From: an uncultured virus (IMG/VR IMGVR_UViG_3300025010_000041)
Lineage: Duplodnaviria; Heunggongvirae; Uroviricota; Caudoviricetes
Length of the DNA: 64,000 nt
Direction: 5' to 3' (one strand)
IMG/VR virus record: IMGVR_UViG_3300025010_000041
Shown here: positions 1 to 64,000 of the stretch, one piece after another
Layout of the letters: each line of letters opens with the position of its first letter
How positions within the stretch are numbered: the first letter of the stretch is position 1
Notes under the pieces: model-generated
The model's input: the letters and a program-made list of their open reading frames with translations, nothing else
The model's database searches: none
What the model was told of the DNA's origin: nothing
Program-made: the position numbers and the translations under genes

Positions 1-25
1 GGACGCTACCCCCAACGCAGGGGCA

Positions 26-1741
26 ATGGTCAGCGGAGAGGCGCAAATAGCGGAAACCGCCACAAGCCCCAACACGGGGCCTTTTGTGTCGGGGGGTATC
101 CAGGTACCTGTTTTGCCAGTAACGCCCAATGTAGGCCCGCTGGTGGGCATACAGGGCATGTCTACAGAGGCTTCCACAACCGATAATTCGGGCCCGCTCG
201 TTTTGGGTGAAATCGCACCCTCAGAGGCCGCGACAAGTGATAATTCCGGCCCAACCGTGGCGGCAGGCACACCCGAAACAGCGGCGGCGAGTTCGGATAA
301 TTCGGGGCCGACTCTTTTCTCAATTCTTGCAAACGCAATCGCAACCGTTTACGGCAATTTAGGGCCAACCGTGAAGTCGCCAGAAGTCGGGGCCGAAGCG
401 GACGCCTCGGACAACAGCGGCCCGCTTGTGTTCGCGCTGCCTGAGACCGGAGAGGTTGACGCGATTGATAATTCGGGGCCGGAGCTTTGCGGCGATCCGG
501 GTGACAGCGCGCATATTCCGGCAGTAGTCACGCCACAAACTCAGACACCGGTCAAGACTTATGACCCGTCTCACTACAGTTCGCAAGGCATGACGATAGC
601 GGTTTATCGCCCGTCGATTGCGGCGGGCAGTTACAGCCCGGAGGCGTTATTCCTGTTCAACTTGGAAAGCATATCAAGCGGCTGGACGCATTCAATCAGC
701 ATTGACGGCGGCTACACCACGGCGCAACTGACGCTCAACGTCTCGGACGTGGATTTGAGCGACTGGTTAGAAAGCGGAATGGGCCGGCACATTGTCGCCT
801 TCGGGGACGCCAACGACAGGCTCTGGGAGGGGTTTGTCAATCAAGTCGAGGTGCGGATTGGGGCGCTGGTATTCACGCGCGGCCCGCTGATGGACGTGGC
901 AAACCGGGTCTTAGTCAACTACAGCCCATTGGACACGTCAATCTACCCGCCGGTCACAGGATCGACTACCGAAACGGAGCTTGCAGAGGACACCGCCTCT
1001 CAGGCGCTCTTTGGTATCCTGGAAGCGGTTCTATCGGGCGGCACGGTGCAGCAGGCGGACGCCGAACAGTACCGCGACACCTACCTGGCGGAAAACGGCT
1101 ATCCTCAGCAGTCGAAAGACATTTCGATTGGCGGCGGTTCTCAGGCCAGCGTCACGCTCTCGCTGCTGGGCTACGGCGCTTTTCTTGACCGGTTTGTCTA
1201 CACCAATTCCAGCGTCAATTTCCAGACGATCACCAACAAGATCAAGGCCGTGCTTGCCGCAGACCCCAACGGCTTTTGGTTCGACGTCACCGGAGTGGGC
1301 GAGAACGCCTACTTGACCCTGGAAGGCGTGGAAGATCGGCAGACAATGGGCGGCTCGATTATCCAGGGGCTGAAAGAGTTGGGTGACGTGAACGATTTGC
1401 CCTGGACGTTTGGGATTTACGCCAATCGCCGGCCCGTTTATGCCGCGCAAGAAACCGATTACAGCTATTATCAGCGGTTAGGCGACCCGTCACAGCGAGT
1501 TCGAGACGCCAACGGCAATTGGATTCGGCCCTGGAACGTGGTGCCGGGAAAGTGGTTGTTTATCGAGGATTTGATGGTCGGCTACCCTAGAGCGGGCAAC
1601 CCACGTCAGGAACCGCGGGCGCTTTACATCGAGGAAGTCACTTACACCGCGCCCTGGGGCTTGCAATTGCGCGGGTCGGGCGGTGGCGGACGGCTGAAAC
1701 AGTATCTCGCCAAACTCTCGCTCTCAGGGAAAGGCGGCTAG
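26..1741 (+). CDS. Minor tail/structural protein with N-terminal ~19-aa (D/P)NxGP repeats; probably 5'-truncated by the window
   Basis: The frame is open from base 2 (DATPNAGAM resembles another repeat unit); about 8 repeats such as TTDNSGPLV and TSDNSGPTV; lies upstream of the LamG and fibre genes. Confidence 0.65.
   Translation: MVSGEAQIAETATSPNTGPFVSGGIQVPVLPVTPNVGPLVGIQGMSTEASTTDNSGPLVLGEIAPSEAATSDNSGPTVAAGTPETAAASSDNSGPTLFSILANAIATVYGNLGPTVKSPEVGAEADASDNSGPLVFALPETGEVDAIDNSGPELCGDPGDSAHIPAVVTPQTQTPVKTYDPSHYSSQGMTIAVYRPSIAAGSYSPEALFLFNLESISSGWTHSISIDGGYTTAQLTLNVSDVDLSDWLESGMGRHIVAFGDANDRLWEGFVNQVEVRIGALVFTRGPLMDVANRVLVNYSPLDTSIYPPVTGSTTETELAEDTASQALFGILEAVLSGGTVQQADAEQYRDTYLAENGYPQQSKDISIGGGSQASVTLSLLGYGAFLDRFVYTNSSVNFQTITNKIKAVLAADPNGFWFDVTGVGENAYLTLEGVEDRQTMGGSIIQGLKELGDVNDLPWTFGIYANRRPVYAAQETDYSYYQRLGDPSQRVRDANGNWIRPWNVVPGKWLFIEDLMVGYPRAGNPRQEPRALYIEEVTYTAPWGLQLRGSGGGGRLKQYLAKLSLSGKGG
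182..480 (+). repeat. In-frame coding repeats GATAATTC(G/C)GG(C/G)CC on a 57-bp period
   Basis: Copies at 182, 239, 296 and 467 (spacings 57, 57, 171). Confidence 0.85.
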
Positions 1742-1744
1742 ACC

Positions 1745-2497
1745 ATGCCAGTTCAGAAATACAACGATCAAAATAGCGACCTCAACGCCACCGTCTTTCA
1801 GCGGCGCTGGGAGGCGAATTTTCACATGGCGCAGGCGATCTCGTTGATACAGTCGCTCCCGGCATTGCGCGGGCTTTGGCCGTTCTCGGCAACCGAAGCG
1901 GAGACGATTTATGACCTGTCCGGCGAGGGGAGAATGTTGTATCTGTCCGGGCAGACGCTCGCCAATTTCGGGCTTGTCCAGTACGGCGACTTTGACGGCG
2001 TAAGCGATTATGCCACCCGACCCGACGAAACGGGGCTGAGTGTGACGGGGGCGCTCAGCCTGGGCGGTTGGTTTTACTTTGACGCCAACGGTGCAGAACA
2101 GGGGCTAATCAGCAAGTGGTACAGCACCGGGAACCAGTTGGGCTATGCCCTGGTGCGGAGTGCGGCGAACGCAATTGTGGCCGAAATAACCACAGACGGG
2201 GCCACCGGCGTCTTTGCTACATCGGCGGCAGTGGCAAGCGGCGGCTGGCATTTTTGCGGCTTTCGCTTTGAACCGTCTGTCTCGCTCTCTGTTTGCGTGG
2301 ACAGAACCTGGGTTGACAACGTGACCGCGATCCCGGCCAGTATTTTCGCCAGCACCGAAAACCTGGACATTGGCAGAGTCAACCGCGGCAGTTATTTCAA
2401 CGGGCGGGCCTGTCTGTTATGGTTGGCGGCAGACGATCTACCCAAAGCGGAGTTCGCGGTCATTTACGAGGCGACAAGGGCGCTATTTGGCGTATGA
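1745..2497 (+). CDS. LamG/concanavalin A-like domain tail protein
   Basis: FDGVSDY, LSLGGWF, GGWHF and LDIGR..YFNG pattern typical of LamG jelly-rolls. Confidence 0.8.
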   Translation: MPVQKYNDQNSDLNATVFQRRWEANFHMAQAISLIQSLPALRGLWPFSATEAETIYDLSGEGRMLYLSGQTLANFGLVQYGDFDGVSDYATRPDETGLSVTGALSLGGWFYFDANGAEQGLISKWYSTGNQLGYALVRSAANAIVAEITTDGATGVFATSAAVASGGWHFCGFRFEPSVSLSVCVDRTWVDNVTAIPASIFASTENLDIGRVNRGSYFNGRACLLWLAADDLPKAEFAVIYEATRALFGV

Positions 2498-4242
2498 CAA
2501 ACACAGTTTTCGGCAGGCTCCAATACTACGGCACGGCGGCGGAAAAAGCGGCTTTCACTCCGTTATTCACCTGGACACAGTGGCTGGAAACAGACACGAA
2601 TACGATCTATGCCTGGAACGGCGCAGCCTGGATCACAATGGCGGCATCGGGCGGGTCGGTTGGCGGGTCGGGCACCCCTGGCCGAATCGCAGAATGGACG
2701 GCAGCAACGACACTCGGAGACAGCACGCTCGCCAAGACCGGGGCGGGGCTACTCACGCTCACGGCAGCGGCTCCGGCGTCTCTGGCAGTAACCGGGGCGA
2801 GTTCGATTGCAGGCTCGATGACCGGCGGGGGAGTGATTGCTACGGGTGGATTTACGGGGACACTTGCGAATACCGGAACGTTCGCACTGGGGGCAGGGAC
2901 GGTCACGGTCGCCAGTACCAACGACGTGACCGGGGCGGCCCACACGCACGCCGTGACGAGCAGCGCCAACCCTGGCGCGGCGGCGAGTTTGTTGGCAAGT
3001 GACGCAAGCGGTTATTTGCGATTGACCGGATTAGGGATTGGGGCAACGGCAATAGCCAATCAAATATATATCAAGGCCCCGACAACCGCTATCCCGGGCA
3101 TGACAATTGAGGGATCCAGTAGCTCTGTTACGGGCGGGTACACTGTACTGCATCCGGTGATGTCTCTGGCTTCCACGAGCGGCGGAACATTGGCGCGGTT
3201 GGCGCTGTCGCGGGCCAATGCCGGAAATGGCATTTACGATATGAGCTATTTCGACGCGACCTCATTTCGTGCGATACCATTTATAGTTGGATCAGGGGCG
3301 GGCTTCCAGGTTTGGAAAGACACAACACCGACCAAAGCGATATTTTTCGGAAACACTGTGCCGGGGTTAGCAGCAACAGACTCGCTTTTTTTTGCCACCT
3401 ACGGTGGTGCATGGCGCGAGGCGTTTAGATCGGACGTTTACAGTGACGTCACCGGCTCGCATTTGTATATTCCAATTTACAGCGCAACCAGGTACGGAAT
3501 AATTGTGAGAGGGGCAGCATCACAAACGGCAAATTTGACGGAGTGGCAAACCATCGGCGCGGCAATCGTCGCTTATGTTGCAGCAGACGGAAAACTAGGG
3601 CAATCTGTAACCAGTGCCCTGACAAACGCTATCGGCACAAATATTACCCTAGACAACAACACCAGCGGCCTGGCTGCCGCGGCGGGCTTTGGCAGTCGCA
3701 TACTCGGACGGCTAGAGGACGCCACCACAGTCGACCAGGAAGCGTTTAGTTTAGACTGGCTCTGGACTGACCCGACACATGGAGCGCAACATGCAGCGGC
3801 AGTCATCAGAGTCAATAAAGCCGGGTCAATGACTGAGGTATTCCGGGCGGCGAGTACCGAAGTCGTTGTCAACGAGACAGGCAGCGCAACGATTGATTTC
3901 CGGGTAGAGACAGACGCTTATGACGCCCTGTTTGTGGACGCCTCCAATAACTCAGTTGAGATCATGTCGGACGCGGCTGGCAAAGTCGGCTTTTTCGGGG
4001 TAGCGGCAGTAGTGCAACAAACCGAACTAACCGACGAATTGACCACCATCACGCACACCGCGCCAGGCACACCGGATTATGCCATCCAGGACTTTGTAGA
4101 TGTGTCGGCGGGCGCAGGCTGGGCTTTCGCTAATCACGATGAGGCTAACAGTGTTTTGGCCGTGATTGCGAACCTACAAGCGCGAACGAATGAACTTGAA
4201 ACCAAGCTGGCGGCTTACGGGCTGCTGGTAGATGCAGATTAG
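2494..4242 (+). CDS. Tail fibre / receptor-binding protein
   Basis: Gly/Ala/Thr-rich, AHTHAVT motif, VGFFGVAAVVQQ and C-terminal LAAYGLL; ATG 2494 overlaps the upstream stop. Confidence 0.75.
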   Translation: MTNTVFGRLQYYGTAAEKAAFTPLFTWTQWLETDTNTIYAWNGAAWITMAASGGSVGGSGTPGRIAEWTAATTLGDSTLAKTGAGLLTLTAAAPASLAVTGASSIAGSMTGGGVIATGGFTGTLANTGTFALGAGTVTVASTNDVTGAAHTHAVTSSANPGAAASLLASDASGYLRLTGLGIGATAIANQIYIKAPTTAIPGMTIEGSSSSVTGGYTVLHPVMSLASTSGGTLARLALSRANAGNGIYDMSYFDATSFRAIPFIVGSGAGFQVWKDTTPTKAIFFGNTVPGLAATDSLFFATYGGAWREAFRSDVYSDVTGSHLYIPIYSATRYGIIVRGAASQTANLTEWQTIGAAIVAYVAADGKLGQSVTSALTNAIGTNITLDNNTSGLAAAAGFGSRILGRLEDATTVDQEAFSLDWLWTDPTHGAQHAAAVIRVNKAGSMTEVFRAASTEVVVNETGSATIDFRVETDAYDALFVDASNNSVEIMSDAAGKVGFFGVAAVVQQTELTDELTTITHTAPGTPDYAIQDFVDVSAGAGWAFANHDEANSVLAVIANLQARTNELETKLAAYGLLVDAD

Positions 4243-4252
4243 GAGCTAAACC

Positions 4253-4572
4253 ATGATTACACTTTCAGTCTCAGGCACAAAACGGATTGTCACCGCAGTT
4301 TGGAGCGGCGAAAAGACGAAACTTGACCCAGTCGTTGAGGGTTCTGCCCGCCATTGGTATCCAATGGGCTACGGGCGGGGGTGGTTGGTGGAGAGCTTGT
4401 GCCGTTCGCGTCCCTGACTATTGCACAAAAATTGAATGTCATTGACGAATATATCAAGCAAAGTATCCTCAAAGCAGCCAAGCTGGACGCTATCGACACC
4501 ACAGTACCCCCGGCCACCAAAGCCGCAGAGGATCAGGTCGCGGTGACGGTTGCCAATCACGAGTTCAAGTAG
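4253..4572 (+). pseudogene. Small virion-region protein split by an apparent frameshift at the G5 run 4377-4381
   Basis: AGGAG RBS and ATG 4253; one extra G joins MITLSVSG..YGRG to VVGGELVPF..HEFK. Confidence 0.55.
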
Positions 4573-4619
4573 AGTAAAATAGACTTTGGCGTGATTCCAA
4601 ACAACTACAGGAGATTGAC

Positions 4620-5033
4620 ATGGGAAACGAACCGAAAATACTCACTCTGATTGGCCGCAGTCTGGACGCCTACGGGCACCCGCAGTGGCACGACGCGATT
4701 GTCTTGCAGGCGGCGCTGGAAAGTATCAGCAAAGGCAAGCCAATCTCGGAGATCGGGCGCTGGATGCGGATCGCCGGACGGCTCCAACGGCAGACCGAAA
4801 AAGCGGAAATTGGCAAGGCGCTGAAAGTCACCCAACCGACTAACCGCGACATTCCCGACCTCTCTCAGCCCGTGACGTTGGAGCTTCACGGCACCGAGGG
4901 CGACCTGCTCTGGGACGAGTTGAAGAAACTGACGCCGGAGAAATTCAACCACGATCAACCGCTTCCGGGCGGGCCGTTGGCGTGCATGATCGAGGATATT
5001 GCCAGCGCCCTGGAAAAGCAATTGCCCGACTGA
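4620..5033 (+). CDS. Hypothetical protein
   Basis: AGGAG RBS, 137-aa ORF. Confidence 0.75.
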   Translation: MGNEPKILTLIGRSLDAYGHPQWHDAIVLQAALESISKGKPISEIGRWMRIAGRLQRQTEKAEIGKALKVTQPTNRDIPDLSQPVTLELHGTEGDLLWDELKKLTPEKFNHDQPLPGGPLACMIEDIASALEKQLPD

Positions 5034-5036
5034 TTT

Positions 5037-5104
5037 TCGCATAGATTAATGTTTTTGTGACATTCTCCTTAATACAATATGTATTAAGTAAAGTGCATTA
5101 AAAG
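5037..5104. repeat. AT-rich palindromic element, copy 1 (degenerate left arm)
   Basis: TTCGCATAGATTAATGTTTT ... CTTAATA caatatg TATTAAGTAAAGTGCATTAAAAG; matches the copies at 23.7, 48.4 and 55.8 kb. Confidence 0.85.
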
Positions 5105-5166
5105 AATTATAGCTATGCGCAGAAATAGAGCAAAAAGTGATAGCTACACGCAAACGGACAAGTTGT

Positions 5167-5544
5167 ATGCCAGAAGAAAAACAGCAGCACAGCGGAGAGT
5201 ATGTCACGCTCAAAGAGTACATTGACACTCGCCTGAGTGCAATCATCGAGGCGCAAAAAGTCGCTTTAACCGCAATGGATCGGCGCATGGACGCGGCCAA
5301 TGAGTTACGGGGGTCGCTGAAAGACGTCAACGATAACTCCGTCCGGCTAACCGAATGGAACGCCTACAAACAGCGTGAAGCTCAAGACCAGGAAAATACC
5401 AACGCCGATATCCGCTCTCTGATGTTGTCCAGGGCGGAACTTGCGGGCAAAGCCAGCCAGGCGCAACTGACCATTGTAATGGGCATCTCGCTGGTAGCCT
5501 TGTTAATCTCTATCATTACGCTTGTACTCAAAATCATTGAATAA
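5167..5544 (+). CDS. Coiled-coil protein with C-terminal TM helix (lysis-cassette accessory/holin-like)
   Basis: C-terminal LTIVMGISLVALLISIITLVL; directly before the endolysin. Confidence 0.55.
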   Translation: MPEEKQQHSGEYVTLKEYIDTRLSAIIEAQKVALTAMDRRMDAANELRGSLKDVNDNSVRLTEWNAYKQREAQDQENTNADIRSLMLSRAELAGKASQAQLTIVMGISLVALLISIITLVLKIIE

Positions 5545-5553
5545 GGAGCCGCA

Positions 5554-6306
5554 ATGGAAACCCTACCTGTACCCTACCTGTCCCAGTTAGAGGACGGCGC
5601 ATTGTCGTTCAACAACGACTGCGGCGCGGCTGCCGGGGCCATGATCCTGCGGGGTTACGGCCTGGGCCTCGAAACCACCGTTGACCAATTCTACTTACTC
5701 GCCACCAACGGCAACCGGACAGACCGCTATCTCAGCGCCAGCGAGATACGGACAGTCTTAGGCAAGTTTGGCTTGCAAAGCACCTGGAAAGTCGGCATGA
5801 ACACCGGTACGCTCTACGCCGAATTGTGCGCAGGTGAGGCCGGAATCGCCCTAATCAACTATGGCGTCTTAGTGGACGCCGGATTGACACAAAGAAAGAC
5901 CTTCCGCGGGTCTCATTTTGTTGTCACGCTGGGCATGGATATCAAGCACGTCGCTATTCATGACCCCTACCAGACCGGGGTCAATGGAGCCGAAGTGCAT
6001 ATTCCAGTAGCAATATTTGACGAAGCCTGGCGGCGCACCAACGAACAGGGCAACCCCGTTCGCGGCTGGTTGGGGTGCGAGCGGTCTATTTACTTGCCCG
6101 TACCGGTGGCAATCAAGCAAGTCAAAATCCTGTACCCGATGAACGTCAGGAATGGCCCTGGCCTGAACTGGTTGACGGTTGGCGCGTTGTACCCCGGCGC
6201 GATTGTGGATATTTTGGAAGTGGCTGGCGCTATGGGCGACTGGGGCCGCTTCGGAGCGAGCCGCTGGGTCTATATCGGTAATAAAGCCTGGACAGTACCG
6301 TTATGA
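5554..6306 (+). CDS. Endolysin: C39-like cysteine peptidase plus C-terminal SH3b domain
   Basis: VPYLSQ, NNDCGAA (Cys), HFVV (His), IHDP (Asp); MNVRNGPG...WGR SH3b signature. Confidence 0.85.
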   Translation: METLPVPYLSQLEDGALSFNNDCGAAAGAMILRGYGLGLETTVDQFYLLATNGNRTDRYLSASEIRTVLGKFGLQSTWKVGMNTGTLYAELCAGEAGIALINYGVLVDAGLTQRKTFRGSHFVVTLGMDIKHVAIHDPYQTGVNGAEVHIPVAIFDEAWRRTNEQGNPVRGWLGCERSIYLPVPVAIKQVKILYPMNVRNGPGLNWLTVGALYPGAIVDILEVAGAMGDWGRFGASRWVYIGNKAWTVPL

Positions 6307-6686
6307 CCCTACGGCGCGAGATTGACGATTACTATGCCAAGCGCGGCATGGAAGAACCAGACCAGCTAGAATCGCTTTTGTGGCTGCTCTCTGAGGTCGG
6401 GGAGTTAGCCGAAGCCTATCTCGCCAATCACCCCGCCCTATCCGCTGGCGCTAACTCTGTGGTGGACAGCTTGCGCGCTTCCGTAGACGCAGGCGTTCAA
6501 GCGGAGAGTTGTGTCGTTTCAATGCGTGAGACCTGGGTACGCAACGGCGAACGCATGGTCACGAAATCGGACGTGGCAAGCGAGATTGCCGACTGCTGCA
6601 TGATGTTAGACCGGTTTGCAAAAGCGAACAGCATGGACGCGCCCTCGGAGTTGCTGCGGCGCAAAATGGAACGCAAGCTGCGCTAG
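6303..6686 (+). CDS. MazG-like nucleotide pyrophosphohydrolase
   Basis: SEVGELAEA and SEIADC acidic motifs; C-terminal KMERK. Confidence 0.8.
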   Translation: MTLRREIDDYYAKRGMEEPDQLESLLWLLSEVGELAEAYLANHPALSAGANSVVDSLRASVDAGVQAESCVVSMRETWVRNGERMVTKSDVASEIADCCMMLDRFAKANSMDAPSELLRRKMERKLR

Positions 6687-6705
6687 AGTGAACCGTTTGC
6701 ACGAG

Positions 6706-6735
6706 AAGCCCCTGGTATCTATCCGGGGGCTTTTT
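6706..6735 (+). terminator. Intrinsic terminator closing the late/lysis block
   Basis: AAGCCCCTGG/CCGGGGGCTT stem then T-tract. Confidence 0.8.
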
Positions 6736-6740
6736 GCCTC

Positions 6741-6768
6741 TTGACAGCACGCTTGATTGTGGTAAACT
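6741..6768 (+). promoter_or_regulatory. CTTGA-box sigma70-type promoter
   Basis: TTGACA-16-TAAACT, TG extension, CTTGA at 6752; downstream TATTTATCAATCAAAACCAG shared with the 42.5 and 45.3 kb promoters. Confidence 0.9.
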
Positions 6769-6809
6769 TTATTTATCAATCAAAACCAGGTTAGAGAGGA
6801 CAAAACCAC

Positions 6810-7156
6810 ATGACAACTTTAGACGCCCTGAAAGTTACTACCGCCCATATTTGGGCCGAGTTTGAAGCCGAGACCGTTGATCCACTGGCAGAAGCGCGAG
6901 CGAAAGCGGCGCAAGAAGAAATTGACGAAATCGAAACCGCCCGCAAGAATGGGACGGCATTCGGCTGGCATGATCGGGTGCGCCTGCTGCGTAACGCCGC
7001 GGCGAAACGGTTGACCTGCCCGGTATGGTGCTGGTAGATTACGGCGAAACCGTATATTGCGCGATTGACCTGGGCTGGGACAATCCGACGATCACCCTGC
7101 CGCGTGAGTTTGTGGTTGCTGTGGCCGAGACTAGCGACGAAGCGCAGGACTGGTAA
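6810..7156 (+). pseudogene. Early protein split by an apparent 1-nt frameshift near 6996
   Basis: Frame 1 stops at 7037; the -1 frame gives RGETVDLPGMVLVDYGETVYCAIDLGWDNP..QDW* to 7156. Confidence 0.55.
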
Positions 7157-7204
7157 TCAACGCCCAAAACGGGCGATAATTCAGGAATTGAGAGGACAAA
7201 CGAA

Positions 7205-7459
7205 ATGACTACCCGACAAAAGTTAGAAAGCATGTTATATGATTATGGCGTTTTTGAGGAACAGGCGACAGCAATTGTTGATAAGTTCATTGCGGACTGC
7301 AAGGTCGCTTCTTCCGTCACCTGGAATCGTCCGGCGAACGAGTACCCAGACGTTATGTATGCAGCGTTGATGACCGCTATCAAACCCTATGCCCTGGCCT
7401 GGATTGTCGAGAACGCGCCAGAAGCATGGTTCCGCCCGATGTTCGAGAGTAAGCCGTAA
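7205..7459 (+). CDS. Hypothetical protein
   Basis: AGAGGA RBS; ends EAWFRPMF. Confidence 0.8.
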   Translation: MTTRQKLESMLYDYGVFEEQATAIVDKFIADCKVASSVTWNRPANEYPDVMYAALMTAIKPYALAWIVENAPEAWFRPMFESKP

Positions 7460-8250
7460 TGTCTGACCTGATGAAACGGCAAACCGCGTCCGAAATGGCC
7501 GCGGCCTACGACACGGCTATGAGCAAAGTAGACGACGCCTACCGGAAGTTGGGAGAAGCGCAAGCCCTGCTCAACGGAGTTTTCGGAACCAACCACAATA
7601 TTGACGTAGTGGATAGCCGGGTCTATTGGGGCCACAAGTCGCCGGGCGAAGTGGCGCTTGCTATCCGAAAGAAGATCAAACGCGCTGCCTGGCGGCGAAT
7701 CTTAGAGGGCCTGGACTTGCAGAAAGTCACTTCGCAGAAGCGGTATCAGGAATTGCAAGACAACCTGGAGAATGGCGAACTGCCCGAAATCTCGGTAGAG
7801 ACGATTTTCGACACGCTCCAGTCGTTCCTCCAGAACGCCGGCGAAATGCAAGAGGAACTGATGCTGGAGGTTTTCGAGACCCTGCGGCCTCGCAATAGCA
7901 AGCTCAAAACCAATTCTCACTTCGAGGTTGGCAAGCGGGTCATTCTAACCAGTTATGTGGACTTTGAGTACCGGGCCTGGCGGGTGAATTACTACCAGCG
8001 GGAACAGGCGCTCAACACGCTTGACCGCGCCTTCTCGCTTCTCGACGGCAAAGGCGTTCCCGGCGGCTACAAGGGGCCACTGGTGGACGCTATCAACACC
8101 TCCCAGGGAGAGGGTGAAACCGACTATTTCAAATTCAAGTGCTGTCTTAACGGCAATTTGCACCTGGAGTTCAAGCGGCTGGATTTGCTGGCCCGCTTGA
8201 ACGCAGTCTGCGGCAATGGCACACTGAGAGACGGGAGAAAAAGACGATGA
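7459..8250 (+). CDS. DUF4942-like protein (domain usually associated with DNA methyltransferases)
   Basis: KTNSHFEVGKRVIL and YFKFKCCLNGNLHLEFKRLDL resemble the recalled DUF4942 consensus. Confidence 0.7.
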   Translation: MSDLMKRQTASEMAAAYDTAMSKVDDAYRKLGEAQALLNGVFGTNHNIDVVDSRVYWGHKSPGEVALAIRKKIKRAAWRRILEGLDLQKVTSQKRYQELQDNLENGELPEISVETIFDTLQSFLQNAGEMQEELMLEVFETLRPRNSKLKTNSHFEVGKRVILTSYVDFEYRAWRVNYYQREQALNTLDRAFSLLDGKGVPGGYKGPLVDAINTSQGEGETDYFKFKCCLNGNLHLEFKRLDLLARLNAVCGNGTLRDGRKRR

Positions 8251-8272
8251 TCCGCTGTATGTTGAGGAACTT

Positions 8273-8761
8273 ATGACTAAACCTGTTCACACCGCGCCCG
8301 TCGCGGCCCCTGACTTTGAGTTGGGCACCGATCCCGTCTGGGGTAGAGTGTACCCCGTCTGTTCCGCGTGCGCGCTAACACTTGAACCCGGAGAACAACA
8401 CGAAAGCAAAGAGTCTGGTTACTGCCCACGCTGCCAACGGCGATGGAAGTGGTATCCTCAGACCCGCGAAATCTACGCCGGCACGCAAACACTGCTGCTC
8501 TTGCACCTGCTGCGCAAGAAAGTTGTTATGCGTTACGGCGGTTGGGATAACCGGCTTGTCAATGCGCTGTTTGCGCGCCTGATGACCAGCCCCGAACCGC
8601 CCTACTTCACCCCGGAAATCGAAGCGGAGTTACACCGCGCTGCCTGGCATTACCGCGCTCAGTTGGCAAAGTTCCACTTTGACGTTCCTGCCACATGGCA
8701 AGAGACACCGGAGGCGATACCGTCATCCGAGCGGCTAGAAGTGCTGCGGGGGCTGAAATGA
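8273..8761 (+). CDS. Zn-ribbon hypothetical protein
   Basis: CSAC..CPRC; WHYRAQL resembles WKYRKQL in 12508-12795. Confidence 0.7.
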   Translation: MTKPVHTAPVAAPDFELGTDPVWGRVYPVCSACALTLEPGEQHESKESGYCPRCQRRWKWYPQTREIYAGTQTLLLLHLLRKKVVMRYGGWDNRLVNALFARLMTSPEPPYFTPEIEAELHRAAWHYRAQLAKFHFDVPATWQETPEAIPSSERLEVLRGLK

Positions 8762-8949
8762 TCGCCCTGCAATGCCTCGGATCGTTCCTGGCGCTGGCCG
8801 TGGTCGGCTGGCTGTTCTGGAACCGCACCGGACTGACCGCCAATGTCACGTATGATAGCGGCCGCGAAGAAAAGCGCACTCTGTTGATATTCTGGCCCGT
8901 GGCGCTGATCCTGGCGATTGCTTTGATCGCCTGGCTGTGGTGGGGATAA
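8758..8949 (+). CDS. Small 2-TM membrane protein
   Basis: Two hydrophobic stretches; ATGA overlap. Confidence 0.65.
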   Translation: MIALQCLGSFLALAVVGWLFWNRTGLTANVTYDSGREEKRTLLIFWPVALILAIALIAWLWWG

Positions 8950-8950
8950 A

Positions 8951-9430
8951 ATGTTTGGCAATTGGCAGTTTATCCGCGACGGCAACCCGCACGGGCGCTG
9001 GCTTTACGAGCGCCACTACAGCGCGAGTAAAAGCCAATCCACTCGCCGGACACGGCGGCCCGCTCTATTCGTCGGCCCCGGCGAAAAGCTGGTACTGATG
9101 ACTAGCGACGGGCTGGCGCTGTTCGTTTGGCGCAAGTTTATAGACGATACCGGACAAACGGGCGTCAACTGTGCGATATTCCGTAACGAGGGCTACCGCG
9201 AAGCGACTTCGAGCGAGTTGATCCTGGAAGCGGAACAGATCGCCTGGACACGCTGGCCTGGGGCGCGGCTGTATACGTTCGTCAACGATAAGAAGATACT
9301 CAGTATCAACCCCGGTTATTGCTTCAAGAAAGCGGGCTGGAAGCTGGTACGCGACATTGGGCCGTGGTGCGGTAAGCGGCCACTACGAACAGAATCGGGC
9401 TTACTGATATTCGAGAAACTTCCTGCTTGA
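8951..9430 (+). CDS. Putative Mom-like GNAT-fold DNA modification protein
   Basis: ERHYS, FRNEG, SSELI, NPGYCFKKAGW; the HY and GxxY/FxAxxW pattern recalls Mu Mom. Confidence 0.5.
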   Translation: MFGNWQFIRDGNPHGRWLYERHYSASKSQSTRRTRRPALFVGPGEKLVLMTSDGLALFVWRKFIDDTGQTGVNCAIFRNEGYREATSSELILEAEQIAWTRWPGARLYTFVNDKKILSINPGYCFKKAGWKLVRDIGPWCGKRPLRTESGLLIFEKLPA

Positions 9431-9455
9431 CAATCTATCTTGATTAGAGTAAACT
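9427..9455 (+). promoter_or_regulatory. CTTGA-box promoter
   Basis: TTGACA-17-TAAACT, CTTGA 9439, AAGAGGA RBS. Confidence 0.9.
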
Positions 9456-9476
9456 ATATCAAGAGGAAAAAAGCAC

Positions 9477-9785
9477 ATGGAAACTAGAGTATCAATCGTT
9501 TTGAAGATCGAAAATGGCTCTCGCCCCTCACTGAGCGGCATTATGAAAGCCTATCAGGCGGCCCGCAAAGCCATCAAGTCGGGTGCGCTGAAATCCGACT
9601 TAGGCCGTCTCAATCGGGCGCTTGGGTTGGCAATGCGCAAGACTTATGACCGGCCCTACTATACCGGCGAGAGCGAATGCTCCTGCCCCGATTGCACATA
9701 CCGGGGCCGTCAATTTGTCTGCAAGCACCAATTGCGCCGGATGCTGATGATCCGAGCGTTCGAGATGCAGGACGGTGCGAAATGA
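9477..9785 (+). CDS. SWIM zinc-finger protein
   Basis: CSCPDC..CKH. Confidence 0.8.
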   Translation: METRVSIVLKIENGSRPSLSGIMKAYQAARKAIKSGALKSDLGRLNRALGLAMRKTYDRPYYTGESECSCPDCTYRGRQFVCKHQLRRMLMIRAFEMQDGAK

Positions 9786-10838
9786 CCCGCAAGAATTACA
9801 TCGCCATTGCAAGATCGGGCGCACGTCTGACCAGCGTTATCAGCGGGGAAGGCGAGGAAGCCGCCCGCGTCGAAATCCGGCACGCCCTGGGCCTCAACCC
9901 CAGCCGCCAGACGGCGCTGCAAGCCTGGCAGTTGAACGGCGAGGCGCTGGAAGTTGAAACTCGCTTCGAGGCGGTCTATGATGACGGCGAGTTTGCCGGG
10001 TTCACCTATGCGCCGGACGAAGCGACCGCACGGGCAATGTTCGCCCGCCAGGACAATCCGTTTATGCGGCGCTGGCAGGACGGCAGGCAGGAGGTGAGGT
10101 CATGACCACCCTCTCTCTGCCTCCAACCGAATTGCTTATCGTTCGCCTCAACCGGTACGATGGACTGATGCTGCGATTGGCGAAATTCACGCTTGTCAAC
10201 GGGATACATGACGCCCGTCACTGGCTCCACTTCCGGCGCTACGAACTGCCGGGCACCCCGTTTGTCCTGACCGCCAATCGCGAGATTGACTCCGGCGGCG
10301 AGAAAGAGGATCGGGGGTATTACAGCCTCTCCGTTCTCTCGCCCTCGCACCGGATCGTTTACCTGCGCTGGCAGTTGGCGGTAGACGCCCGCGGCGAGCG
10401 CACCACCCTGGGCACCGCCGACCCCAAAGGCCACCCGTTTTTTATCAGCGACACGTTTTTAGCCTATCTCGCCACCGTTACGGGCGCGATTGAGGCGTGG
10501 GAACAGTCGGTAGGCGAGAGCATGGCAACCGCTCAAGAAAACCAGAACGACAAGATCACCCGCTTACTGCGGGAGGGAGCGAAGTTGAAATGACCCGTTA
10601 CTGTCTGTATATTCAGGATCGCACCGGCGAGGCGCTGCGCTTTGCCGGAGCCAAGCAGCAAGAGGACGCGGCTGAGTTGACCGCTGCCCGTTACGTGGTC
10701 GAAACCGGACTGCGAGCAGGATATCTGCCTCAGCCGTTCCTGGCGAAAACGATTGAGACGATCCCCGACAACCACCCCGGCTTAGTGCGCATGACCCCTC
10801 GCAGGGCAAGCACCGTGGTCACCGAGGCGCTCAAATGA
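9782..10838 (+). other. Three coupled hypothetical genes (9782-10105, 10102-10593, 10590-10838)
   Basis: ATGA stop/start overlaps with purine-rich RBS. Confidence 0.75.
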
Positions 10839-11050
10839 CCGGCACGCTTTGGTTTGACAATAACCCCAAGAAAAGCGCCACTCAAAAGATCGCGGAGGGG
10901 ATCGAGTTTTACCAAAACAAGTACGGCGCGACTGCCACCACCTGCTTTTGCCACCCCGAAACTCCCGATCTGCCGGGGGAGGTCAACGGCGTCAAAGTGG
11001 AGGTCACTCGTTCAATCAGGCCCAATCACTTCTGGATCGGGCAAGAATAG
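10835..11050 (+). CDS. Small conserved hypothetical protein (family I recall from Chloroflexota)
   Basis: LWFDN..KI...Y..KYG....C..HP...IRPNHFWIG. Confidence 0.7.
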   Translation: MTGTLWFDNNPKKSATQKIAEGIEFYQNKYGATATTCFCHPETPDLPGEVNGVKVEVTRSIRPNHFWIGQE

Positions 11051-11115
11051 GGGATACCGTAAACAAAATTTGTGTATACTGTAATCAATACTCAAACACT
11101 AACAGGAGAAAAATT

Positions 11116-11391
11116 ATGGACAATAAACATGGCGGCAGTCGAAAAGAAGCGGCAGAGAAGAACGGATCGAAAGTCGGCCCTCGCTTTCGCCACACGAATA
11201 CTCCGGGTATCACCCGGATGTTGAAAGTACGCACTACGGCGCTGGAGCAGGTCAACCTGCTGGCCGGCCTGCCGAAAGACAGTCGCGAGCGCACCGAGTT
11301 ACTGCTGAAACTGGCAGAGACGGTCAACGGGCTGACCCCCGACCAGTTGGAGCAGTTTGTCGCTCATATGACCGCTTTCCGCGTGGTGTAA
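11116..11391 (+). CDS. Hypothetical, possibly DNA-binding protein
   Basis: AGGAG RBS; basic HGGSRK N-terminus. Confidence 0.65.
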   Translation: MDNKHGGSRKEAAEKNGSKVGPRFRHTNTPGITRMLKVRTTALEQVNLLAGLPKDSRERTELLLKLAETVNGLTPDQLEQFVAHMTAFRVV

Positions 11392-11393
11392 CC

Positions 11394-11540
11394 GTGGAAA
11401 CCAAGACAACGATCACTATCCGCATTGGCGTGCTGATGCACCGCCGGCTTGACCGGCTGGCGCGCCAAGAAGGTGTGACGATCAGCGAGATTGTCCGGCG
11501 CTTGCTGGAATCGGCGCTGGAGAAAGAGGTGGCGAAGTGA
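11394..11540 (+). CDS. Ribbon-helix-helix (CopG-like) regulator, 48 aa, absent from the ORF track
   Basis: METKTTITIRIGVLMHRRLDRLARQEGVTISEIVRRLLESALE. Confidence 0.75.
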   Translation: METKTTITIRIGVLMHRRLDRLARQEGVTISEIVRRLLESALEKEVAK

Positions 11541-12511
11541 ACGCCGGCTTGTGCCCGATGTGCGAGGATCGCCAGTTAGCAGTTGTTACGCTTCCGGGGA
11601 CTGGTTACGTTCTGCGCTGCCCAGTATGCCTGATTGAGAGCGATATTTTTACCGATCTTGAAAATACAGATTGGGCGCGAGACAACCTACTGACCCGCTT
11701 TCACACTGCCGAAAAGACGCTATCGGCGGCAGTTCAAAAGACCAGCAATCTCTGGTTTGAGCCGCTGAAACGGGCGCTGAAACGAGAAGAATCAGGTCGA
11801 GCGCGAGAGAAAGCCTGGCGAGAGGCGGCAGAGTTCTACCGCGCCCGTGCTGCCGCCTGGAAGCTGGCGGCGAAGAAGTATCGGGCGCAAGCGAAGCCGG
11901 TAAAGAAGCAAACCGTAAGTCTCCAGGACGGCTATTTTCACGCCGATGGCTATCGCTATCTGCGCATGGGCAATGGTTATTCCGACTGGTGTGTGATCCG
12001 CTGTGGTTGCGACCTAATTGAGCCGCAAATCGCGGTAAACTTTGGCGACTCCAAGCAGTGCCCGATGTGTAAGACGGTCTACAAAGTCTCTGGCAAAGGC
12101 GAAGTGACCACCGTTCTGTATGGCGTTTGGCATGATCTGGGCGGCTTTAGCTATATGCTGGTCAATCGGGTCATGGGCGACTATCACTACGTAATCCGCT
12201 GCGAGTGTACCGTTCCTCAACCTCAGTTCGAGGTGCCGTTCAACGGCGCCAAAGAGTGCCCAAACTGCGGACGTGTATACAGCGTCTCACGGCAGGGCGC
12301 GCTGACCACTCAGGGCGCGGCGAAGATCGCACCCCGGCAAAGCGGCTTTATGTGGGAAGTGGTAGACATCGGAATTGCCGGACTGATAATAAACTGTCAC
12401 CTGAACCACGAAAACACTCCGATCAGAGTGTACTTAGGCGGGAGCGCCCACTGCCCCGGTTGCGGGCGCACCTTTCGAGCGGCGAAAGATCGCACGGTGA
12501 CGGTTGGATGA
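11537..12511 (+). CDS. Multi-Zn-ribbon protein with a Lar-like N-terminal Cys motif and three Cys repeats
   Basis: CPMC..CPVC; repeated IRCxC..CPxCxxxY/F units; paralogous to 47071-47607. Confidence 0.7.
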   Translation: MNAGLCPMCEDRQLAVVTLPGTGYVLRCPVCLIESDIFTDLENTDWARDNLLTRFHTAEKTLSAAVQKTSNLWFEPLKRALKREESGRAREKAWREAAEFYRARAAAWKLAAKKYRAQAKPVKKQTVSLQDGYFHADGYRYLRMGNGYSDWCVIRCGCDLIEPQIAVNFGDSKQCPMCKTVYKVSGKGEVTTVLYGVWHDLGGFSYMLVNRVMGDYHYVIRCECTVPQPQFEVPFNGAKECPNCGRVYSVSRQGALTTQGAAKIAPRQSGFMWEVVDIGIAGLIINCHLNHENTPIRVYLGGSAHCPGCGRTFRAAKDRTVTVG

Positions 12512-12795
12512 CCACCTTCGAGCGTGAAGTCGTCAATGCCCTGGCCGCCTGCCGCTTGCAACCACTGTCAAGCGACAAGCGGTTTGTGGTATCGGTCGGC
12601 AAGTTGAAACCCGACACCAGCCTCTCCGAGAAACAGTTGGCCTGGCTTCACGCTCTGGGCTGGAAGTATCGCAAACAACTACTGCGGCACGGCGTAGGCA
12701 TTCCCGACACCTGGCGCAATGACACCCATTCTGTCCAGGTGGACAGCCTGGAAGAAAACAAGAAACTCGAAAAATGGATTGAGGCGAGTAAATAA
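12508..12795 (+). CDS. Hypothetical protein
   Basis: ATGA overlap; LSEKQLAWL..WKYRKQL. Confidence 0.7.
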   Translation: MTTFEREVVNALAACRLQPLSSDKRFVVSVGKLKPDTSLSEKQLAWLHALGWKYRKQLLRHGVGIPDTWRNDTHSVQVDSLEENKKLEKWIEASK

Positions 12796-12815
12796 GACGC
12801 CGGCAGTTCGTTTAC

Positions 12816-12925
12816 TTGCCGAAATCGCCGGGGATCGGTTATAATCTCACCTGCTTCACTACGCCTCCGAAGCATGTTTGGGCTAAAGGCCCGCCAGTCA
12901 TTCACTCGCTGGCGGGCCGACTTCT
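12816..12925 (+). ncRNA. Candidate sRNA A with its own promoter
   Basis: TTGCCG-18-TATAAT; hairpin 12852-12874 (loop ACTACGCCTCC); hairpin 12888-12918 (loop TCATTCACTCG). Confidence 0.5.
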
Positions 12926-12935
12926 TGAATAGGGG

Positions 12936-13030
12936 TTGACAAATTCAAGTATTGCGCATAGAATACAAGAGCGTTTCCAAGCGTCACGGCCTCAGCAGGC
13001 TCCTCTCTTGCTGAGGCCGTGGCTATTTAA
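12936..13030 (+). ncRNA. Candidate sRNA B with its own promoter
   Basis: TTGACA-17-TAGAAT; 15-bp stem 12985-13021 with loop CTCCTCT. Confidence 0.55.
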
Positions 13031-13034
13031 CCTC

Positions 13035-13062
13035 TTGACACCCCGCTTGATTGTGGTAAACT
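13035..13062 (+). promoter_or_regulatory. CTTGA-box promoter
   Basis: TTGACA-16-TAAACT, CTTGA 13046. Confidence 0.9.
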
Positions 13063-13087
13063 AGACTATGAAAGAGAGGATAAAACC

Positions 13088-13804
13088 ATGAGCGAAACTG
13101 ATGTCAATATTGTTCCTGTATTCGTAAAGACCCCCGGCGACGGGCCGGAGGGCGTGCAAATCACGTCTGTGGGCATGGAAGTCGGCGGCAAGCGTCCGCT
13201 GAAAGTGCAATACTCAGGCGTGGAGGGTAAGGCGTCTGTCTGGAACCGGGTCGGGCCTGGCATTGACAACGCCACCCTGAGCGCCGGTTTGCAGGCGCAA
13301 AAGTCACTGGTGCTGAGTGTTTTGGCGCAGTTGATGGAGGAAGGCGCAGAGATTATCGCCGGAACGTCTGTCTACTGCCGTCAAGAGACGTTTCTGAATA
13401 TTCCAGTATTTGACGCTGAGGGGCCGACTGTGGTCACTGGCGAAGTGGCGCACACGGTCAAAGGCAAAGCCAGCGCACCGGTTGCACCGATTGCTTACAC
13501 CCTGCCTGAGTACAAGGTGGTTGACGCTGCCGAGGCCAAAAAAGTCGTCAAAGTCACCGCCAACGGTCATACCGCCTATGGCGACATGACTGCCGCTGAG
13601 TTGGCCGAGACGATTGACCGGATTGAAGAAGCGATGCTCAGCCACATGATTGACAAGATCGCCCTGCCAGTTGGGGCGACGATGGAGATGATGGAGTATC
13701 GGCGCAACGCAGCCATGACCCTGTACGCCCTCAAGCGCGGCAACGAAGAACCCGCCCGCAACGGCGCTGACGGATGGCATGACCCCCAGAACGGTATGCC
13801 GTAA
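13088..13804 (+). CDS. Hypothetical protein
   Basis: AGAGAGGA RBS, 238 aa. Confidence 0.8.
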   Translation: MSETDVNIVPVFVKTPGDGPEGVQITSVGMEVGGKRPLKVQYSGVEGKASVWNRVGPGIDNATLSAGLQAQKSLVLSVLAQLMEEGAEIIAGTSVYCRQETFLNIPVFDAEGPTVVTGEVAHTVKGKASAPVAPIAYTLPEYKVVDAAEAKKVVKVTANGHTAYGDMTAAELAETIDRIEEAMLSHMIDKIALPVGATMEMMEYRRNAAMTLYALKRGNEEPARNGADGWHDPQNGMP

Positions 13805-13916
13805 AATAGGAGGTAAAACCCAAGATAAAAACAAAAGCGACAATTCAATCGGCCCCGGACTGCCAACGGGGCCACCAAACAAAACAACAATAACATTTTG
13901 AATAGGAGTTGATACC

Positions 13917-15260
13917 ATGCCAATCGAAGGCATTACCGATAAGGTTGACCGCCGTAACCGCTCTATGCGGATCGGCGTACTTCACAAAGGCGCCGAAAAG
14001 CAGCCGAACGCCCCAGGCCGCGAACTGCCCTACTTCCGCTTTGACGCGAAGGGCAATACCGAACTGCAAGCCGCCTTTACCAAACTCTACGGCCCGGAGC
14101 CGACTGAAATTCCCTGTTTCCTGCCCGATGAAATCCCGCTCAAGAACTTCTCGCAGTGGTGCGAAATCTGGCACGGCCCGATGCTGGTTCATCGTTGCAC
14201 CGGAAAAAACGTTGTACTCTGGCAAGAGCAGGTCAAAATGCCAAGCGGCAAAATGTCGGCCATTTATCGCACCGGCAGTAAGCCGTGTGACCCCCGCGAA
14301 CATATTCGCAAAGGCAACGAGGATGGCGACCCTCTGGGTGACAAAGTTGGACGGCTGGAAGTGGTTCTGGCCTATCGCCACCCGTCAGGCCAATACATTC
14401 CCGCTTTTTGGGAGTTGGGGATCATGGGAACCGTGACCCTGCAAACGGGCGGGTTCAATGACATTGACCAGATTTTAGGCGAACTCGAAAAGCGTCAAAG
14501 CACGCGTGAGATCGACATGGCAACCGGCGAGGTGCTGTATGATCGGCCCATTCCGTTCATCTTGCGCCGCGTCAAGAATAAACGCAGTTACGACGACAAC
14601 GGCACGCGCAAGACCACCTCGAAGATTGACGCGTTTCTCTACGTGGCAGAGGATTACCGCAAAGACAAGTTTGCCGCTCTGTGGGCTGGCGTGTCCATTG
14701 CGAACACCCTGCCCGCCGGTAGCAACACTGGTGCCGCCCATCTCCCCCCCGGCAAACCCGCCGCCGCTCAGCCGAAGGCGCAACCGCCAAAGCAGCAGTC
14801 CCAGGCCCACCAACCACCCCCGCCCGACGACGTGATCGAAGGCGAGTACGTTGTTCCCGACTTCGAGACACCTAAAGCCGCCGACGAAATGGGCAAGAAG
14901 CTCTGGCCCGGTGGGAAATGGGGCGAGGTGCGCGGTAAGCTCGTCAAAGACCCCGCTATCTGGGACGAAGCTGATATGGTGCGCTTCACAACCAAGCGCG
15001 CCGCCGAAATCGCTGACCGCGCCAAGTTGAGCGACCACATCGCCAAAGGCTGGCCGATCAACGGCAGCGGCGATTGGGTGGCAGAGGTCTTACAAGAGTT
15101 CAACGTGTCGGTTGACACGCTGGGACTCAACCCCGATCCGCTGAACGTGATCGCCGGAGCAGTCGCGGCCTGGACGCGCAAGCAACAGGAAGGCGGCGAC
15201 AAGTTGAGCGCAAGCGACCTGGCAAACATCGTCTTTGCCAGCGCCTGCCCGCAGGACTAA
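13917..15260 (+). CDS. Gp3-like / recombination directionality factor-like protein
   Basis: IGVLHKG..ELPYFRF..F..LYG..P..I; HRC; GRLEVVL; IPFILRR; Pro/Gln linker. Confidence 0.65.
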   Translation: MPIEGITDKVDRRNRSMRIGVLHKGAEKQPNAPGRELPYFRFDAKGNTELQAAFTKLYGPEPTEIPCFLPDEIPLKNFSQWCEIWHGPMLVHRCTGKNVVLWQEQVKMPSGKMSAIYRTGSKPCDPREHIRKGNEDGDPLGDKVGRLEVVLAYRHPSGQYIPAFWELGIMGTVTLQTGGFNDIDQILGELEKRQSTREIDMATGEVLYDRPIPFILRRVKNKRSYDDNGTRKTTSKIDAFLYVAEDYRKDKFAALWAGVSIANTLPAGSNTGAAHLPPGKPAAAQPKAQPPKQQSQAHQPPPPDDVIEGEYVVPDFETPKAADEMGKKLWPGGKWGEVRGKLVKDPAIWDEADMVRFTTKRAAEIADRAKLSDHIAKGWPINGSGDWVAEVLQEFNVSVDTLGLNPDPLNVIAGAVAAWTRKQQEGGDKLSASDLANIVFASACPQD

Positions 15261-15292
15261 CCAAAAGCGGGTGGCAAGTGCAAATTGGGGGC

Positions 15293-15321
15293 TTGTCACC
15301 CGCTCTTGATTGTAGTAAACT
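15293..15321 (+). promoter_or_regulatory. CTTGA-box promoter
   Basis: TTGTCA-17-TAAACT, CTTGA 15305. Confidence 0.85.
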
Positions 15322-15341
15322 GGAAAGCAAGAGGAAAAACC

Positions 15342-16342
15342 ATGAACATTCAAGAATACCTGAACGGCGTGAAAGATCGCCAGATTGCCAAAGAACTGAA
15401 AGACGCCGAGCCGACTATCGAATTTGCCACTCAGACGGCTAACCTGCCGGAGCCGCTGCGCCCCTATCACAAGTACACCGGATACGACTATACCCGGTTG
15501 GAACTGCCAAACTGCGACCCGATCCGATTAAACTGGCCCGACAGAGACAGCGGATCGGGCAGTTACGAAGTTGAGCGCCTGGACTACCAGACTGAAAATA
15601 TCAGCTTCCACACCTACTACGATCTCGAAGAAGCCATTTTTGCCGCTCAGGATAGCACGTTCGAAGAAGCGAAAGAGCATTACTCGAACGAAAAGCTCTT
15701 AGAAATCGCAGAAAATCAGTTCGCCAACCGAGACAATGGACGCTGCAAAACCGCCTCTCTACTTGTGATCGCCCGCGTTCTGGCGAGAGGGGGCAAGTGA
15801 TGCAAGCCGAAAAACTGGAAATCCTGCGCAGCCGCAAGGCGGAACGGGCAGAGTTGAAAGCCCGAATCGAAATCCACTTACCCGCCGCGATTGAAACTCG
15901 CACGCTGGCAATCACGCCGGACGTCTGGCCCGGCAGCAACGAGGACGGGCGCAAGTTGAGCAAAGCCCGCATTATGGCCGCTGATGAAATCCTGCCGGGA
16001 CTGGCAGAGAGCCTGCGAACGGCGAAAGCCCGCCTGCTGGCAGTTGACGCCGAAATTGAGAGCCTGGAAGATGATCGGCGCGAGGAAGAACGTCAGGGCC
16101 GTTCGATGCTGGCGTATGCACTTTACACCGCCAATGTTCGCATAGAAAACGGCGCGCCGCTAGACGTGGCGAGTTTCTCCGCCGCGGCCTCTGCGAAAGC
16201 GGAAGAATTGGTTGGGAAGCGGGCACAAGCGCAGTTGAACCAGCCCGTTGTCTATCCACAAGCCCGGCCACCGCGAATAGTCACGAATAATCAAGCGGCC
16301 TACAACGAACTCACCGCCTCCGAACCCGAAATCCCGTTCTAA
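15342..16342 (+). other. Two hypothetical genes (15342-15800; 15797-16342, coiled-coil ending EPEIPF)
   Basis: RBS and GTGA overlap; acidic ..IPF tail like SSB C-termini. Confidence 0.75.
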
Positions 16343-16370
16343 GAAAAATATCACCCCCAACGTAACCACG

Positions 16371-16396
16371 CCGGACAGGCGCAACAGCCTGTCCGG
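16371..16396. other. Perfect 10-bp hairpin upstream of the helicase-like gene
   Basis: CCGGACAGGC-GCAACA-GCCTGTCCGG. Confidence 0.7.
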
Positions 16397-16414
16397 TAGT
16401 AGAATTAGAGGCAG

Positions 16415-18547
16415 ATGGAAACGCAAACCCCCGCCGAAGTTACTACAGAGTCGGGCGCTCAAACACCCGAAAAAAAGAGCATTCGCAGTTATATCGCCGC
16501 GCTTGCCGATGAACTGCGCAAAGAGCGCGAGTATTGGCAGGGCTATCAGTGGGAAAGAGACTTACCCGAACCACCAGAACCCCCCAGGCCCGACCATTAC
16601 CGCTTGCAGTGGGTTGACGCCGAAGCGGGCGAACAGCAGTCGGCTATCACGCTCACTGAGGCCCGTAAGCAAATCGCTAACGCTATGGGCGAGTACGTTC
16701 TGGAAGATAAGCCGGGACGCATGATGTTGGTACGCGCCCAGCCTGGCGTGGGTAAAACCCATGCCGCGGTAGAGATCGCACAAATGGCGGCCTCTCTCGG
16801 AATGCGGGTGCTGTACGCCATGCCCACCCACGCCCACTTTGACACGCTGGCCGCTATGCCTCACTTCGACGGCAGAATGTGGTATCACTGGCTATCTTAC
16901 TCCGCGACCAACCCCGACACCGGCGAGCCGATGTGTAAATTCTCGGAGACGTTCACTGCCTGGACAAAGAAAGGCTATCCGGGGATCAAACTCTGTGACA
17001 GTCTTTGCGCTATGTACAAAGCGCAGTGCCCCTATCGGCAACAGGCGCACGTGGTGCGCAAGATCATTGCCGGCACGCATAATCACTTGTCGCTGGGGCT
17101 GGCGATTGACGACTTCGACCTGGTGATTATTGACGAATTGCCGATGGGCGCTTTCCTCAAGAAGCGAGAAATCCCAAGAGACGGGATACAGGTCAAAGAC
17201 GCCGGCCCGGTTGGGTTGCTGGGAAAGTTCCTAAAATCCGTACCGCTGGGAGATAAAGAGTCGCTGCGAGGCCGCGACCTGATGGAGCGCACCGCCGATT
17301 GGCTGGAGGATGCCGCCGAACAGGTCGCCGAGTACAAAGAGTTGGAGATGCCCTGGATCAGCAAGCCGGAGAACGTGGACGGTGTGGGCTATCACTATCT
17401 GCCCGATCTGCTGCGCTTGTCAGTTGGAGAAGTGGCGGCCTACCGAGCGGGGCAGGCGGCATGGTTGGAGCGGATCATTCTCGATAGCCGGCACCTGACG
17501 CTCTACCAAAGAGCGGAGCCGTGGGCAAAATTACCGGGACACGTGATCGCCCTGGACGCCACCGGCAACGCCGAAGCCTATTCGTATTTACTACGGCGCA
17601 AAGTGGAAGTGGTCAAGCCCAACGTTGAGCGAGTTGGGCGGGTCTATCAGGTAGTTAGCCGCTTGAACGGGATCGGGCTGATGATCGCCAAGATCAAAGA
17701 TAGCAATGGCAAATGGCGACAGTCTCTCGGACTGCATGGGCGGGACATGCTGGAACTGTGCATCGCTATCAAAGAGTTGAAGAAATACAAGCGGGTTGGG
17801 ATTGTGACATTCTTGGGGGGAGTGGCTGAGTTTGCCGAAGTGTTCGGGGAAGAAAATGTGCTGCACTTCTACGGGCAGCGGGGATCGAATAATCTAGTCG
17901 GGGTTGACGCCCTGTTCGTGGTCGGCTGTCCGCAACCGGCAGATTCGGCGCTGATGGACACGGTCAAAATGCTCAAAGACCGGCGCATGAGACCGTTCAC
18001 CCTGAATGAGGCTGACGGCACGTTTTTACCGGCGCGCTGCGAAATGCCGCGCCGTTACCAGATATTCCGAGACGGTACTCAGGCCGAGCGCATGGTTAGC
18101 GGCTTTTGGCGTGACGGCGACCTGGAAGTAGTGGCAGACGTCTATCGCAAAGAAGAACTCGAACAGGCCATTCACCGGGCGAGGCCGATCAATTATGACT
18201 GTGACGTGTGGCTGCTGACTTCCACGCCCACGGCTGAGACGCTGACCGAAATCTACGATCAACCGGAGGAAATCTTCGGCAACCCCCCGGTCGGCTGGAA
18301 AGCCTGGATCAAAATCAAGAAAGCGATTCCGGCCTGGCAAGCGGCAGGCACCCGGATTGACTACGCCGAAGTCTCGCAAGTGACGGGTCTCTCAGAGTCG
18401 TACATGCGACGGGTCAAGATATTGGCAGAGATACTCAAAGCCTGGCCCGAAGAATTTGAGGTTGCGGCATTGCAAACCACCAAACAGGGCCGGCCAAAAA
18501 CAGAGATCGTGGCGAGACCTGAAATTCCTGAGATTGACTGGATTTGA
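16415..18547 (+). CDS. SF2 helicase-like replication/origin-binding protein with a Cys cluster
   Basis: Walker A AQPGVGKTH, Walker B IIDE, LDATG, QAIHRAR; C..C..C..CPY cluster; helical C-terminus. Confidence 0.7.
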   Translation: METQTPAEVTTESGAQTPEKKSIRSYIAALADELRKEREYWQGYQWERDLPEPPEPPRPDHYRLQWVDAEAGEQQSAITLTEARKQIANAMGEYVLEDKPGRMMLVRAQPGVGKTHAAVEIAQMAASLGMRVLYAMPTHAHFDTLAAMPHFDGRMWYHWLSYSATNPDTGEPMCKFSETFTAWTKKGYPGIKLCDSLCAMYKAQCPYRQQAHVVRKIIAGTHNHLSLGLAIDDFDLVIIDELPMGAFLKKREIPRDGIQVKDAGPVGLLGKFLKSVPLGDKESLRGRDLMERTADWLEDAAEQVAEYKELEMPWISKPENVDGVGYHYLPDLLRLSVGEVAAYRAGQAAWLERIILDSRHLTLYQRAEPWAKLPGHVIALDATGNAEAYSYLLRRKVEVVKPNVERVGRVYQVVSRLNGIGLMIAKIKDSNGKWRQSLGLHGRDMLELCIAIKELKKYKRVGIVTFLGGVAEFAEVFGEENVLHFYGQRGSNNLVGVDALFVVGCPQPADSALMDTVKMLKDRRMRPFTLNEADGTFLPARCEMPRRYQIFRDGTQAERMVSGFWRDGDLEVVADVYRKEELEQAIHRARPINYDCDVWLLTSTPTAETLTEIYDQPEEIFGNPPVGWKAWIKIKKAIPAWQAAGTRIDYAEVSQVTGLSESYMRRVKILAEILKAWPEEFEVAALQTTKQGRPKTEIVARPEIPEIDWI

Positions 18548-18548
18548 C

Positions 18549-19205
18549 ATGAGATACTTGTACCCATCAGGCGGTGAACTTCCAGCCGGTTTTGCTGGCT
18601 ATCTTGTAAGCTATAAAACCAAAGGCATACCAGAGGCGATTAGAAACGGCGCGGCGTGGGCGGGCGACAATTGCTCATTCTCCGGTTTTGACGCGCTGGC
18701 GTTCTCTCTCTGGCTTGATTTGATGCAACCCTATAGGGCGACCTGTTTGTTTGTCGTTGTGCCCGACGTGGTCGGGAATGCCGTAGAGACGCTGAAACTG
18801 TGGGGCGAATGGGCAAGAGAGATAAATTATCCTCTCGCTTATGTGGCGCAGGATGGAGCGGAAAACCTACTAATCCCCGACAATTGCTCTGCCGTTTTTA
18901 TCGGCGGGTCTACCGAGTGGAAGATGAGCAATCGGGCAATAGACGTTATCGGGCGGGCGGTTGGACTTGGTAAGCGCGTCCATGTCGGGCGCGTCAATTA
19001 TTTCAGACGATACCAGCACTTCGCTGGATTAACCGGAGCGGACGGCTTCACGTGTGACGGCACGCGCCTCCGCTTCGAGCGAGATAAGGCCATAGCGGCG
19101 TGGAGCGAATATCATGACAGAGCGAAACAAACAAATATTTTTGATTGGACTTTACCTGACGGCGATTATTCTGGCAAACCTATCGAGCGCCCATTTTGGC
19201 CCTAG
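18549..19205 (+). CDS. TGT/DpdA-like transglycosylase (candidate 7-deazaguanine insertion enzyme)
   Basis: DNCSF, PDVVGN, YVAQDG, FIGG, HVGRVN, CDGT follow TGT-barrel motif order; adjacent VUT transporter. Confidence 0.6.
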   Translation: MRYLYPSGGELPAGFAGYLVSYKTKGIPEAIRNGAAWAGDNCSFSGFDALAFSLWLDLMQPYRATCLFVVVPDVVGNAVETLKLWGEWAREINYPLAYVAQDGAENLLIPDNCSAVFIGGSTEWKMSNRAIDVIGRAVGLGKRVHVGRVNYFRRYQHFAGLTGADGFTCDGTRLRFERDKAIAAWSEYHDRAKQTNIFDWTLPDGDYSGKPIERPFWP

Positions 19206-19611
19206 CGCGTCAATTGTCAATGCGTTTTTATTCATTGGGCTTGACCTGACAAGCCGGGACAAGCTGCATGATCTTTGGCGCGGTCATTTGCTGCGCAATA
19301 TGGCGGCGCTGATTATGGCGGGCAGTCTAATCAGTTGGGTGCTAAACCACGGGGCGGGCAGAATTGCAATAGCGTCTATGGTTGCGTTTGCAGTAGCGGC
19401 GGTTGCTGACGCTGTTGTTTACCACCTGCTCAAAGAAAAATCCTATCTGGTTCGCGTCAACGGATCGAATGTTATAGGAGCGGCGCTGGATAGCTTGATA
19501 TTCCCGACAATTGCATTTGGTGGATTTATGCCGCTAGTGACGATGGGGCAGTTTGCCGCCAAAGTTGCGGGCGGTTTTATTTGGGGCTGGATACTCAAAA
19601 GTCGAGATTGA
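19114..19611 (+). CDS. VUT/YhhQ-like queuosine-precursor transporter
   Basis: Multi-TM; LANL, LTSRD, RIAIASMVAF, SNVIGAALDSLIFPTIAFG, GQFAAK. Confidence 0.8.
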   Translation: MTERNKQIFLIGLYLTAIILANLSSAHFGPSASIVNAFLFIGLDLTSRDKLHDLWRGHLLRNMAALIMAGSLISWVLNHGAGRIAIASMVAFAVAAVADAVVYHLLKEKSYLVRVNGSNVIGAALDSLIFPTIAFGGFMPLVTMGQFAAKVAGGFIWGWILKSRD

Positions 19612-19625
19612 TTGGATTTGACAGG

Positions 19626-19642
19626 CTTGATTGTGGTATAAT
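19626..19642 (+). promoter_or_regulatory. CTTGA-box extended -10 promoter
   Basis: CTTGATTGTGGTATAAT; TTGACA only 13 nt upstream of the -10. Confidence 0.85.
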
Positions 19643-19665
19643 CTATAGCGAGAGGACAAAAGCAC

Positions 19666-19710
19666 ATGATAACAATTTTCAAGAAACATAATACGGAGCG
19701 TGTCGAATGA
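19666..19710 (+). CDS. 14-aa leader ORF MITIFKKHNTERVE
   Basis: AGAGGA RBS after the promoter; its stop overlaps ATG 19707. Confidence 0.5.
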   Translation: MITIFKKHNTERVE

Positions 19711-21384
19711 CCGGCTTATTTGAGCGCGGCAAGTGCGGGCATTTGGGGCGCTATTTCGTCGAGATAGACGGGCAGGAAGTCTGTCCGCTATGCGAAATCA
19801 GGCGAGCGGGAACGACTGCCGCCTGTGGACACGAGGCCCGATTTACAGCCACCCTGGTCGGGGCCGAGGGAACCCGCGAAGTCTGCACGGTCTGCGAGAT
19901 CGGGCGGCTGGCCGAGTTGGTACGAAACCCACCCTACGCCATTTGCTATAAGTGCGGTGAAGTGCTGATTGGTGACAATCTGAAGCGGAGTAACACTGCA
20001 AGCGGCCCCGAGACTGAGGAAGTGACGATCTGCGAGGACTGCAACGATTGGAGCGACAAATGACAAGCCTACCCGATAGCCTCATGCTGGCCCTGACAGC
20101 CTCTTGTATTGTCCCTGCGGTAGTGGTCATGGTCGGGGCCATGATCCTGTCCGCTATGTTCCCCCGGCGCGCCACGCGCCGTGAAGTTCCTACTCTCTAC
20201 CGGAGGCGATAATGACTAAGCACTTGTGGACGGACGAAACGGATACCGTCATTGCCGAGAATGAGCAGGACGCTGACGCCGTTTGGGAATACTTCACCGG
20301 CGACACGCATGACTCAGGCGAATACCCCTGGCGGCAGATACCTGATGACAAGTTGTTTTCCGTGATGCTTGATGACGAACTGAAACCGGAGTATCTTCCG
20401 GAGGGTGCGGTTATCCGCCTTCTTGAAGATGACGAAGGCTACCCGTTTACCGTTGAGGTTGCGGCACCGGCGAGCGCCTGGGTCAATGCGAAGTTCAGCG
20501 ACGGGTTTGTGTGCTCAACGGAGTATTGATTATGACACAACAAGAGTTTCAAAAGATCAAAGATCGAGACGAAGCATGTAAAGCTGGGCGACGCATTCGC
20601 GACGCCGGACAGTTTGCCGAACGAGACCGGTCAACCCTGATTGCAGAAATCGAACGGCTGTGGAACCGCGACTTCAAAGCGGTTGGTAAAGAGGCGTTGG
20701 CAAAAGCGATTGACCCGAACGCCGCCCTGGTCACCAAACTGTCTGCCCTACTGGTCGAAATGGAGGCGGCAGGGTTTGAAATCGCCGTAGAGACAAACAC
20801 TCACATGCAAACGTGGCAAGAGTGGGAAGCGCACCCCGTGGCGGTTATCAAAGTCAAGAATTGCGAGGTTGGGTATATCAACGACCCGACTTCTCTGAGG
20901 TATCTATGCCTACCGGAATGAATAAAATCTGTTGGCTGATGGGCCACAAATGGGTTTACACAGGCAACACCGGCGATGACGCTGAGTATTGCGGGCGCTG
21001 TGGAATTGACGTTCAAACACTGGACGCCTACGAGGGGCTGTCCGGCGGCCTGCACCTGTCTCACGTTGGCAGTTATCTGCTAACAATCACGTACTACCGG
21101 CTGCGGCGGTTTTTCTTTGTCCGCTGTAATTACTGCGGCAAGCCGGAAAGTATCCTGTTTTGGAAGATTGGCAACCACGATCATATTCCGTTTTAGGAGG
21201 CGAAATGACTGAGCGACAAAAAGAGGCGATTGAAGCCGTCCGGCTGGCGCTGATGCGCTGCGAACAAGAGGGGCTAACCGTTGGATTGGGCCGGATCAAC
21301 GGCGAAACGTTGATTGCACTCCCGGACGCCAGGTACACAAGCGGCGAGGGAGTTGGATCGCTGCGGGCAGTTGACCATGCCTAA
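19707..21384 (+). other. Six small hypothetical genes (19707-20063 Cys-rich, 20060-20212 TM, 20212-20529, 20532-20921, 20918-21196, 21205-21384)
   Basis: Coupled starts and stops; 20918 has C..GHxW..C..C like 31399. Confidence 0.7.
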
Positions 21385-21829
21385 CGTGATTGACGCCGAT
21401 CTATTCGCTCCTCAGTCGGGGCGCTATGTCCTGACCGCAACCACCAACGGCGCGGTGACCAATCGTCTAATCATGGGCGCTGGCGCGGCGAGAGAGTTGC
21501 TGACGCGCTTCCCTGGCCTGGACGCCGACGCGGCGATGGCTATCCGCAATACCGGAATGCTGCACGGCGACTTCTGGCAGTACGGCTTTGTGATGATCCA
21601 GCGAGCGCGACCGATTGGCCTGTTCCAAACGAAATACGACTGGAGCGGCAAGAGCGACTTGAAACTGATCGAATATTCCTGCGCTAAACTATGCGAATGG
21701 CTTTGTTGGAACCCCGGCTGGAATATCCGCATGAATTACCCCGGTATCGGCTTAGGCGGGCTGCATGAGCGCCAGGTCTGGCCGCTGCTACAAGATTTAC
21801 CCGAAAGTGTGACAATATGCAAAAGATAG
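21377..21829 (+). CDS. Macrodomain (ADP-ribose-processing) protein
   Basis: TTNG..MGAGAA, FQTKYDW..S....I, PGIGLGGL..V. Confidence 0.8.
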   Translation: MPNVIDADLFAPQSGRYVLTATTNGAVTNRLIMGAGAARELLTRFPGLDADAAMAIRNTGMLHGDFWQYGFVMIQRARPIGLFQTKYDWSGKSDLKLIEYSCAKLCEWLCWNPGWNIRMNYPGIGLGGLHERQVWPLLQDLPESVTICKR

Positions 21830-22230
21830 CTAACTCAATCCTGCTGATACTTTTCGTAGCGGTGATGATTTCTCCCGCTGCGGCCTGGGCAGATGCCTAC
21901 ACAGAGACGGCCCCCGTTCAATCTTCCGGCCCGTTTTATGACACGGGTCAGTTCGCCGGATCGCTGCTCTTGCAGAGTGGCGAGATCGTAGTCTGCTACG
22001 CCACAAACCAGTCGCTCACCTGTTACCTGTACGGCCCGGAACCGGAGATTGTCTACGGCGGACAGGTCGGCATGTGGGAGGCAGAGTCTATTCTGCTCCA
22101 GGGCTGCGGACAAACCGCCTGGGTAACAGTTCGCGGCGACGGCGTGACGGTCTTTTCGTTTGCGCTGCCAGGGACGGTAGCCGAGTGCAACGATCCGAGC
22201 CGGGTCTTTTACCCGCTGGTGGTGAAGTGA
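21817..22230 (+). CDS. Secreted protein
   Basis: Signal peptide ending AAAWA; C-terminal RVFYPLVVK. Confidence 0.7.
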   Translation: MQKIANSILLILFVAVMISPAAAWADAYTETAPVQSSGPFYDTGQFAGSLLLQSGEIVVCYATNQSLTCYLYGPEPEIVYGGQVGMWEAESILLQGCGQTAWVTVRGDGVTVFSFALPGTVAECNDPSRVFYPLVVK

Positions 22231-23336
22231 AACGAGTCGCCACCCTCTTTAGTGGCGGTGAGTTGGCCGGTATCGGTATTCACCAGGCGGGCTATGAACT
22301 GGCCTGGGGCCTGGAACTGCTGCCAGAGATCGCGGCGGTTGCAATGCACAACCTGGGGCATAACGTTTATGTCGGGTCGATCCTGGACTATGACCCGCAT
22401 AATTTCCCGGCGGTAGACGGGCTGCACGCCTCCCCGCCCTGTCCCTCGTTTTCGGTAGCCAATCACGGCGGCGTAGAGACGGAGTTGGATAAGGCGCTGG
22501 CACACGCGACCGCCTGGTTTATCCGGGTGCTAAAACCGGAGTTTGTGACCATCGAAAACGTGACCGCGTACCGCAAGTCGGAGAGTTATGCCAAAATATT
22601 AGGTGCGCTTGAGGACATGGGTTATTTTGTGGACGCCCGGAACTATCTCGCCTCGAATTACGGTGTACCGCAATCGCGCAGACGGCTGATCGTCCGAGCC
22701 TCGCGCGGGCTGTTCCGCGAAGTCGGGCGCAAGCCTGGCGGCGGTTGGTATGCGGCAGTGGAAGATTTATTGCCAGGCTGCCCGGACGATGAGCTTGCCG
22801 ACTGGCAGATCAAAGCAATCGAGAGAGACGGCGGCGTGCTTGGTTCGCTGCTGGTCGAAAGCAGGAACTCACACACGGTCAGTCAGGCGAGAGTTACCAG
22901 ACCACAGCACGAGGGAGCGTGGGTTGTCGCGGGAGAAACGCACATGCCTCGCGCCGTGCTTGTGCAGTCGAAAAACGCGAACAAGCAAAGCGGCGCGCCG
23001 ATCAGTAGAGATCAGGACACTCCGGCTTTTGTGACCATGACCAATCACCCGCCGCGAGTAGTGCTGATTGACGGCAACAACGCCGATCCAAACGGTACAA
23101 TCTCTACCAGAGAGGCAACCGAATCGGCGCTGACTATCACAAGCGCACGGTCATCGGCGCTGCCGCGTGCGGTGGTGGACGGCGTGCGAACCGTGCAGCT
23201 TACGCCCCGCTGCCTGGCGCGTTTTCAAACCGTCCCCGATTGGTACGAGTTGCCCGAAAAGCGGGCGCTGGCAATCAAGATACTTGGCAACGGTGTCCCA
23301 TGTGAACTTATGCGGCGGGTGTGGGTAAGTTTCTAA
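22227..23336 (+). CDS. DNA (cytosine-5) methyltransferase
   Basis: LFSGG, SPPCPSFS, ENV, PQSRRR, LTPRCLARFQ, GNGVP. Confidence 0.95.
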   Translation: MKRVATLFSGGELAGIGIHQAGYELAWGLELLPEIAAVAMHNLGHNVYVGSILDYDPHNFPAVDGLHASPPCPSFSVANHGGVETELDKALAHATAWFIRVLKPEFVTIENVTAYRKSESYAKILGALEDMGYFVDARNYLASNYGVPQSRRRLIVRASRGLFREVGRKPGGGWYAAVEDLLPGCPDDELADWQIKAIERDGGVLGSLLVESRNSHTVSQARVTRPQHEGAWVVAGETHMPRAVLVQSKNANKQSGAPISRDQDTPAFVTMTNHPPRVVLIDGNNADPNGTISTREATESALTITSARSSALPRAVVDGVRTVQLTPRCLARFQTVPDWYELPEKRALAIKILGNGVPCELMRRVWVSF

Positions 23337-23358
23337 CACCCCTCCCCACTTTCCCCCT

Positions 23359-23392
23359 CTCGCTCCCCGAAAACACCGGGGAGCGACTTTTT
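23359..23392 (+). terminator. Intrinsic terminator
   Basis: TCGCTCCCCG/CGGGGAGCGA then T-tract. Confidence 0.8.
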
Positions 23393-23493
23393 GCACAACC
23401 AGGGTAAATCTTGCCCCTGGACGCCATTATTTACGGTAAAAATTCAACGCTACAACCGAACAGGTATCCAAGTACGCAAAAACCCTAAAAACG

Positions 23494-23526
23494 CTCTACG
23501 GGCTTCCTGTGGGCATTTGGAGGCAT
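23494..23526 (+). repeat. GGGCTTCCTGTGG element, copy 1
   Basis: 19-bp identity with 53081-53099; 16-bp identity with 51300-51315. Confidence 0.8.
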
Positions 23527-23640
23527 ATCCATTTTGGCGACTTTGACGGAAAAACGAGCGCCGGAAGTCAGTTTGGCGGCAAATGATTGGCGAGGTTGAA
23601 AGAAACCACCGACCATGCCAAAAACAGGGAATTTGAGTGT

Positions 23641-23721
23641 TTTTCTTCGCATAGATTAATGTTTTCGCGCGCTTTACTTAATATAGATTCTTATTAAGTA
23701 CAGCGCGCGAAAAGGTTGATT
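23641..23721. repeat. AT-rich palindromic element, copy 2
   Basis: TTTTCGCGCGCTTTACTTAATA-TAGATTCT-TATTAAGTACAGCGCGCGAAAA. Confidence 0.95.
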
Positions 23722-23743
23722 AGGGTAAACGAAAAACGCACTC

Positions 23744-23772
23744 TTGACACGCTATTTTGATTATGGTAAACT
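23744..23772 (+). promoter_or_regulatory. CTTGA-box promoter (TTTGA variant)
   Basis: TTGACA-17-TAAACT. Confidence 0.9.
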
Positions 23773-23793
23773 CATTGCAAGAGGAAAATAACC

Positions 23794-25878
23794 ATGAGTA
23801 ACTTTCGAGATAACCGCAAAACTTATTCCGCCAAATCCCCGATCCAGGGGATGAGCCAGGCTGCCGGAGAGGCCGAGTACGCCGATCCGAATTCGAGCTA
23901 CTGGCGTCAAGAAGTGGACGCCTGCAAAGATCGGATTGCCGCTCTGCCAATTGGCTACGAAGAAAAAAGCGCCGTTGTTGAAAAGCACCTGCCCGGTTAC
24001 ATTGGCGACAAGTCCTGGCAGTGGATCGCCTGCCAGTTTGAGAAAGTTTTTGAAGAACTGAACGGAGGTGCGAAATGACATTCGCTGAACAGTTCGCCAA
24101 AATGGCCGCCGCCCGTCCCGACCTGGCCGTCAAGTTGACGCCGGAGCAGCAAGCGCAAGCGGATAAAATGGGCGCTGAGACTGCCGCCATGTACCTGGCA
24201 GAGCGCGAAGCCGCCGCGCCCAATCATTTCCCGCTGATGACCGCCGACACAATGGCCCACGGCACCGGCGGCAAGTATTATCACGGTTTTACGTATGACG
24301 CCCGGCTTTCGAGCGACAAAGCAATCTGCGGAGCGCGACCAGGACGGCGCGGTTATTGGGGATCGTATTTTGGTGACGCCGTCACCTGCCCACGTTGTTT
24401 GAAGAAATTGGAGGCGAAGTGAAAATCATTCCCGGTTGGAATAAGTCTGTGCCGTTTTACTCGTGGGAGGGAAACTTCCACGCCATAGACGTTACCACTA
24501 TCAACACCCAACAGACACCCTCGTTTGAGTTGGCTTGTGCGATTGACGATATCGCGGAGGATTTGTTCGCTTACCGCGATTTTACTGACAGCAGTTTGCC
24601 TTACGCGGACGCTGGCGAAACCTACCGGAGCAAATTTATTTTCCGGTCTGCCGCTGACTGCGAGAAATTCCGGGCGCTGTATGAAGCGGATCGGAAGGCG
24701 AAGTGAAACGCCTCCACATTCGCGGCGAGCGCCCTACCGTGACCGGTCAGGGTAAAGCAATTCCTGCCGATTGGCAAATTCACAATGCCCACCGCCCACT
24801 GCTGGCGAGTTGGTGGAACGGCAACTGTCTGACCTGGAGCAGTCCGAGTCACCCGATCAACGGAATGCACTTCGCCGCGGTTGACCCGGCTGACCTTATC
24901 ACCATCGGCTACAACGAACGCCAGGACGCGGTCGAGTTGATCTTCCACAGCCGGATCGAAATCGAAGCCTGGGTATTCGATTACCTGCGGGCATACGGCG
25001 CGGCAGAAGTGGACATGCCGACCACGGATAGCGAGTTCGACCACTACTTTTTCGCTCACCACGGAGGCCCCGTATGAAACTCCCCGCCAACCCTACCCTC
25101 GAAGATATGACCAAAGATCAGCTTATCTACCTGATCCGCTACGAAATGTTTGTCCACATTCCAGTCGCCAACCGGCTGGCCGCTACGATCTGGCATGTTG
25201 AAGCCGAGGCCCTAAAAAAGCGGCAAGAAAAGAACCTGGCCGAAGGCAATCGCCTGACGCGGGAGTGTCAAGCCGCCGTTGGGACTCACTTGACCAAAGC
25301 GCGCAAAGCGTACATGGCGAACACGGCAGAGTGGAGCAAACTGCAAGCGGAGTGGGACGCGCTGAACAAATATTTTGATACCGTTGTTTGCCCGAAAGAG
25401 AAGGCGGCATGACCACCCCTCTCCACCGCTGCTTTCTGTTCAACGAAATCCCCGGCACCCACCCGCGCTGGACGGTTGCAGTCATGGCAATGTCCATCAC
25501 GGACGCCCGCCAACACGTCAAGACCGCTTTTGGTGGCGGGAAGTTCGTAATCGAGGCCCACCCCGGCAAAGTGACCGCCGACTGCGGCAGCACTACCGAA
25601 GCGGCGCAGTTGGCAATCCGAGCGCAGAACGAGAGGAACTATCGGGGGCAAGAATGACCAAAAGAGCGAGAGGCGAAGTCCGCCGCATGTTGATCGCCAT
25701 ATCCGAAGTGCAAACAATGATCGGCGCGGCGAAATCATGGCATGAAAATGACCGCTCTCCGCACGCCTGGGAGAACGGACAAAAGCTGCTAATCGAGGCA
25801 TTCCAACTCTGCATAAGCATTACAAGCGACTATGATCCCGCCGACTTTGACCCGGCGCTAATGGACGGTGACAAGTGA
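23794..25878 (+). other. Seven small hypothetical genes (23794-24078, 24075-24422, 24419-24706, 24703-25077, 25074-25412, 25409-25657, 25654-25878)
   Basis: Consecutive 4-nt ATGA/GTGA overlaps. Confidence 0.8.
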
Positions 25879-26876
25879 CCCCGTTTGACGTTGACCGCCT
25901 CATGGCCCGCATAGAGGAGTTCAACCGGATCGCTGAACAACAGAACGCCGAATTGGAGGCGATGCTTGACGAGATTGACCCCGACTGGAAAGAGCGGGCC
26001 GAAGCCGAGAAGCGAGAGAAAGCCGCCGCCAAAATCGAGCGCCGGTCATCCAAGAAGCCTGCGCCGGTTGTAACCGAAACCAAAGAGGAACCAATGCCAA
26101 GAGGAAATCTGATAGACAGTGACGTGCTTGCCATTTTGAAGCAAGCCACCACAAACGGAAACTTGCTGTACATTCCGAAAGAGCGTCTCGAACGCGGTCT
26201 TTACGAACGCTTCAACGAGGTGCTTTCTCGCCTGGGCGGGAAGTGGAAAGGCGGCAAAACTCAAGCCCACGTATTCGATGATCCTGCCGGCCCATTGCTG
26301 GCAGAAGTTCTCGCCACCGGCCTAATGCCACCCGACAATCCGCTGGACTTCTACCGCACGCCGGAGTCGCTTGCCGAGCGCCTGGCGCAACTGGTAAGTG
26401 GGCAGCGACTTCTCGAACCGTCTGCCGGGGACGGTGCGATTGTCCGGGCGCTGCTGAAAGTTCACCCCACCGCCGAAATCACCGCCGTGGAAGTTGAGCC
26501 GAAGCGAGCCGAGAAACTGCGGGCGCTGAGCGTGACGGTTATCGAGGGTGACTTCCTCGCTCACCACGGCGAGTATGACGGTGTGGCAATGAACCCGCCG
26601 TTTACACTCCCCGGCGACAAGCTGGCTTATATCGCCCACGTCAAGCACGCCTGGAGCCTATTGGTTGCGGGCGGAACGCTGGCTGCGATTGTGCCCGCCG
26701 GGATCGAGTTCAGAGACGACACCAAAACCACCGCCCTGCGGGAGTTGATCTTGCAGCACGGAACGATTGAACGCCTGCCGGTTGAGACGTTCAAAGAGTC
26801 TGGTACAAGCGTAGCCACGGCGCTGGTTACTATGCGAAAAACCGAAGTTGTGAAGGGACAAATGAAACTGCTATGA
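25875..26876 (+). CDS. DNA adenine (N6) methyltransferase, gamma-type motif order
   Basis: FYRTP, LLEPSAGDG, GDFL, AMNPPF, FKESGT; possible internal start at 26093. Confidence 0.9.
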   Translation: MTPFDVDRLMARIEEFNRIAEQQNAELEAMLDEIDPDWKERAEAEKREKAAAKIERRSSKKPAPVVTETKEEPMPRGNLIDSDVLAILKQATTNGNLLYIPKERLERGLYERFNEVLSRLGGKWKGGKTQAHVFDDPAGPLLAEVLATGLMPPDNPLDFYRTPESLAERLAQLVSGQRLLEPSAGDGAIVRALLKVHPTAEITAVEVEPKRAEKLRALSVTVIEGDFLAHHGEYDGVAMNPPFTLPGDKLAYIAHVKHAWSLLVAGGTLAAIVPAGIEFRDDTKTTALRELILQHGTIERLPVETFKESGTSVATALVTMRKTEVVKGQMKLL

Positions 26877-27016
26877 AAACTCGAATTTACTTTCTCTTGC
26901 TGGCAATCGCGATTGTCTTTATCCGCCTGGCCCGTCCGCTGGCACCAAAGATCGTTGACCCCGCCTGCGGCACCGCTAACTTTCTGAGCAATCCGCCGTT
27001 TGGATGTGACAAGTGA
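26873..27016 (+). CDS. 47-aa peptide: hydrophobic N-terminus plus collapsed MTase motifs (IVDPACGTANFL-SNPPFG)
   Basis: Hand translation MKTRIYFLLLAIAIVFIRLARPLAPKIVDPACGTANFLSNPPFGCDK; 4-nt overlaps at both ends. Confidence 0.7.
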   Translation: MKTRIYFLLLAIAIVFIRLARPLAPKIVDPACGTANFLSNPPFGCDK

Positions 27017-28744
27017 CAGACCTGAAACGTATTGCCGACGCGTTGGAGCGGATCGCCAGAGCAATGGAGCGCAACTCGCCACCCCCGAAAACTCAGCACG
27101 AATATCAGGTAGAGCGTGAGTTTGACCTGGTTGCAGATAGAATGTTTCTAACCCCCCGCCCTGGCGGAACTATTTTTACTGACGGCGTAAATATGGCGTA
27201 TGTCTGCCGGTTCTGCAACAAAGAAATAATCTCAAAACCCGGCGACCCCGCCCACAACTGCCGGGAGCCGAAGCCATGAACCACCCTATCGAAATTCTCA
27301 CTGACGCCGCCGAACGCTGGCAGCGTGACACCGCCGCCATTGACTCTGCCGTTAGCATGGTCAAAGCGGGGGTTTACGACACGTTGCAGATCAAAGCCTG
27401 GGACATTTCCGAGGCGACACGCTTCAAAAATTACATCACCAACAAGTACCCCGACTTTACCGATTATCACATTTCCTGGCTTGTGAGAGGCTGAGAATGG
27501 ACGAAACCGAAAACAAACTCGAAGAAATCCTGACCCCCGTTCCTGTTCCGCCAGAAACAGCGGAGCGCCTGCGGGTGCTGATCGAAGCCGACGCCAATGA
27601 GTTCAATCAAGCACTGGCTAAGGCAATGTTAGCCGACAACCCGTTTGTGAACGCCGTCAACGGATCGCCGTCATGGGACAGTGAAGCGCAACCAGCCGCG
27701 AACACCGTCAAGCAGGGTTACTCGTTTGGCACGCCTGGAGCCGACGCCCTGGCCGAAGCCGCGACGCTGGCCGGCGAAATGACAGCGGAAGCATGGGGAG
27801 AGGTAGGGCGCAAAATGGCCGAGGAAATTGACCGCCTAACCCGCGCTATTCTGGGAATAGATTGGGCAATGGGAGATTCCAAAACTACCTCGTTCACCGT
27901 GGATAAGTTCGGCAAGTTGCTGCGGGAATACCGCCTGCCCTGGTGGACATGGGAGAGAAAGCGGAGTGGCAAGCGCCGTCATAACTGGACTAAACGACGC
28001 CAGAAGTGCCGCGCTGGAAAGTGGGGGCGAAAGTGAACGCTCAGGACAGGAAAGAACCTGCTGAAATTGTTAGGGAAATACAATCCACCTATCGGGCGCT
28101 GCGAGAAGATACCACCGTCACGTGGTATGTGACCGGAGGGCATAAACCGCCAGAAGAAATCAGGGGGCATCTCAACAAATACTTCAACAAGTATTTTTCT
28201 CTCCACGTAGACCGCCGTCATAAGCGTCACAATTGGCCGCTCAGGCGAAAGAAAGTCGCCAGCGGGAAATGGGGGCGAAAGTGACAAAGCGAGAATCGCC
28301 CATCACCCGCCACGTCAATTATGACGCCGTGTGTCCTGTGTGCAAAGTTCGCTTTCACGTCAGGGGAATTTTCACCCTGGCGCAATGGGAAGATTACAGA
28401 CGGCGCACCCGTCATACCAGCGACTACGGCACAAGCGAGGTTTACGAGTGGTGCGATAAATGCTTGAAAGCGGAGGCCCAAAAGTGAAGATCAACCACCC
28501 CAAATATTTTCTCTACGCCACGGAGATTGAACCGGCCAAAAATCTGCCTGGTGACGAGTTCAACAATACCAACAGCGAGACCCTGAAAGAGTTCCGCGGT
28601 GACAGGCGGCAGTTCCACGATTATCTTGACACCCCTGCCGGTTACGCCGCGGCTGTATTCATGCGCCTGCAATCGCCTGTCCTGATCCATATTCGAGACT
28701 CTGACCTGGCAGTCAAACTCTGGCCGCAAGTCAATCTCAATTAG
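27013..28744 (+). other. Six small hypothetical genes (27013-27279, 27276-27494, 27497-28036, 28033-28284, 28281-28487, 28484-28744)
   Basis: Coupled overlaps. Confidence 0.75.
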
Positions 28745-28747
28745 TCT

Positions 28748-28764
28748 CTTGATTGTGGTATAAT
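28748..28764 (+). promoter_or_regulatory. CTTGA-box extended -10 promoter lacking TTGACA
   Basis: CTTGATTGTGGTATAAT, GGAGGA RBS, ATG 28784. Confidence 0.85.
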
Positions 28765-28783
28765 CAAAGTGGAGGAACAAACC

Positions 28784-29795
28784 ATGAGCAATTTCACACA
28801 CAAAATCCAGGGAGTTGTCAATAAAGACGCCGCGAGGCGCGACTACCTGACAATCGGCGCGCTGGCCCTGCACCTGGGGCTTGACGTTCCGCCGATTGGC
28901 ATGGAATGGGGCTGGCGCCGGATCGACAAAGTGATCGCCGGTCTCAAAGAAGCGGTCAACGACAAAATGGGCTGGCAGATCGAATGGGTCTATGACCTGG
29001 TTAGCAAAGAGGTCAAACCCGGAACCGAGGCTGCACGCGCTGCGCTGGCAGAGGCGGTCAAACTGGTGGTCGCGGCCCAGAACGGCAAAGACAAGACGCT
29101 ACGAGTGGTCAAGAAAGAGGAAATGCCCGGAACGAAAGAGGCCAAACCATGAAAACCCCTCTCTGTCCTGGTTGCCGTCAACCCGTAGAGTTATGGGAGC
29201 GCAACGATATTCACAATGCGGTCTGCATGACCTGTAATATCATGGGCTACGCCGGGAACAGCCCCGCCGACGCCTGCCACCGCTTCAACGCGGGCGGAAG
29301 ATCGTATCATGCACACGCCGATCTGGAGATACTGCGCCTGACCATTGCCGCCGAAGGTGCGCTGGCCCTGATTGACGAGCTTACTCAGTTTGTCGCTACA
29401 GAAGGCGCATTGAGACAAATTCGATTGCTTGACAAGCGCGATGAGTTGCTGCGCGTGTTGGAGGCCCGACCATGAGCGTAAACGACGATATCAACCGACT
29501 GGTAAAACAGTTCCTAAAAGATCGCCGCCCGTCCAATGGGGGGTGGGCAGAAGTAACCGACGACGACATGCGCCAATTGAGTCAAATCATTGATCTACTC
29601 ATTGAGGCAAAATCGGAATTAGACCCGGACGGCGACCAGACGATTGAATACATCCTGGTCAATCGCCGGGTAGAACGTATGTCGCCATTCTACCCGATTG
29701 AGTACAACGATAAAAATCCGGGAGGGCATGCGTATGCAAATCTGCGTATTGCTCAGGAAGAATTTGACACTTTCATGCGAAGGGCCCGACCATGA
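28784..29795 (+). other. Three small genes (28784-29152; 29149-29475 Lar-like Zn ribbon; 29472-29795)
   Basis: CPGC..CMTC..A..FN pattern in 29149. Confidence 0.7.
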
Positions 29796-30385
29796 GCGGC
29801 ATTCCGTTCTCCGCTGATATGGTGATCGCCAATCTCGAAGGCCGCAAAGACATGACGCGGCGGGTTGTCACTCCCTCCCGTTACATGCGCAAGTATGCTG
29901 TGGATCGTTGGGGCGGCATGACTGTAATCGAGTTGAATAACGCCGCTGCTACCGCCGCTCAGGTTGGGATCAACCAGATCGCCGCCGGTAACGAAACCTG
30001 GCCCTGGCCGTGTCCCTACGGCAAGCCGGGTGACACTACCTACGGCAAAGAGGCGCTTATTCCCACTTTTGCGGGAGGCGTTGAGGCCATCATGTACGCC
30101 GCCGACAAGAGCTTTGTCACAACGAACGGCGCTTATCATGTCTGGCAGTGGAAAGTTCGCACCCTGCCGTCAATCTTCATGCCTCGCTTCCTCTCGCGCT
30201 TGGCGCTGATTATCAGAGAGGTTCGAGTTGAGCGGTTGTTGGCTATCACTGACGGTGACGCCCGGCGAGAGGGCTTCGCTGACCGGGAACACTTCCTGGC
30301 CTATTGGGACAAACTGAACGGCAAACGGGGGTTCGAGAGCAAAGTCAACCCCTGGGTTTGGGTGATCGGGTACGAGGTGGAATGA
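29792..30385 (+). CDS. ASCH/PUA-like domain protein
   Basis: GRKDMTRR, CPYGKPGD, PSIFMPR, VERL..I...DA..EG, NPWVWVI. Confidence 0.85.
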   Translation: MSGIPFSADMVIANLEGRKDMTRRVVTPSRYMRKYAVDRWGGMTVIELNNAAATAAQVGINQIAAGNETWPWPCPYGKPGDTTYGKEALIPTFAGGVEAIMYAADKSFVTTNGAYHVWQWKVRTLPSIFMPRFLSRLALIIREVRVERLLAITDGDARREGFADREHFLAYWDKLNGKRGFESKVNPWVWVIGYEVE

Positions 30386-30765
30386 TGATGACCGAAGAAG
30401 AACTGGCAGAGATCAAAGCCCTGAACGCGGCGAGAACGCCGGGAAAGTGGATCGTTGGCTATTACATAAGCAAATGCGTGCTTGACCATTCTCCGCACGG
30501 TCAGGGACAGTGTGATCCTCGCGTGTGGACGCACGTAAAAAACGGGCCAGCAAGACACAAAATCTGCGTTGAAGTGCCGATTGGTACGCCCCATGACGAA
30601 ATTGAAATCGTCGCCGGGAGTTACGACGTGGACTGCGGCGGGATCGTCAATCCTCAAGACGCCGAGTTTATCGCCCGCATGAGTACCGCTATCCCCGAAA
30701 TGATTGACGAAATCGAGCGGCTGAAAGAGAGAATATCCGACTTGGAGGCCGACCATGCCATATAA
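30382..30765 (+). CDS. Ead/Ea22-like protein
   Basis: TPGKW ... DAEFIA....P..IDEIERL. Confidence 0.7.
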   Translation: MMMTEEELAEIKALNAARTPGKWIVGYYISKCVLDHSPHGQGQCDPRVWTHVKNGPARHKICVEVPIGTPHDEIEIVAGSYDVDCGGIVNPQDAEFIARMSTAIPEMIDEIERLKERISDLEADHAI

Positions 30766-32195
30766 AACCGTAAAATATCCGAACAGCAAAGTAGTTCACT
30801 ACGCCCTGGTTGAGCGGCCTGTCTGTGACTTCCACGCTAAACCCGGAGCGGAGCAGGTTGCCGGCCCCGCCACCTGTAAGCGATGCCTGACATACACCGC
30901 CAAGTATCCGTTCCGAGAAAGCAGTCAAGAAAAGACAGAGCGGCTAGAGGCCGAAGTAAAGCGGCTGAACGCTGTAGTTGCCACTATGACCGAACAGTTA
31001 CGAAAGGAGAATTGATATGCAAACAGAATCCGTTGTCTTGTTAGTGCTGGCCTGCGCTGTCCCTGTATGCGTGGTTATAGTCGCCACGGTCTGGGCAGTG
31101 TGCGTTGTGTCCGGGAGGTGTGACGAGCGCCTGGGGTTGCAAGAATGGCAGTTGAAAGAACGCGAATGACCACCGTCAAATCCCCCACTCGCTGCGGCTT
31201 CTGCAAATCGGGACACGTTGTTGAGATCAAATCCGACTGGCGCAAGTTGGTCGGCTGCGATAACCCCGACTGCCCAACGTACAACAGTATCGCGGCGGCG
31301 TTCCTGACCATGCAGGCGGCGCTGACTGAGATCGCCAATCACGCATCCGAGCCACTGGCGGCGACCAAAGCACAAGCGGCGATGAAAGAGGCCGGGTTAT
31401 GAACCGCCTATGTTGGTGGTTGGGCCATGATTGGGAACAGGGGCACCGCGACCAATATTGCCGGCGATGCTGTCTGCCGGAACACTACGCCGAGTTCGAT
31501 CCGCCTCATCCTGCGATTGTTGAGCGCACCGTCAACGCCTTACGGCGCTTCTGTGACGGCCTGCGGAGGCTGGATTATTTTATCCACTCGCCATGTGCCG
31601 GCTGCGGTAAGACGCGCTGGATTTTTGGCCGAGAGATCAACCATGCGGCGCACGAATACTGCCCGCCATTTTAGGAGGAACCATGAGCGAAATTGATGAC
31701 CACATTGCCAGGCTGAAAGTGGAGAAGGCGAGAGAAGTAAGCGACTTGTTTGCAATCAGAACAGCCCAACTTCCCGACCTGCTGAAACCCTACCACTGCG
31801 CCTACCCGGACGATGACCGGCGCACCACGCGTGTCATTATCCCCGGCAAAGCATACAAGATCGTTGTGACCTGGACTGGCAATGGCAATGACGTTGTCTA
31901 TGGTTACTACGTTCGCGGCGAGCCGATGGATAACTGGAATGCCGCCCTGCTGAGAATTGATGAGTTGAGCAACGAGCCTGCCGAAGATCAGGTAAGCGAA
32001 ACGATCTGGCGGCGGCTAAAGCGGATACAATCCGACTTGTATTTTTCGTTCGCGGCTGGAATATTCATGACGCTTGGTTGGGTGGTTTTCTTTCAGGAAC
32101 AACCGGGACATATGAGCCTGTCTTTCCCGTTCTTTATCCTGTCTGTGGCCCTGTTGATCGCCGTTGCGAAAATTCAAGCGGAGAGTGCGAAGTGA
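30755..32195 (+). other. Five small genes (30755-31015; 31017-31169 TM; 31166-31402 Zn ribbon; 31399-31674; 31683-32195 with 2 C-terminal TM)
   Basis: RBS and overlaps. Confidence 0.7.
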
Positions 32196-32551
32196 GCAAG
32201 ATCGTTGAGTTCGTTTGGGCTGAGGACGAATCGGCCCAAGTGAAATGCTCCTGCGGAACCTATCTCGTTGTCAACACCGAGCCGACCACCTGTCCCGGCT
32301 GCGGACAGGTCTACCGGTTTTCGAGCAGCGTCTATCCGATTGACGAATTGCCGGCAAAGCGGATCGCAGAGCTGGAAGCGGAATTATAGAAGAAGCGGGC
32401 AGAGATAAGGTCATATCATAGGGAATTGCTGTATGCTAAGGCAAAGATCGCTGTGTGTCGTAAAGCGCTGATGTATGCGCAAGAGCACGGCTTTACTCTC
32501 AAGAACCACTCTGAATTTGGAGCGTTGTTTCAAGAGGCGATGGAGGATTAG
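32192..32551 (+). pseudogene. Zn-ribbon/coiled-coil gene interrupted by an in-frame TAG at 32387-32389
   Basis: ..AELEAEL*KKRAEIRSYHRELL..EAMED* continues 53 codons to 2 nt before the next start. Confidence 0.6.
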
Positions 32552-32553
32552 AA

Positions 32554-33413
32554 GTGACAATCCTGCTGATCCACGTTGACAACACCGACACTCAAATCAC
32601 AGAGGCCCATATGCGAGGCGCTAAAGTTTTCGATCCGGTCTTTTTGACTGGCAACAACTCTCTTGGCACAAAGATCGTTGAGCGTAGAGATAAAGTTTTA
32701 GACGCCGTCAACAGAGATACAGAGTTTGTCTCAGGCCGCATTTTTGTGTTGCTGAATATCACTTTTCAAGAAGCGAGATATAGGGACGCAAAGAATTTTG
32801 ATATCGCGTTCGCGGCCAATAGAGAAATCGAAGGCAATACGTACTTGTACCGCCTGGCTGCCGCTGCGTTCGTGCTAAAGAAAGAGCTAATCCCATGATT
32901 CTCCCCGACTGGTTGACCCCGATCCTGGATACTTATTCTAAGTACCTGGGCTATACTCTGGCATTCCCGGCCACCCGCCCCGCCAGCCTGGGCGCTTTCG
33001 TTGGAGAGGCGCTGCCAATCAGCTACCCGGACACAATCGAGCTACGCCGGGAGCCAAGATGCAGAGGCTGGGAAATCGCCAGCAAACCGGACTGGATGAC
33101 AGACGCCCTGGTAGTTGAGAATTTTCGCAAGCAGTTCCCGGTCAATGCAGTTATTGCGGATCATCACGGATTGTTGATAAAAGCGTCCACGGTTCTGGGT
33201 TTCCTGGAAATTGGCGGGGAATTACACCGCTCTCCATCGCCCGACCACAAGCCGGTTTACCTCACTGCCGATTACCTGGACTTTGACATGCCGCTGAGCG
33301 AGGAAGAAGTGTATGCCCTGAAATCTGCCGGCGTGATCGAAGTTAGCCGCGGCGGGTTTGTCTCTATCTCGAAGCTGGGCCGGCTGGTTATGGAGTATTT
33401 GCGCCGGCTGTAG
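32554..33413 (+). other. Two hypothetical genes (32554-32898, 32895-33413)
   Basis: RBS and ATGA overlap. Confidence 0.75.
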
Positions 33414-33454
33414 TAAACTAGTTCAGTCGCCCCTCGTTTGGCAAGCGACGGTAA

Positions 33455-33494
33455 GCGGCCCCTGTCCCTGGCGGGAACGGGGGTCGCTTTTTTT
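33455..33494 (+). terminator. Intrinsic terminator (3' end of candidate sRNA C)
   Basis: GCGGCCCC/GGGGTCGC stem then T7. Confidence 0.8.
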
Positions 33495-33496
33495 GC

Positions 33497-33525
33497 TTGA
33501 CTTCTAAACTTGATTATGATAAACT
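33497..33525 (+). promoter_or_regulatory. CTTGA-box promoter
   Basis: TTGACT-17-TAAACT, CTTGA 33509. Confidence 0.9.
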
Positions 33526-33546
33526 CTATCACAAGAGGAAAAAACT

Positions 33547-33756
33547 ATGTTATCCCATGAGCGTAAACTAATCGAGCTACAAGATTTAGCCGCCAAACGA
33601 GACGGACTCCTGTCTATCTTTTTCTCCAACAAAGATCGCTGGACTTGTTCTGTTTCGGCGGTCGCCAATCGAGCGTCCATGATTTTTTGCGCCGGTTCTG
33701 GCGTCACAATGGCGCTGGCAATCGAAGCCTGCTATCAGGACTGGCAGGCGCAATAA
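33547..33756 (+). CDS. Hypothetical protein
   Basis: AAGAGGA RBS. Confidence 0.7.
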   Translation: MLSHERKLIELQDLAAKRDGLLSIFFSNKDRWTCSVSAVANRASMIFCAGSGVTMALAIEACYQDWQAQ

Positions 33757-35564
33757 TGACAGTTCAACCTAGAACCTATCAAACAGAAGCGGTCAAAGCG
33801 ATTTTTGCCGACTTTGACGCTGGCGTGAAATCAACCCTACTCATGGCTGCAACGGGAACCGGCAAAACGATCATGTTCCTGTTGGCAGTTGAGGAAATGC
33901 TTCGGCGCAAACCGGACGCCCGAATCGTAATCTTTGCCCACCGTGAAGAATTGATCTTCCAGCCGGTAGAGCGAGCCGAGCAGTTTTGGCCTGAAATCGC
34001 CCTGAGAATGGGCATCGTCATGGCAGAACGGCGCAATTATGCCGCTCAAATCGTGGTCGCCACTGTCCAGAGCCTGAGCAGTACTGACTGTAAGGGTGCA
34101 AAGTTGGTAACGGCCAACGGCCCGATTGACCTGGTTATTAGCGATGAAGCGCACCATACCCCAAGCGACACCTATCTGCAAACCATAAAAGCGTTAGGAA
34201 ACCCGCTTCTTTTGGGTTGCACGGCCACCCCGCGGCGCACGGATAATATCGGCCTGGGGGTGCTGTTTCAGAAAGTGGCGTACAAATTCTCAATTGAGTC
34301 TGCAATTCGAGAGGGTGCGCTTGTGCCGTTCAAGGCCCTGGGTTGCGTTCTGCCAGTGGATCGGGTGCAGGCGTCCGCCGATGACGAATCGGGCGAGAAG
34401 AAAAGTACCGCCGATCTGCTGATGGCCGATAACGTACTGGAAGTGGTATTCGAGAAGTGGCAAGAGTTGGCCTCAGACCGGCGCACGATCTTCTTTTGCG
34501 CTTCTGTCGCCCTGGCCCATGCTACCGTCGCGTATTTCAGCGGGCGCGGCGTGACGGCTGAGGCAGTGGACGGTACTACTCCCAAAGACTTGCGCCGGTC
34601 AATCCTGGCCCGCTATCAGTCGGGGAAAACTCAGGTGCTGGCAAACATGGCGGTTCTTACCGAAGGTTTTGACGCCCCCGAAACCGCCTGTATTGGGATG
34701 CTGCGCATGACAAATAGCGATCTTGTATATGCGCAATGTCTTGGGCGAGGGCTTAGGCCGGCCCCCGGAAAAGCGGACTGCCTGGTGATTGACTATGTTC
34801 CAAAAGGCGGCAAGCGCGACCTGATTATGGCGGGGGATATTCTCGAAGGCGACGGCCTGGACAAAAAGCAAAAGAAAGTTGTCAAGAAAGGCGAAGATGA
34901 CGGGCTGCTGTTTAATTTTCAGGTGATGAAAGAGGGGATCGGGGAGTTAGACCCGGCTGACGTGCAAATGGTGGTGCTGGATTATATGCGGGCGCACGAA
35001 TTAGCCTGGATTGGCGACGGGATGCACTCTATCGCCGCGCTTGACCAAGACAACGTGCTGGCGCTGGTTATCCCTGATGGCAATCGCCTGGCGAAAGCGG
35101 ACAGTCTACGGCGCACGGTTGGCTTGACCCCCGACCAGGAACGGCTGGCAGAGTATCTCAAAAAACACCGGCTGTACAAAGTCTGGCGTGAAACCGTGGA
35201 ACGCGGCGAGCGCAATCATAACCCCTGGCAGGTAGAGGTTATCGGGGATTATGCCGAGTTAGCGGACGCACAGCGAGCCGCCGATCATTTGGGTAGCGAC
35301 TACGGCGGAGCGACCCTGGCCTCGAAAAAGAAAGCCTGGCGTGATGAGCCTATGTCTGATGCTCAGAAAGGCATGTTGAAGCGCCTGGGGGCATACGAGG
35401 CCGGTTTAAGCAAGGGGCAAGCCTCGCAAAGAATCGCCCTGCTGACCACCCTGGCAGTTGTCAAGCCAGTTGAGGCCCAGCGGGAACGTGAAGCGGCGAG
35501 AAACGTACAGCGGGTATTGATTACGCCTGCGCCCATGCAATCACTTGACACCCGTCTTGAATAG
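33756..35564 (+). CDS. DEAH-box SF2 DNA helicase (RadD/Irc3-like)
   Basis: RTYQ, ATGTGKT, DEAHH, TATP, VLTEGFDAP, QCLGRGLRP. Confidence 0.95.
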   Translation: MTVQPRTYQTEAVKAIFADFDAGVKSTLLMAATGTGKTIMFLLAVEEMLRRKPDARIVIFAHREELIFQPVERAEQFWPEIALRMGIVMAERRNYAAQIVVATVQSLSSTDCKGAKLVTANGPIDLVISDEAHHTPSDTYLQTIKALGNPLLLGCTATPRRTDNIGLGVLFQKVAYKFSIESAIREGALVPFKALGCVLPVDRVQASADDESGEKKSTADLLMADNVLEVVFEKWQELASDRRTIFFCASVALAHATVAYFSGRGVTAEAVDGTTPKDLRRSILARYQSGKTQVLANMAVLTEGFDAPETACIGMLRMTNSDLVYAQCLGRGLRPAPGKADCLVIDYVPKGGKRDLIMAGDILEGDGLDKKQKKVVKKGEDDGLLFNFQVMKEGIGELDPADVQMVVLDYMRAHELAWIGDGMHSIAALDQDNVLALVIPDGNRLAKADSLRRTVGLTPDQERLAEYLKKHRLYKVWRETVERGERNHNPWQVEVIGDYAELADAQRAADHLGSDYGGATLASKKKAWRDEPMSDAQKGMLKRLGAYEAGLSKGQASQRIALLTTLAVVKPVEAQREREAARNVQRVLITPAPMQSLDTRLE

Positions 35565-35572
35565 GGTATAAT
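35545..35572 (+). promoter_or_regulatory. CTTGA-box promoter followed by a ~110-nt structured leader
   Basis: TTGACA-16-TATAAT, CTTGA 35556. Confidence 0.9.
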
Positions 35573-35686
35573 CAATCTATCTAATCAACCCGCGCCGGGC
35601 TTGCTGCCAGCGGCGCAAATCACTACAACAGGTTTGACTGGCAGCGGCAATTATTTTCAGTTTTTCAAAGAGAGGACAAAAAGACC

Positions 35687-36348
35687 ATGAGAGAGAAACT
35701 TTGCAAGCATTGTGAAACCCCGATTGCCGACGATCTGCCGTGTAGCTGTGACGGGGCCGAAGTCGAGCGGTTGACCCCGGCGCAGGCGTTGATTGACCTG
35801 CTGCAAGCCGAAAATGCAAGCGTAACGCTGGACTGTAACGGTTCTCGCCTGTTTTGGTCTGACGCTTCGGAGGCGTGGGAAACTATCACGTGGAAGCGCG
35901 GCAATGCAGTCACTCACTACAACGGCCCCGATCTGGCCGCGGCAATTATCGCGTTCAAGAAAGTGGCGGGGATCGAATGAACGCCAACCATTTAGATTTC
36001 AGCCGCGAGGCAGTTGCCAAGATCGGCAAACCCCAAACCTGCCCCACTTGCCGCGGGAATGGCCGCGTTGTAAAGTCCAGTTTGTTGGAAGTGATATTGG
36101 CGGACTGCCAGACATGCAACGGGACGGGGAAGATAATCACTCCCTGCCCGGTTGAAGATTACAACGTTGGCTATTGCTGCCCGATTTGCTTTGAATTGCA
36201 TAACCAGAGCGAAAACGAGCCGTGTCTTTATTGTCAGGAAGTTCTGGCGAACGAGTACGTGGGTAAAAACGTTCTGGCCCTGGCAACTCAGGCGGCCAAA
36301 GCAATGGGTGACTATCACAAAGTTCAGCGGGCGCTGTACCACAAATGA
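35687..36348 (+). other. Two small Cys-rich genes (35687-35980; 35977-36348 with CxxCxGxG repeats)
   Basis: CPTCRGNG..CQTCNGTG. Confidence 0.7.
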
Positions 36349-36752
36349 CCGCCCCGCTATCATTCACCGTCTGCCGCAAGTGCTGGAAGCCTGCCACCCG
36401 ATTGGAAAGTGGCTTTTGCGCCCACTGTCTGCTGCAAGCGGAGACGGATAAACAATGTCTCTACTGCGGCAAAGTGGCGACGGTGAACGGTTACGAAATC
36501 ACCTGCGCCACCTGCGGACAGTCGGCCCCGATCATGGCGCACGGATCGCTGAGGCTATCCGAGCATGTAAAGCGACTGCGGACGCAACACCCGCTGAGTA
36601 TAGCAAAGCTATCTGCCAAGATCGGCGGCAATCCAGACAAGATCATCGCCGTGGAAAACGGCAGCGACAATCTAAAATACCTGGCCCGGCTGATGGACGG
36701 GCTGGGTTATGAAGTTGAGATCACCATCAGGAAAAGAGAGGAAAAACCGTGA
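36345..36752 (+). CDS. Zn-finger plus XRE-type HTH regulator
   Basis: Four CxxC; LSIAKLSAKIG....I.AVENG...L..L...LG. Confidence 0.75.
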   Translation: MTAPLSFTVCRKCWKPATRLESGFCAHCLLQAETDKQCLYCGKVATVNGYEITCATCGQSAPIMAHGSLRLSEHVKRLRTQHPLSIAKLSAKIGGNPDKIIAVENGSDNLKYLARLMDGLGYEVEITIRKREEKP

Positions 36753-38248
36753 GTAAATTAGACGAGTTCATCAAGAAACTTGACGAAGCCGAGGCCATTG
36801 CTGCAATCTCTTTCGAGATGCGCCATTGGGTAGAACAGACGATCAAGACGATTGACGACGAAAATGACGGGCTGCGAACGGAAATCTCCATGCTGCTGCA
36901 AAGCAACGGCGACGAGGTAGACGAGTACAACGCCGGTCACGACGCGGGCGAGAACGAAGAAGATATTGACATCGCCCGGATGCGCTACCGTGAAGAACGC
37001 CCTGACCGCCCATTGTATGACACTTTTGATACCGGCTATATCATGGGGGTGCTGGGAGATTATGACCGGCTAAAATCCATGCAGGGACAAATCGAGCGGC
37101 TGTCCGAAATGTCCGTTGAACAAATGGGCACGATCCGAGAGTTGAACGTGCAACTGGCAAGCACGCCCGAAGAAATGCGCGAGAACGCCGAAAGCGCATG
37201 GCTGGCAGGAATGAGCGGCACGCATTACGAGAAGTTGCAAGAGGCGAAAAAAGAGATTGAGCGGCTGCGGGCTGCGTTGGAACAACTGGCCTCGCCAAAA
37301 CGCTATTTAGCCATTGCTGCCGGGACGCATATCAACTTTTACGTCGGGAACGCCCTGGACGGTGAAGTTGTACGCCCCTGGGAGTTCGCGCAAAAAGCAC
37401 TGGACGGTGATAAGTGACAAAGAAGATCAATCCAAAGAAAGCCACGCTGAGCGACTTGATAGCCATTGCCGAGGCGAATGGTTACGCGGTTGGGGTACAG
37501 CTTGTCTCGCGGTCAAAGCCGCAAGCGCAAGTAGTTGACAAAGACGCCGAAATCGAACGGCTGCGAACGGCGCTGGAGAAGTACGCTAACACGGTCAATT
37601 GGGACTTCAACGGCGATAGCGCCGAGATTTTCCGCTTAACACCAGACGGTTATGACATTGCGCGTGAGGCGCTGAAAGAAGGCGACAAGTGAACGATATT
37701 ACCAACCTAAACGCCCTGATTACGAAAGTTGAAGAACAATACCGGGTCAACCGCGAGGCGGCATGGGACGCTTGCGAATTGTTGATCGGGCACAAGATCG
37801 AGTACAAGCGCGGCGGCCATGTTTGCTACGGCATAGTCCAGAGCTTGGTCGGCTTCCGTGGCTGCGATAATCCCCGGCTGCGCACGAGGAACATAAACAG
37901 CGGCAAGCTAATTGACGTTGACGCGAGAAGTGTACAGGTGGTGATGACATGATCTCCAGGAAGCAACGAGAAGAAATCAGGAACCGGGCGCTGACCGCCT
38001 ACACAGCGGTTCAACCCCAACCGACTTTTGCAGCCGATGTAGTGCTGGATTTGATCGCCAATGTTGAGTGGGTGGAATACGAGTTGGGTTCAGCCCACAG
38101 ATACGCCAATACCCTACAGGAAGCAATCGACATGCTTCGCAGTGAAAACAAAACCATGACTGAGGCGAATAATCACGAGGTTCAGGCCCAGCGGGAAATG
38201 ATCGCTATGCTGCGCAAGAAACTCCACGAGTTAGGCGTCTCTGCTTGA
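36749..38248 (+). other. Four hypothetical, mostly coiled-coil genes (36749-37417, 37414-37692, 37689-37952, 37949-38248)
   Basis: Overlaps; EIERLR.ALE shared by the first two. Confidence 0.75.
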
Positions 38249-38262
38249 GATAAGGACACCCC

Positions 38263-39315
38263 ATGAGCGACTTACTCCAAGAGCTAATCAAGCACACTCA
38301 CGCTCCCCAGTTCAAGCGGCGCCACTTAGTCGCTTGCCCCAAGTGCGGCAGAATGGGCAACGGCAAAGACGAAACCTGCTCTTTTGGCCCGGACGGCTGG
38401 CACTGTTTCAAGTGCGGCGCGGGCGGGACGCTTACCGGCCTCGCAAAGCTGGTCAACCTCGAAGGCGAGTACGGCGCTCCCGAATTGCAGTCAACCCCCG
38501 AAACGCCCAAGCCTATCGCCACATGGCGCGCCACCCCCGAAAAGTGGCTGACCCGCTTCGAGAGTCACCCGCTCAGGGACGCGCTCTGGCAGGCATACAA
38601 GCCGCTGCGAGGGATTGATACTCTCCGCTATGGAGTTGGTCGGCTGGGTTCTCTCCCCTACGGTGAGAATGGTCACGCTTCGGCCTGCAACCATGAACGG
38701 CTGATTGTACCGATCTTTGACGGTACGATGCTTGTGTCGCTGCGAGGCCGGCAAATCAGCCGGTCACTGGCTGAGGCAGTTGGCGCTAAGTGGGAGGGCT
38801 GTCAGTGTGCGAAGTGGGCGCAAGCGGCAGGGTCAAGCATGGACGAATGGCCCATGTATGGCGAAACTGACCTGACCCCCGGTTGCACGGCGGCGATTGT
38901 TGAGAACACGGTAGACGCTAAATACCTATCACAAGAGACGGATATTGTCGGGCTGGCGATTTATTCGACCAGTTGCACGGCCCCGTTCGCTGCGGGCGGA
39001 CGCTGGCGCGAGGCGCTGCTGAAAGTCGGCGTCAAACGGCTGATCCTCTGGCTGGACAACGACCTGGTCGGCAACGGTGGCGCGCTGAGGCGGCGGGAGT
39101 TCCTGGCAATGCACCAGGAAAAGTGCGCTCATGATTTTGTCCGGCATAATCCGGGAAAGCCTGTTCCTCAGTCGTTCCCCGTCCCGGTCGCGGCGGCGTG
39201 GAAGATCATGCAGTATCTCAAAGACACGCCAATCGAGTTAGACCGTTGGGACTGGCGAAACGCCCCGCACAAAGCGGACTGCTACGGGTTATTATCGGGA
39301 CAGGTGACGCTGTGA
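38263..39315 (+). CDS. DnaG-like DNA primase (Zn-binding plus TOPRIM)
   Basis: CPKC..WHCFKCGAGG; RLIVPI; IVENTVDA; LWLDND. Confidence 0.8.
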   Translation: MSDLLQELIKHTHAPQFKRRHLVACPKCGRMGNGKDETCSFGPDGWHCFKCGAGGTLTGLAKLVNLEGEYGAPELQSTPETPKPIATWRATPEKWLTRFESHPLRDALWQAYKPLRGIDTLRYGVGRLGSLPYGENGHASACNHERLIVPIFDGTMLVSLRGRQISRSLAEAVGAKWEGCQCAKWAQAAGSSMDEWPMYGETDLTPGCTAAIVENTVDAKYLSQETDIVGLAIYSTSCTAPFAAGGRWREALLKVGVKRLILWLDNDLVGNGGALRRREFLAMHQEKCAHDFVRHNPGKPVPQSFPVPVAAAWKIMQYLKDTPIELDRWDWRNAPHKADCYGLLSGQVTL

Positions 39316-39791
39316 CCGTTATGACCGTGGACGCGGTCTGTCCCTGCGGCAATGAGTTCCAGCGGGCGCGCAATGTCCCGTCACAAACGCTCTGCCCGGA
39401 CTGCCGCAAGAAAGCGACCAAAGATTATCTGGCCGGGTATCGTTCGATCCACGCCGAGCCGAAGGAGCCTGCACCGGAGACGAAACCCTGGGTGCTGGTT
39501 TACGATCCAACCGGAGAGTTCGGACGGCTGGCGCTCTACCCGGAAGAAGCGGAGTTATCAGCCTACTACCTGGCAACCGGGTCGATTATCTGGACTGGCA
39601 GGCGCTGCAAGCGGGTCTGCGAAAACGGGGCGCTGGAAGCGAAGCCGCTGCGGGCGGTTGAGACGGTGGCAGTCGGCAAGCGGGTATTGCTAACAGACGG
39701 CAAAGAGTGGGCGGTGGCAGTCAAAACGAATAACGGCTGGGCCTGGAAATTGGGCAAGCCGATCAAACCAACCGGAGCGATAGAATTATGA
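39312..39791 (+). CDS. Zn-ribbon hypothetical protein
   Basis: CPCG..LCPDC. Confidence 0.65.
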   Translation: MTVMTVDAVCPCGNEFQRARNVPSQTLCPDCRKKATKDYLAGYRSIHAEPKEPAPETKPWVLVYDPTGEFGRLALYPEEAELSAYYLATGSIIWTGRRCKRVCENGALEAKPLRAVETVAVGKRVLLTDGKEWAVAVKTNNGWAWKLGKPIKPTGAIEL

Positions 39792-40744
39792 CCAGTCAAT
39801 TATTTTTAGGGGATTGTTTGGACGTTCTGCCGGGGTTGGAAGAAAAGAGCGTTGATCTTGCGCTTTTAGACCCGCCCTATTATCGGGTCATGTCAGACGG
39901 TTGGGATCGGCAGTGGAAAACCATGCAAGAATATATTGACTGGATTGAAACTTGTTTAGTCGCCGTCAAGCGGGTTATGAAAGATAACGGGAGTATGTAC
40001 ATTTTTGGCGACGATAAAAATATCGCTTACGTTCAAGTGATGGCAGACAAACACCTGACCCTGCTGAATAATATCGTCTGGTATAAGACCAATAACCAGA
40101 GCGTAAAAAGCGCCCCCAATCTTCGTAGTTGGGCACCTATGACTGAGAGAATTTTGTTCTACACCCCGCAACTTTGCAAGACCGGTCTTGAAACCGTGAA
40201 ACTTGACATTAACAATTTTACTGGACTGCGGGAGTATTTCAGGCAGTATCAAGAGGCGATAGGTCTAGGCTTGAAACAAATCAACGAGAAATTAGGACAC
40301 AGGCGCGCAGAACATGCGTTTTACTGGAACTCTACGCAGTGGGATTTACCAACCGCCGAAGTTTACGCAGAGTTAGGAAACGCTTTTCCTGTTGATTTTT
40401 CGCGCCGAGATTACGAGGAATTGAGGCGAGATTACGAGGAATTGAGGCGAGTCTTCCATGCCGATTTTAAGACTTTAGACGTTATCAGCGGGCCAATCGT
40501 TGACGCTGGTGACAATACCGACCACCCAACCACAAAACCCCTCTGGCTGATAAAGAGACTTTTGGCGGTCTCTACCAACCCCGGCGACGTGGTACTTGAC
40601 CCGACAATGGGATCGGGCACAACGGGAGTCGCTTGCGCTAAATTGGGCCGTGACTTTATCGGCATTGAACTTGACCCCGGCTACTTCGCTATCGCAGAAA
40701 AGCGTATCAAAGCGGCTGAATCGCAACTACTTTTAGGAATTTAG
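39788..40744 (+). CDS. DNA amino-methyltransferase (N4-C/N6-A, beta class)
   Basis: GDCL, DPPY, HPTTKP, DPTMGSGTTG, FIGIE. Confidence 0.95.
   Translation: MTSQLFLGDCLDVLPGLEEKSVDLALLDPPYYRVMSDGWDRQWKTMQEYIDWIETCLVAVKRVMKDNGSMYIFGDDKNIAYVQVMADKHLTLLNNIVWYKTNNQSVKSAPNLRSWAPMTERILFYTPQLCKTGLETVKLDINNFTGLREYFRQYQEAIGLGLKQINEKLGHRRAEHAFYWNSTQWDLPTAEVYAELGNAFPVDFSRRDYEELRRDYEELRRVFHADFKTLDVISGPIVDAGDNTDHPTTKPLWLIKRLLAVSTNPGDVVLDPTMGSGTTGVACAKLGRDFIGIELDPGYFAIAEKRIKAAESQLLLGI
40406..40451 (+). repeat. In-frame 21-bp tandem repeat (RDYEELR x2)
   Basis: CGAGATTACGAGGAATTGAGG twice plus CGAG. Confidence 0.95.
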
Positions 40745-40752
40745 GAGGCACA

Positions 40753-41154
40753 ATGAAGAAGTTAGGACGTATCTTTATTCTGGCGGCGCTTGTCCTGCTG
40801 CTACTAATCGTTTTGAGCGCAGGGCGTGATTACCTGGCGCTGCAACCGGAGCCAACCCCCACCCCGACACTGACAGTCTGGGGCCAGTTGCAATCCACGG
40901 CGGTGGCGCTGACCGGAAGCGTCATCAGCCTGGGAGAGCAATCCGACGCGGCTGACCCCGTTGTGCAAGAGTACATTCGGCGGGAGTTGGAGCGGGCGGC
41001 GGTTGAAAAGGCGGCAGAAACGAGCGGCAGCGTCATTCCGCTGGCGTTTCTCGCCTGCTGTATCTGCGGACTGATCCCGTTTGTTTTTAGTGGGCTATTT
41101 GCTTACGTTCAAATTCGTAACGCCGCCTGGCGTGCGAAACAGATTGGAGGTTAA
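40753..41154 (+). CDS. 2-TM membrane protein with PTPT linker
   Basis: N- and C-terminal hydrophobic helices. Confidence 0.75.
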   Translation: MKKLGRIFILAALVLLLLIVLSAGRDYLALQPEPTPTPTLTVWGQLQSTAVALTGSVISLGEQSDAADPVVQEYIRRELERAAVEKAAETSGSVIPLAFLACCICGLIPFVFSGLFAYVQIRNAAWRAKQIGG

Positions 41155-41156
41155 CT

Positions 41157-41672
41157 ATGCGAAAGATTATTTTCCTGTTTGCGCTGTTCCTGACCGGCTG
41201 CGGTGTAAGCGATAACGAGGTCGCCCTCAAGCAAGCGCAGGCTGCGTTGGAGGCTAACCGCGGCTTGAACGCGGCGGTCAATTGGTTGGGCCTCTCGAAC
41301 GCCGCCATGAACGCGATTATGCTGGTTCTGTCGCTGGCAGTTATGACGGCGGTAGTGGTCGGCAGTTACATCGCCCTGGTTCACTTCGGGCTGGTCGCGG
41401 CCCCAGAGAAGGCGCCTACTGCCCGCGGCAAACGGAGTAAGAAGGCCCTGGCTGTCACCGGAAACCCTCTGGACGCTATCAGCATGGAGGACGCGCAGAA
41501 GTTGGCAGTTCTGGCACAGGTGAAACAGGCGGGGCTGGACGTGTCGGCGCTGTTCCCTGGACTGTCGGCCCGGCAAGCGCCCCCGCCGATCCAATACAGC
41601 GAACCGATGTACGGCCCTCAGCAACCCTCGCGCCTGCCCCCACCCCAACGGCCCACGGATAGGGAGTGGTAA
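41157..41672 (+). CDS. Lipoprotein with an internal TM helix and Pro-rich tail
   Basis: Lipobox LTGC. Confidence 0.75.
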   Translation: MRKIIFLFALFLTGCGVSDNEVALKQAQAALEANRGLNAAVNWLGLSNAAMNAIMLVLSLAVMTAVVVGSYIALVHFGLVAAPEKAPTARGKRSKKALAVTGNPLDAISMEDAQKLAVLAQVKQAGLDVSALFPGLSARQAPPPIQYSEPMYGPQQPSRLPPPQRPTDREW

Positions 41673-41676
41673 GACC

Positions 41677-41880
41677 ATGAAAAAACCCACCCTCCCCGAC
41701 GGTCAAGAGATTGAGCGCCACTGCCCGAAATGCGGGCCGGCTGCGAAACTCGTGATCCGCACCAATCGCACCAATGGCTCGCAGTTCTGCGGCTGTCCCA
41801 ATTGGCCCGACTGCACCTATACCGAAGAAGTTCCACCCGCTCTGTTGGCTGAGGCCGGCGGGCAACCGAAGTTGTTCTAG
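41677..41880 (+). CDS. Topoisomerase-type C4 zinc-finger protein
   Basis: CPKCG..LVIR...G.F.GC.NWP.C.YT. Confidence 0.85.
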   Translation: MKKPTLPDGQEIERHCPKCGPAAKLVIRTNRTNGSQFCGCPNWPDCTYTEEVPPALLAEAGGQPKLF

Positions 41881-41919
41881 CGAATAAGTGTAAAATTATT
41901 TTGACAAGGAGTTGAGACG

Positions 41920-42432
41920 ATGTCCGAATACGAAAAATGCCCAGATGAGGTAATCTCCCTGGCGCAGGAAGTGATCGAGTTGTACCACCCCGAACTAACC
42001 CACGGCGCTTGCGCTATCGGGTTTATCATGCGCTCAGGCCCACCGGCGAAATCGGGCGGGCGCGAGGTTTGGGGCAAGTGCAAGAAAGTCGGGGATGAAC
42101 TGCAACCCTATATCCCAGACGAACTGGACTTTGTGATTATTCTCAGCGAGGACGCATGGGCCGAGTTGGGCGAGGATCAGAAACGGGCGCTGCTCGACCA
42201 CGAGCTTTGTCATATCCAGTTGGATGACAAGGGCAATTGGAGGCTGCGAGGCCATGACTTCGAGGAATTTGTCGAGGTCGTTCACCGCTGGGGTGCCTGG
42301 CGGATCGACTTGATGGAGGCCAAGTCGGCCTTCGATACCGCCGAACAGGGTATCTTGCCGGGGCTGTTGGAAGAAAAGCACAAGAAGCAGGGACGGCTGG
42401 TGGCGATGGAGGCTTACAGCGAGAGAGAGTAA
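41920..42432 (+). CDS. Putative phage metallopeptidase
   Basis: ALLDHELCH, HDFEEF..VV.R.G. Confidence 0.8.
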   Translation: MSEYEKCPDEVISLAQEVIELYHPELTHGACAIGFIMRSGPPAKSGGREVWGKCKKVGDELQPYIPDELDFVIILSEDAWAELGEDQKRALLDHELCHIQLDDKGNWRLRGHDFEEFVEVVHRWGAWRIDLMEAKSAFDTAEQGILPGLLEEKHKKQGRLVAMEAYSERE

Positions 42433-42465
42433 AAAGAGACCGGGCGAGAAATTGCCCGGTCTTTT
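42432..42465. terminator. Probably bidirectional intrinsic terminator
   Basis: AAAAGAGACCGGGC/GCCCGGTCTTTT. Confidence 0.8.
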
Positions 42466-42479
42466 GCTAATATTGCCTC

Positions 42480-42508
42480 TTGACAACCTATCTTGAATAT
42501 AGTAAACT
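42480..42508 (+). promoter_or_regulatory. CTTGA-box promoter
   Basis: TTGACA-17-TAAACT; nearly identical to 45291-45319. Confidence 0.92.
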
Positions 42509-42550
42509 GTATTTATCAATCAAAACCAGATAGGAAAAGAGGAAAAAACC

Positions 42551-42811
42551 ATGAACATCAAAATTAATTTTGGGAAAAAAGAAGCAACGAGAGTGTTTGT
42601 TGGCGAAAAAGACACTGTCATCACCATGCCAGACGGCAAGGTGCGGGTCTATATCCAGGCCCCTAACCGGGTACTGGACGTTACCGACGAATCGGCCTGC
42701 AACGAACACGGAAACGAGGTTTGGGACGGCGCTACCGTCGCTGAGGCAGTCGCGCGGGGTTTGTCGTGGTGGGTGACTACCGAAGGGCGATTGGTATTTC
42801 AGGCCCGCTAA
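42551..42811 (+). CDS. Hypothetical protein (monocistronic; hairpin 42830-42857 follows)
   Basis: AAGAGGA RBS. Confidence 0.75.
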   Translation: MNIKINFGKKEATRVFVGEKDTVITMPDGKVRVYIQAPNRVLDVTDESACNEHGNEVWDGATVAEAVARGLSWWVTTEGRLVFQAR

Positions 42812-42894
42812 AATAAACCAACAAACACCAGAGCCGTCCTAGAAATAGGGCGGCTTTGTCGTTTTAGCGTAGAAAGATTAGAGTTTCTCGAATG

Positions 42895-42974
42895 GTGTAC
42901 ACTTTGCCTTGACATTGTGTACACTTTTTGGTATTCTACGCACAGTTGATACTATACGCAAAGGACTATACGCA
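42895..42974 (+). promoter_or_regulatory. Promoter with two classes of operator-like repeats
   Basis: TTGACA(42909)-17-TATTCT; GTGTACACTTT at 42895 and 42917; ACTATACGCA at 42951 and 42965. Confidence 0.8.
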
Positions 42975-42975
42975 C

Positions 42976-43215
42976 ATGAAGCGACTGAACGTTTCCGAGA
43001 TACAGAAGATCAGCCTGCGGCAGATCGCCGCTCGACACGGCTTTTACATTGGCCGCGGCACAATGAGTAAAAGCGGCTCAATTGACCAGTTGATCCAGGC
43101 GATTGCCACCGGTCACGCGGTGGTAGTGCCGATCCAGGGCGACGTTCACGGCGTGCTGGAATTTGAGTTAGAGGCGGCGGAAAAACTGCGCAACGGAGGC
43201 GAGAATGAAAACTAA
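42976..43215 (+). CDS. Small putative DNA-binding regulator
   Basis: AAGGA RBS; basic helical 79-aa protein directly after the operator repeats. Confidence 0.55.
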   Translation: MKRLNVSEIQKISLRQIAARHGFYIGRGTMSKSGSIDQLIQAIATGHAVVVPIQGDVHGVLEFELEAAEKLRNGGENEN

Positions 43216-45208
43216 ACTGTTGATCCTGCTGGCCCTGGCCCTGCTGTTGGCTGGCTGTGGGCCGATGACACAGGCCGACCCCGTTTCGGCGCAGTTGACC
43301 GGAGAGGCGGACAACCTGCTTCTCTATCAGGCGCAGTTGCGCGCCACCGGCACCGCTTCTGTCGTTCAAGCGCAGGCGCGTGAAACTCAAATGGCTCTCG
43401 ACGCTCAGGCCACCGCTATCGAACGTGAACGGGTGCAGTGGACGGTTGAGGCGCAGCAAGCATCCGCTCGCCAGACCCAGACCGCGGCTGAGTTGGCCGC
43501 GTCTATTCGCCAAACTCAGGTTGCGAACGAAGTCATGATCGCCCAGGCTCAGGCCCAGGCAACCCTGCAAGTCGGGGCGGATCGCGCCACTTCCACGGCT
43601 CGCGCCGGAGAAGCGCAGGCGACGGCCACCGCTCAGGCCGGCAATGCCCAGGCCACCGGAACGGAACAGGCGGCGGGTATGTGGCTGGAAAAGACGGCTC
43701 AGTCTGCCGATAGTGCAATCCGGGCGCAAGCGACCCTGGACGCGGCGGCGGCGTCTCTGGCCGACCAGGGAGTCCGGCGCGGCGAGATGCAAAACCAGGG
43801 GCTGGCGTTCCTGCAACTGGCCGGCGCTCCGGCTCTGATTATGCTGGCCGTGGCGCTGTTTATTTTTGTGATTGTGTTCGCCGCCAACCACCGCACGATC
43901 CGGCGCGATGAGCGTGGCGTGCTGCCTGGCGTGTTCCACAACGGCAAGTGGATCGACGGCGACCTGGCAACCGGCGCAGTTACCGATCCAAGCGGGCCTC
44001 AAATCCTGCTGCCGACGATGCTGCAAGCGGCGCTGTTGGAGCGCAAGCAGCGGCTGTTGGCTCTGCGGATCGCTACCGACCCCACGGTGCGCGGCGGGCC
44101 GGCGGATATGTTAGAGTCGCTGATGGCCCCGACTGCCCAGGTACAGGCCCCGGCATACATACCGGATCGCACCCCCGAAATGGCTGACTTTTCAGCAGTC
44201 ATGGACGCTCGCAATCGCGGCGTGATGCTGTTGGGAGTTGGAGAAAACGGGCTGGTACGGGCACGGCGCGACACGCCTCACCTGATTATGGCGGGTCAAA
44301 CCGGATCGGGCAAGTCCACCGCTATGCGGGCCGTGATCTTGCAGTACATTCTCGCCGGCGCACGCGTCACGATCCTGGACAAGTCGGGTAAAGACTTCGG
44401 CGTCTTTGATGGCTATGCCAATGTGCTGACTTTCGACGCTCGCAAGCCCGATATTGCCGTTCCCAGCTTGGTCGCTCACATGAAAGCAGCCTGGAACGAG
44501 ATCATTCGCCGGCAGGTGGACATGCGCTCCAGCAAAAGCCGCAACTGGACGGGACAGGCAGACGTTTTGGTGGTAGACGAACTTGATAACTGGGGCGGTA
44601 TCACTAACGACTCCGAGACTACCACCACCCGGCTCTGGCAGTACCCCAAGATGATCGCCCGCGAGGGTCGTTCGGCTGGCGTCTGGGTTGTCACCGCTTC
44701 TCAGAACCCCGTAGCTGAAAACGTCTCACTTGACCTGCGGCGCAATAGCACCCCGGTTGCGTTCCGGTTGGGGGATCGCTACGCATCGAACACCGTGATC
44801 GGCACAAGCGACGCGGTTGGGCTGGAGACCGGTCACTTCCTGGCACTGGTTGGAAGCGGAGAGACCGGGCTGGTACACGGAGTGGGCTTCAACCCGGAAG
44901 ATGACGAAATCTTGCAGGCCCTCGAACGCGGCGGAGCGAAGAAGCTGATCGGCAAGCCGGAATGGATGGCAGGGATTGACGAAGTTGAGGACGCCGAGTT
45001 TGAGACCATCACCGGCCCAGTCTACAGCGAAAAGACAATCAAGATCGCTCTCCAGATCGAACCGCTGTACCGGGCGCAGATCGAAGAATCGGGCAAACCG
45101 AACAAGTCGGCGCTGGCGCGTGAGTTAGGAAAGACCTATGCCGGCTCGACGGTTGGCGACATCGCTCAGGCGATCAACTACCTGGAAAACTCTACTACTA
45201 CTTCGTAG
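43205..45208 (+). CDS. FtsK/SpoIIIE (TraB-like) DNA translocase with lipoprotein signal, Ala/Gln/Thr-rich stalk, TM helix and C-terminal HTH-like segment
   Basis: Lipobox LAGC; PHLIMAGQTGSGKS; LVVDE; AREGRSAG; ASQNP; NKSALARELG. Confidence 0.85.
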   Translation: MKTKLLILLALALLLAGCGPMTQADPVSAQLTGEADNLLLYQAQLRATGTASVVQAQARETQMALDAQATAIERERVQWTVEAQQASARQTQTAAELAASIRQTQVANEVMIAQAQAQATLQVGADRATSTARAGEAQATATAQAGNAQATGTEQAAGMWLEKTAQSADSAIRAQATLDAAAASLADQGVRRGEMQNQGLAFLQLAGAPALIMLAVALFIFVIVFAANHRTIRRDERGVLPGVFHNGKWIDGDLATGAVTDPSGPQILLPTMLQAALLERKQRLLALRIATDPTVRGGPADMLESLMAPTAQVQAPAYIPDRTPEMADFSAVMDARNRGVMLLGVGENGLVRARRDTPHLIMAGQTGSGKSTAMRAVILQYILAGARVTILDKSGKDFGVFDGYANVLTFDARKPDIAVPSLVAHMKAAWNEIIRRQVDMRSSKSRNWTGQADVLVVDELDNWGGITNDSETTTTRLWQYPKMIAREGRSAGVWVVTASQNPVAENVSLDLRRNSTPVAFRLGDRYASNTVIGTSDAVGLETGHFLALVGSGETGLVHGVGFNPEDDEILQALERGGAKKLIGKPEWMAGIDEVEDAEFETITGPVYSEKTIKIALQIEPLYRAQIEESGKPNKSALARELGKTYAGSTVGDIAQAINYLENSTTTS

Positions 45209-45234
45209 GGCGGTGTGTAGAGGCCAAAACAGAC

Positions 45235-45285
45235 ACAGGGCGGGAAGTAGTAGTAGGATTTACGAAACTTCTCGCCCTGTTTTTT
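45235..45285 (+). terminator. Intrinsic terminator overlapping a competing inverted repeat
   Basis: ACAGGGCGGGAAGT/ACTTCTCGCCCTGT then T5. Confidence 0.7.
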
Positions 45286-45290
45286 GCCTC

Positions 45291-45319
45291 TTGACAACCT
45301 ATCTTGATTATAGTAAACT
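45291..45319 (+). promoter_or_regulatory. CTTGA-box promoter
   Basis: TTGACA-17-TAAACT, CTTGA 45303. Confidence 0.92.
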
Positions 45320-45359
45320 GTATTTATCAATCAAAACCAGACGGAAAGAGGACAATCCC

Positions 45360-46232
45360 ATGAGCGAAAAACTGTTGAAGCTGTACAACGAGGCCCGCAA
45401 ACGCGGGCGCAAGCCTGCCGGAATGCAGGCATATATTGTCACTACTCGCGAAAGCGAGAACCCGCTGATGTCGAATAACGGCGGCGATTACGACTTCGGC
45501 TACACCCTGCTGGTTGAAACCGCGACTGGCAAGGTGATCGGCGGGCGGCACTGGACTTCTGCTGAGTTTGATTACTGCCCCGGTTGCGGTAGTTTTCGCC
45601 GCGACTGTGACTGCGAAACGTTTTACTCCCATTGGGATAAGTATGACGGCAGCGGCAAAGAGCGCGAGTGGCAGACTGCCACCAACGATTTCGGCACGAT
45701 TGGCTGGGGAACATTTCTGCCCCTGGATTACTTTTCACTGGAGTAAAAACCATGTTTGAAAACGGCTACAAAATGATCGGGCCTGCCTATCGGTACACGG
45801 GTAGAATGACCACTATCGCCGGGAAGCTGCAAGAGCGGGAAGATAATACTTCCACTCGCGGGGGTCTCAATCCGTGCAAGCGATACGCTGACGGGCGGCA
45901 GAAACGGCGCTTGCAGAAAGCGAAGAACGGGGGCCGCAAGTGAAAATTCCAAACGCAAACCCGTTGGCGGCGTTCAAGATCGGGGCATACATCACGGTCG
46001 GGATACTCTCTCTCAAGATTGCGTTTACCGTAACCCCGTTTTTGCCGTGGTCTATGTTTCTGTTTATTCTTGCGGCGTTTTGGTTCAGCGCAGCCGTCAA
46101 TGGCTTTATGCGCTGGTTGGCGGGGCAAGAATGACCTGGATATATCTGTTTTGCGTCATCAGCGTGATTGGCTCGCTGCTGGCCGTGGCGTTTTTCTACG
46201 CCGCCTCAAGCCGGCGCAGGGGGCAGCCATGA
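45360..46232 (+). other. Four small genes (45360-45746, 45752-45943, 45940-46134 2-TM, 46131-46232 1-TM)
   Basis: RBS and overlaps. Confidence 0.7.
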
Positions 46233-47074
46233 CCTGGACTAATCTTCTTGACACAACGGAAGCGGGGGTGATCGCCCTGGCCCGCAAGTTGGGGCCGTGG
46301 CTGATTACCGGCCCGACTGCCTACGCCATTTATGACGGCGTGATGACCCGCTGGCAATGGCCCCGGTCTGTGGCAGTGCTGACCGGAGCGGGGCTGGAAA
46401 TTCTCGGCGTGGTGACAACCTACACCATGCTGGAACTGTTCAGCTACAATCAGGCAATCACTCGCGCCGACGATCCGAAGCGCCCGACCTGGTTAGCGGG
46501 GGCAGCGACGGTCATTTACCTGGCCGCGACGTTGACGCTGACGTGGGGCATTGAGGGCGATTGGATGCTGGCCCTATTCCCCCTACTGAACGTCTCCGGC
46601 TCCCTGATCCTGGCCCTATCCTCCCTACACCGCTCCCTACAGGCGCGTTTAGCAGGGACGGTAGAGGCCGAAAAAGAGGCTGCGAAGGTGGCGCAAGAGA
46701 TCGCAGAAGCCGCGGCAGTTGCGAATCGCCTGGCGCAAGAAGCCGCGACTTTGGCGCAGATTGAAGCGCAGAAGCAGTTGAAACTGGCGAGGATTGCCGC
46801 AAAAGCTGCGAAGAAAAGCGCAGAAGTTGCGGTAGAAGTTGCGCCCGCCGAGACCGCAAACGAAGCGCAAGCCGGTTGGTTGGGTTGGAATAGCCGGCCC
46901 ACGAAAGACGCCTTTTTGCAGATGATGCTGGCTCGCAACGGGACGGCTCCAACGAAAGCGGAGACGATGCGCGGACTGGCGACCCTGGACGTGCCGGAAG
47001 CGACCCGGCGCTATTGGTGGAACGAGTACGAGGTTCGGAAATCGGCAGCGGTGCCGGAGGTTGAGGGAATATGA
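46229..47074 (+). CDS. 4-TM plus coiled-coil membrane protein (Spd-like architecture)
   Basis: Four hydrophobic helices, Ala/Glu/Lys coiled coil, helical C-terminal domain. Confidence 0.6.
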   Translation: MTWTNLLDTTEAGVIALARKLGPWLITGPTAYAIYDGVMTRWQWPRSVAVLTGAGLEILGVVTTYTMLELFSYNQAITRADDPKRPTWLAGAATVIYLAATLTLTWGIEGDWMLALFPLLNVSGSLILALSSLHRSLQARLAGTVEAEKEAAKVAQEIAEAAAVANRLAQEAATLAQIEAQKQLKLARIAAKAAKKSAEVAVEVAPAETANEAQAGWLGWNSRPTKDAFLQMMLARNGTAPTKAETMRGLATLDVPEATRRYWWNEYEVRKSAAVPEVEGI

Positions 47075-47607
47075 AAAAAAAGAAACTAAAAAAGTGGGCG
47101 TCCATCTGGAAGGCGGCGGCGAAGTTCTGGCGAGAGACGGCAGAAACAGACTATGCGCTTGCCAGACATAGCGAAGAACCGGACATACACTTTGTGTCTT
47201 ACGAGTACAAAATTCAGAGAAAAAGCGGCGGTTGGGATGTTATAGACGCCGATGATGATCGCACGATGGTGTACTGTAATTTCGGAGACCACTACCCGGA
47301 TAAATTCTGGATTGACTTGGGTAAAAGCGCGCCCTGTCCGACTTGCGGCAGAGTGATTGCCTGTGACGGGAACCGGACACTGACAGAAGTTGTATTGCCC
47401 GGCGGCTTCTCGCAGAGATGGATCGTCAACCAGCGGGTCACTGAGATCGGTTGCCACTGCCTGAGTACGTTTTATCCCACCCACAAGAAAACGATCAACC
47501 AAGAACAATCTTTCACCTGCCCGGTTTGCCAGTCTATTTACGACCTGATTGACGGGCGGGTTTATCGAAACGGTCTATTGGCGAACGGAATAGGAGTTGA
47601 GAAGTGA
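47071..47607 (+). CDS. Zn-ribbon repeat protein, paralog of 11537-12511
   Basis: WKAAAKFWR versus WKLAAKKYR; CPTCGR, CPVCQSIY. Confidence 0.7.
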   Translation: MKKKKLKKWASIWKAAAKFWRETAETDYALARHSEEPDIHFVSYEYKIQRKSGGWDVIDADDDRTMVYCNFGDHYPDKFWIDLGKSAPCPTCGRVIACDGNRTLTEVVLPGGFSQRWIVNQRVTEIGCHCLSTFYPTHKKTINQEQSFTCPVCQSIYDLIDGRVYRNGLLANGIGVEK

Positions 47608-48262
47608 AACCTGAGATTGAAAAACTGATTGAAGAAGCCCGGCAGGAATTTCAGCGGGAGCAGGAAGAAATCAAGCAAGCGGTGGTGGTATGCGCCCGCG
47701 TCTTGGTGCCAAACGAATTGCACCCCTATATTGTGGTGACTGCCTGTGACACTCCGCAAAAAGAGTTTGTCGTTACCGGCGCTGAGGGATTGGGCGATAT
47801 CGTTTGCCGCTTTGACGATGTTGCGGATTTATTTACGAACGTCCGCTGGTACGCCAAGCAATACGAGTTCGAGGTCGGGCGCGGCGACTTTTACTCTCAG
47901 GTTACTTATGGCGATAGTCCTGGAATCAAAGAGACGCTGGTCGAGTGCGATTCGTTCAAGCGCGCCCTGATTACTGCGGCTGGCCCTGATTTTGTCGGCT
48001 CATGGGATCGGGCGCTGGCAGAGAAACAGGCGCACGAGAAGATAGGCAAAGAAAAGCAACAGATCAACGATAAATTCTTGGCGGACTTTTACGCTCACCG
48101 ATCCGAGAAACCGGCGTCTCTGTGGGAAAAACTCTTGAACCTGTTCGGCGGTGGCGAGTGAAAAAGTTACTTTTCTTCCTGGCGCTGTCGTTACTTTTGG
48201 TGGTCGGTTGGCTGCTCAACCGGCAGGGGCCGGAGTACGAGATTAACATTACGGCGTGGTAA
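47604..48262 (+). other. Hypothetical gene 47604-48161 and 34-aa membrane peptide 48158-48262
   Basis: GTGA overlaps. Confidence 0.65.
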
Positions 48263-48308
48263 AATAACCCCGGACAGGTTGCGCCATCCCTCCTGTCTAT
48301 TCTCCTAA

Positions 48309-48342
48309 GCCCCCGGTCATATTTCCAGACCGGGGGCGATTT
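48309..48342 (+). terminator. GC-rich hairpin, possible terminator of candidate sRNA D
   Basis: GCCCCCGGTC/GACCGGGGGC then weak T-rich tail. Confidence 0.6.
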
Positions 48343-48370
48343 ATTGTCTTGCGAGGCAAAAATGGGCGTT

Positions 48371-48460
48371 TTTTCTTCGCATAGATTAATGTTTTTATGC
48401 ACTTTACTTAATACAGATTCTTATTAAGTAAAGTGCATTAAAAGGTTGATTAGCGTATAC
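48371..48460. repeat. AT-rich palindromic element, copy 3
   Basis: ATGCACTTTACTTAATA-CAGATTCT-TATTAAGTAAAGTGCAT (perfect 17-bp arms). Confidence 0.95.
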
Positions 48461-48475
48461 AGATAAAGAGGGCTA

Positions 48476-48502
48476 TTGACACTCGCTTGATTGTGGTATA
48501 AT
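48476..48502 (+). promoter_or_regulatory. CTTGA-box promoter
   Basis: TTGACA-15-TATAAT; CTTGATT-7-AATCAAG palindrome over the -10. Confidence 0.85.
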
Positions 48503-48523
48503 CAAGCGCAAGAGGACAAAACC

Positions 48524-50971
48524 ATGACAACCCCCCGCATTTACCACGTCAAAGGCACCCGCCCCGACCGCACCCCAGCGGGTGAACCTATCCCCGCCGA
48601 TTGGTTGATCTTCAACGCACCCCGCCCGCTGTATGGCGAGTTGACCTGGGAGGGGCCGTTTCTTCACGGCACGTTTTACGCCGCGTCTGCGCCGCGCACG
48701 CTTGAGTTTCACTACGAGAATATTGACCTGGACGGCTGGCTCTTGCGGTGGCATACCGAAGCCGAGATTATCGCCTGGGTGACTGAGGAATACACCCGCA
48801 AGATCGGCGACTTCAACGCCGAAGATTACGACCAGGCTGACCTGGATATGGCGTTCTTCCTGCGCCACAACGGAGGCAAATAACATGGGCAAGAAATTTT
48901 TGACGCCGGACGGCAAGAAAGCGATTATCGACCTGAGCGAAGCAGGGATAGCGGTTTCTCTTGGCCCAAACTGGCACGATTGGCAAATTGAGATACTAAG
49001 CAAAGTCTCGCCAAACGTTAGCGACGTTGATCTGGCTCGCCATAAAAGCAGGACAAACACTGCCACCGAAGATTCGCTGCGAGAGATCGCCGCTCTACTT
49101 GGTCTGCGCCACAACGGAGGCCGCTAATGGCTCCGCTACTCTCGCCGCAAGAGCGGATCAGGCGCGCTGAGGCAGCACAAGCCGAGGCAATGGCAATGGG
49201 GCCGCGTCCGGCTGGCCGAACCGGTGTCTACTGGCTGGCGACCTGGCGACGTCACGTTCTCGCCGTCCGCACCGAGGCGCGGTTGATCCGAGTGAACGCC
49301 CGGCGTGCACCGGAATACAAGCCGTTCGTTGAGCGGGCGGCAGAGTTGGAAAAGTGGGTAGAGGCGGTGGCGAAGTGAGCGACAACAGGCAATTTCTAAA
49401 ATTATGGCGAGAGTCTTCGCGCGAATTGTGGCGCGCCGTCATTCCGGTAGAAGAACCCCCGCAATTACCTGCTGATTTTTCTGACTGGATTCTCGATGGC
49501 GCTTTGCCACCCGAAGTTCAGATATTTCAAACCCCCGCCGGCCCATTACTGGCTGTCTGCGAACATTGCAAGCGACCCTGGATGCGCAACTTCTCCGAGT
49601 GTCCAGGCTGCGGCGGGGTCACAATGGAGAAGCAACCGCTATGAAAAAGATCAAAAAGATGTTTACTTTTTTATTCACCATAGGCGCCGGCGTGAAGTAC
49701 TGGTTTTCGTTAGACCCTATCGCTTTCACAATCATCGTGGCCTATTATGCGCTTGGTATATTTGGCATATTGTTAGGAATATACGCTTTGCTATTTATGT
49801 GCTAGGAGTGACCCCATGAACAAAAAGAACACAAAAATTATCACGAAATCGACAGCGGCTGACAGAAAAGCCGCGGTAGAGCGAGATAACGCCGAATTGG
49901 AAGCTTCTGTTTCTCAGATTTGGATTAGAGCGGTAAGTCCGAGCGAGAGCGCAGAACTGTCAATTTTGTCTTACGACGACGAAAGAACCCCAGCAGAGAA
50001 GGCGAAAAAGACCTATAGGTATAAACGAGCACTCAAAAAATACTTCTATTGGCTCGAGTGCGTGGTGGTAGACAATGGATGGGCGTCGGACTTTTACGAC
50101 CTTGCTGAGAACGTCTTTCTGTTTCTCTATGCTTTTTCTTTGCTTGGATTGATGATTTACGAATGGATCAAATTTTTGGGGAACACCCCATGAGCGAACA
50201 AACCCTGAAACAAAAAGTATCCCGCTTTCTCGAATTGACCGCCTCCGACGCGCCGAAAGATTGCCGTCCGTGGGGTATTTGCCATTGTGCTTACTGCCAC
50301 ACGCCGCGGGTTGACGTTACCGAAAACTGCCCCGGCTGTGGCGCTTATGAGATTCTACAGGAGAAAATAGCATGAAATATCAACTGATCAACGGAGTCGT
50401 GCGCCCGATCGAAGAACCCACGACCTACAGTTGCCCAAAGTGCAAGCAAGGCGTCGTTGCGAACGGTGACAAATGCGCCCGCTGCGGCGAGTTGCTTCCG
50501 GTTTGCGCAACCTGCGGGAAACCGTTTGTGTATCCGGATTGGGAATGGCCGCGCGGACACAGGCAATTACACGCCTCAACTTGTAACGGGCGGAAAGACT
50601 GTACCTGCCCGATGTTTCACAATGATTGCAAGCCGAATGTTATCGGCTGGGAATACACATAGTCCATAGGAGAAAATCGCATGATAGAAATCGAGTTCCA
50701 AAACATGACCGTAGGCGTAGTTCGCAAGCAGCGTGTCACGGTAGTGATCCTCACAGACCGCGACACCGTGACCGTGGGCGAGGCCAGGCGCAACCCGAAA
50801 GACGCCGATAATCCCAACATGGGCCTGCGCATAGCGTTCAAGCGGGCGCTGGTACAGAACCGGCGCTTTTCAAGTTCGCAGTGGTGGCATGACTGTCTCA
50901 ACCACCGCGGCGAAACCGTCTGGCGTGCGTTCCGCCGCCAGTTCCCGATTGCAACCGACACCCGGTCATGA
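48524..50971 (+). other. Nine small hypothetical genes (48524-48883, 48885-49127, 49127-49378, 49375-49644, 49641-49805, 49816-50193, 50190-50375, 50372-50662, 50681-50971)
   Basis: RBS and overlaps; several CxxC pairs. Confidence 0.7.
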
Positions 50972-51261
50972 TCCGGCGCGGCTTTCGTTCGCTCAGCAAG
51001 GCGCTCTGGAAGATACGCCGGAAAGCGGCCTACAAGTCTTTCATGCGCTCCCCGGAATGGGACGCCATCCGGCGAGCCGCGCTTGAACGGGCGCACTACA
51101 AGTGTCGCCGCTGTGGATTGGGCGACAGGGTCTTGCAGGTTCACCACAAAAACTACGCCCGCTTCGGCGGAAACGAGTTGAGCATAGACCTGGAAGTGCT
51201 GTGCGTTCCCTGTCACAAGATCGCTGATTGGGAGCGAAAACGGGCGAAAAAGAGACGATAA
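50968..51261 (+). CDS. HNH endonuclease
   Basis: CRRCG..LQVHH..Y....E...DL.VLC..CH. Confidence 0.85.
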   Translation: MIRRGFRSLSKALWKIRRKAAYKSFMRSPEWDAIRRAALERAHYKCRRCGLGDRVLQVHHKNYARFGGNELSIDLEVLCVPCHKIADWERKRAKKRR

Positions 51262-51295
51262 ATCACAAAGTACCTGTTTGCGTAGTAAGGCCCCT

Positions 51296-51332
51296 TGTAG
51301 GGCTTCCTGTGGGCAAATAGAGGCATTCTACA
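51296..51332 (+). repeat. GGGCTTCCTGTGG element, copy 2
   Basis: GGGCTTCCTGTGGGCA...GAGGCAT as at 23500-23526. Confidence 0.75.
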
Positions 51333-51355
51333 GACAAGTTTAGAACGGAGGAAAC

Positions 51356-51955
51356 ATGACAATGATCGTAAAAATGTTCCAGGTCGATATCCAGATTGAC
51401 CAGGAAGCGCATAAGATCGTGCTGCGCAACCCGGCAGGTCAAGAGTTGGACATTACCAACTGTGTCCAGCGTCACGAGGTAGACATTGACGGCACGGCCT
51501 ATCTGTCCGTTGTCGCCACTACCCGCAAGTGCAGTTACAAAGCCGAGCCGAAAGAAATGGCGCGCACCTGTTCGCTGCACCCGGATCAGCCGGTAGTCTT
51601 TCGGCGCGGTATTCAGTGTCGCTGCGGAGAGACCGTTATCACGCTGGCGCTTTGCCAGTGGTGCAGGGATCATTTGAGCGAGGAAGCGCAAGCCGAGCTT
51701 TCAGACCGCCATTACGAGGCCGGCTGCGAGTTGCACAAGAGCGGCCAGGTTCACCAGGAATGGGCGGCGCGCCTGCGACCTCTGGCGTGGAGAACCGGGA
51801 AAGAGTTTTTCTCTGCCCCGTGCCCGTTCTGCGAATACGAAATCCGTGACGTCTGGGGCGCTGCAACCAGCGACGGAACCGAAGTGGTTTGTCCAGGCTG
51901 CGGCAAAACCTCGAAGATTGTGCGCATAGACGGCGGGCTTGAAGTTGTGCAATGA
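51356..51955 (+). CDS. Cys-rich Zn-ribbon protein
   Basis: CPFC..CPGC. Confidence 0.7.
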   Translation: MTMIVKMFQVDIQIDQEAHKIVLRNPAGQELDITNCVQRHEVDIDGTAYLSVVATTRKCSYKAEPKEMARTCSLHPDQPVVFRRGIQCRCGETVITLALCQWCRDHLSEEAQAELSDRHYEAGCELHKSGQVHQEWAARLRPLAWRTGKEFFSAPCPFCEYEIRDVWGAATSDGTEVVCPGCGKTSKIVRIDGGLEVVQ

Positions 51956-52134
51956 GCGCCAAACGCAACCAATCTAAAAACGCACGCCGCGCAAAGCAGG
52001 CCAAGCGAGAGCGACCCGAAAAACGACGCGTCCGGCAGATCGGGCCGGGGCGATGGGAAATCGGCTGGATCACTTACCGGCGGTCTGGCAGTTGCTGGAT
52101 TGGCAAGATCGCCTATTACGAGGGGTGGTGAGAA

Positions 52135-52437
52135 GTGAATATCGCCAATCTAAAATCAATCCAGGTTGGCCCATACAATTATGCCGTGGAGATTGTTGAC
52201 GATCTTACAAACAGTGACGGCGATAAACTTTACGGACAGGTTGTTTACGAGGATTTGATTATCAAGATTGACCGCAAACACCTGAATAGCCAACGATTAC
52301 CCGCCATCGTCTGGCATGAGGTTTTACACGCCGCGCTTGAATTATCAGGCGACCAGGATAACGAGCGGATCATCGCCATTCTTGGCGTGCTGATACCACA
52401 ACTATTAGCAGATAACGAGGAGCTAAGAAAACAATGA
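52135..52437 (+). CDS. Small HExxH metallopeptidase-like protein
   Basis: G......I.ID....WHEVLHA....NE. Confidence 0.75.
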   Translation: MNIANLKSIQVGPYNYAVEIVDDLTNSDGDKLYGQVVYEDLIIKIDRKHLNSQRLPAIVWHEVLHAALELSGDQDNERIIAILGVLIPQLLADNEELRKQ

Positions 52438-53020
52438 TTGGCAGACGTGTCTACCCCAACGAAAACGGAGAGTTGAGATTGGCTGAGGGCGATTATGGAT
52501 TACACCCAAAAAGTGGCTGGCAAGTCAGGCCGCCAGGTCAACACGCCGGTGGTATTCCAAAACACACGGTTATTGAGCATGACGACGGCACAATTACTGT
52601 GTCGCCGTCTATCCTGTTGTATGACTTTGACGAAAGCGGCAACCCGAAAAACTGGCACGGCTTTTTAGAGCATGGCGTTTGGAGGCAGGTTTGAATCATA
52701 AGCGACACAAACCAAAAAGCGCACGCGGGGGCTGCTTGCTTTGCAAGCCCTGGAAAGCCAACGGTTACAGTAAGTTTCGCCGAGCCAAATCACGCGACCA
52801 GCGGCAGTTGCAAGTCGAGCCGGTCATTCTGTTCGAGCCGAACGAGTTTGGCGATTGTTTTTCGCCCACGCTCCAGATCGTTGACGGCAGGCGCGAGCGG
52901 CTGGAGAGCGCACCGGACAGCTATCTCGAACACCTGAGCGGGTATGAAAATCTCACCGGAAACGACCCGGAAGCCGAGCGAATTTTCGAGGAATTGACCG
53001 CCCATGAAAAAGAAAAATAA
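52434..53020 (+). other. Two hypothetical genes (52434-52694 with VSPSIL..WHGFL..G.W motif; 52691-53020)
   Basis: Overlaps. Confidence 0.65.
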
Positions 53021-53105
53021 GCCCCAGGAAGCCCGCAAATTGACAGAACATATCCGAAGTCGTTTTTCACGGTAAAACGTCTCTACGGGCTTCCTGTGGC
53101 GATTT
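53021..53105 (+). repeat. GGGCTTCCTGTGG element, copy 3, with an inverted partner
   Basis: CAGGAAGCCCG 53025-53035 is complementary to 53086-53096. Confidence 0.8.
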
Positions 53106-53164
53106 AACACGCGTTAGTAAATACGGACACAATCAGAAAAAAGCAATTTCACGAGGATAATCAT

Positions 53165-53590
53165 ATGGGATACGGTGGACACAGAAATAAGAGCGACGGG
53201 AACCAGAAGCGGCACGACAAACTTGCGCGCGATCTGGGGGCGGTGGTCATTCCAACCAACGGCGATCCCAGTATTGGGTTCGATAGAATTTATGCGTATA
53301 GGGGTAAGACGTTCCTGGTCGAAACCAAAGACGGCCCCGGTCACGACCTGACCCCGAAAGAAAAAGTTCGCCGGGAACAATTGGCCGCGGTTGGCGTAAC
53401 AATGCACAAAATCGAAACCGACGCCCAACTGCTGGCGCTCTTGACGGGAGAAGCGGAGAAAGCGGAGCGACGGTCTCAACCTAGCAACGTCACGGTAATT
53501 TGTCCGCTATGCAAAAAGCCCGCTATCCTGCTGATGGGGTATATCTGCTGCGAAACCGAAAATTGCCCAAACCACTGCACGGCTGAGTGA
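53165..53590 (+). CDS. VRR-NUC-like PD-(D/E)xK nuclease (possible resolvase)
   Basis: D.NQ, GFD....RG..FLVETK....LT..E. Confidence 0.7.
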   Translation: MGYGGHRNKSDGNQKRHDKLARDLGAVVIPTNGDPSIGFDRIYAYRGKTFLVETKDGPGHDLTPKEKVRREQLAAVGVTMHKIETDAQLLALLTGEAEKAERRSQPSNVTVICPLCKKPAILLMGYICCETENCPNHCTAE

Positions 53591-53919
53591 TTTTGCCTAT
53601 GAGCGATTTTATTATCCCAACTGCCGAAAACTTTACAGCCCTGGAAACTCGCGCCTATGGCCCAATCAAGTTTCAGGCGGGCGCGACGCCTGGCGGCTAC
53701 TGTGGGCGGATTAGCGTCAAGATTGACGGGACAAACGCAGTTGAGGGTGACGCGTTCTCTTTTCCCTACCCAACTCTGCAAGAGGCGCTGGATTGGTTGG
53801 AAACTATGCGGCGGGATCGAAACACACTCCCGGCGATTATCTTTGCCGCTAAGATCATGGAGCCGTATTTGCTGGCGTACAAAGTCACCCAACAATTGAG
53901 CGCACTAACTTCGCCCTAA
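53587..53919 (+). CDS. Hypothetical protein
   Basis: GTGA overlap. Confidence 0.6.
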   Translation: MILPMSDFIIPTAENFTALETRAYGPIKFQAGATPGGYCGRISVKIDGTNAVEGDAFSFPYPTLQEALDWLETMRRDRNTLPAIIFAAKIMEPYLLAYKVTQQLSALTSP

Positions 53920-53920
53920 T

Positions 53921-54007
53921 TGTGTTATACTTTATTTGCTCATGGCGTTATGTCCTTTCGCCCTGGCCCCGGCCCAACCGTTCACTCGCTTGGGCCGGGT
54001 GCTTTTT
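53921..54007 (+). ncRNA. Candidate sRNA E
   Basis: TGTGTTATACT extended -10; hairpin 53944-53962 (loop TTATGTCCTTT); terminator hairpin 53968-53999 (loop CCGTTCACTCGC) plus T-tract. Confidence 0.55.
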
Positions 54008-54011
54008 ACTC

Positions 54012-54040
54012 TTGACAATATCTTGAATAGGGTATACAAT
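54012..54040 (+). promoter_or_regulatory. CTTGA-box promoter
   Basis: TTGACA-17-TACAAT, CTTGA 54022. Confidence 0.88.
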
Positions 54041-54063
54041 CAATTCTAAGAGGACAAAAGACC

Positions 54064-55707
54064 ATGAACGAAACTATTGAGCAACTCAAAGCACGTGACG
54101 GTGAAAAACACAGCGAGCCGCTGATGTTCCTGAAAGAAATCCAGGCCCATGTCACACAGTGGCAGTTCGAGGGCTACCAGGAACAGGGCGTAGTCAAAGC
54201 CAACCGCAAGTTCGTAGCAACCCACGCCGAAAACTACACCCTGCGTTATGGCGTCTCCCGCTTCAACGGGCCGACGCTCTACCGGACGGATACGCAGATT
54301 GTCGAGGTGGCGAAATGACCACCACCGACGCCTGTATCCGCAATCTTCTCGCTGCGGTCAACTGCCCCCGGCCCAATCATGAGCGGGTGGCGAAACTGGA
54401 ATGGCAGATCACTTCCGCCATAATTGACATGCGCGTTTACGCCGGGCGCAAGCCTGGCAACGTGCAAGCGGTCTGCAACCGCCTGGCCGATGGCTGGGCG
54501 GCGGCGCTGGAAACCGCGAAGCGGATCATGGAGGCTAAGAATGCCAACCGCTAAAATTACCTATTTTGGACAGCGTGTTATCGCTTCCTGTGACGGCAAC
54601 TGCGCCAAAGCCTGGGGCATATCGAGCCGGCCTCACGAACAGTTGAGCGACGATGAGGATGACTTGGTTTACCTGGCCGATGACGAATTGGGCGAAGCAC
54701 CTGCCGACCCCGGAACTTATGAGGGCAGCGACAGCAAGCCCGAAAGCGTAGCCGAGTTCCCGAACAAGTGGTGTGTCAGGCAGTGCGAACGCTGCACAAT
54801 GTCCGGCGAGATTTCCGACTGGAGCAAACGCCAATACGATCAGCCCTGGAAGCACGAGGCCAAACGATGACCCCCGACCAGTTGAAGGCGAAGGCGAAAG
54901 AGCTGTACGACTATCGGCAAGAGAACGCCGGCATGCTGGGCTGGAAGTTCCTGCGCAAGCGGTGGCTACGCTTATGCCGCAACCTGGCGAAGCGGATCAG
55001 CCGCAACGCAGCTGGGCCCGAAGCGGCGGCGATGTATTATTTAGACGTTCTCGCTTTGCGCGAGGATGTCACATTCGAGTTCAAAGACTGAGAGGACAAC
55101 ATGAAAGAATTGATTGGCAAGAAAATTGTGAAAGTTGAAATTGATAGCAAACAACAGCACTACCTGCGCTTCACCACAGACACAGGCGAGCAACTGGTTT
55201 ACCTGGCCGATGGCGATTGTTGCAGCGAAAGTTGGTTTTATTCCGTGTCCGGTCTGGACTGCCTGTTGGGGCAGATCGTGACCGCGGTTGAACAAATCAA
55301 CATGGGCGAGATTGCCGAGGACGGCAAGAGTCGGCAAGAAAGCGATGAGCTGTATAGCGTCAAACTGACTACCGGACGCGGTGTTGCGGACGTGGAATTT
55401 CGCAATAGTTCCAACGGTTATTATGGCGGAAACGTTGAATTTTGTGATGCCGAAAATTGGCGCAGCGTCAATATTCCGAACGTGAAGTTCGCTCCGATCA
55501 CCAAAGATTACATTGCGTAAAGACTGAGGCCCAATGAAAATTATCATGTACACAGCGTTCGCTGTTTTCGCCCTGCTGGTTGCGGGCGGGATCGTCACCA
55601 TCACCCCCGGCAATATCGCCCACCTGGGCCGGCTTCCGGCGGCCCTATTTATCGTGTTCCTGATCTTCCTCGTGGCATTAGTTGGGGGAGCCATAAGCCG
55701 GCTTTAG
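54064..55707 (+). other. Six small genes (54064-54318, 54315-54554, 54541-54870, 54867-55091, 55101-55520 with DCCSESW/SNGYYGG motifs, 55534-55707 2-TM)
   Basis: RBS and overlaps. Confidence 0.7.
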
Positions 55708-55727
55708 GCGAGAAACGACACACTCAG

Positions 55728-55763
55728 AAGCGGTCTGGATCAGCAAAAACAGGCCGCTTTTTT
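55728..55763 (+). terminator. Intrinsic terminator ending the early region
   Basis: AAGCGGTCTG/CAGGCCGCTT then T-tract. Confidence 0.8.
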
Positions 55764-55784
55764 GATTCTATGACGGTGAATATG

Positions 55785-55862
55785 GTATACGCATAATCAA
55801 CCTTTTAATGCACTTTACTTAATAAGAATCTGTATTAAGTACAGCGCGCGAAAAGGTTGATT
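55785..55862. repeat. AT-rich palindromic element, copy 4 (inverted core, chimeric arms)
   Basis: AATCAACCTTTTAATGCACTTTACTTAATA-AGAATCTG-TATTAAGTACAGCGCGCGAAAAGGTTGATT. Confidence 0.95.
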
Positions 55863-55963
55863 GTTGTATAACAATAATCAAATTATTTGAGCAAAAAGTG
55901 ATAACTATACGCACTTTCGCCCAAATACATTTGCGTGTCTGATAATCGCCCTCGCCCGCGCAT

Positions 55964-56052
55964 TGTGCTATAATTATATTTAGCCGGGCGGTTTTAGACC
56001 CGCCACGCGGAAGATTGGCTGTCCGTAGACTTTTCAGTTTACGGGCTTTTTG
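55964..56052 (+). promoter_or_regulatory. Putative late promoter with a terminator-containing leader
   Basis: TGTGC-TATAAT (55969-55974); GTCCGTAGAC/GTTTACGGGC plus T5 at 56021-56051 before AGGAGGT RBS. Confidence 0.6.
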
Positions 56053-56072
56053 ATTAACCAGGAGGTGCTTCG

Positions 56073-56450
56073 ATGCTCTATTCTCGCAAAGTTTTGTCCC
56101 TGCTTTTTGGGTTGGCAGCGACCCTGATCGGTTACTACGCCAAACTACCTATGCCGATCCTGACTGCAATCATGGCCGTGTTTGTGGCCGTCGCGGGCGG
56201 GCTGGCGCTGGAAGATTTTGGACGCAACATGGGCGGCGCGACCCCAGACAGGCGAGCGGCGTTCAAGGCGATTGTCCTGGCCCTGCTGAAATATCGCCAG
56301 TTCCAATACGCTGTTTCGAGTTTGATTATCACGGTCTTGGGTTACTACACCGGCTGGCCGTCCGATATGATCCAACAGTTCGCCGGCGCGGCGGTGGTGA
56401 TTATCTTCGGCAGCAGCCTCGAAAAGACCGGCGCCAGTCTCGCCAAATAG
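56073..56450 (+). CDS. Holin-like 4-TM protein
   Basis: SRK N-terminus; two similar TM pairs. Confidence 0.6.
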   Translation: MLYSRKVLSLLFGLAATLIGYYAKLPMPILTAIMAVFVAVAGGLALEDFGRNMGGATPDRRAAFKAIVLALLKYRQFQYAVSSLIITVLGYYTGWPSDMIQQFAGAAVVIIFGSSLEKTGASLAK

Positions 56451-56453
56451 CCC

Positions 56454-56774
56454 ATGAGCACGATCCTGAGTCTTGCGAACGCAGTCCTGGGCCTGACCGC
56501 CGCTGTGCTACAGTTCTGGTTTATGGTCAGGTGCCTGCCGTCCGGCAAGCGGGTCTATCATGCGCTGATTGGGCTATTAGCCGCTTATTGGGGAATCGTT
56601 TACACCTGGATATTGTTAGGCGCTACCGGATCGCCTGAGTTCTGCCAGTGGTTCGGCGGAACGAACGGTGACTGCGGTATGGCCTGGGTCGGGCTGGTCT
56701 TTGTCAGGCCGGCAATCACGCTCACACTGACCGGATTGTTGATCCTCTCTATCCGGCGCTGGAAGGGGTTATAG
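56454..56774 (+). CDS. 3-TM membrane protein
   Basis: Hydrophobic helices. Confidence 0.7.
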   Translation: MSTILSLANAVLGLTAAVLQFWFMVRCLPSGKRVYHALIGLLAAYWGIVYTWILLGATGSPEFCQWFGGTNGDCGMAWVGLVFVRPAITLTLTGLLILSIRRWKGL

Positions 56775-56776
56775 TT

Positions 56777-57133
56777 ATGCCAACTGCCGGTGACATCTCC
56801 GCTGCAATCGCAATGCTCGTTTCTGCCATCGCCGTCTACGTAGCCTGGCGCAAAGCGCCGGCTGAGGTGGCAACACTCCATGCCCAAAGTCAAGAGGCGG
56901 GCGCAAAGACACTGCTCCAGTACATGCAGGTCTTGCAAACGAGCGCCGAGCAAGTCAATAAACTATCAGACCGGATCGCTGTCCTGGAAGAACGCACCGA
57001 AAAACAGGAATGCGAGATCGAAGAACTGCGCAAAGACAACGTTTTGCTGCGCGAGTGGGCGACCCGCCTGCACCATCAGGTGCAATCGTTGGGCGCAAAA
57101 CCGGTTGAGTTGAAAGAGGTTAGGCAGACTTAA
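56777..57133 (+). CDS. N-terminal TM plus coiled-coil protein (lysis accessory-like)
   Basis: TM then heptad-rich region ending LGAKPV. Confidence 0.6.
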   Translation: MPTAGDISAAIAMLVSAIAVYVAWRKAPAEVATLHAQSQEAGAKTLLQYMQVLQTSAEQVNKLSDRIAVLEERTEKQECEIEELRKDNVLLREWATRLHHQVQSLGAKPVELKEVRQT

Positions 57134-57171
57134 TCGTTTGATGTTGAAGCAAAATTATTAGTGCAAAAATT

Positions 57172-57741
57172 ATGACCGAAAAGACTGGCCCCAAAAGAAG
57201 CGACTCAGAGCGAGAACGGGATTACTCGCTGATTGCGGATTGGTACGTTCGCAACTGGACTCACTTCGCTATCATGGAGGAACTGAATAAGCTGCATTAT
57301 CCCAATAATCCCATGACCCGGCAGCAGGTCTCTTATGACATTCAGAAAGTGCTAAAGCGCTGGCGAGATCGGGCATCAACCGCAATTGACCAACACAAAG
57401 CGGACGCCCTGGCCCGGATCGACAAAGTTGAGGCTGAGTTTTGGGGCGCGTGGGAACGTTCGCTTGCCGAGCGAACGATACCTGGCAAGGGCGATGAACC
57501 GCCAATCACCATCAAGCCCGATGGAGACCCTCGCTTTATGACCGGCGTCCTGGACTGTGTGCGAGAGCGGGCGAAACTATTCGGTCTATACGCACCTGTG
57601 CGCACCAATGTTACTTTTGGGAATTTGAACGATGAGCAACTTATCGCCTATGTCAAGGAGCAGCTTGGAGAACTTGGCGCTCTCGCTCCAGGAACTGAAC
57701 AAGCGCAAGCTGTCCCTGAAACCGAAAGCCAAGACGATTGA
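57172..57741 (+). CDS. terS: Terminase small subunit
   Basis: HTH-like TRQQVSYD; GDPRF...RAKLFGL.AP; immediately before TerL. Confidence 0.75.
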   Translation: MTEKTGPKRSDSERERDYSLIADWYVRNWTHFAIMEELNKLHYPNNPMTRQQVSYDIQKVLKRWRDRASTAIDQHKADALARIDKVEAEFWGAWERSLAERTIPGKGDEPPITIKPDGDPRFMTGVLDCVRERAKLFGLYAPVRTNVTFGNLNDEQLIAYVKEQLGELGALAPGTEQAQAVPETESQDD

Positions 57742-59134
57742 CTTCGTTGACCCCGATCCTGTGCGCTGGATACGGCGGCATTTTCGCATTCCCGAAACCA
57801 ACACGCACCGCTTCAACTTCCACCCCTACCAGGAAATGTCACTGCGCGCCGCCCTACACCGTAACGAGGCGGGCGAGTTCGATTACTCCACCATCCTATG
57901 GTCGGATATCAAGAAGTCGGCAAAATCTACCATCGCCGCGGCGGTCATGCTGTGGATGGCCTGGCAATCGGAGTGGGGCAGCGTCTATATCATCGCCAAC
58001 GACTTAGAGGGCGCGGCCAGCCGGGTCGGGCACTACATCACCCGCTCCATCGAACTGCACCCGACTATGCGCGAGGTAATCAGGGTCATTCCCTCTCGCA
58101 ACCGGATCGAATTTCCCAACCACGCATTTATTCAGTTCATCCCGATTGACCCCAGCGGTGAGGCCGGGTCGAACGCCGACGCCGTCTGCTGGTCGGAACT
58201 CTGGGGAGCGCACGAAAAAGCCAACGAGAAAATGTGGACAGAGCTTACCCTAAGCCCGATGAAGCACGGCAAATCGTTCCGCTGGGTTGAAACGTATGCC
58301 GGTTACTCCAACGAATCCAGGCTGCTGGAAAATCTCTATCACACCGGCGTCAAAGAGGGTGCGCCTATCGCCTGGGCCGGAGACTTCACGCCCGCAATCG
58401 AAGCGTTCACCAACCCAACCGCCCGCCAGTTCACCCTCTGGAATACGCACCCCCGCCTACCGTGGCAGAATCAAGAATATTATGCGGAACAGGCAGCTTC
58501 TCTTGACCCGGCAGAGTTCAACCGTGTTCACCGCAACCAGTGGTCAAGTTCTCGCCAAACATTCGTGCCCGCTGAGTGGTGGGAGGCTTGCAAAGAAAAT
58601 TGCACGCCGCTGATTAAAAATCAATCGGTCATTCTCGGAATGGACGCCGCGGTGACCGGTGACTGTTTTGGCCTGCTGATGGTCAGTGGACGCGGCGACG
58701 GCAACTATGACGTTCGTTACGCCCGCAAGTGGACACCCCCCAAAGGCGGCAAACTGGATTTCGGCAGCGAGGATGGGCCGGAGTCAGAGCTTCGGCGGTT
58801 ACTGTTAGAGTATAATGTCGTAGAGGTGGCCTATGACCCCTACCAGTTGGAAGATATGGCAAGCCGGATCGGCGGCGAAATGATCGGATCGTTCTATGCC
58901 TTCAACCAGGGTGCGCAGCGAGCCGTGGCCGACAAAGCGCTGCAAGACGCCATTCGTGACCGGCACATTCACCACAATGGGCTGTTTCATGACCTGACTG
59001 AGCATATCAACAATGCAAACTCGAAACTGGACGGCGAAAAGTTGAGACTGGTCAAGAAAGCCGACAACATGAAAATAGACCTGAGCGTCTGTCTATCAAT
59101 GGCGCTGGAACGTGCGAATTATTGGGGTATCTAG
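57632..59134 (+). CDS. terL: Terminase large subunit
   Basis: HPYQ, KKSAKST (Walker A variant), WSELW (Walker B variant), H.NQW, GMDAA...D, YDPYQ, KID....L.MA. Confidence 0.9.
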   Translation: MSNLSPMSRSSLENLALSLQELNKRKLSLKPKAKTIDFVDPDPVRWIRRHFRIPETNTHRFNFHPYQEMSLRAALHRNEAGEFDYSTILWSDIKKSAKSTIAAAVMLWMAWQSEWGSVYIIANDLEGAASRVGHYITRSIELHPTMREVIRVIPSRNRIEFPNHAFIQFIPIDPSGEAGSNADAVCWSELWGAHEKANEKMWTELTLSPMKHGKSFRWVETYAGYSNESRLLENLYHTGVKEGAPIAWAGDFTPAIEAFTNPTARQFTLWNTHPRLPWQNQEYYAEQAASLDPAEFNRVHRNQWSSSRQTFVPAEWWEACKENCTPLIKNQSVILGMDAAVTGDCFGLLMVSGRGDGNYDVRYARKWTPPKGGKLDFGSEDGPESELRRLLLEYNVVEVAYDPYQLEDMASRIGGEMIGSFYAFNQGAQRAVADKALQDAIRDRHIHHNGLFHDLTEHINNANSKLDGEKLRLVKKADNMKIDLSVCLSMALERANYWGI

Positions 59135-59158
59135 TTGAGATACCGGAGATAAGCAATT

Positions 59159-60703
59159 ATGCCTGAAACCGACTTTATCGTAAAATCCGTCACGGCAGGA
59201 GACGCCGGTACCGTTCAGGGCGGGGTGATGAGCCTGATTATCCCTCAGATATGGGGGAACATGAACAATATCCCCATTCCGCCGCAGCAGCCCGTTTACT
59301 GGTCGCCGGGGAGCGACGTAGTCTTGCGCGCAACCGTTCACGCCGAGGCCATGTGGGCCGCGGCAGTTGGGATCGCCATTTCACAAACCGCCAGCAAAGC
59401 GTTCGAGATCAAAACCAATCAACCCCGCAAAGCCAAGAAGTTCCAGGAGCTATTCCTGTATGCCGATGGACGCACGGTCGGTTGGGTATCATTCCTCAGC
59501 AAGCACTTACGAGATTTCTTGTGTTCCAATAACGGCGCGTTCGTGGAAATTGTGCGCGCCAACAAGTCCCACGGCAGCGAGATTATCGGTATCCGACACC
59601 TCGATTCGGCGCGCTGTTCCCGCACTGGCGACCCCGATATTCCCCTGCTCTACCGGGATCGAAAGAACAAAGTGCATGAGTTGAAAAACTACCAGTGCAT
59701 GCTGTTTAGTGACATGCCCGACCCCTCCGAAATGTATTATGGCGTTGGGTTATGCGCCGCCGCCCGTTCCTACCCGGCGATCTACAAGCTGGCGACAATG
59801 GAGTGGTACCTGCGCGAGAAAGTCGGCGGGCTGAGACCGCTGGCAATCTATATCGTCAACGGGCTTTTACAGCAGCAGGTCGAAGGCGCGGTCAAGGCCG
59901 CTCAGGAACAGACCGTGGCGAAGGGCCTGGCCGCCTACATGGGAGCGGTCATGGTCGGTATCCCCGGCGACAAATCACCCGAAGTGGCAACCATCCCCCT
60001 GGCTGAGTTACCGGACAGGTTTGACCGCAAAGAAGAATTTGACATTGCCATTCTCACCTATGCGAACAATCTCGGTTTAGACCCGCAAGAGTTGCAACCG
60101 CTATCGGGATCGTCTTTAGGGACAGGTGCGCAGTCTCAGGTCTTGCACGACAAAGCGATGGGTAAGGGCTTAGCCGCCTGGCAGCAGCAGTGGACGCATC
60201 AGGTCAATGAGTTGATCCTGCCCGAAACGGTTATCTGGCAGTTTATCGAGAAAGACATTCGCGACATGAAAGCCCACGCCGATTACGAGAAGGTCAAAGT
60301 TGAGACCGCCAAAGCCGCGGTTGAAGGCGGTATCCTCATGCCCGAACAGGCGGTACAGGTGCTGGTAGACGATGACATTCTGCCGCGCGAGTTCCTGCCC
60401 AAAGACGCCACCGGAGAAGTCACGCTGACCGATACCGACAAACTCAAGCCCGAAGTCAAGCCCGCCGAAGTGGTCGCCGATCCGTTAGCGGAAGCCGACG
60501 CGGCCGCCGAGGCTGAACTTGAAGAAGTGCCTGTGGCTGAGACGCCGGTTGACGCGGAAGCGGAGAAAAAGCAAAAAGAGTGGGAAGTGGGGCTGAAAGA
60601 GGCGAAAGCGATGCTTTCCAAGCGGAAAGTTGAGACGCTCTTTGAGCGGGCGCATTTGAGCGCACGGCTGAAAGCGGGAGTGCGTAAACATGCCAGACGA
60701 TAG
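59159..60703 (+). CDS. Portal protein
   Basis: Follows TerL; DFL..NNGAFVEI.R, HLDS.R, YYGVG; acidic tail. Confidence 0.8.
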   Translation: MPETDFIVKSVTAGDAGTVQGGVMSLIIPQIWGNMNNIPIPPQQPVYWSPGSDVVLRATVHAEAMWAAAVGIAISQTASKAFEIKTNQPRKAKKFQELFLYADGRTVGWVSFLSKHLRDFLCSNNGAFVEIVRANKSHGSEIIGIRHLDSARCSRTGDPDIPLLYRDRKNKVHELKNYQCMLFSDMPDPSEMYYGVGLCAAARSYPAIYKLATMEWYLREKVGGLRPLAIYIVNGLLQQQVEGAVKAAQEQTVAKGLAAYMGAVMVGIPGDKSPEVATIPLAELPDRFDRKEEFDIAILTYANNLGLDPQELQPLSGSSLGTGAQSQVLHDKAMGKGLAAWQQQWTHQVNELILPETVIWQFIEKDIRDMKAHADYEKVKVETAKAAVEGGILMPEQAVQVLVDDDILPREFLPKDATGEVTLTDTDKLKPEVKPAEVVADPLAEADAAAEAELEEVPVAETPVDAEAEKKQKEWEVGLKEAKAMLSKRKVETLFERAHLSARLKAGVRKHARR

Positions 60704-62999
60704 AATTGACCTCGAAGAACTGGAAAGAGACCTCGAAACCGAGATCGGCGCACTCTGGGATAGCGAGACCACCCCCGACGATTTTGGTGAGGCGCTGATG
60801 AAAGCCCTGATCGCCGCCGTGATCGCCGCATATCTCTTGGGCCGCGGGATTGACGAAAACGAGTTGAGCGAGGCCGAAAAAGAGAAGCTGCAAGCCTGGA
60901 TTGACGAGCAACGCGGGTACCTGGCCGGATTTATCGCCGCTATCGAAGCGGGCGAGCGCCCCGGCAATTGGGCCAACCGCGCCGGCATGTACGCAAGCGC
61001 GATTGTCGCCCCGTTCTGGTGGGGTAAAACCTACGGGCTGATCCTGCCCGCTTATCCTGGTGACGGGAGTTCCATCTGCGGTCAAAAATGCGCGTGCGCC
61101 TGGTACGTTGAAGATTTGGGCGACGATAATTACGACGCCTACTGGCGCTTAGGGATCGCGGAACACTGTCCAGACTGTGCAGAGCGGGCGATTCTGTGGG
61201 CGCCGCTGCGTATTCGTCACGGCGAGTACAAAGAGTTTACGCTGAAAGAGCGGATCGACGCAAAGTTCAAGCACCTATCGGGCCGTCACAACCAGAAGCG
61301 GCACGGTTGGAGAGGTCAGGGATTAGACGCCGCCAGGCGCGCTATGAGAAGCGGGGTAAGCGATGACTTCGCCCACGCCACCACGCCGGAAGCGGAGCGG
61401 GACGCCGCAAGAGCTAAGTTTGGCTTGACGCCGCTGGCAAACCGGGCGCAGTTCGAGGCCGCGCAGAAGCGGATCAACGAGGCTAGAGAAAATATTGTCG
61501 GGTTGCGAAAACAACAGGCAGACATTGAAAAAGAGATTGACGCCGCCCGAACCGACACAGATAAGCTAGAGTCCATAACCAAGCGGTGGTCTCAAACCTA
61601 CGACGAAATGATCAAAAAGAACAACGAGTCTTGGGATTTGGAAGGACAGGTTCGGGACTTGCGCCGCAGGGAGGAATTGCCCCCGAAGGTGAAAAAAGCG
61701 TATGATGATGCTATTCGTATAGACCGCCTGATGAGCGACATGGATTCCGAAGTTCGCTACTTGCCATATGATCACCCGAAACGGGAGGCGTACCGTGAAT
61801 TACGAAAGCAATACAGCAAAGCGAACGACGAGGTTGAAAAGTACCGCGGAAGTCTAAACGAAGATGGCAAATGGTACGATGTTGACGGCAACGTTCATAC
61901 ACTCCGAAAACTTCACCCATTAGTTGAAAAATGCAAAGCCGCCCGCGCTGAGAATGAGCGCCTACAACAAGAGGTGGCGAAAATCACCAAAGAAAAAGAG
62001 GCTCTTGATGGATCGTGGCAGCGGGTAAACGAGGGCTATACAAAAGGCAGTGCAGTTAGAACAGCCCTGGAGAAAGCCGAAAACGGCTATGCGAACAGCG
62101 GAGACGCCAAAACCGCCATGCGTTACTTGCGCGCCCAATCTAAACAGTACCGAGAGAAACTTGCTAAAGACATTGAGAAAGTTGCCAAACTGGAGCGCGA
62201 GGCAGACCAGTTACTTAGCGCCCGAACCGAGACTCGCAAAGAAATTGCCAAGAAGTTAGGCAAAGACGAATGGGATAGCGAGGTATTGAATAGTCCGGAT
62301 TACGAGTCTGTTCGGGCAAAGTCTCAGGCTGTGTCTATTGCCCTAAACAAAGAAAGCGCCCAACTAAGCGAATCTTTGCGCAGCACGCTTGCTGCAAAGA
62401 ACCCGCTAAAAGTGGACGTGGATTACGACCAATATCAGGAGTCGCCCGGCGAGACGTATTACACCGCAGAGCGAGTTGCGGAGGCGCGTGTAGGCGGCAT
62501 GGAAAGTATGTCGAAATTAGTTCCCCACAACCCGCTGGTGGCGTCAGAGCGCATTGGCGTCAGAAATCTTGTCAAGCAAAACGAAGATGACCGCGCCCAC
62601 GGATCAAGAGAGGGGATGCACTTGCAGAACAGCGATTCCGCATGGACGGTTGTACACGAAATGGGACACGTTATCGAGGGCCGCGACCCGTTGATTTTGC
62701 GCCAGAGCGTGGCGTTCTTGGGACGCAGGACAAAAGGCTATAAGCAAGAAAAGTTATCCGACCTGAATCCAGGAGCCGGTTATCGAGAAAGCGAGGTGAC
62801 GGTCAAAGACAAGTTTGCCGACGATTATATAGGCAAACAATACTCGTACACAACAATGGGCGGCAAGCGAGTTACCTACGCAACCGAAGTCTTGAGCATG
62901 GGTATTCAGGACTTTTTCCAAAACCCCGCCAGGCTCGCCGCCAAAGACCCGGATATGTTTGATTACATTTTTGCCGTTTTACGGCTGGGGAGCGATTGA
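60690..62999 (+). CDS. MuF-like minor head protein fused to a coiled coil and a C-terminal HExxH metallopeptidase-like domain
   Basis: Position after portal; PGDGSSICGQKCAC and WRLG.AEHCPDC; HLSGRHNQKRHG; HEMGH..E; TEVLSMG. Confidence 0.65.
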   Translation: MPDDRIDLEELERDLETEIGALWDSETTPDDFGEALMKALIAAVIAAYLLGRGIDENELSEAEKEKLQAWIDEQRGYLAGFIAAIEAGERPGNWANRAGMYASAIVAPFWWGKTYGLILPAYPGDGSSICGQKCACAWYVEDLGDDNYDAYWRLGIAEHCPDCAERAILWAPLRIRHGEYKEFTLKERIDAKFKHLSGRHNQKRHGWRGQGLDAARRAMRSGVSDDFAHATTPEAERDAARAKFGLTPLANRAQFEAAQKRINEARENIVGLRKQQADIEKEIDAARTDTDKLESITKRWSQTYDEMIKKNNESWDLEGQVRDLRRREELPPKVKKAYDDAIRIDRLMSDMDSEVRYLPYDHPKREAYRELRKQYSKANDEVEKYRGSLNEDGKWYDVDGNVHTLRKLHPLVEKCKAARAENERLQQEVAKITKEKEALDGSWQRVNEGYTKGSAVRTALEKAENGYANSGDAKTAMRYLRAQSKQYREKLAKDIEKVAKLEREADQLLSARTETRKEIAKKLGKDEWDSEVLNSPDYESVRAKSQAVSIALNKESAQLSESLRSTLAAKNPLKVDVDYDQYQESPGETYYTAERVAEARVGGMESMSKLVPHNPLVASERIGVRNLVKQNEDDRAHGSREGMHLQNSDSAWTVVHEMGHVIEGRDPLILRQSVAFLGRRTKGYKQEKLSDLNPGAGYRESEVTVKDKFADDYIGKQYSYTTMGGKRVTYATEVLSMGIQDFFQNPARLAAKDPDMFDYIFAVLRLGSD

Positions 63000-63274
63000 C
63001 AATGGGCAAGAGACTTGTTTTGCTGGTACATAAGCCCGCAGTGAACCGCGTGGCGATACTCTACGATACCGGTTGGGAAATCAGCCCGCCTGACGCTGAG
63101 TTGGAAAAGAAACTGACCGCGCTTATGCAGTCACCCCTGCCGGACGGTTATCACCCCAATTTCTACGCCGCGAAAGCCGACCAGATCGCCGCCGAAATGG
63201 ACAACGTGCAGGTGCTTGAAGTTGTGCTACCCGCGGCGACGGCTGAGACCGGGAAACGCCAGACGGTCTACTAA
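62996..63274 (+). CDS. Small hypothetical protein coupled to the MuF fusion
   Basis: Overlaps the upstream stop. Confidence 0.65.
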   Translation: MTMGKRLVLLVHKPAVNRVAILYDTGWEISPPDAELEKKLTALMQSPLPDGYHPNFYAAKADQIAAEMDNVQVLEVVLPAATAETGKRQTVY

Positions 63275-63702
63275 TGCGCGCAATCATTCCGACCCGCTTT
63301 CTTACCTCTCCCGTCCGGATCGCCGCCGCAATTGAGTCCGCCCTGGATGAGCAAGCCGACGCACTGCAAGACGATCTGCTCAAGCCGACCCGCACCTGGA
63401 GACGCCGCCCGGCGTTTACGATTATTCGCGCTACCGGTAGGCGGATCGTCCAGACAGACTCACGCATCTACCTCTTTCTGACCCGAGGCACCAGGGTTCG
63501 CTACGCCGTCATGTCGCTTGACTTTATGGCAAAAACCACTCCCAGAGTCTTAGGCGCAGGCCCCGGTAGAGGCGGCATGGTCTTTGTCGGTAAGAAGCCG
63601 CTGCCAGGCATTGAGGCGCGTGAGTTCGAGGAAGTGGCAAGCGAGAATACCAACCGTGACTTTCCGCGGGTGATGAACCGCCATTTAGGGAGCGCACTGT
63701 GA
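63274..63702 (+). CDS. Putative head-tail completion (neck-type) protein
   Basis: Y.FL..GT, PGIEAR.F basic motif pattern. Confidence 0.5.
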   Translation: MRAIIPTRFLTSPVRIAAAIESALDEQADALQDDLLKPTRTWRRRPAFTIIRATGRRIVQTDSRIYLFLTRGTRVRYAVMSLDFMAKTTPRVLGAGPGRGGMVFVGKKPLPGIEAREFEEVASENTNRDFPRVMNRHLGSAL

Positions 63703-63920
63703 ACGAAATCAAGCCATTCCGCTGCAAAGGCTGTCACCTGCCGTTGGGCGATACGGACGGTCTACGGCTGACCATTGGTCGGGCAATCTTCACTCTGCCG
63801 GTCACAATCCTGTGCAAAGACTGTGGCGGCGTGCGAGTTTGGCGCCCTGTGCTTGCCACTGCCCCGGCCCCGGTATTCGTAGAAGCTGAAACCGTAATTG
63901 AGGAAGTACAAGCACAATAA
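63699..63920 (+). CDS. Com-like Zn-ribbon protein
   Basis: FRCKGC..LG ... ILCKDCG. Confidence 0.65.
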   Translation: MNEIKPFRCKGCHLPLGDTDGLRLTIGRAIFTLPVTILCKDCGGVRVWRPVLATAPAPVFVEAETVIEEVQAQ

Positions 63921-63922
63921 TT

Positions 63923-64000
63923 TGTGCTAAAATAAGAGTAGTTAGCGTTCGTGTAGACGAACGGATAATCGCGAAATTGACGACGCGACAGAGGGCAGTT
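63923..64000 (+). promoter_or_regulatory. Extended -10 promoter plus structured leader (truncated by the window)
   Basis: TGTGCTAAAAT; hairpins CGTTCGT/ACGAACG and TCGCG/CGCGA. Confidence 0.5.

Follow-up and report, generated by a model that had tools for sequence, protein, structure and literature searches.

The gene at positions 43205-45208 of the window (the whole 64-kb stretch of viral DNA that was analyzed) encodes an ATPase of the FtsK/SpoIIIE-HerA P-loop superfamily, and sequence comparison places it in a clade that is distinct, populous, so far unnamed and previously undescribed. By analogy, the ATPase and its membrane partners fit a DNA-transfer module of the TraB/Spd type, and we tentatively propose, as a plausible rather than a probable reading, that a ring of this ATPase may pump phage DNA to neighboring cells without virions. 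The features of the region, all on the + strand, were the following.

40753-41154, +, a small, hydrophobic 133-aa protein with two TM segments
41157-41672, +, a 171-aa lipoprotein, by its sequence features, with a lipobox (LTGC), a single TM segment, a short helix of the Ala/Gln type and a tail rich in Pro
42473-42539, +, a 67-nt promoter repeat (TTGACA-17-TAAACT) that heads the ORF at 42551-42811
42829-42858, +, a terminator-like hairpin of 13 pairs followed by a T-run (-24.1 kcal/mol, z -5.8)
42895-42902 and 42917-42924, +, two GTGTACAC palindromes, one on either side of the -35 hexamer
42909-42937, +, the predicted cassette promoter, sigma-70-like in sequence (TTGACA-17-TATTCT, with TG before the -10 hexamer)
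42976-43215, +, a 79-aa ORF, candidate cassette regulator, whose 3' end overlaps the start of the ATPase gene
43205-45208, +, an open frame of 667 aa for the membrane-anchored FtsK-superfamily ATPase, in the order lipobox signal (Cys18), Ala/Gln/Thr helical segment (19-205), TM helix (208-226), linker, motor domain (~330-590) and C-terminal three-helix HTH-like domain (605-664)
45236-45285, +, a terminator-like hairpin and then T6 (-28.1 kcal/mol, z -5.3), directly after the ATPase stop codon
45284-45350, +, the second copy of the 67-nt promoter repeat, heading the unit of 45360-45746, 45940-46134 and 46229-47074
45940-46134, +, a small, hydrophobic ORF of 64 aa
46229-47074, +, a membrane protein of 281 aa in which 3-4 TM segments are combined with a coiled coil and a C-terminal domain; a recurrent partner of the ATPase

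The preliminary description had read the product of 43205-45208 as an FtsK-family ATPase with a lipobox, an Ala/Gln/Thr stalk, a TM helix and a C-terminal HTH-like segment, and all of these parts were found, the stalk being 187 aa long. In the N-terminus (MKTKLLILLALALLLAGC), the n-region was charged, the core was hydrophobic and the lipobox read L-A-G-C, and the two hydrophobicity peaks of the protein fell at residues 5-23 and 208-226, the second being followed by RTIRRDER, which fits a motor domain on the cytoplasmic side. Ala, Gln and Thr accounted for 51.3% of residues 19-205 versus 21.5% of residues 227-667, and AlphaFold2 modeled the former stretch as all-helical with low confidence. The protein was matched by PF01580 (FtsK_SpoIIIE) with 31.9 bits (cut-off 24), by PHROG 1358 (FtsK/SpoIIIE-like) with an E value of 3e-25 and, weakly, by PHROG 2666 (labelled terminase large subunit; E 4.5e-10), and NCBIfam yielded sub-threshold P-loop matches only. 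Walker A and Walker B were intact, with GQTGSGKST and VLVVDELD conserved. The last 60 residues were predicted by AlphaFold2 to form three helices (pLDDT ~89), and the top-ranked hits of a fold search with this C-terminal domain were all DNA-binding HTH domains, the best having an E value of 0.5 and none being significant; likewise, a profile of the domain gave nothing significant against PDB sequences.

By profile and structure search, and in line with its initial reading as a DNA-moving enzyme, the ATPase grouped with DNA translocases, TcpA and FtsK standing ahead of EccC and HerA. Among solved relatives, the E values were 1.8e-11 for TcpA, 4.4e-9 for FtsK, 0.0066 for EccC5 and 0.15 for TrwB by sequence, and 3.3e-16 for TcpA, 4.9e-15 for FtsK, 1.4e-11 for EccC and 2e-6 for HerA by fold (Foldseek). 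The family comprised 302 cluster representatives at E<=1e-30, the best 150 of which were mostly full length, and it keeps the anchor-stalk-TM-ATPase-HTH build, with two anchors in 114 of the 133 full-length members and a spacer between them of median 153 aa and median 50% Ala+Gln+Thr. The lipid anchor and stalk, which had been remarked upon at the outset as unusual, are therefore a real property common to the family, and such an extracytoplasmic lipid-anchored stalk represents a concrete structural novelty. Since Pfam labels these 302 cluster representatives only in part and in generic terms, giving the family a name would improve annotation at once.

In a motor-domain tree, all 19 family rows formed one clade (SH-aLRT 100, stem 0.95) apart from TcpA, FtsK and the Streptomyces Tra, which lay outside on a long branch; one Streptomyces Tra row was kept in this tree, a second having been dropped as unmatched by the family HMM. 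The identity between the ATPase and a Streptomyces Tra was 25% over 181 residues. Membership in TraB, as the preliminary description had implied, was thus not borne out, the protein belonging to a clade of its own and not being a TraB. Capture of a cellular FtsK by the phage was also rejected, the family being a separate clade devoid of FtsK-specific domains: PF13491 (FtsK 4TM), PF17854 (alpha) and PF09397 (gamma) had no match in the ATPase, whereas the cellular FtsK matches carry all three. Proteins P0002-P0012 were 40-52% identical to the ATPase. Viral contigs scanned with the single ATPase protein gave no relatives, one metagenome scan with an alignment of close relatives was dominated by generic FtsK matches (best 31% identity, no close relatives), and viral and genome contigs contained no match to a motif back-translated from the close subfamily.

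The gene context of the family was counted in 19 loci, which included neither the contigs of P0002-P0012 nor the family matches G537:C105 and G424:C263 and the weaker G418, G409:C21 and G002:C39. Eight of the loci contained recombinases and five contained virion or packaging genes; in four loci (L213, L214, L217 and L218), serine recombinases or Replic_Relax proteins were encoded but virion genes were absent. The mobile elements of Chloroflexota that harbor the family are of two kinds, temperate tailed phages and small integrated elements devoid of virion genes, and because the family also resides in the latter, the ATPase may move DNA between cells in the absence of virus particles. The best genome-borne relatives were all in Chloroflexota MAGs, with matches in 10 of the 167 genomes from one order versus 1 of 401 sampled across the phylum; one of the carrier genomes, Ca. 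Trichofilum, corresponds to FISH-verified filaments of 60-200 um. These relatives make Chloroflexota, presumably filamentous members, the probable host phylum of this tailed phage, as had been supposed. Two TerL relatives were located, one in a Chloroflexota MAG and one in an Omnitrophota MAG.

The 281-aa protein encoded at 46229-47074, whose gene begins 1 kb downstream of the ATPase, had been described as a Spd-like protein with four TM segments and a coiled coil. In support of this view, proteins of its type recur beside the ATPase in relatives (L033, L034, L213 and L214), and it has the same build as DUF2637, from which it differs; however, only one of its 3-4 moderately hydrophobic segments (four in relatives) was above the strict TM threshold, and no match was obtained with PF10935 (DUF2637) or other Pfam families, even when five members were tried to E<=10. 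An HMM made from the DUF2637 neighbors of relatives found no match in the window. In a profile-profile comparison (hhalign), the window-type partner and DUF2637 reached a probability of 76% (E 2.3e-5), compared with 1% in an earlier run with fewer sequences, and the Atlas similarity of the 46229-47074 protein to DUF2637 was 0.80-0.81, all Atlas similarities being lower than 0.9. A complex prediction with residues 195-667 of the ATPase gave a score of 0.00, which speaks neither for nor against binding. Partners with four TM segments, a coiled coil and an HTH were found nearby in 10 of the 19 loci (DUF2637-type in 5, window type in 5), DUF2637 adjoining the ATPase in L003, L004, L005, L215 and L220.

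A second type of partner, a 2-TM protein with an Ala/Gln helix, was nearby in 11 of the 19 loci. No significant homologue of this protein was detected in the window, the best E value (0.14) being that of the 41157-41672 protein, which shows the same design. The latter was confirmed as a second lipoprotein with a lipobox and one TM segment, and it is possibly the counterpart of the 2-TM protein encoded just ahead of the ATPase in relatives. The products of 40753-41154 and 45940-46134 are indeed small hydrophobic proteins, but their assignment to the module was unsupported, no counterparts of either having been found in any related locus.

As judged from its sequence signals, the ATPase gene and the 79-aa ORF form an insulated cassette that has a promoter to itself, two operator-like palindromes and a terminator on either side. 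The two copies of GTGTACAC at the cassette promoter are the only ones in the whole window, the hairpin at 42829-42858 closes an upstream one-gene unit, and the promoter repeat at 42473 shows 93% identity to the copy at 45284. Of the operon that had been placed behind a small regulator and operator repeats, the separate unit and the palindromes stood, but the 79-aa protein matched no regulator family and, in fact, no family at all. In addition, the listed genes are spread over at least three separate transcription units and do not make up the one DNA-transfer kit initially envisaged.

In the mechanism that we propose, the ATPase would form a ring in the cytoplasmic membrane, load on element DNA through its C-terminal HTH-like domain and pump dsDNA out via the envelope or the septum. 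Its partners would be the 4-TM, coiled-coil and HTH protein (46229-47074) and an Ala/Gln-helix membrane protein, perhaps that of 41157-41672, and the lipid-anchored Ala/Gln/Thr helices might either form part of an extracytoplasmic conduit or anchor the conduit in the wall. The phage genome would then reach neighboring cells without virions, in the way that Streptomyces plasmids and AICEs pass DNA with TraB and Spd proteins. Counted against this explanation, besides the separate clade on its long stem, the low identity to Tra, the lack of a clt-like repeat array, the non-significant fold hits of the C-terminal domain, the missing Pfam match and low similarity values of the 46229-47074 protein, the missing significant homologue of the 2-TM partner and the assignment of the host through relatives, were the following: the three candidate parts of the module (the ATPase, 46229-47074 and 41157-41672) are in different transcription units in the window, 9 of the 19 loci have no 4-TM partner in the available DNA, integrase, partition and repressor genes were not seen in the 64-kb window, and FtsK-like ATPases are also present in phages of unicellular hosts. 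An extended version, which we consider unlikely to hold in full, is that Chloroflexota elements, phages included, would be equipped with a conjugation machine that is both minimal and novel in design (a motor ring, a lipid-anchored Ala/Gln/Thr hairpin conduit in the wall or septum, a 2-TM Ala/Gln helix, a 4-TM DNA-binding protein and dedicated operator control) by which a phage would pass its replicating genome along the filament without lysis.

The same FtsK-type motor could instead serve to segregate or rescue the DNA of the element within its host, as a pump at closing septa that, in the manner of FtsK or SpoIIIE, would clear or distribute replicating phage or element genomes, let the daughter cells of a filament inherit them and transfer nothing to naive cells. 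ParA-like genes adjoin the ATPase in 5 of the 19 loci (L001, L003, L004, L031 and L215) and a ParB-like gene is near it in L033, as expected for such a role; however, scans of the window found neither ParA nor ParB, neither a lipid anchor nor an extracytoplasmic stalk exists in cellular FtsK, the family is devoid of the FtsK 4TM, alpha and gamma domains, and its 4-TM and HTH partners are built like the neighbors of Tra on Streptomyces conjugative plasmids. We regard segregation as an unlikely function, although one to be kept in mind. A rather improbable role is superinfection exclusion or defense, with a moron-like cassette whose membrane ATPase would block or expel incoming foreign DNA. Such a role would be in agreement with the insulation of the cassette by its own promoter, operator-like sites and terminators, with the filing of PHROG 1358 as moron/host takeover, with weak matches to defense ATPases (mad8, 2e-7; SspH, 1e-6) and with the location of the L215 and L219 relatives in defense-rich regions, but the PADLOC matches were limited to the P-loop core, and the family retains the HTH-like domain at its C-terminus as well as membrane partners dedicated to it and is also found in elements whose remaining genes are those of recombination and replication.

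Although EccC and EssC appeared among the sequence and fold matches, they ranked well below TcpA and FtsK, and a type VII secretion ATPase of the EccC/EssC kind that exports phage or element proteins is very hard to reconcile with a single motor domain (EccC has three) plus an HTH-like C-terminal domain, with a TIGR03924 score of 19.9 bits against a cut-off of 509 and with scans that revealed no WXG100-like or other type VII genes. As for packaging, the preliminary description had listed an intact TerS/TerL/portal set; TerL was confirmed elsewhere in the window, but the candidates for TerS (57172-57741) and portal (59159-60703) matched no TerS and no portal family, respectively. The presence of this conventional TerL upholds the earlier view that the ATPase is not the packaging motor, and a second motor, which would serve a satellite or a capsid with an internal membrane in the manner of viruses that package by FtsK/HerA-type ATPases, is scarcely credible despite the weak PHROG 2666 match, given family members in elements without capsid genes and a lipobox, extracytoplasmic stalk and TM anchor unfit for a capsid vertex.

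The Chloroflexota, a phylum of filamentous bacteria that are poorly represented in culture, are of importance in wastewater treatment and in sediments. To our knowledge, their gene-exchange routes are almost unknown, and single-protein dsDNA transfer of the TraB type is known from actinomycetes only. If phages use the proposed transfer machine, virus spread in a filament need not involve virions, and this would change the reading of infection, host range and phage counts in filamentous communities.

FtsK/SpoIIIE-like ATPases of unknown function are mentioned in excerpts of PMC4113786 for tailed phages (Bacillus gamma-like, B4/B5S). These proteins and those of Mycobacterium phage WXIN are likewise FtsK-type ATPases of tailed phages, but they group with cellular FtsK in the motor-domain tree. 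TcpA of pCW3 from Clostridium perfringens (PDB 6o1w) is the best solved match by both sequence and fold and shares the FtsK-like motor and N-terminal membrane anchoring; in contrast, it is part of a multi-protein Tcp locus and adjoins the relaxase TcpM and a second FtsK-domain protein in pCW3, whereas window scans found no relaxase, Tcp-like or transfer-protein families. According to the parts of the literature consulted, pZL12, a Streptomyces plasmid-phage mentioned in PMC4487206, and actinophages with SpdB2 homologues are, like the phage studied here, virion-forming elements with plasmid-type transfer or spread genes, and the idea that such genes disperse phage DNA is already in print (PMC4447253); these cases differ in phylum, ATPase clade and partner family.

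The closest parallel in organization is that of TraB/Tra of the pSVH1 and pIJ101 type, where one FtsK-like ATPase is likewise anchored in the membrane by its N-terminus and ends in a domain of the DNA-binding type, as is predicted for the phage protein. TraB/Tra proteins are characterized by a hexameric membrane pore, peptidoglycan binding, plasmid transfer, a C-terminal winged helix that reads 8-bp direct repeats (clt) and the kil-kor pair traR-traB. TraB works with the 4-TM SpdB2, and a repressor restrains traB (Thoma et al. 2015, PMC4447253). The likeness extends to carriage by integrative elements and may extend to a neighboring 4-TM protein with a terminal HTH and to a tightly regulated unit. 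On Streptomyces plasmids of 7-8 kb, the Tra ATPase is followed by a DUF2637 protein. On the other hand, the cis clt site expected near the ATPase was not found, there being no 8-bp clt repeats or clt-like repeat array in or near the gene, where 5-8-mer arrays are only the codon repeats of the stalk; moreover, the phage family has a lipobox and an extracytoplasmic Ala/Gln/Thr segment of ~150-190 aa between two anchors, and its hosts are Chloroflexota, not Actinomycetota. By analogy, this comparison suggests that the family may constitute an analogous but structurally different DNA-transfer machine in Chloroflexota.

The 667-aa product of ORF 43205-45208 carries an N-terminal lipobox signal (MKTKLLILLALALLLAGC), and Ala, Gln and Thr make up 51.3% of the 187 residues that follow it, compared with 21.5% of residues 227-667, the two regions being separated by one strong hydrophobic helix (residues 208-226). 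The protein matched PF01580 (31.9 bits, cut-off 24) and PHROG 1358 (E 3e-25), and its Walker A and Walker B motifs are intact. In the AlphaFold2 model the core reached pLDDT values of 85-93 and the stalk stayed below 50; the C-terminal three-helix domain was modelled at about 89 and gave no significant fold match. The protein is thus built as the preliminary description had stated, with lipobox, Ala/Gln/Thr stalk, TM helix, FtsK-type ATPase and C-terminal HTH-like segment.

The same description had proposed a comparison with FtsK-, TcpA- and VirD4-type proteins, which placed the ATPase nearest to TcpA and FtsK by both sequence and fold. Among solved relatives, the best sequence matches were TcpA of pCW3 (E 1.8e-11) and FtsK (4.4e-9), with weaker ones to HerA (0.005), EccC5 (0.007) and TrwB (0.15), and a fold search with the model ranked the relatives in the same order as sequence, TcpA (3.3e-16) before FtsK (4.9e-15), with EccC at 1.4e-11 and HerA at 2e-6. 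Matching plasmid records numbered 212 (about 26% identity), of which 109 were from Clostridium and of the TcpA type, and in phage records the match was confined to the ATPase core (22-30% identity).

Closer relatives were found by a word-indexed search, in which 17 of 47 proteins had the whole architecture in common, and by a profile search against 1.84 billion cluster representatives, 302 of which passed E<=1e-30, with the top 150 mostly 560-720 aa long and aligned end to end. Relatives 40-52% identical to the ATPase include some on contigs of 36-52 kb. Among 133 family proteins of at least 560 aa, 114 have two hydrophobic anchors before residue 330, separated by a spacer whose median length is 153 aa (between 0 and 251) and whose median Ala+Gln+Thr content is 50%, and 85 of the 114 show a lipobox-like motif under a loose pattern. 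The family HMM separated members, which scored 275 bits or more, from other FtsK-like proteins, which did not exceed about 142 bits. A tree was computed from 47 motor domains, a 48th row (a Streptomyces Tra) being left out because the family HMM did not match it. All 19 family rows formed one clade (SH-aLRT 100, stem length 0.95), to which cellular FtsK, TcpA/TcpB, the other Streptomyces Tra and a Corynebacterium plasmid protein did not belong; the tree came from a quick LG+G4 search, and its long outgroup branches are not to be relied upon. Two phage proteins of FtsK type, from Bacillus phage B5S and Mycobacterium phage WXIN, likewise lay outside the family, with cellular FtsK. A grouping with TraB was not recovered. 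At the position of the FtsK 'QRP' motif the family has QNP, QDP or TDP and two Streptomyces Tra proteins have QFP or QKP, so the motif is uninformative. Taken together, these results establish the ATPase as a membrane-anchored member of the FtsK superfamily, in a new clade whose unusual extracytoplasmic stalk is conserved. Two broken copies were seen among the relatives, a frameshifted one in locus L005 (2121-4331, with the C-terminal part at 4011-4331 in another frame) and one of the two copies of genome G420 (G420:C2 3390-5372), which has an in-frame TAG; they reflect either decay or assembly errors.

The ATPase gene lies in a two-gene cassette delimited by the following features:

42829-42858, hairpin of 13 pairs with a T-run (-24.1 kcal/mol, z -5.8), closing the unit upstream of the cassette
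42909-42937, promoter-like site TTGACA-17-TATTCT, heading the cassette
42976-43215, 79-aa ORF, overlapping the ATPase start
directly 3' of the ATPase stop codon, hairpin with T6 (-28.1 kcal/mol, z -5.3)

The promoter-like site is flanked by GTGTACAC palindromes at 42895 and 42917, the sole two copies in the 64 kb, and together they mark the cassette as its own predicted regulated unit, with a hairpin on either side, in agreement with the separate operon initially described. Two 67-nt promoter repeats (42473-42539 and 45284-45350), 93% identical to each other and just 67% identical to the other copies at 6733 and 9420, bracket exactly the cassette and the preceding one-gene unit (an 86-aa gene), which would fit gain or shuffling of the block via recombination between promoters. 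The cassette promoter differs from the conserved CTTGATTGTGGTATAAT-type promoter-like block that heads successive phage transcription units in at least eight copies (6749-6771, 13043-13065, 15302-15324, 19623-19645, 23753-23775, 28745-28767, 35553-35575 and 48483-48505), often with AGAGGA...ATG about 15 nt further on. Just upstream of promoter copies there is also a repeat of 82-135 nt (23640-23774, 48370-48504, 55796-55877, also 5036-5104), whose internal long palindrome TTTACTTAATA...TATTAAGTA is flanked by GC-rich arms and which may act as a common terminator or regulatory hairpin.

Gene neighbourhoods were compared at 19 loci, namely the window and the loci L001-L005, L030, L031, L033, L034 and L213-L221 around family relatives; L032, a duplicate of L031, and two further matches from the order-level genome search were left out. 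Membrane partners recur near the ATPase. A 4-TM, coiled-coil and HTH protein is encoded no more than about 2 kb away from it at 10 of the 19 loci, being of the DUF2637 type in L003, L004, L005, L215 and L220 and of the type encoded by 46229-47074 in the window, L033, L034, L213 and L214, so that the suspected association of this gene with the ATPase was borne out. Two other membrane genes first proposed as parts of the module, at 40753 and 45940, had no counterpart in any related locus. At 11 of the 19 loci (L001, L003, L004, L005, L215, L220, L221, L030, L031, L033 and L034) the ATPase adjoins a 110-190-aa protein consisting of a TM segment, an Ala/Gln helix, a second TM segment and a tail; its best match in the window is the lipoprotein 41157-41672, which has the same design at a non-significant E of 0.14. 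In L004 the DUF2637 gene beside the ATPase is split (7065-8254). Its N-terminal part (7065-7421) precedes a second ORF, in which DUF2637 segments are combined with an HNH endonuclease domain and the C-terminal HTH; this looks like an insertion of the homing-endonuclease type.

On 7-8 kb Streptomyces plasmids a DUF2637 gene directly follows an FtsK/SpoIIIE (Tra) gene and a small ORF, which we take to be the position of spd genes. The window-type partner had no match in Pfam scans. Its profile-profile comparison with DUF2637 gave a probability of 1% with five sequences and, with six per side, 76% (E 2.3e-5, 175 columns), a value that the included coiled coil may inflate; DUF2637- and SpdB-labelled clusters in the protein Atlas (0.80-0.81) are leads only, and the Pfam models SpdB_N and HTH_SpdB_C to which the Atlas points gave no match when these proteins were scanned with Pfam.

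The family is carried by both phages and capsid-less elements of Chloroflexota. Virion or packaging genes occur at five of the 19 loci, the window, L030 (tape measure), L031 (scaffold), L033 (TerS/TerL) and L034, and none was found in the DNA examined at L213, L214, L217 and L218. Recombinases are present at eight (tyrosine type in L002, L030, L031, L033 and L034, large serine type in L213, L217 and L218) and ParA-like genes at five. The serine recombinase lies within L213 and at the end of L217 and L218, with host genes beyond in both; Replic_Relax proteins are encoded in L213 and L214, in the latter together with a TrwB-like ATPase. When one genome per species was scanned with patterns, 29 relatives came up, and the five that belong to the family were all from Chloroflexota MAGs (two Ardenticatenaceae, one Anaerolineales, one Chloroflexota and Ca. 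Trichofilum aggregatum). A phylum-wide search, scoring three candidates per genome, matched one of 401 evenly sampled genomes at E<=1e-40, the query genome itself, and the order containing four of the five carriers had matches in 10 of 167 genomes, nine at family level. Filaments of Ca. Trichofilum measure 60-200 um by FISH, according to Table 1 of PMC10746286.

In the protein collection the ATPase belongs to a contig of 93,905 bp. By gene content the window appears to be a tailed-phage genome with virtually every gene on the + strand, including a C39-like endolysin candidate detected in family scans and the following genes:

33645-35564, helicase (Pfam/PHROG scans)
38263-39315, primase-like gene (Pfam/PHROG scans)
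57632-59134, TerL (Pfam TerL_nuclease; PHROG 9, E 1e-36)

TerL alone of the packaging and portal set is confirmed, because the genes proposed as TerS (57172-57741) and portal (59159-60703) had no match to such families. Of the two relatives of TerL, one is in a Chloroflexota MAG (42% identity) and the other on a 1.9-kb contig assigned to Omnitrophota (48%); the phage host is probably a member of the Chloroflexota. In a 447-aa protein (13917-15260), PF18897, a Gp3-like recombination-directionality-factor domain, was detected at E 2.7e-15, despite which family scans found no integrase in the 64 kb. Four methyltransferase-type genes (7459-8250, 22074-23336, 25875-26876 and 39788-40744), comprising a DUF4942 protein (labelled DNA methyltransferase in PHROG), a C5 cytosine methylase, an MTS-type methylase and an N6/N4 methylase, suggest heavy anti-restriction investment. 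A neighbouring gene pair at 18456-19611 matches PHROG 15826 and PHROG 4899, phage families of unknown function; the second gene has a Vut_1 domain (putative vitamin/queuosine-precursor transporter), which is unusual cargo for a phage.

The presence of the family in capsid-less elements argues that its function serves mobile DNA generally rather than the virion cycle. We tentatively favor virion-independent transfer, a possibility somewhat short of an even chance, in which the ATPase would export double-stranded DNA, the phage genome would spread in a conjugation-like manner or across septa, and the stalk would be part of a wall-spanning structure. Of the transfer module originally envisaged, the FtsK-type anchored ATPase and a recurrent partner stood, and the TraB affiliation and the genes 40753 and 45940 did not. 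Against transfer are the separation of the clade from TraB, the lack of clt-like repeats in searches in and near the ATPase gene, the C-terminal domain without significant fold match, the scattering of the partners in the window, and the absence of lysogeny and plasmid genes from the window scans. Segregation of DNA by the ATPase is unlikely, and exclusion is more doubtful still.

Literature searches found no account of TraB/FtsK transfer modules in Chloroflexota and, for DUF2637, unrelated work only; pZL12 was reportedly treated by Zhong et al. in 2010. According to Thoma et al. (2015, PMC4447253), TraB is an FtsK-like translocase reading 8-bp clt repeats, traR-traB is a kil-kor pair, and SpdB2 is an oligomeric 4-TM pore former that binds DNA and peptidoglycan. 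For Ghinet et al. (2011, PMC3218068), AICEs are defined by the combination of Int, Rep and an FtsK-type Tra and are confined to Actinobacteria, and Gillis and Mahillon (2014, PMC4113786) report FtsK/SpoIIIE genes of unknown function from Bacillus phages. A probable DNA pump of the plasmid type in a phage is of a known kind, and what is new here is the clade, the architecture and the phylum.
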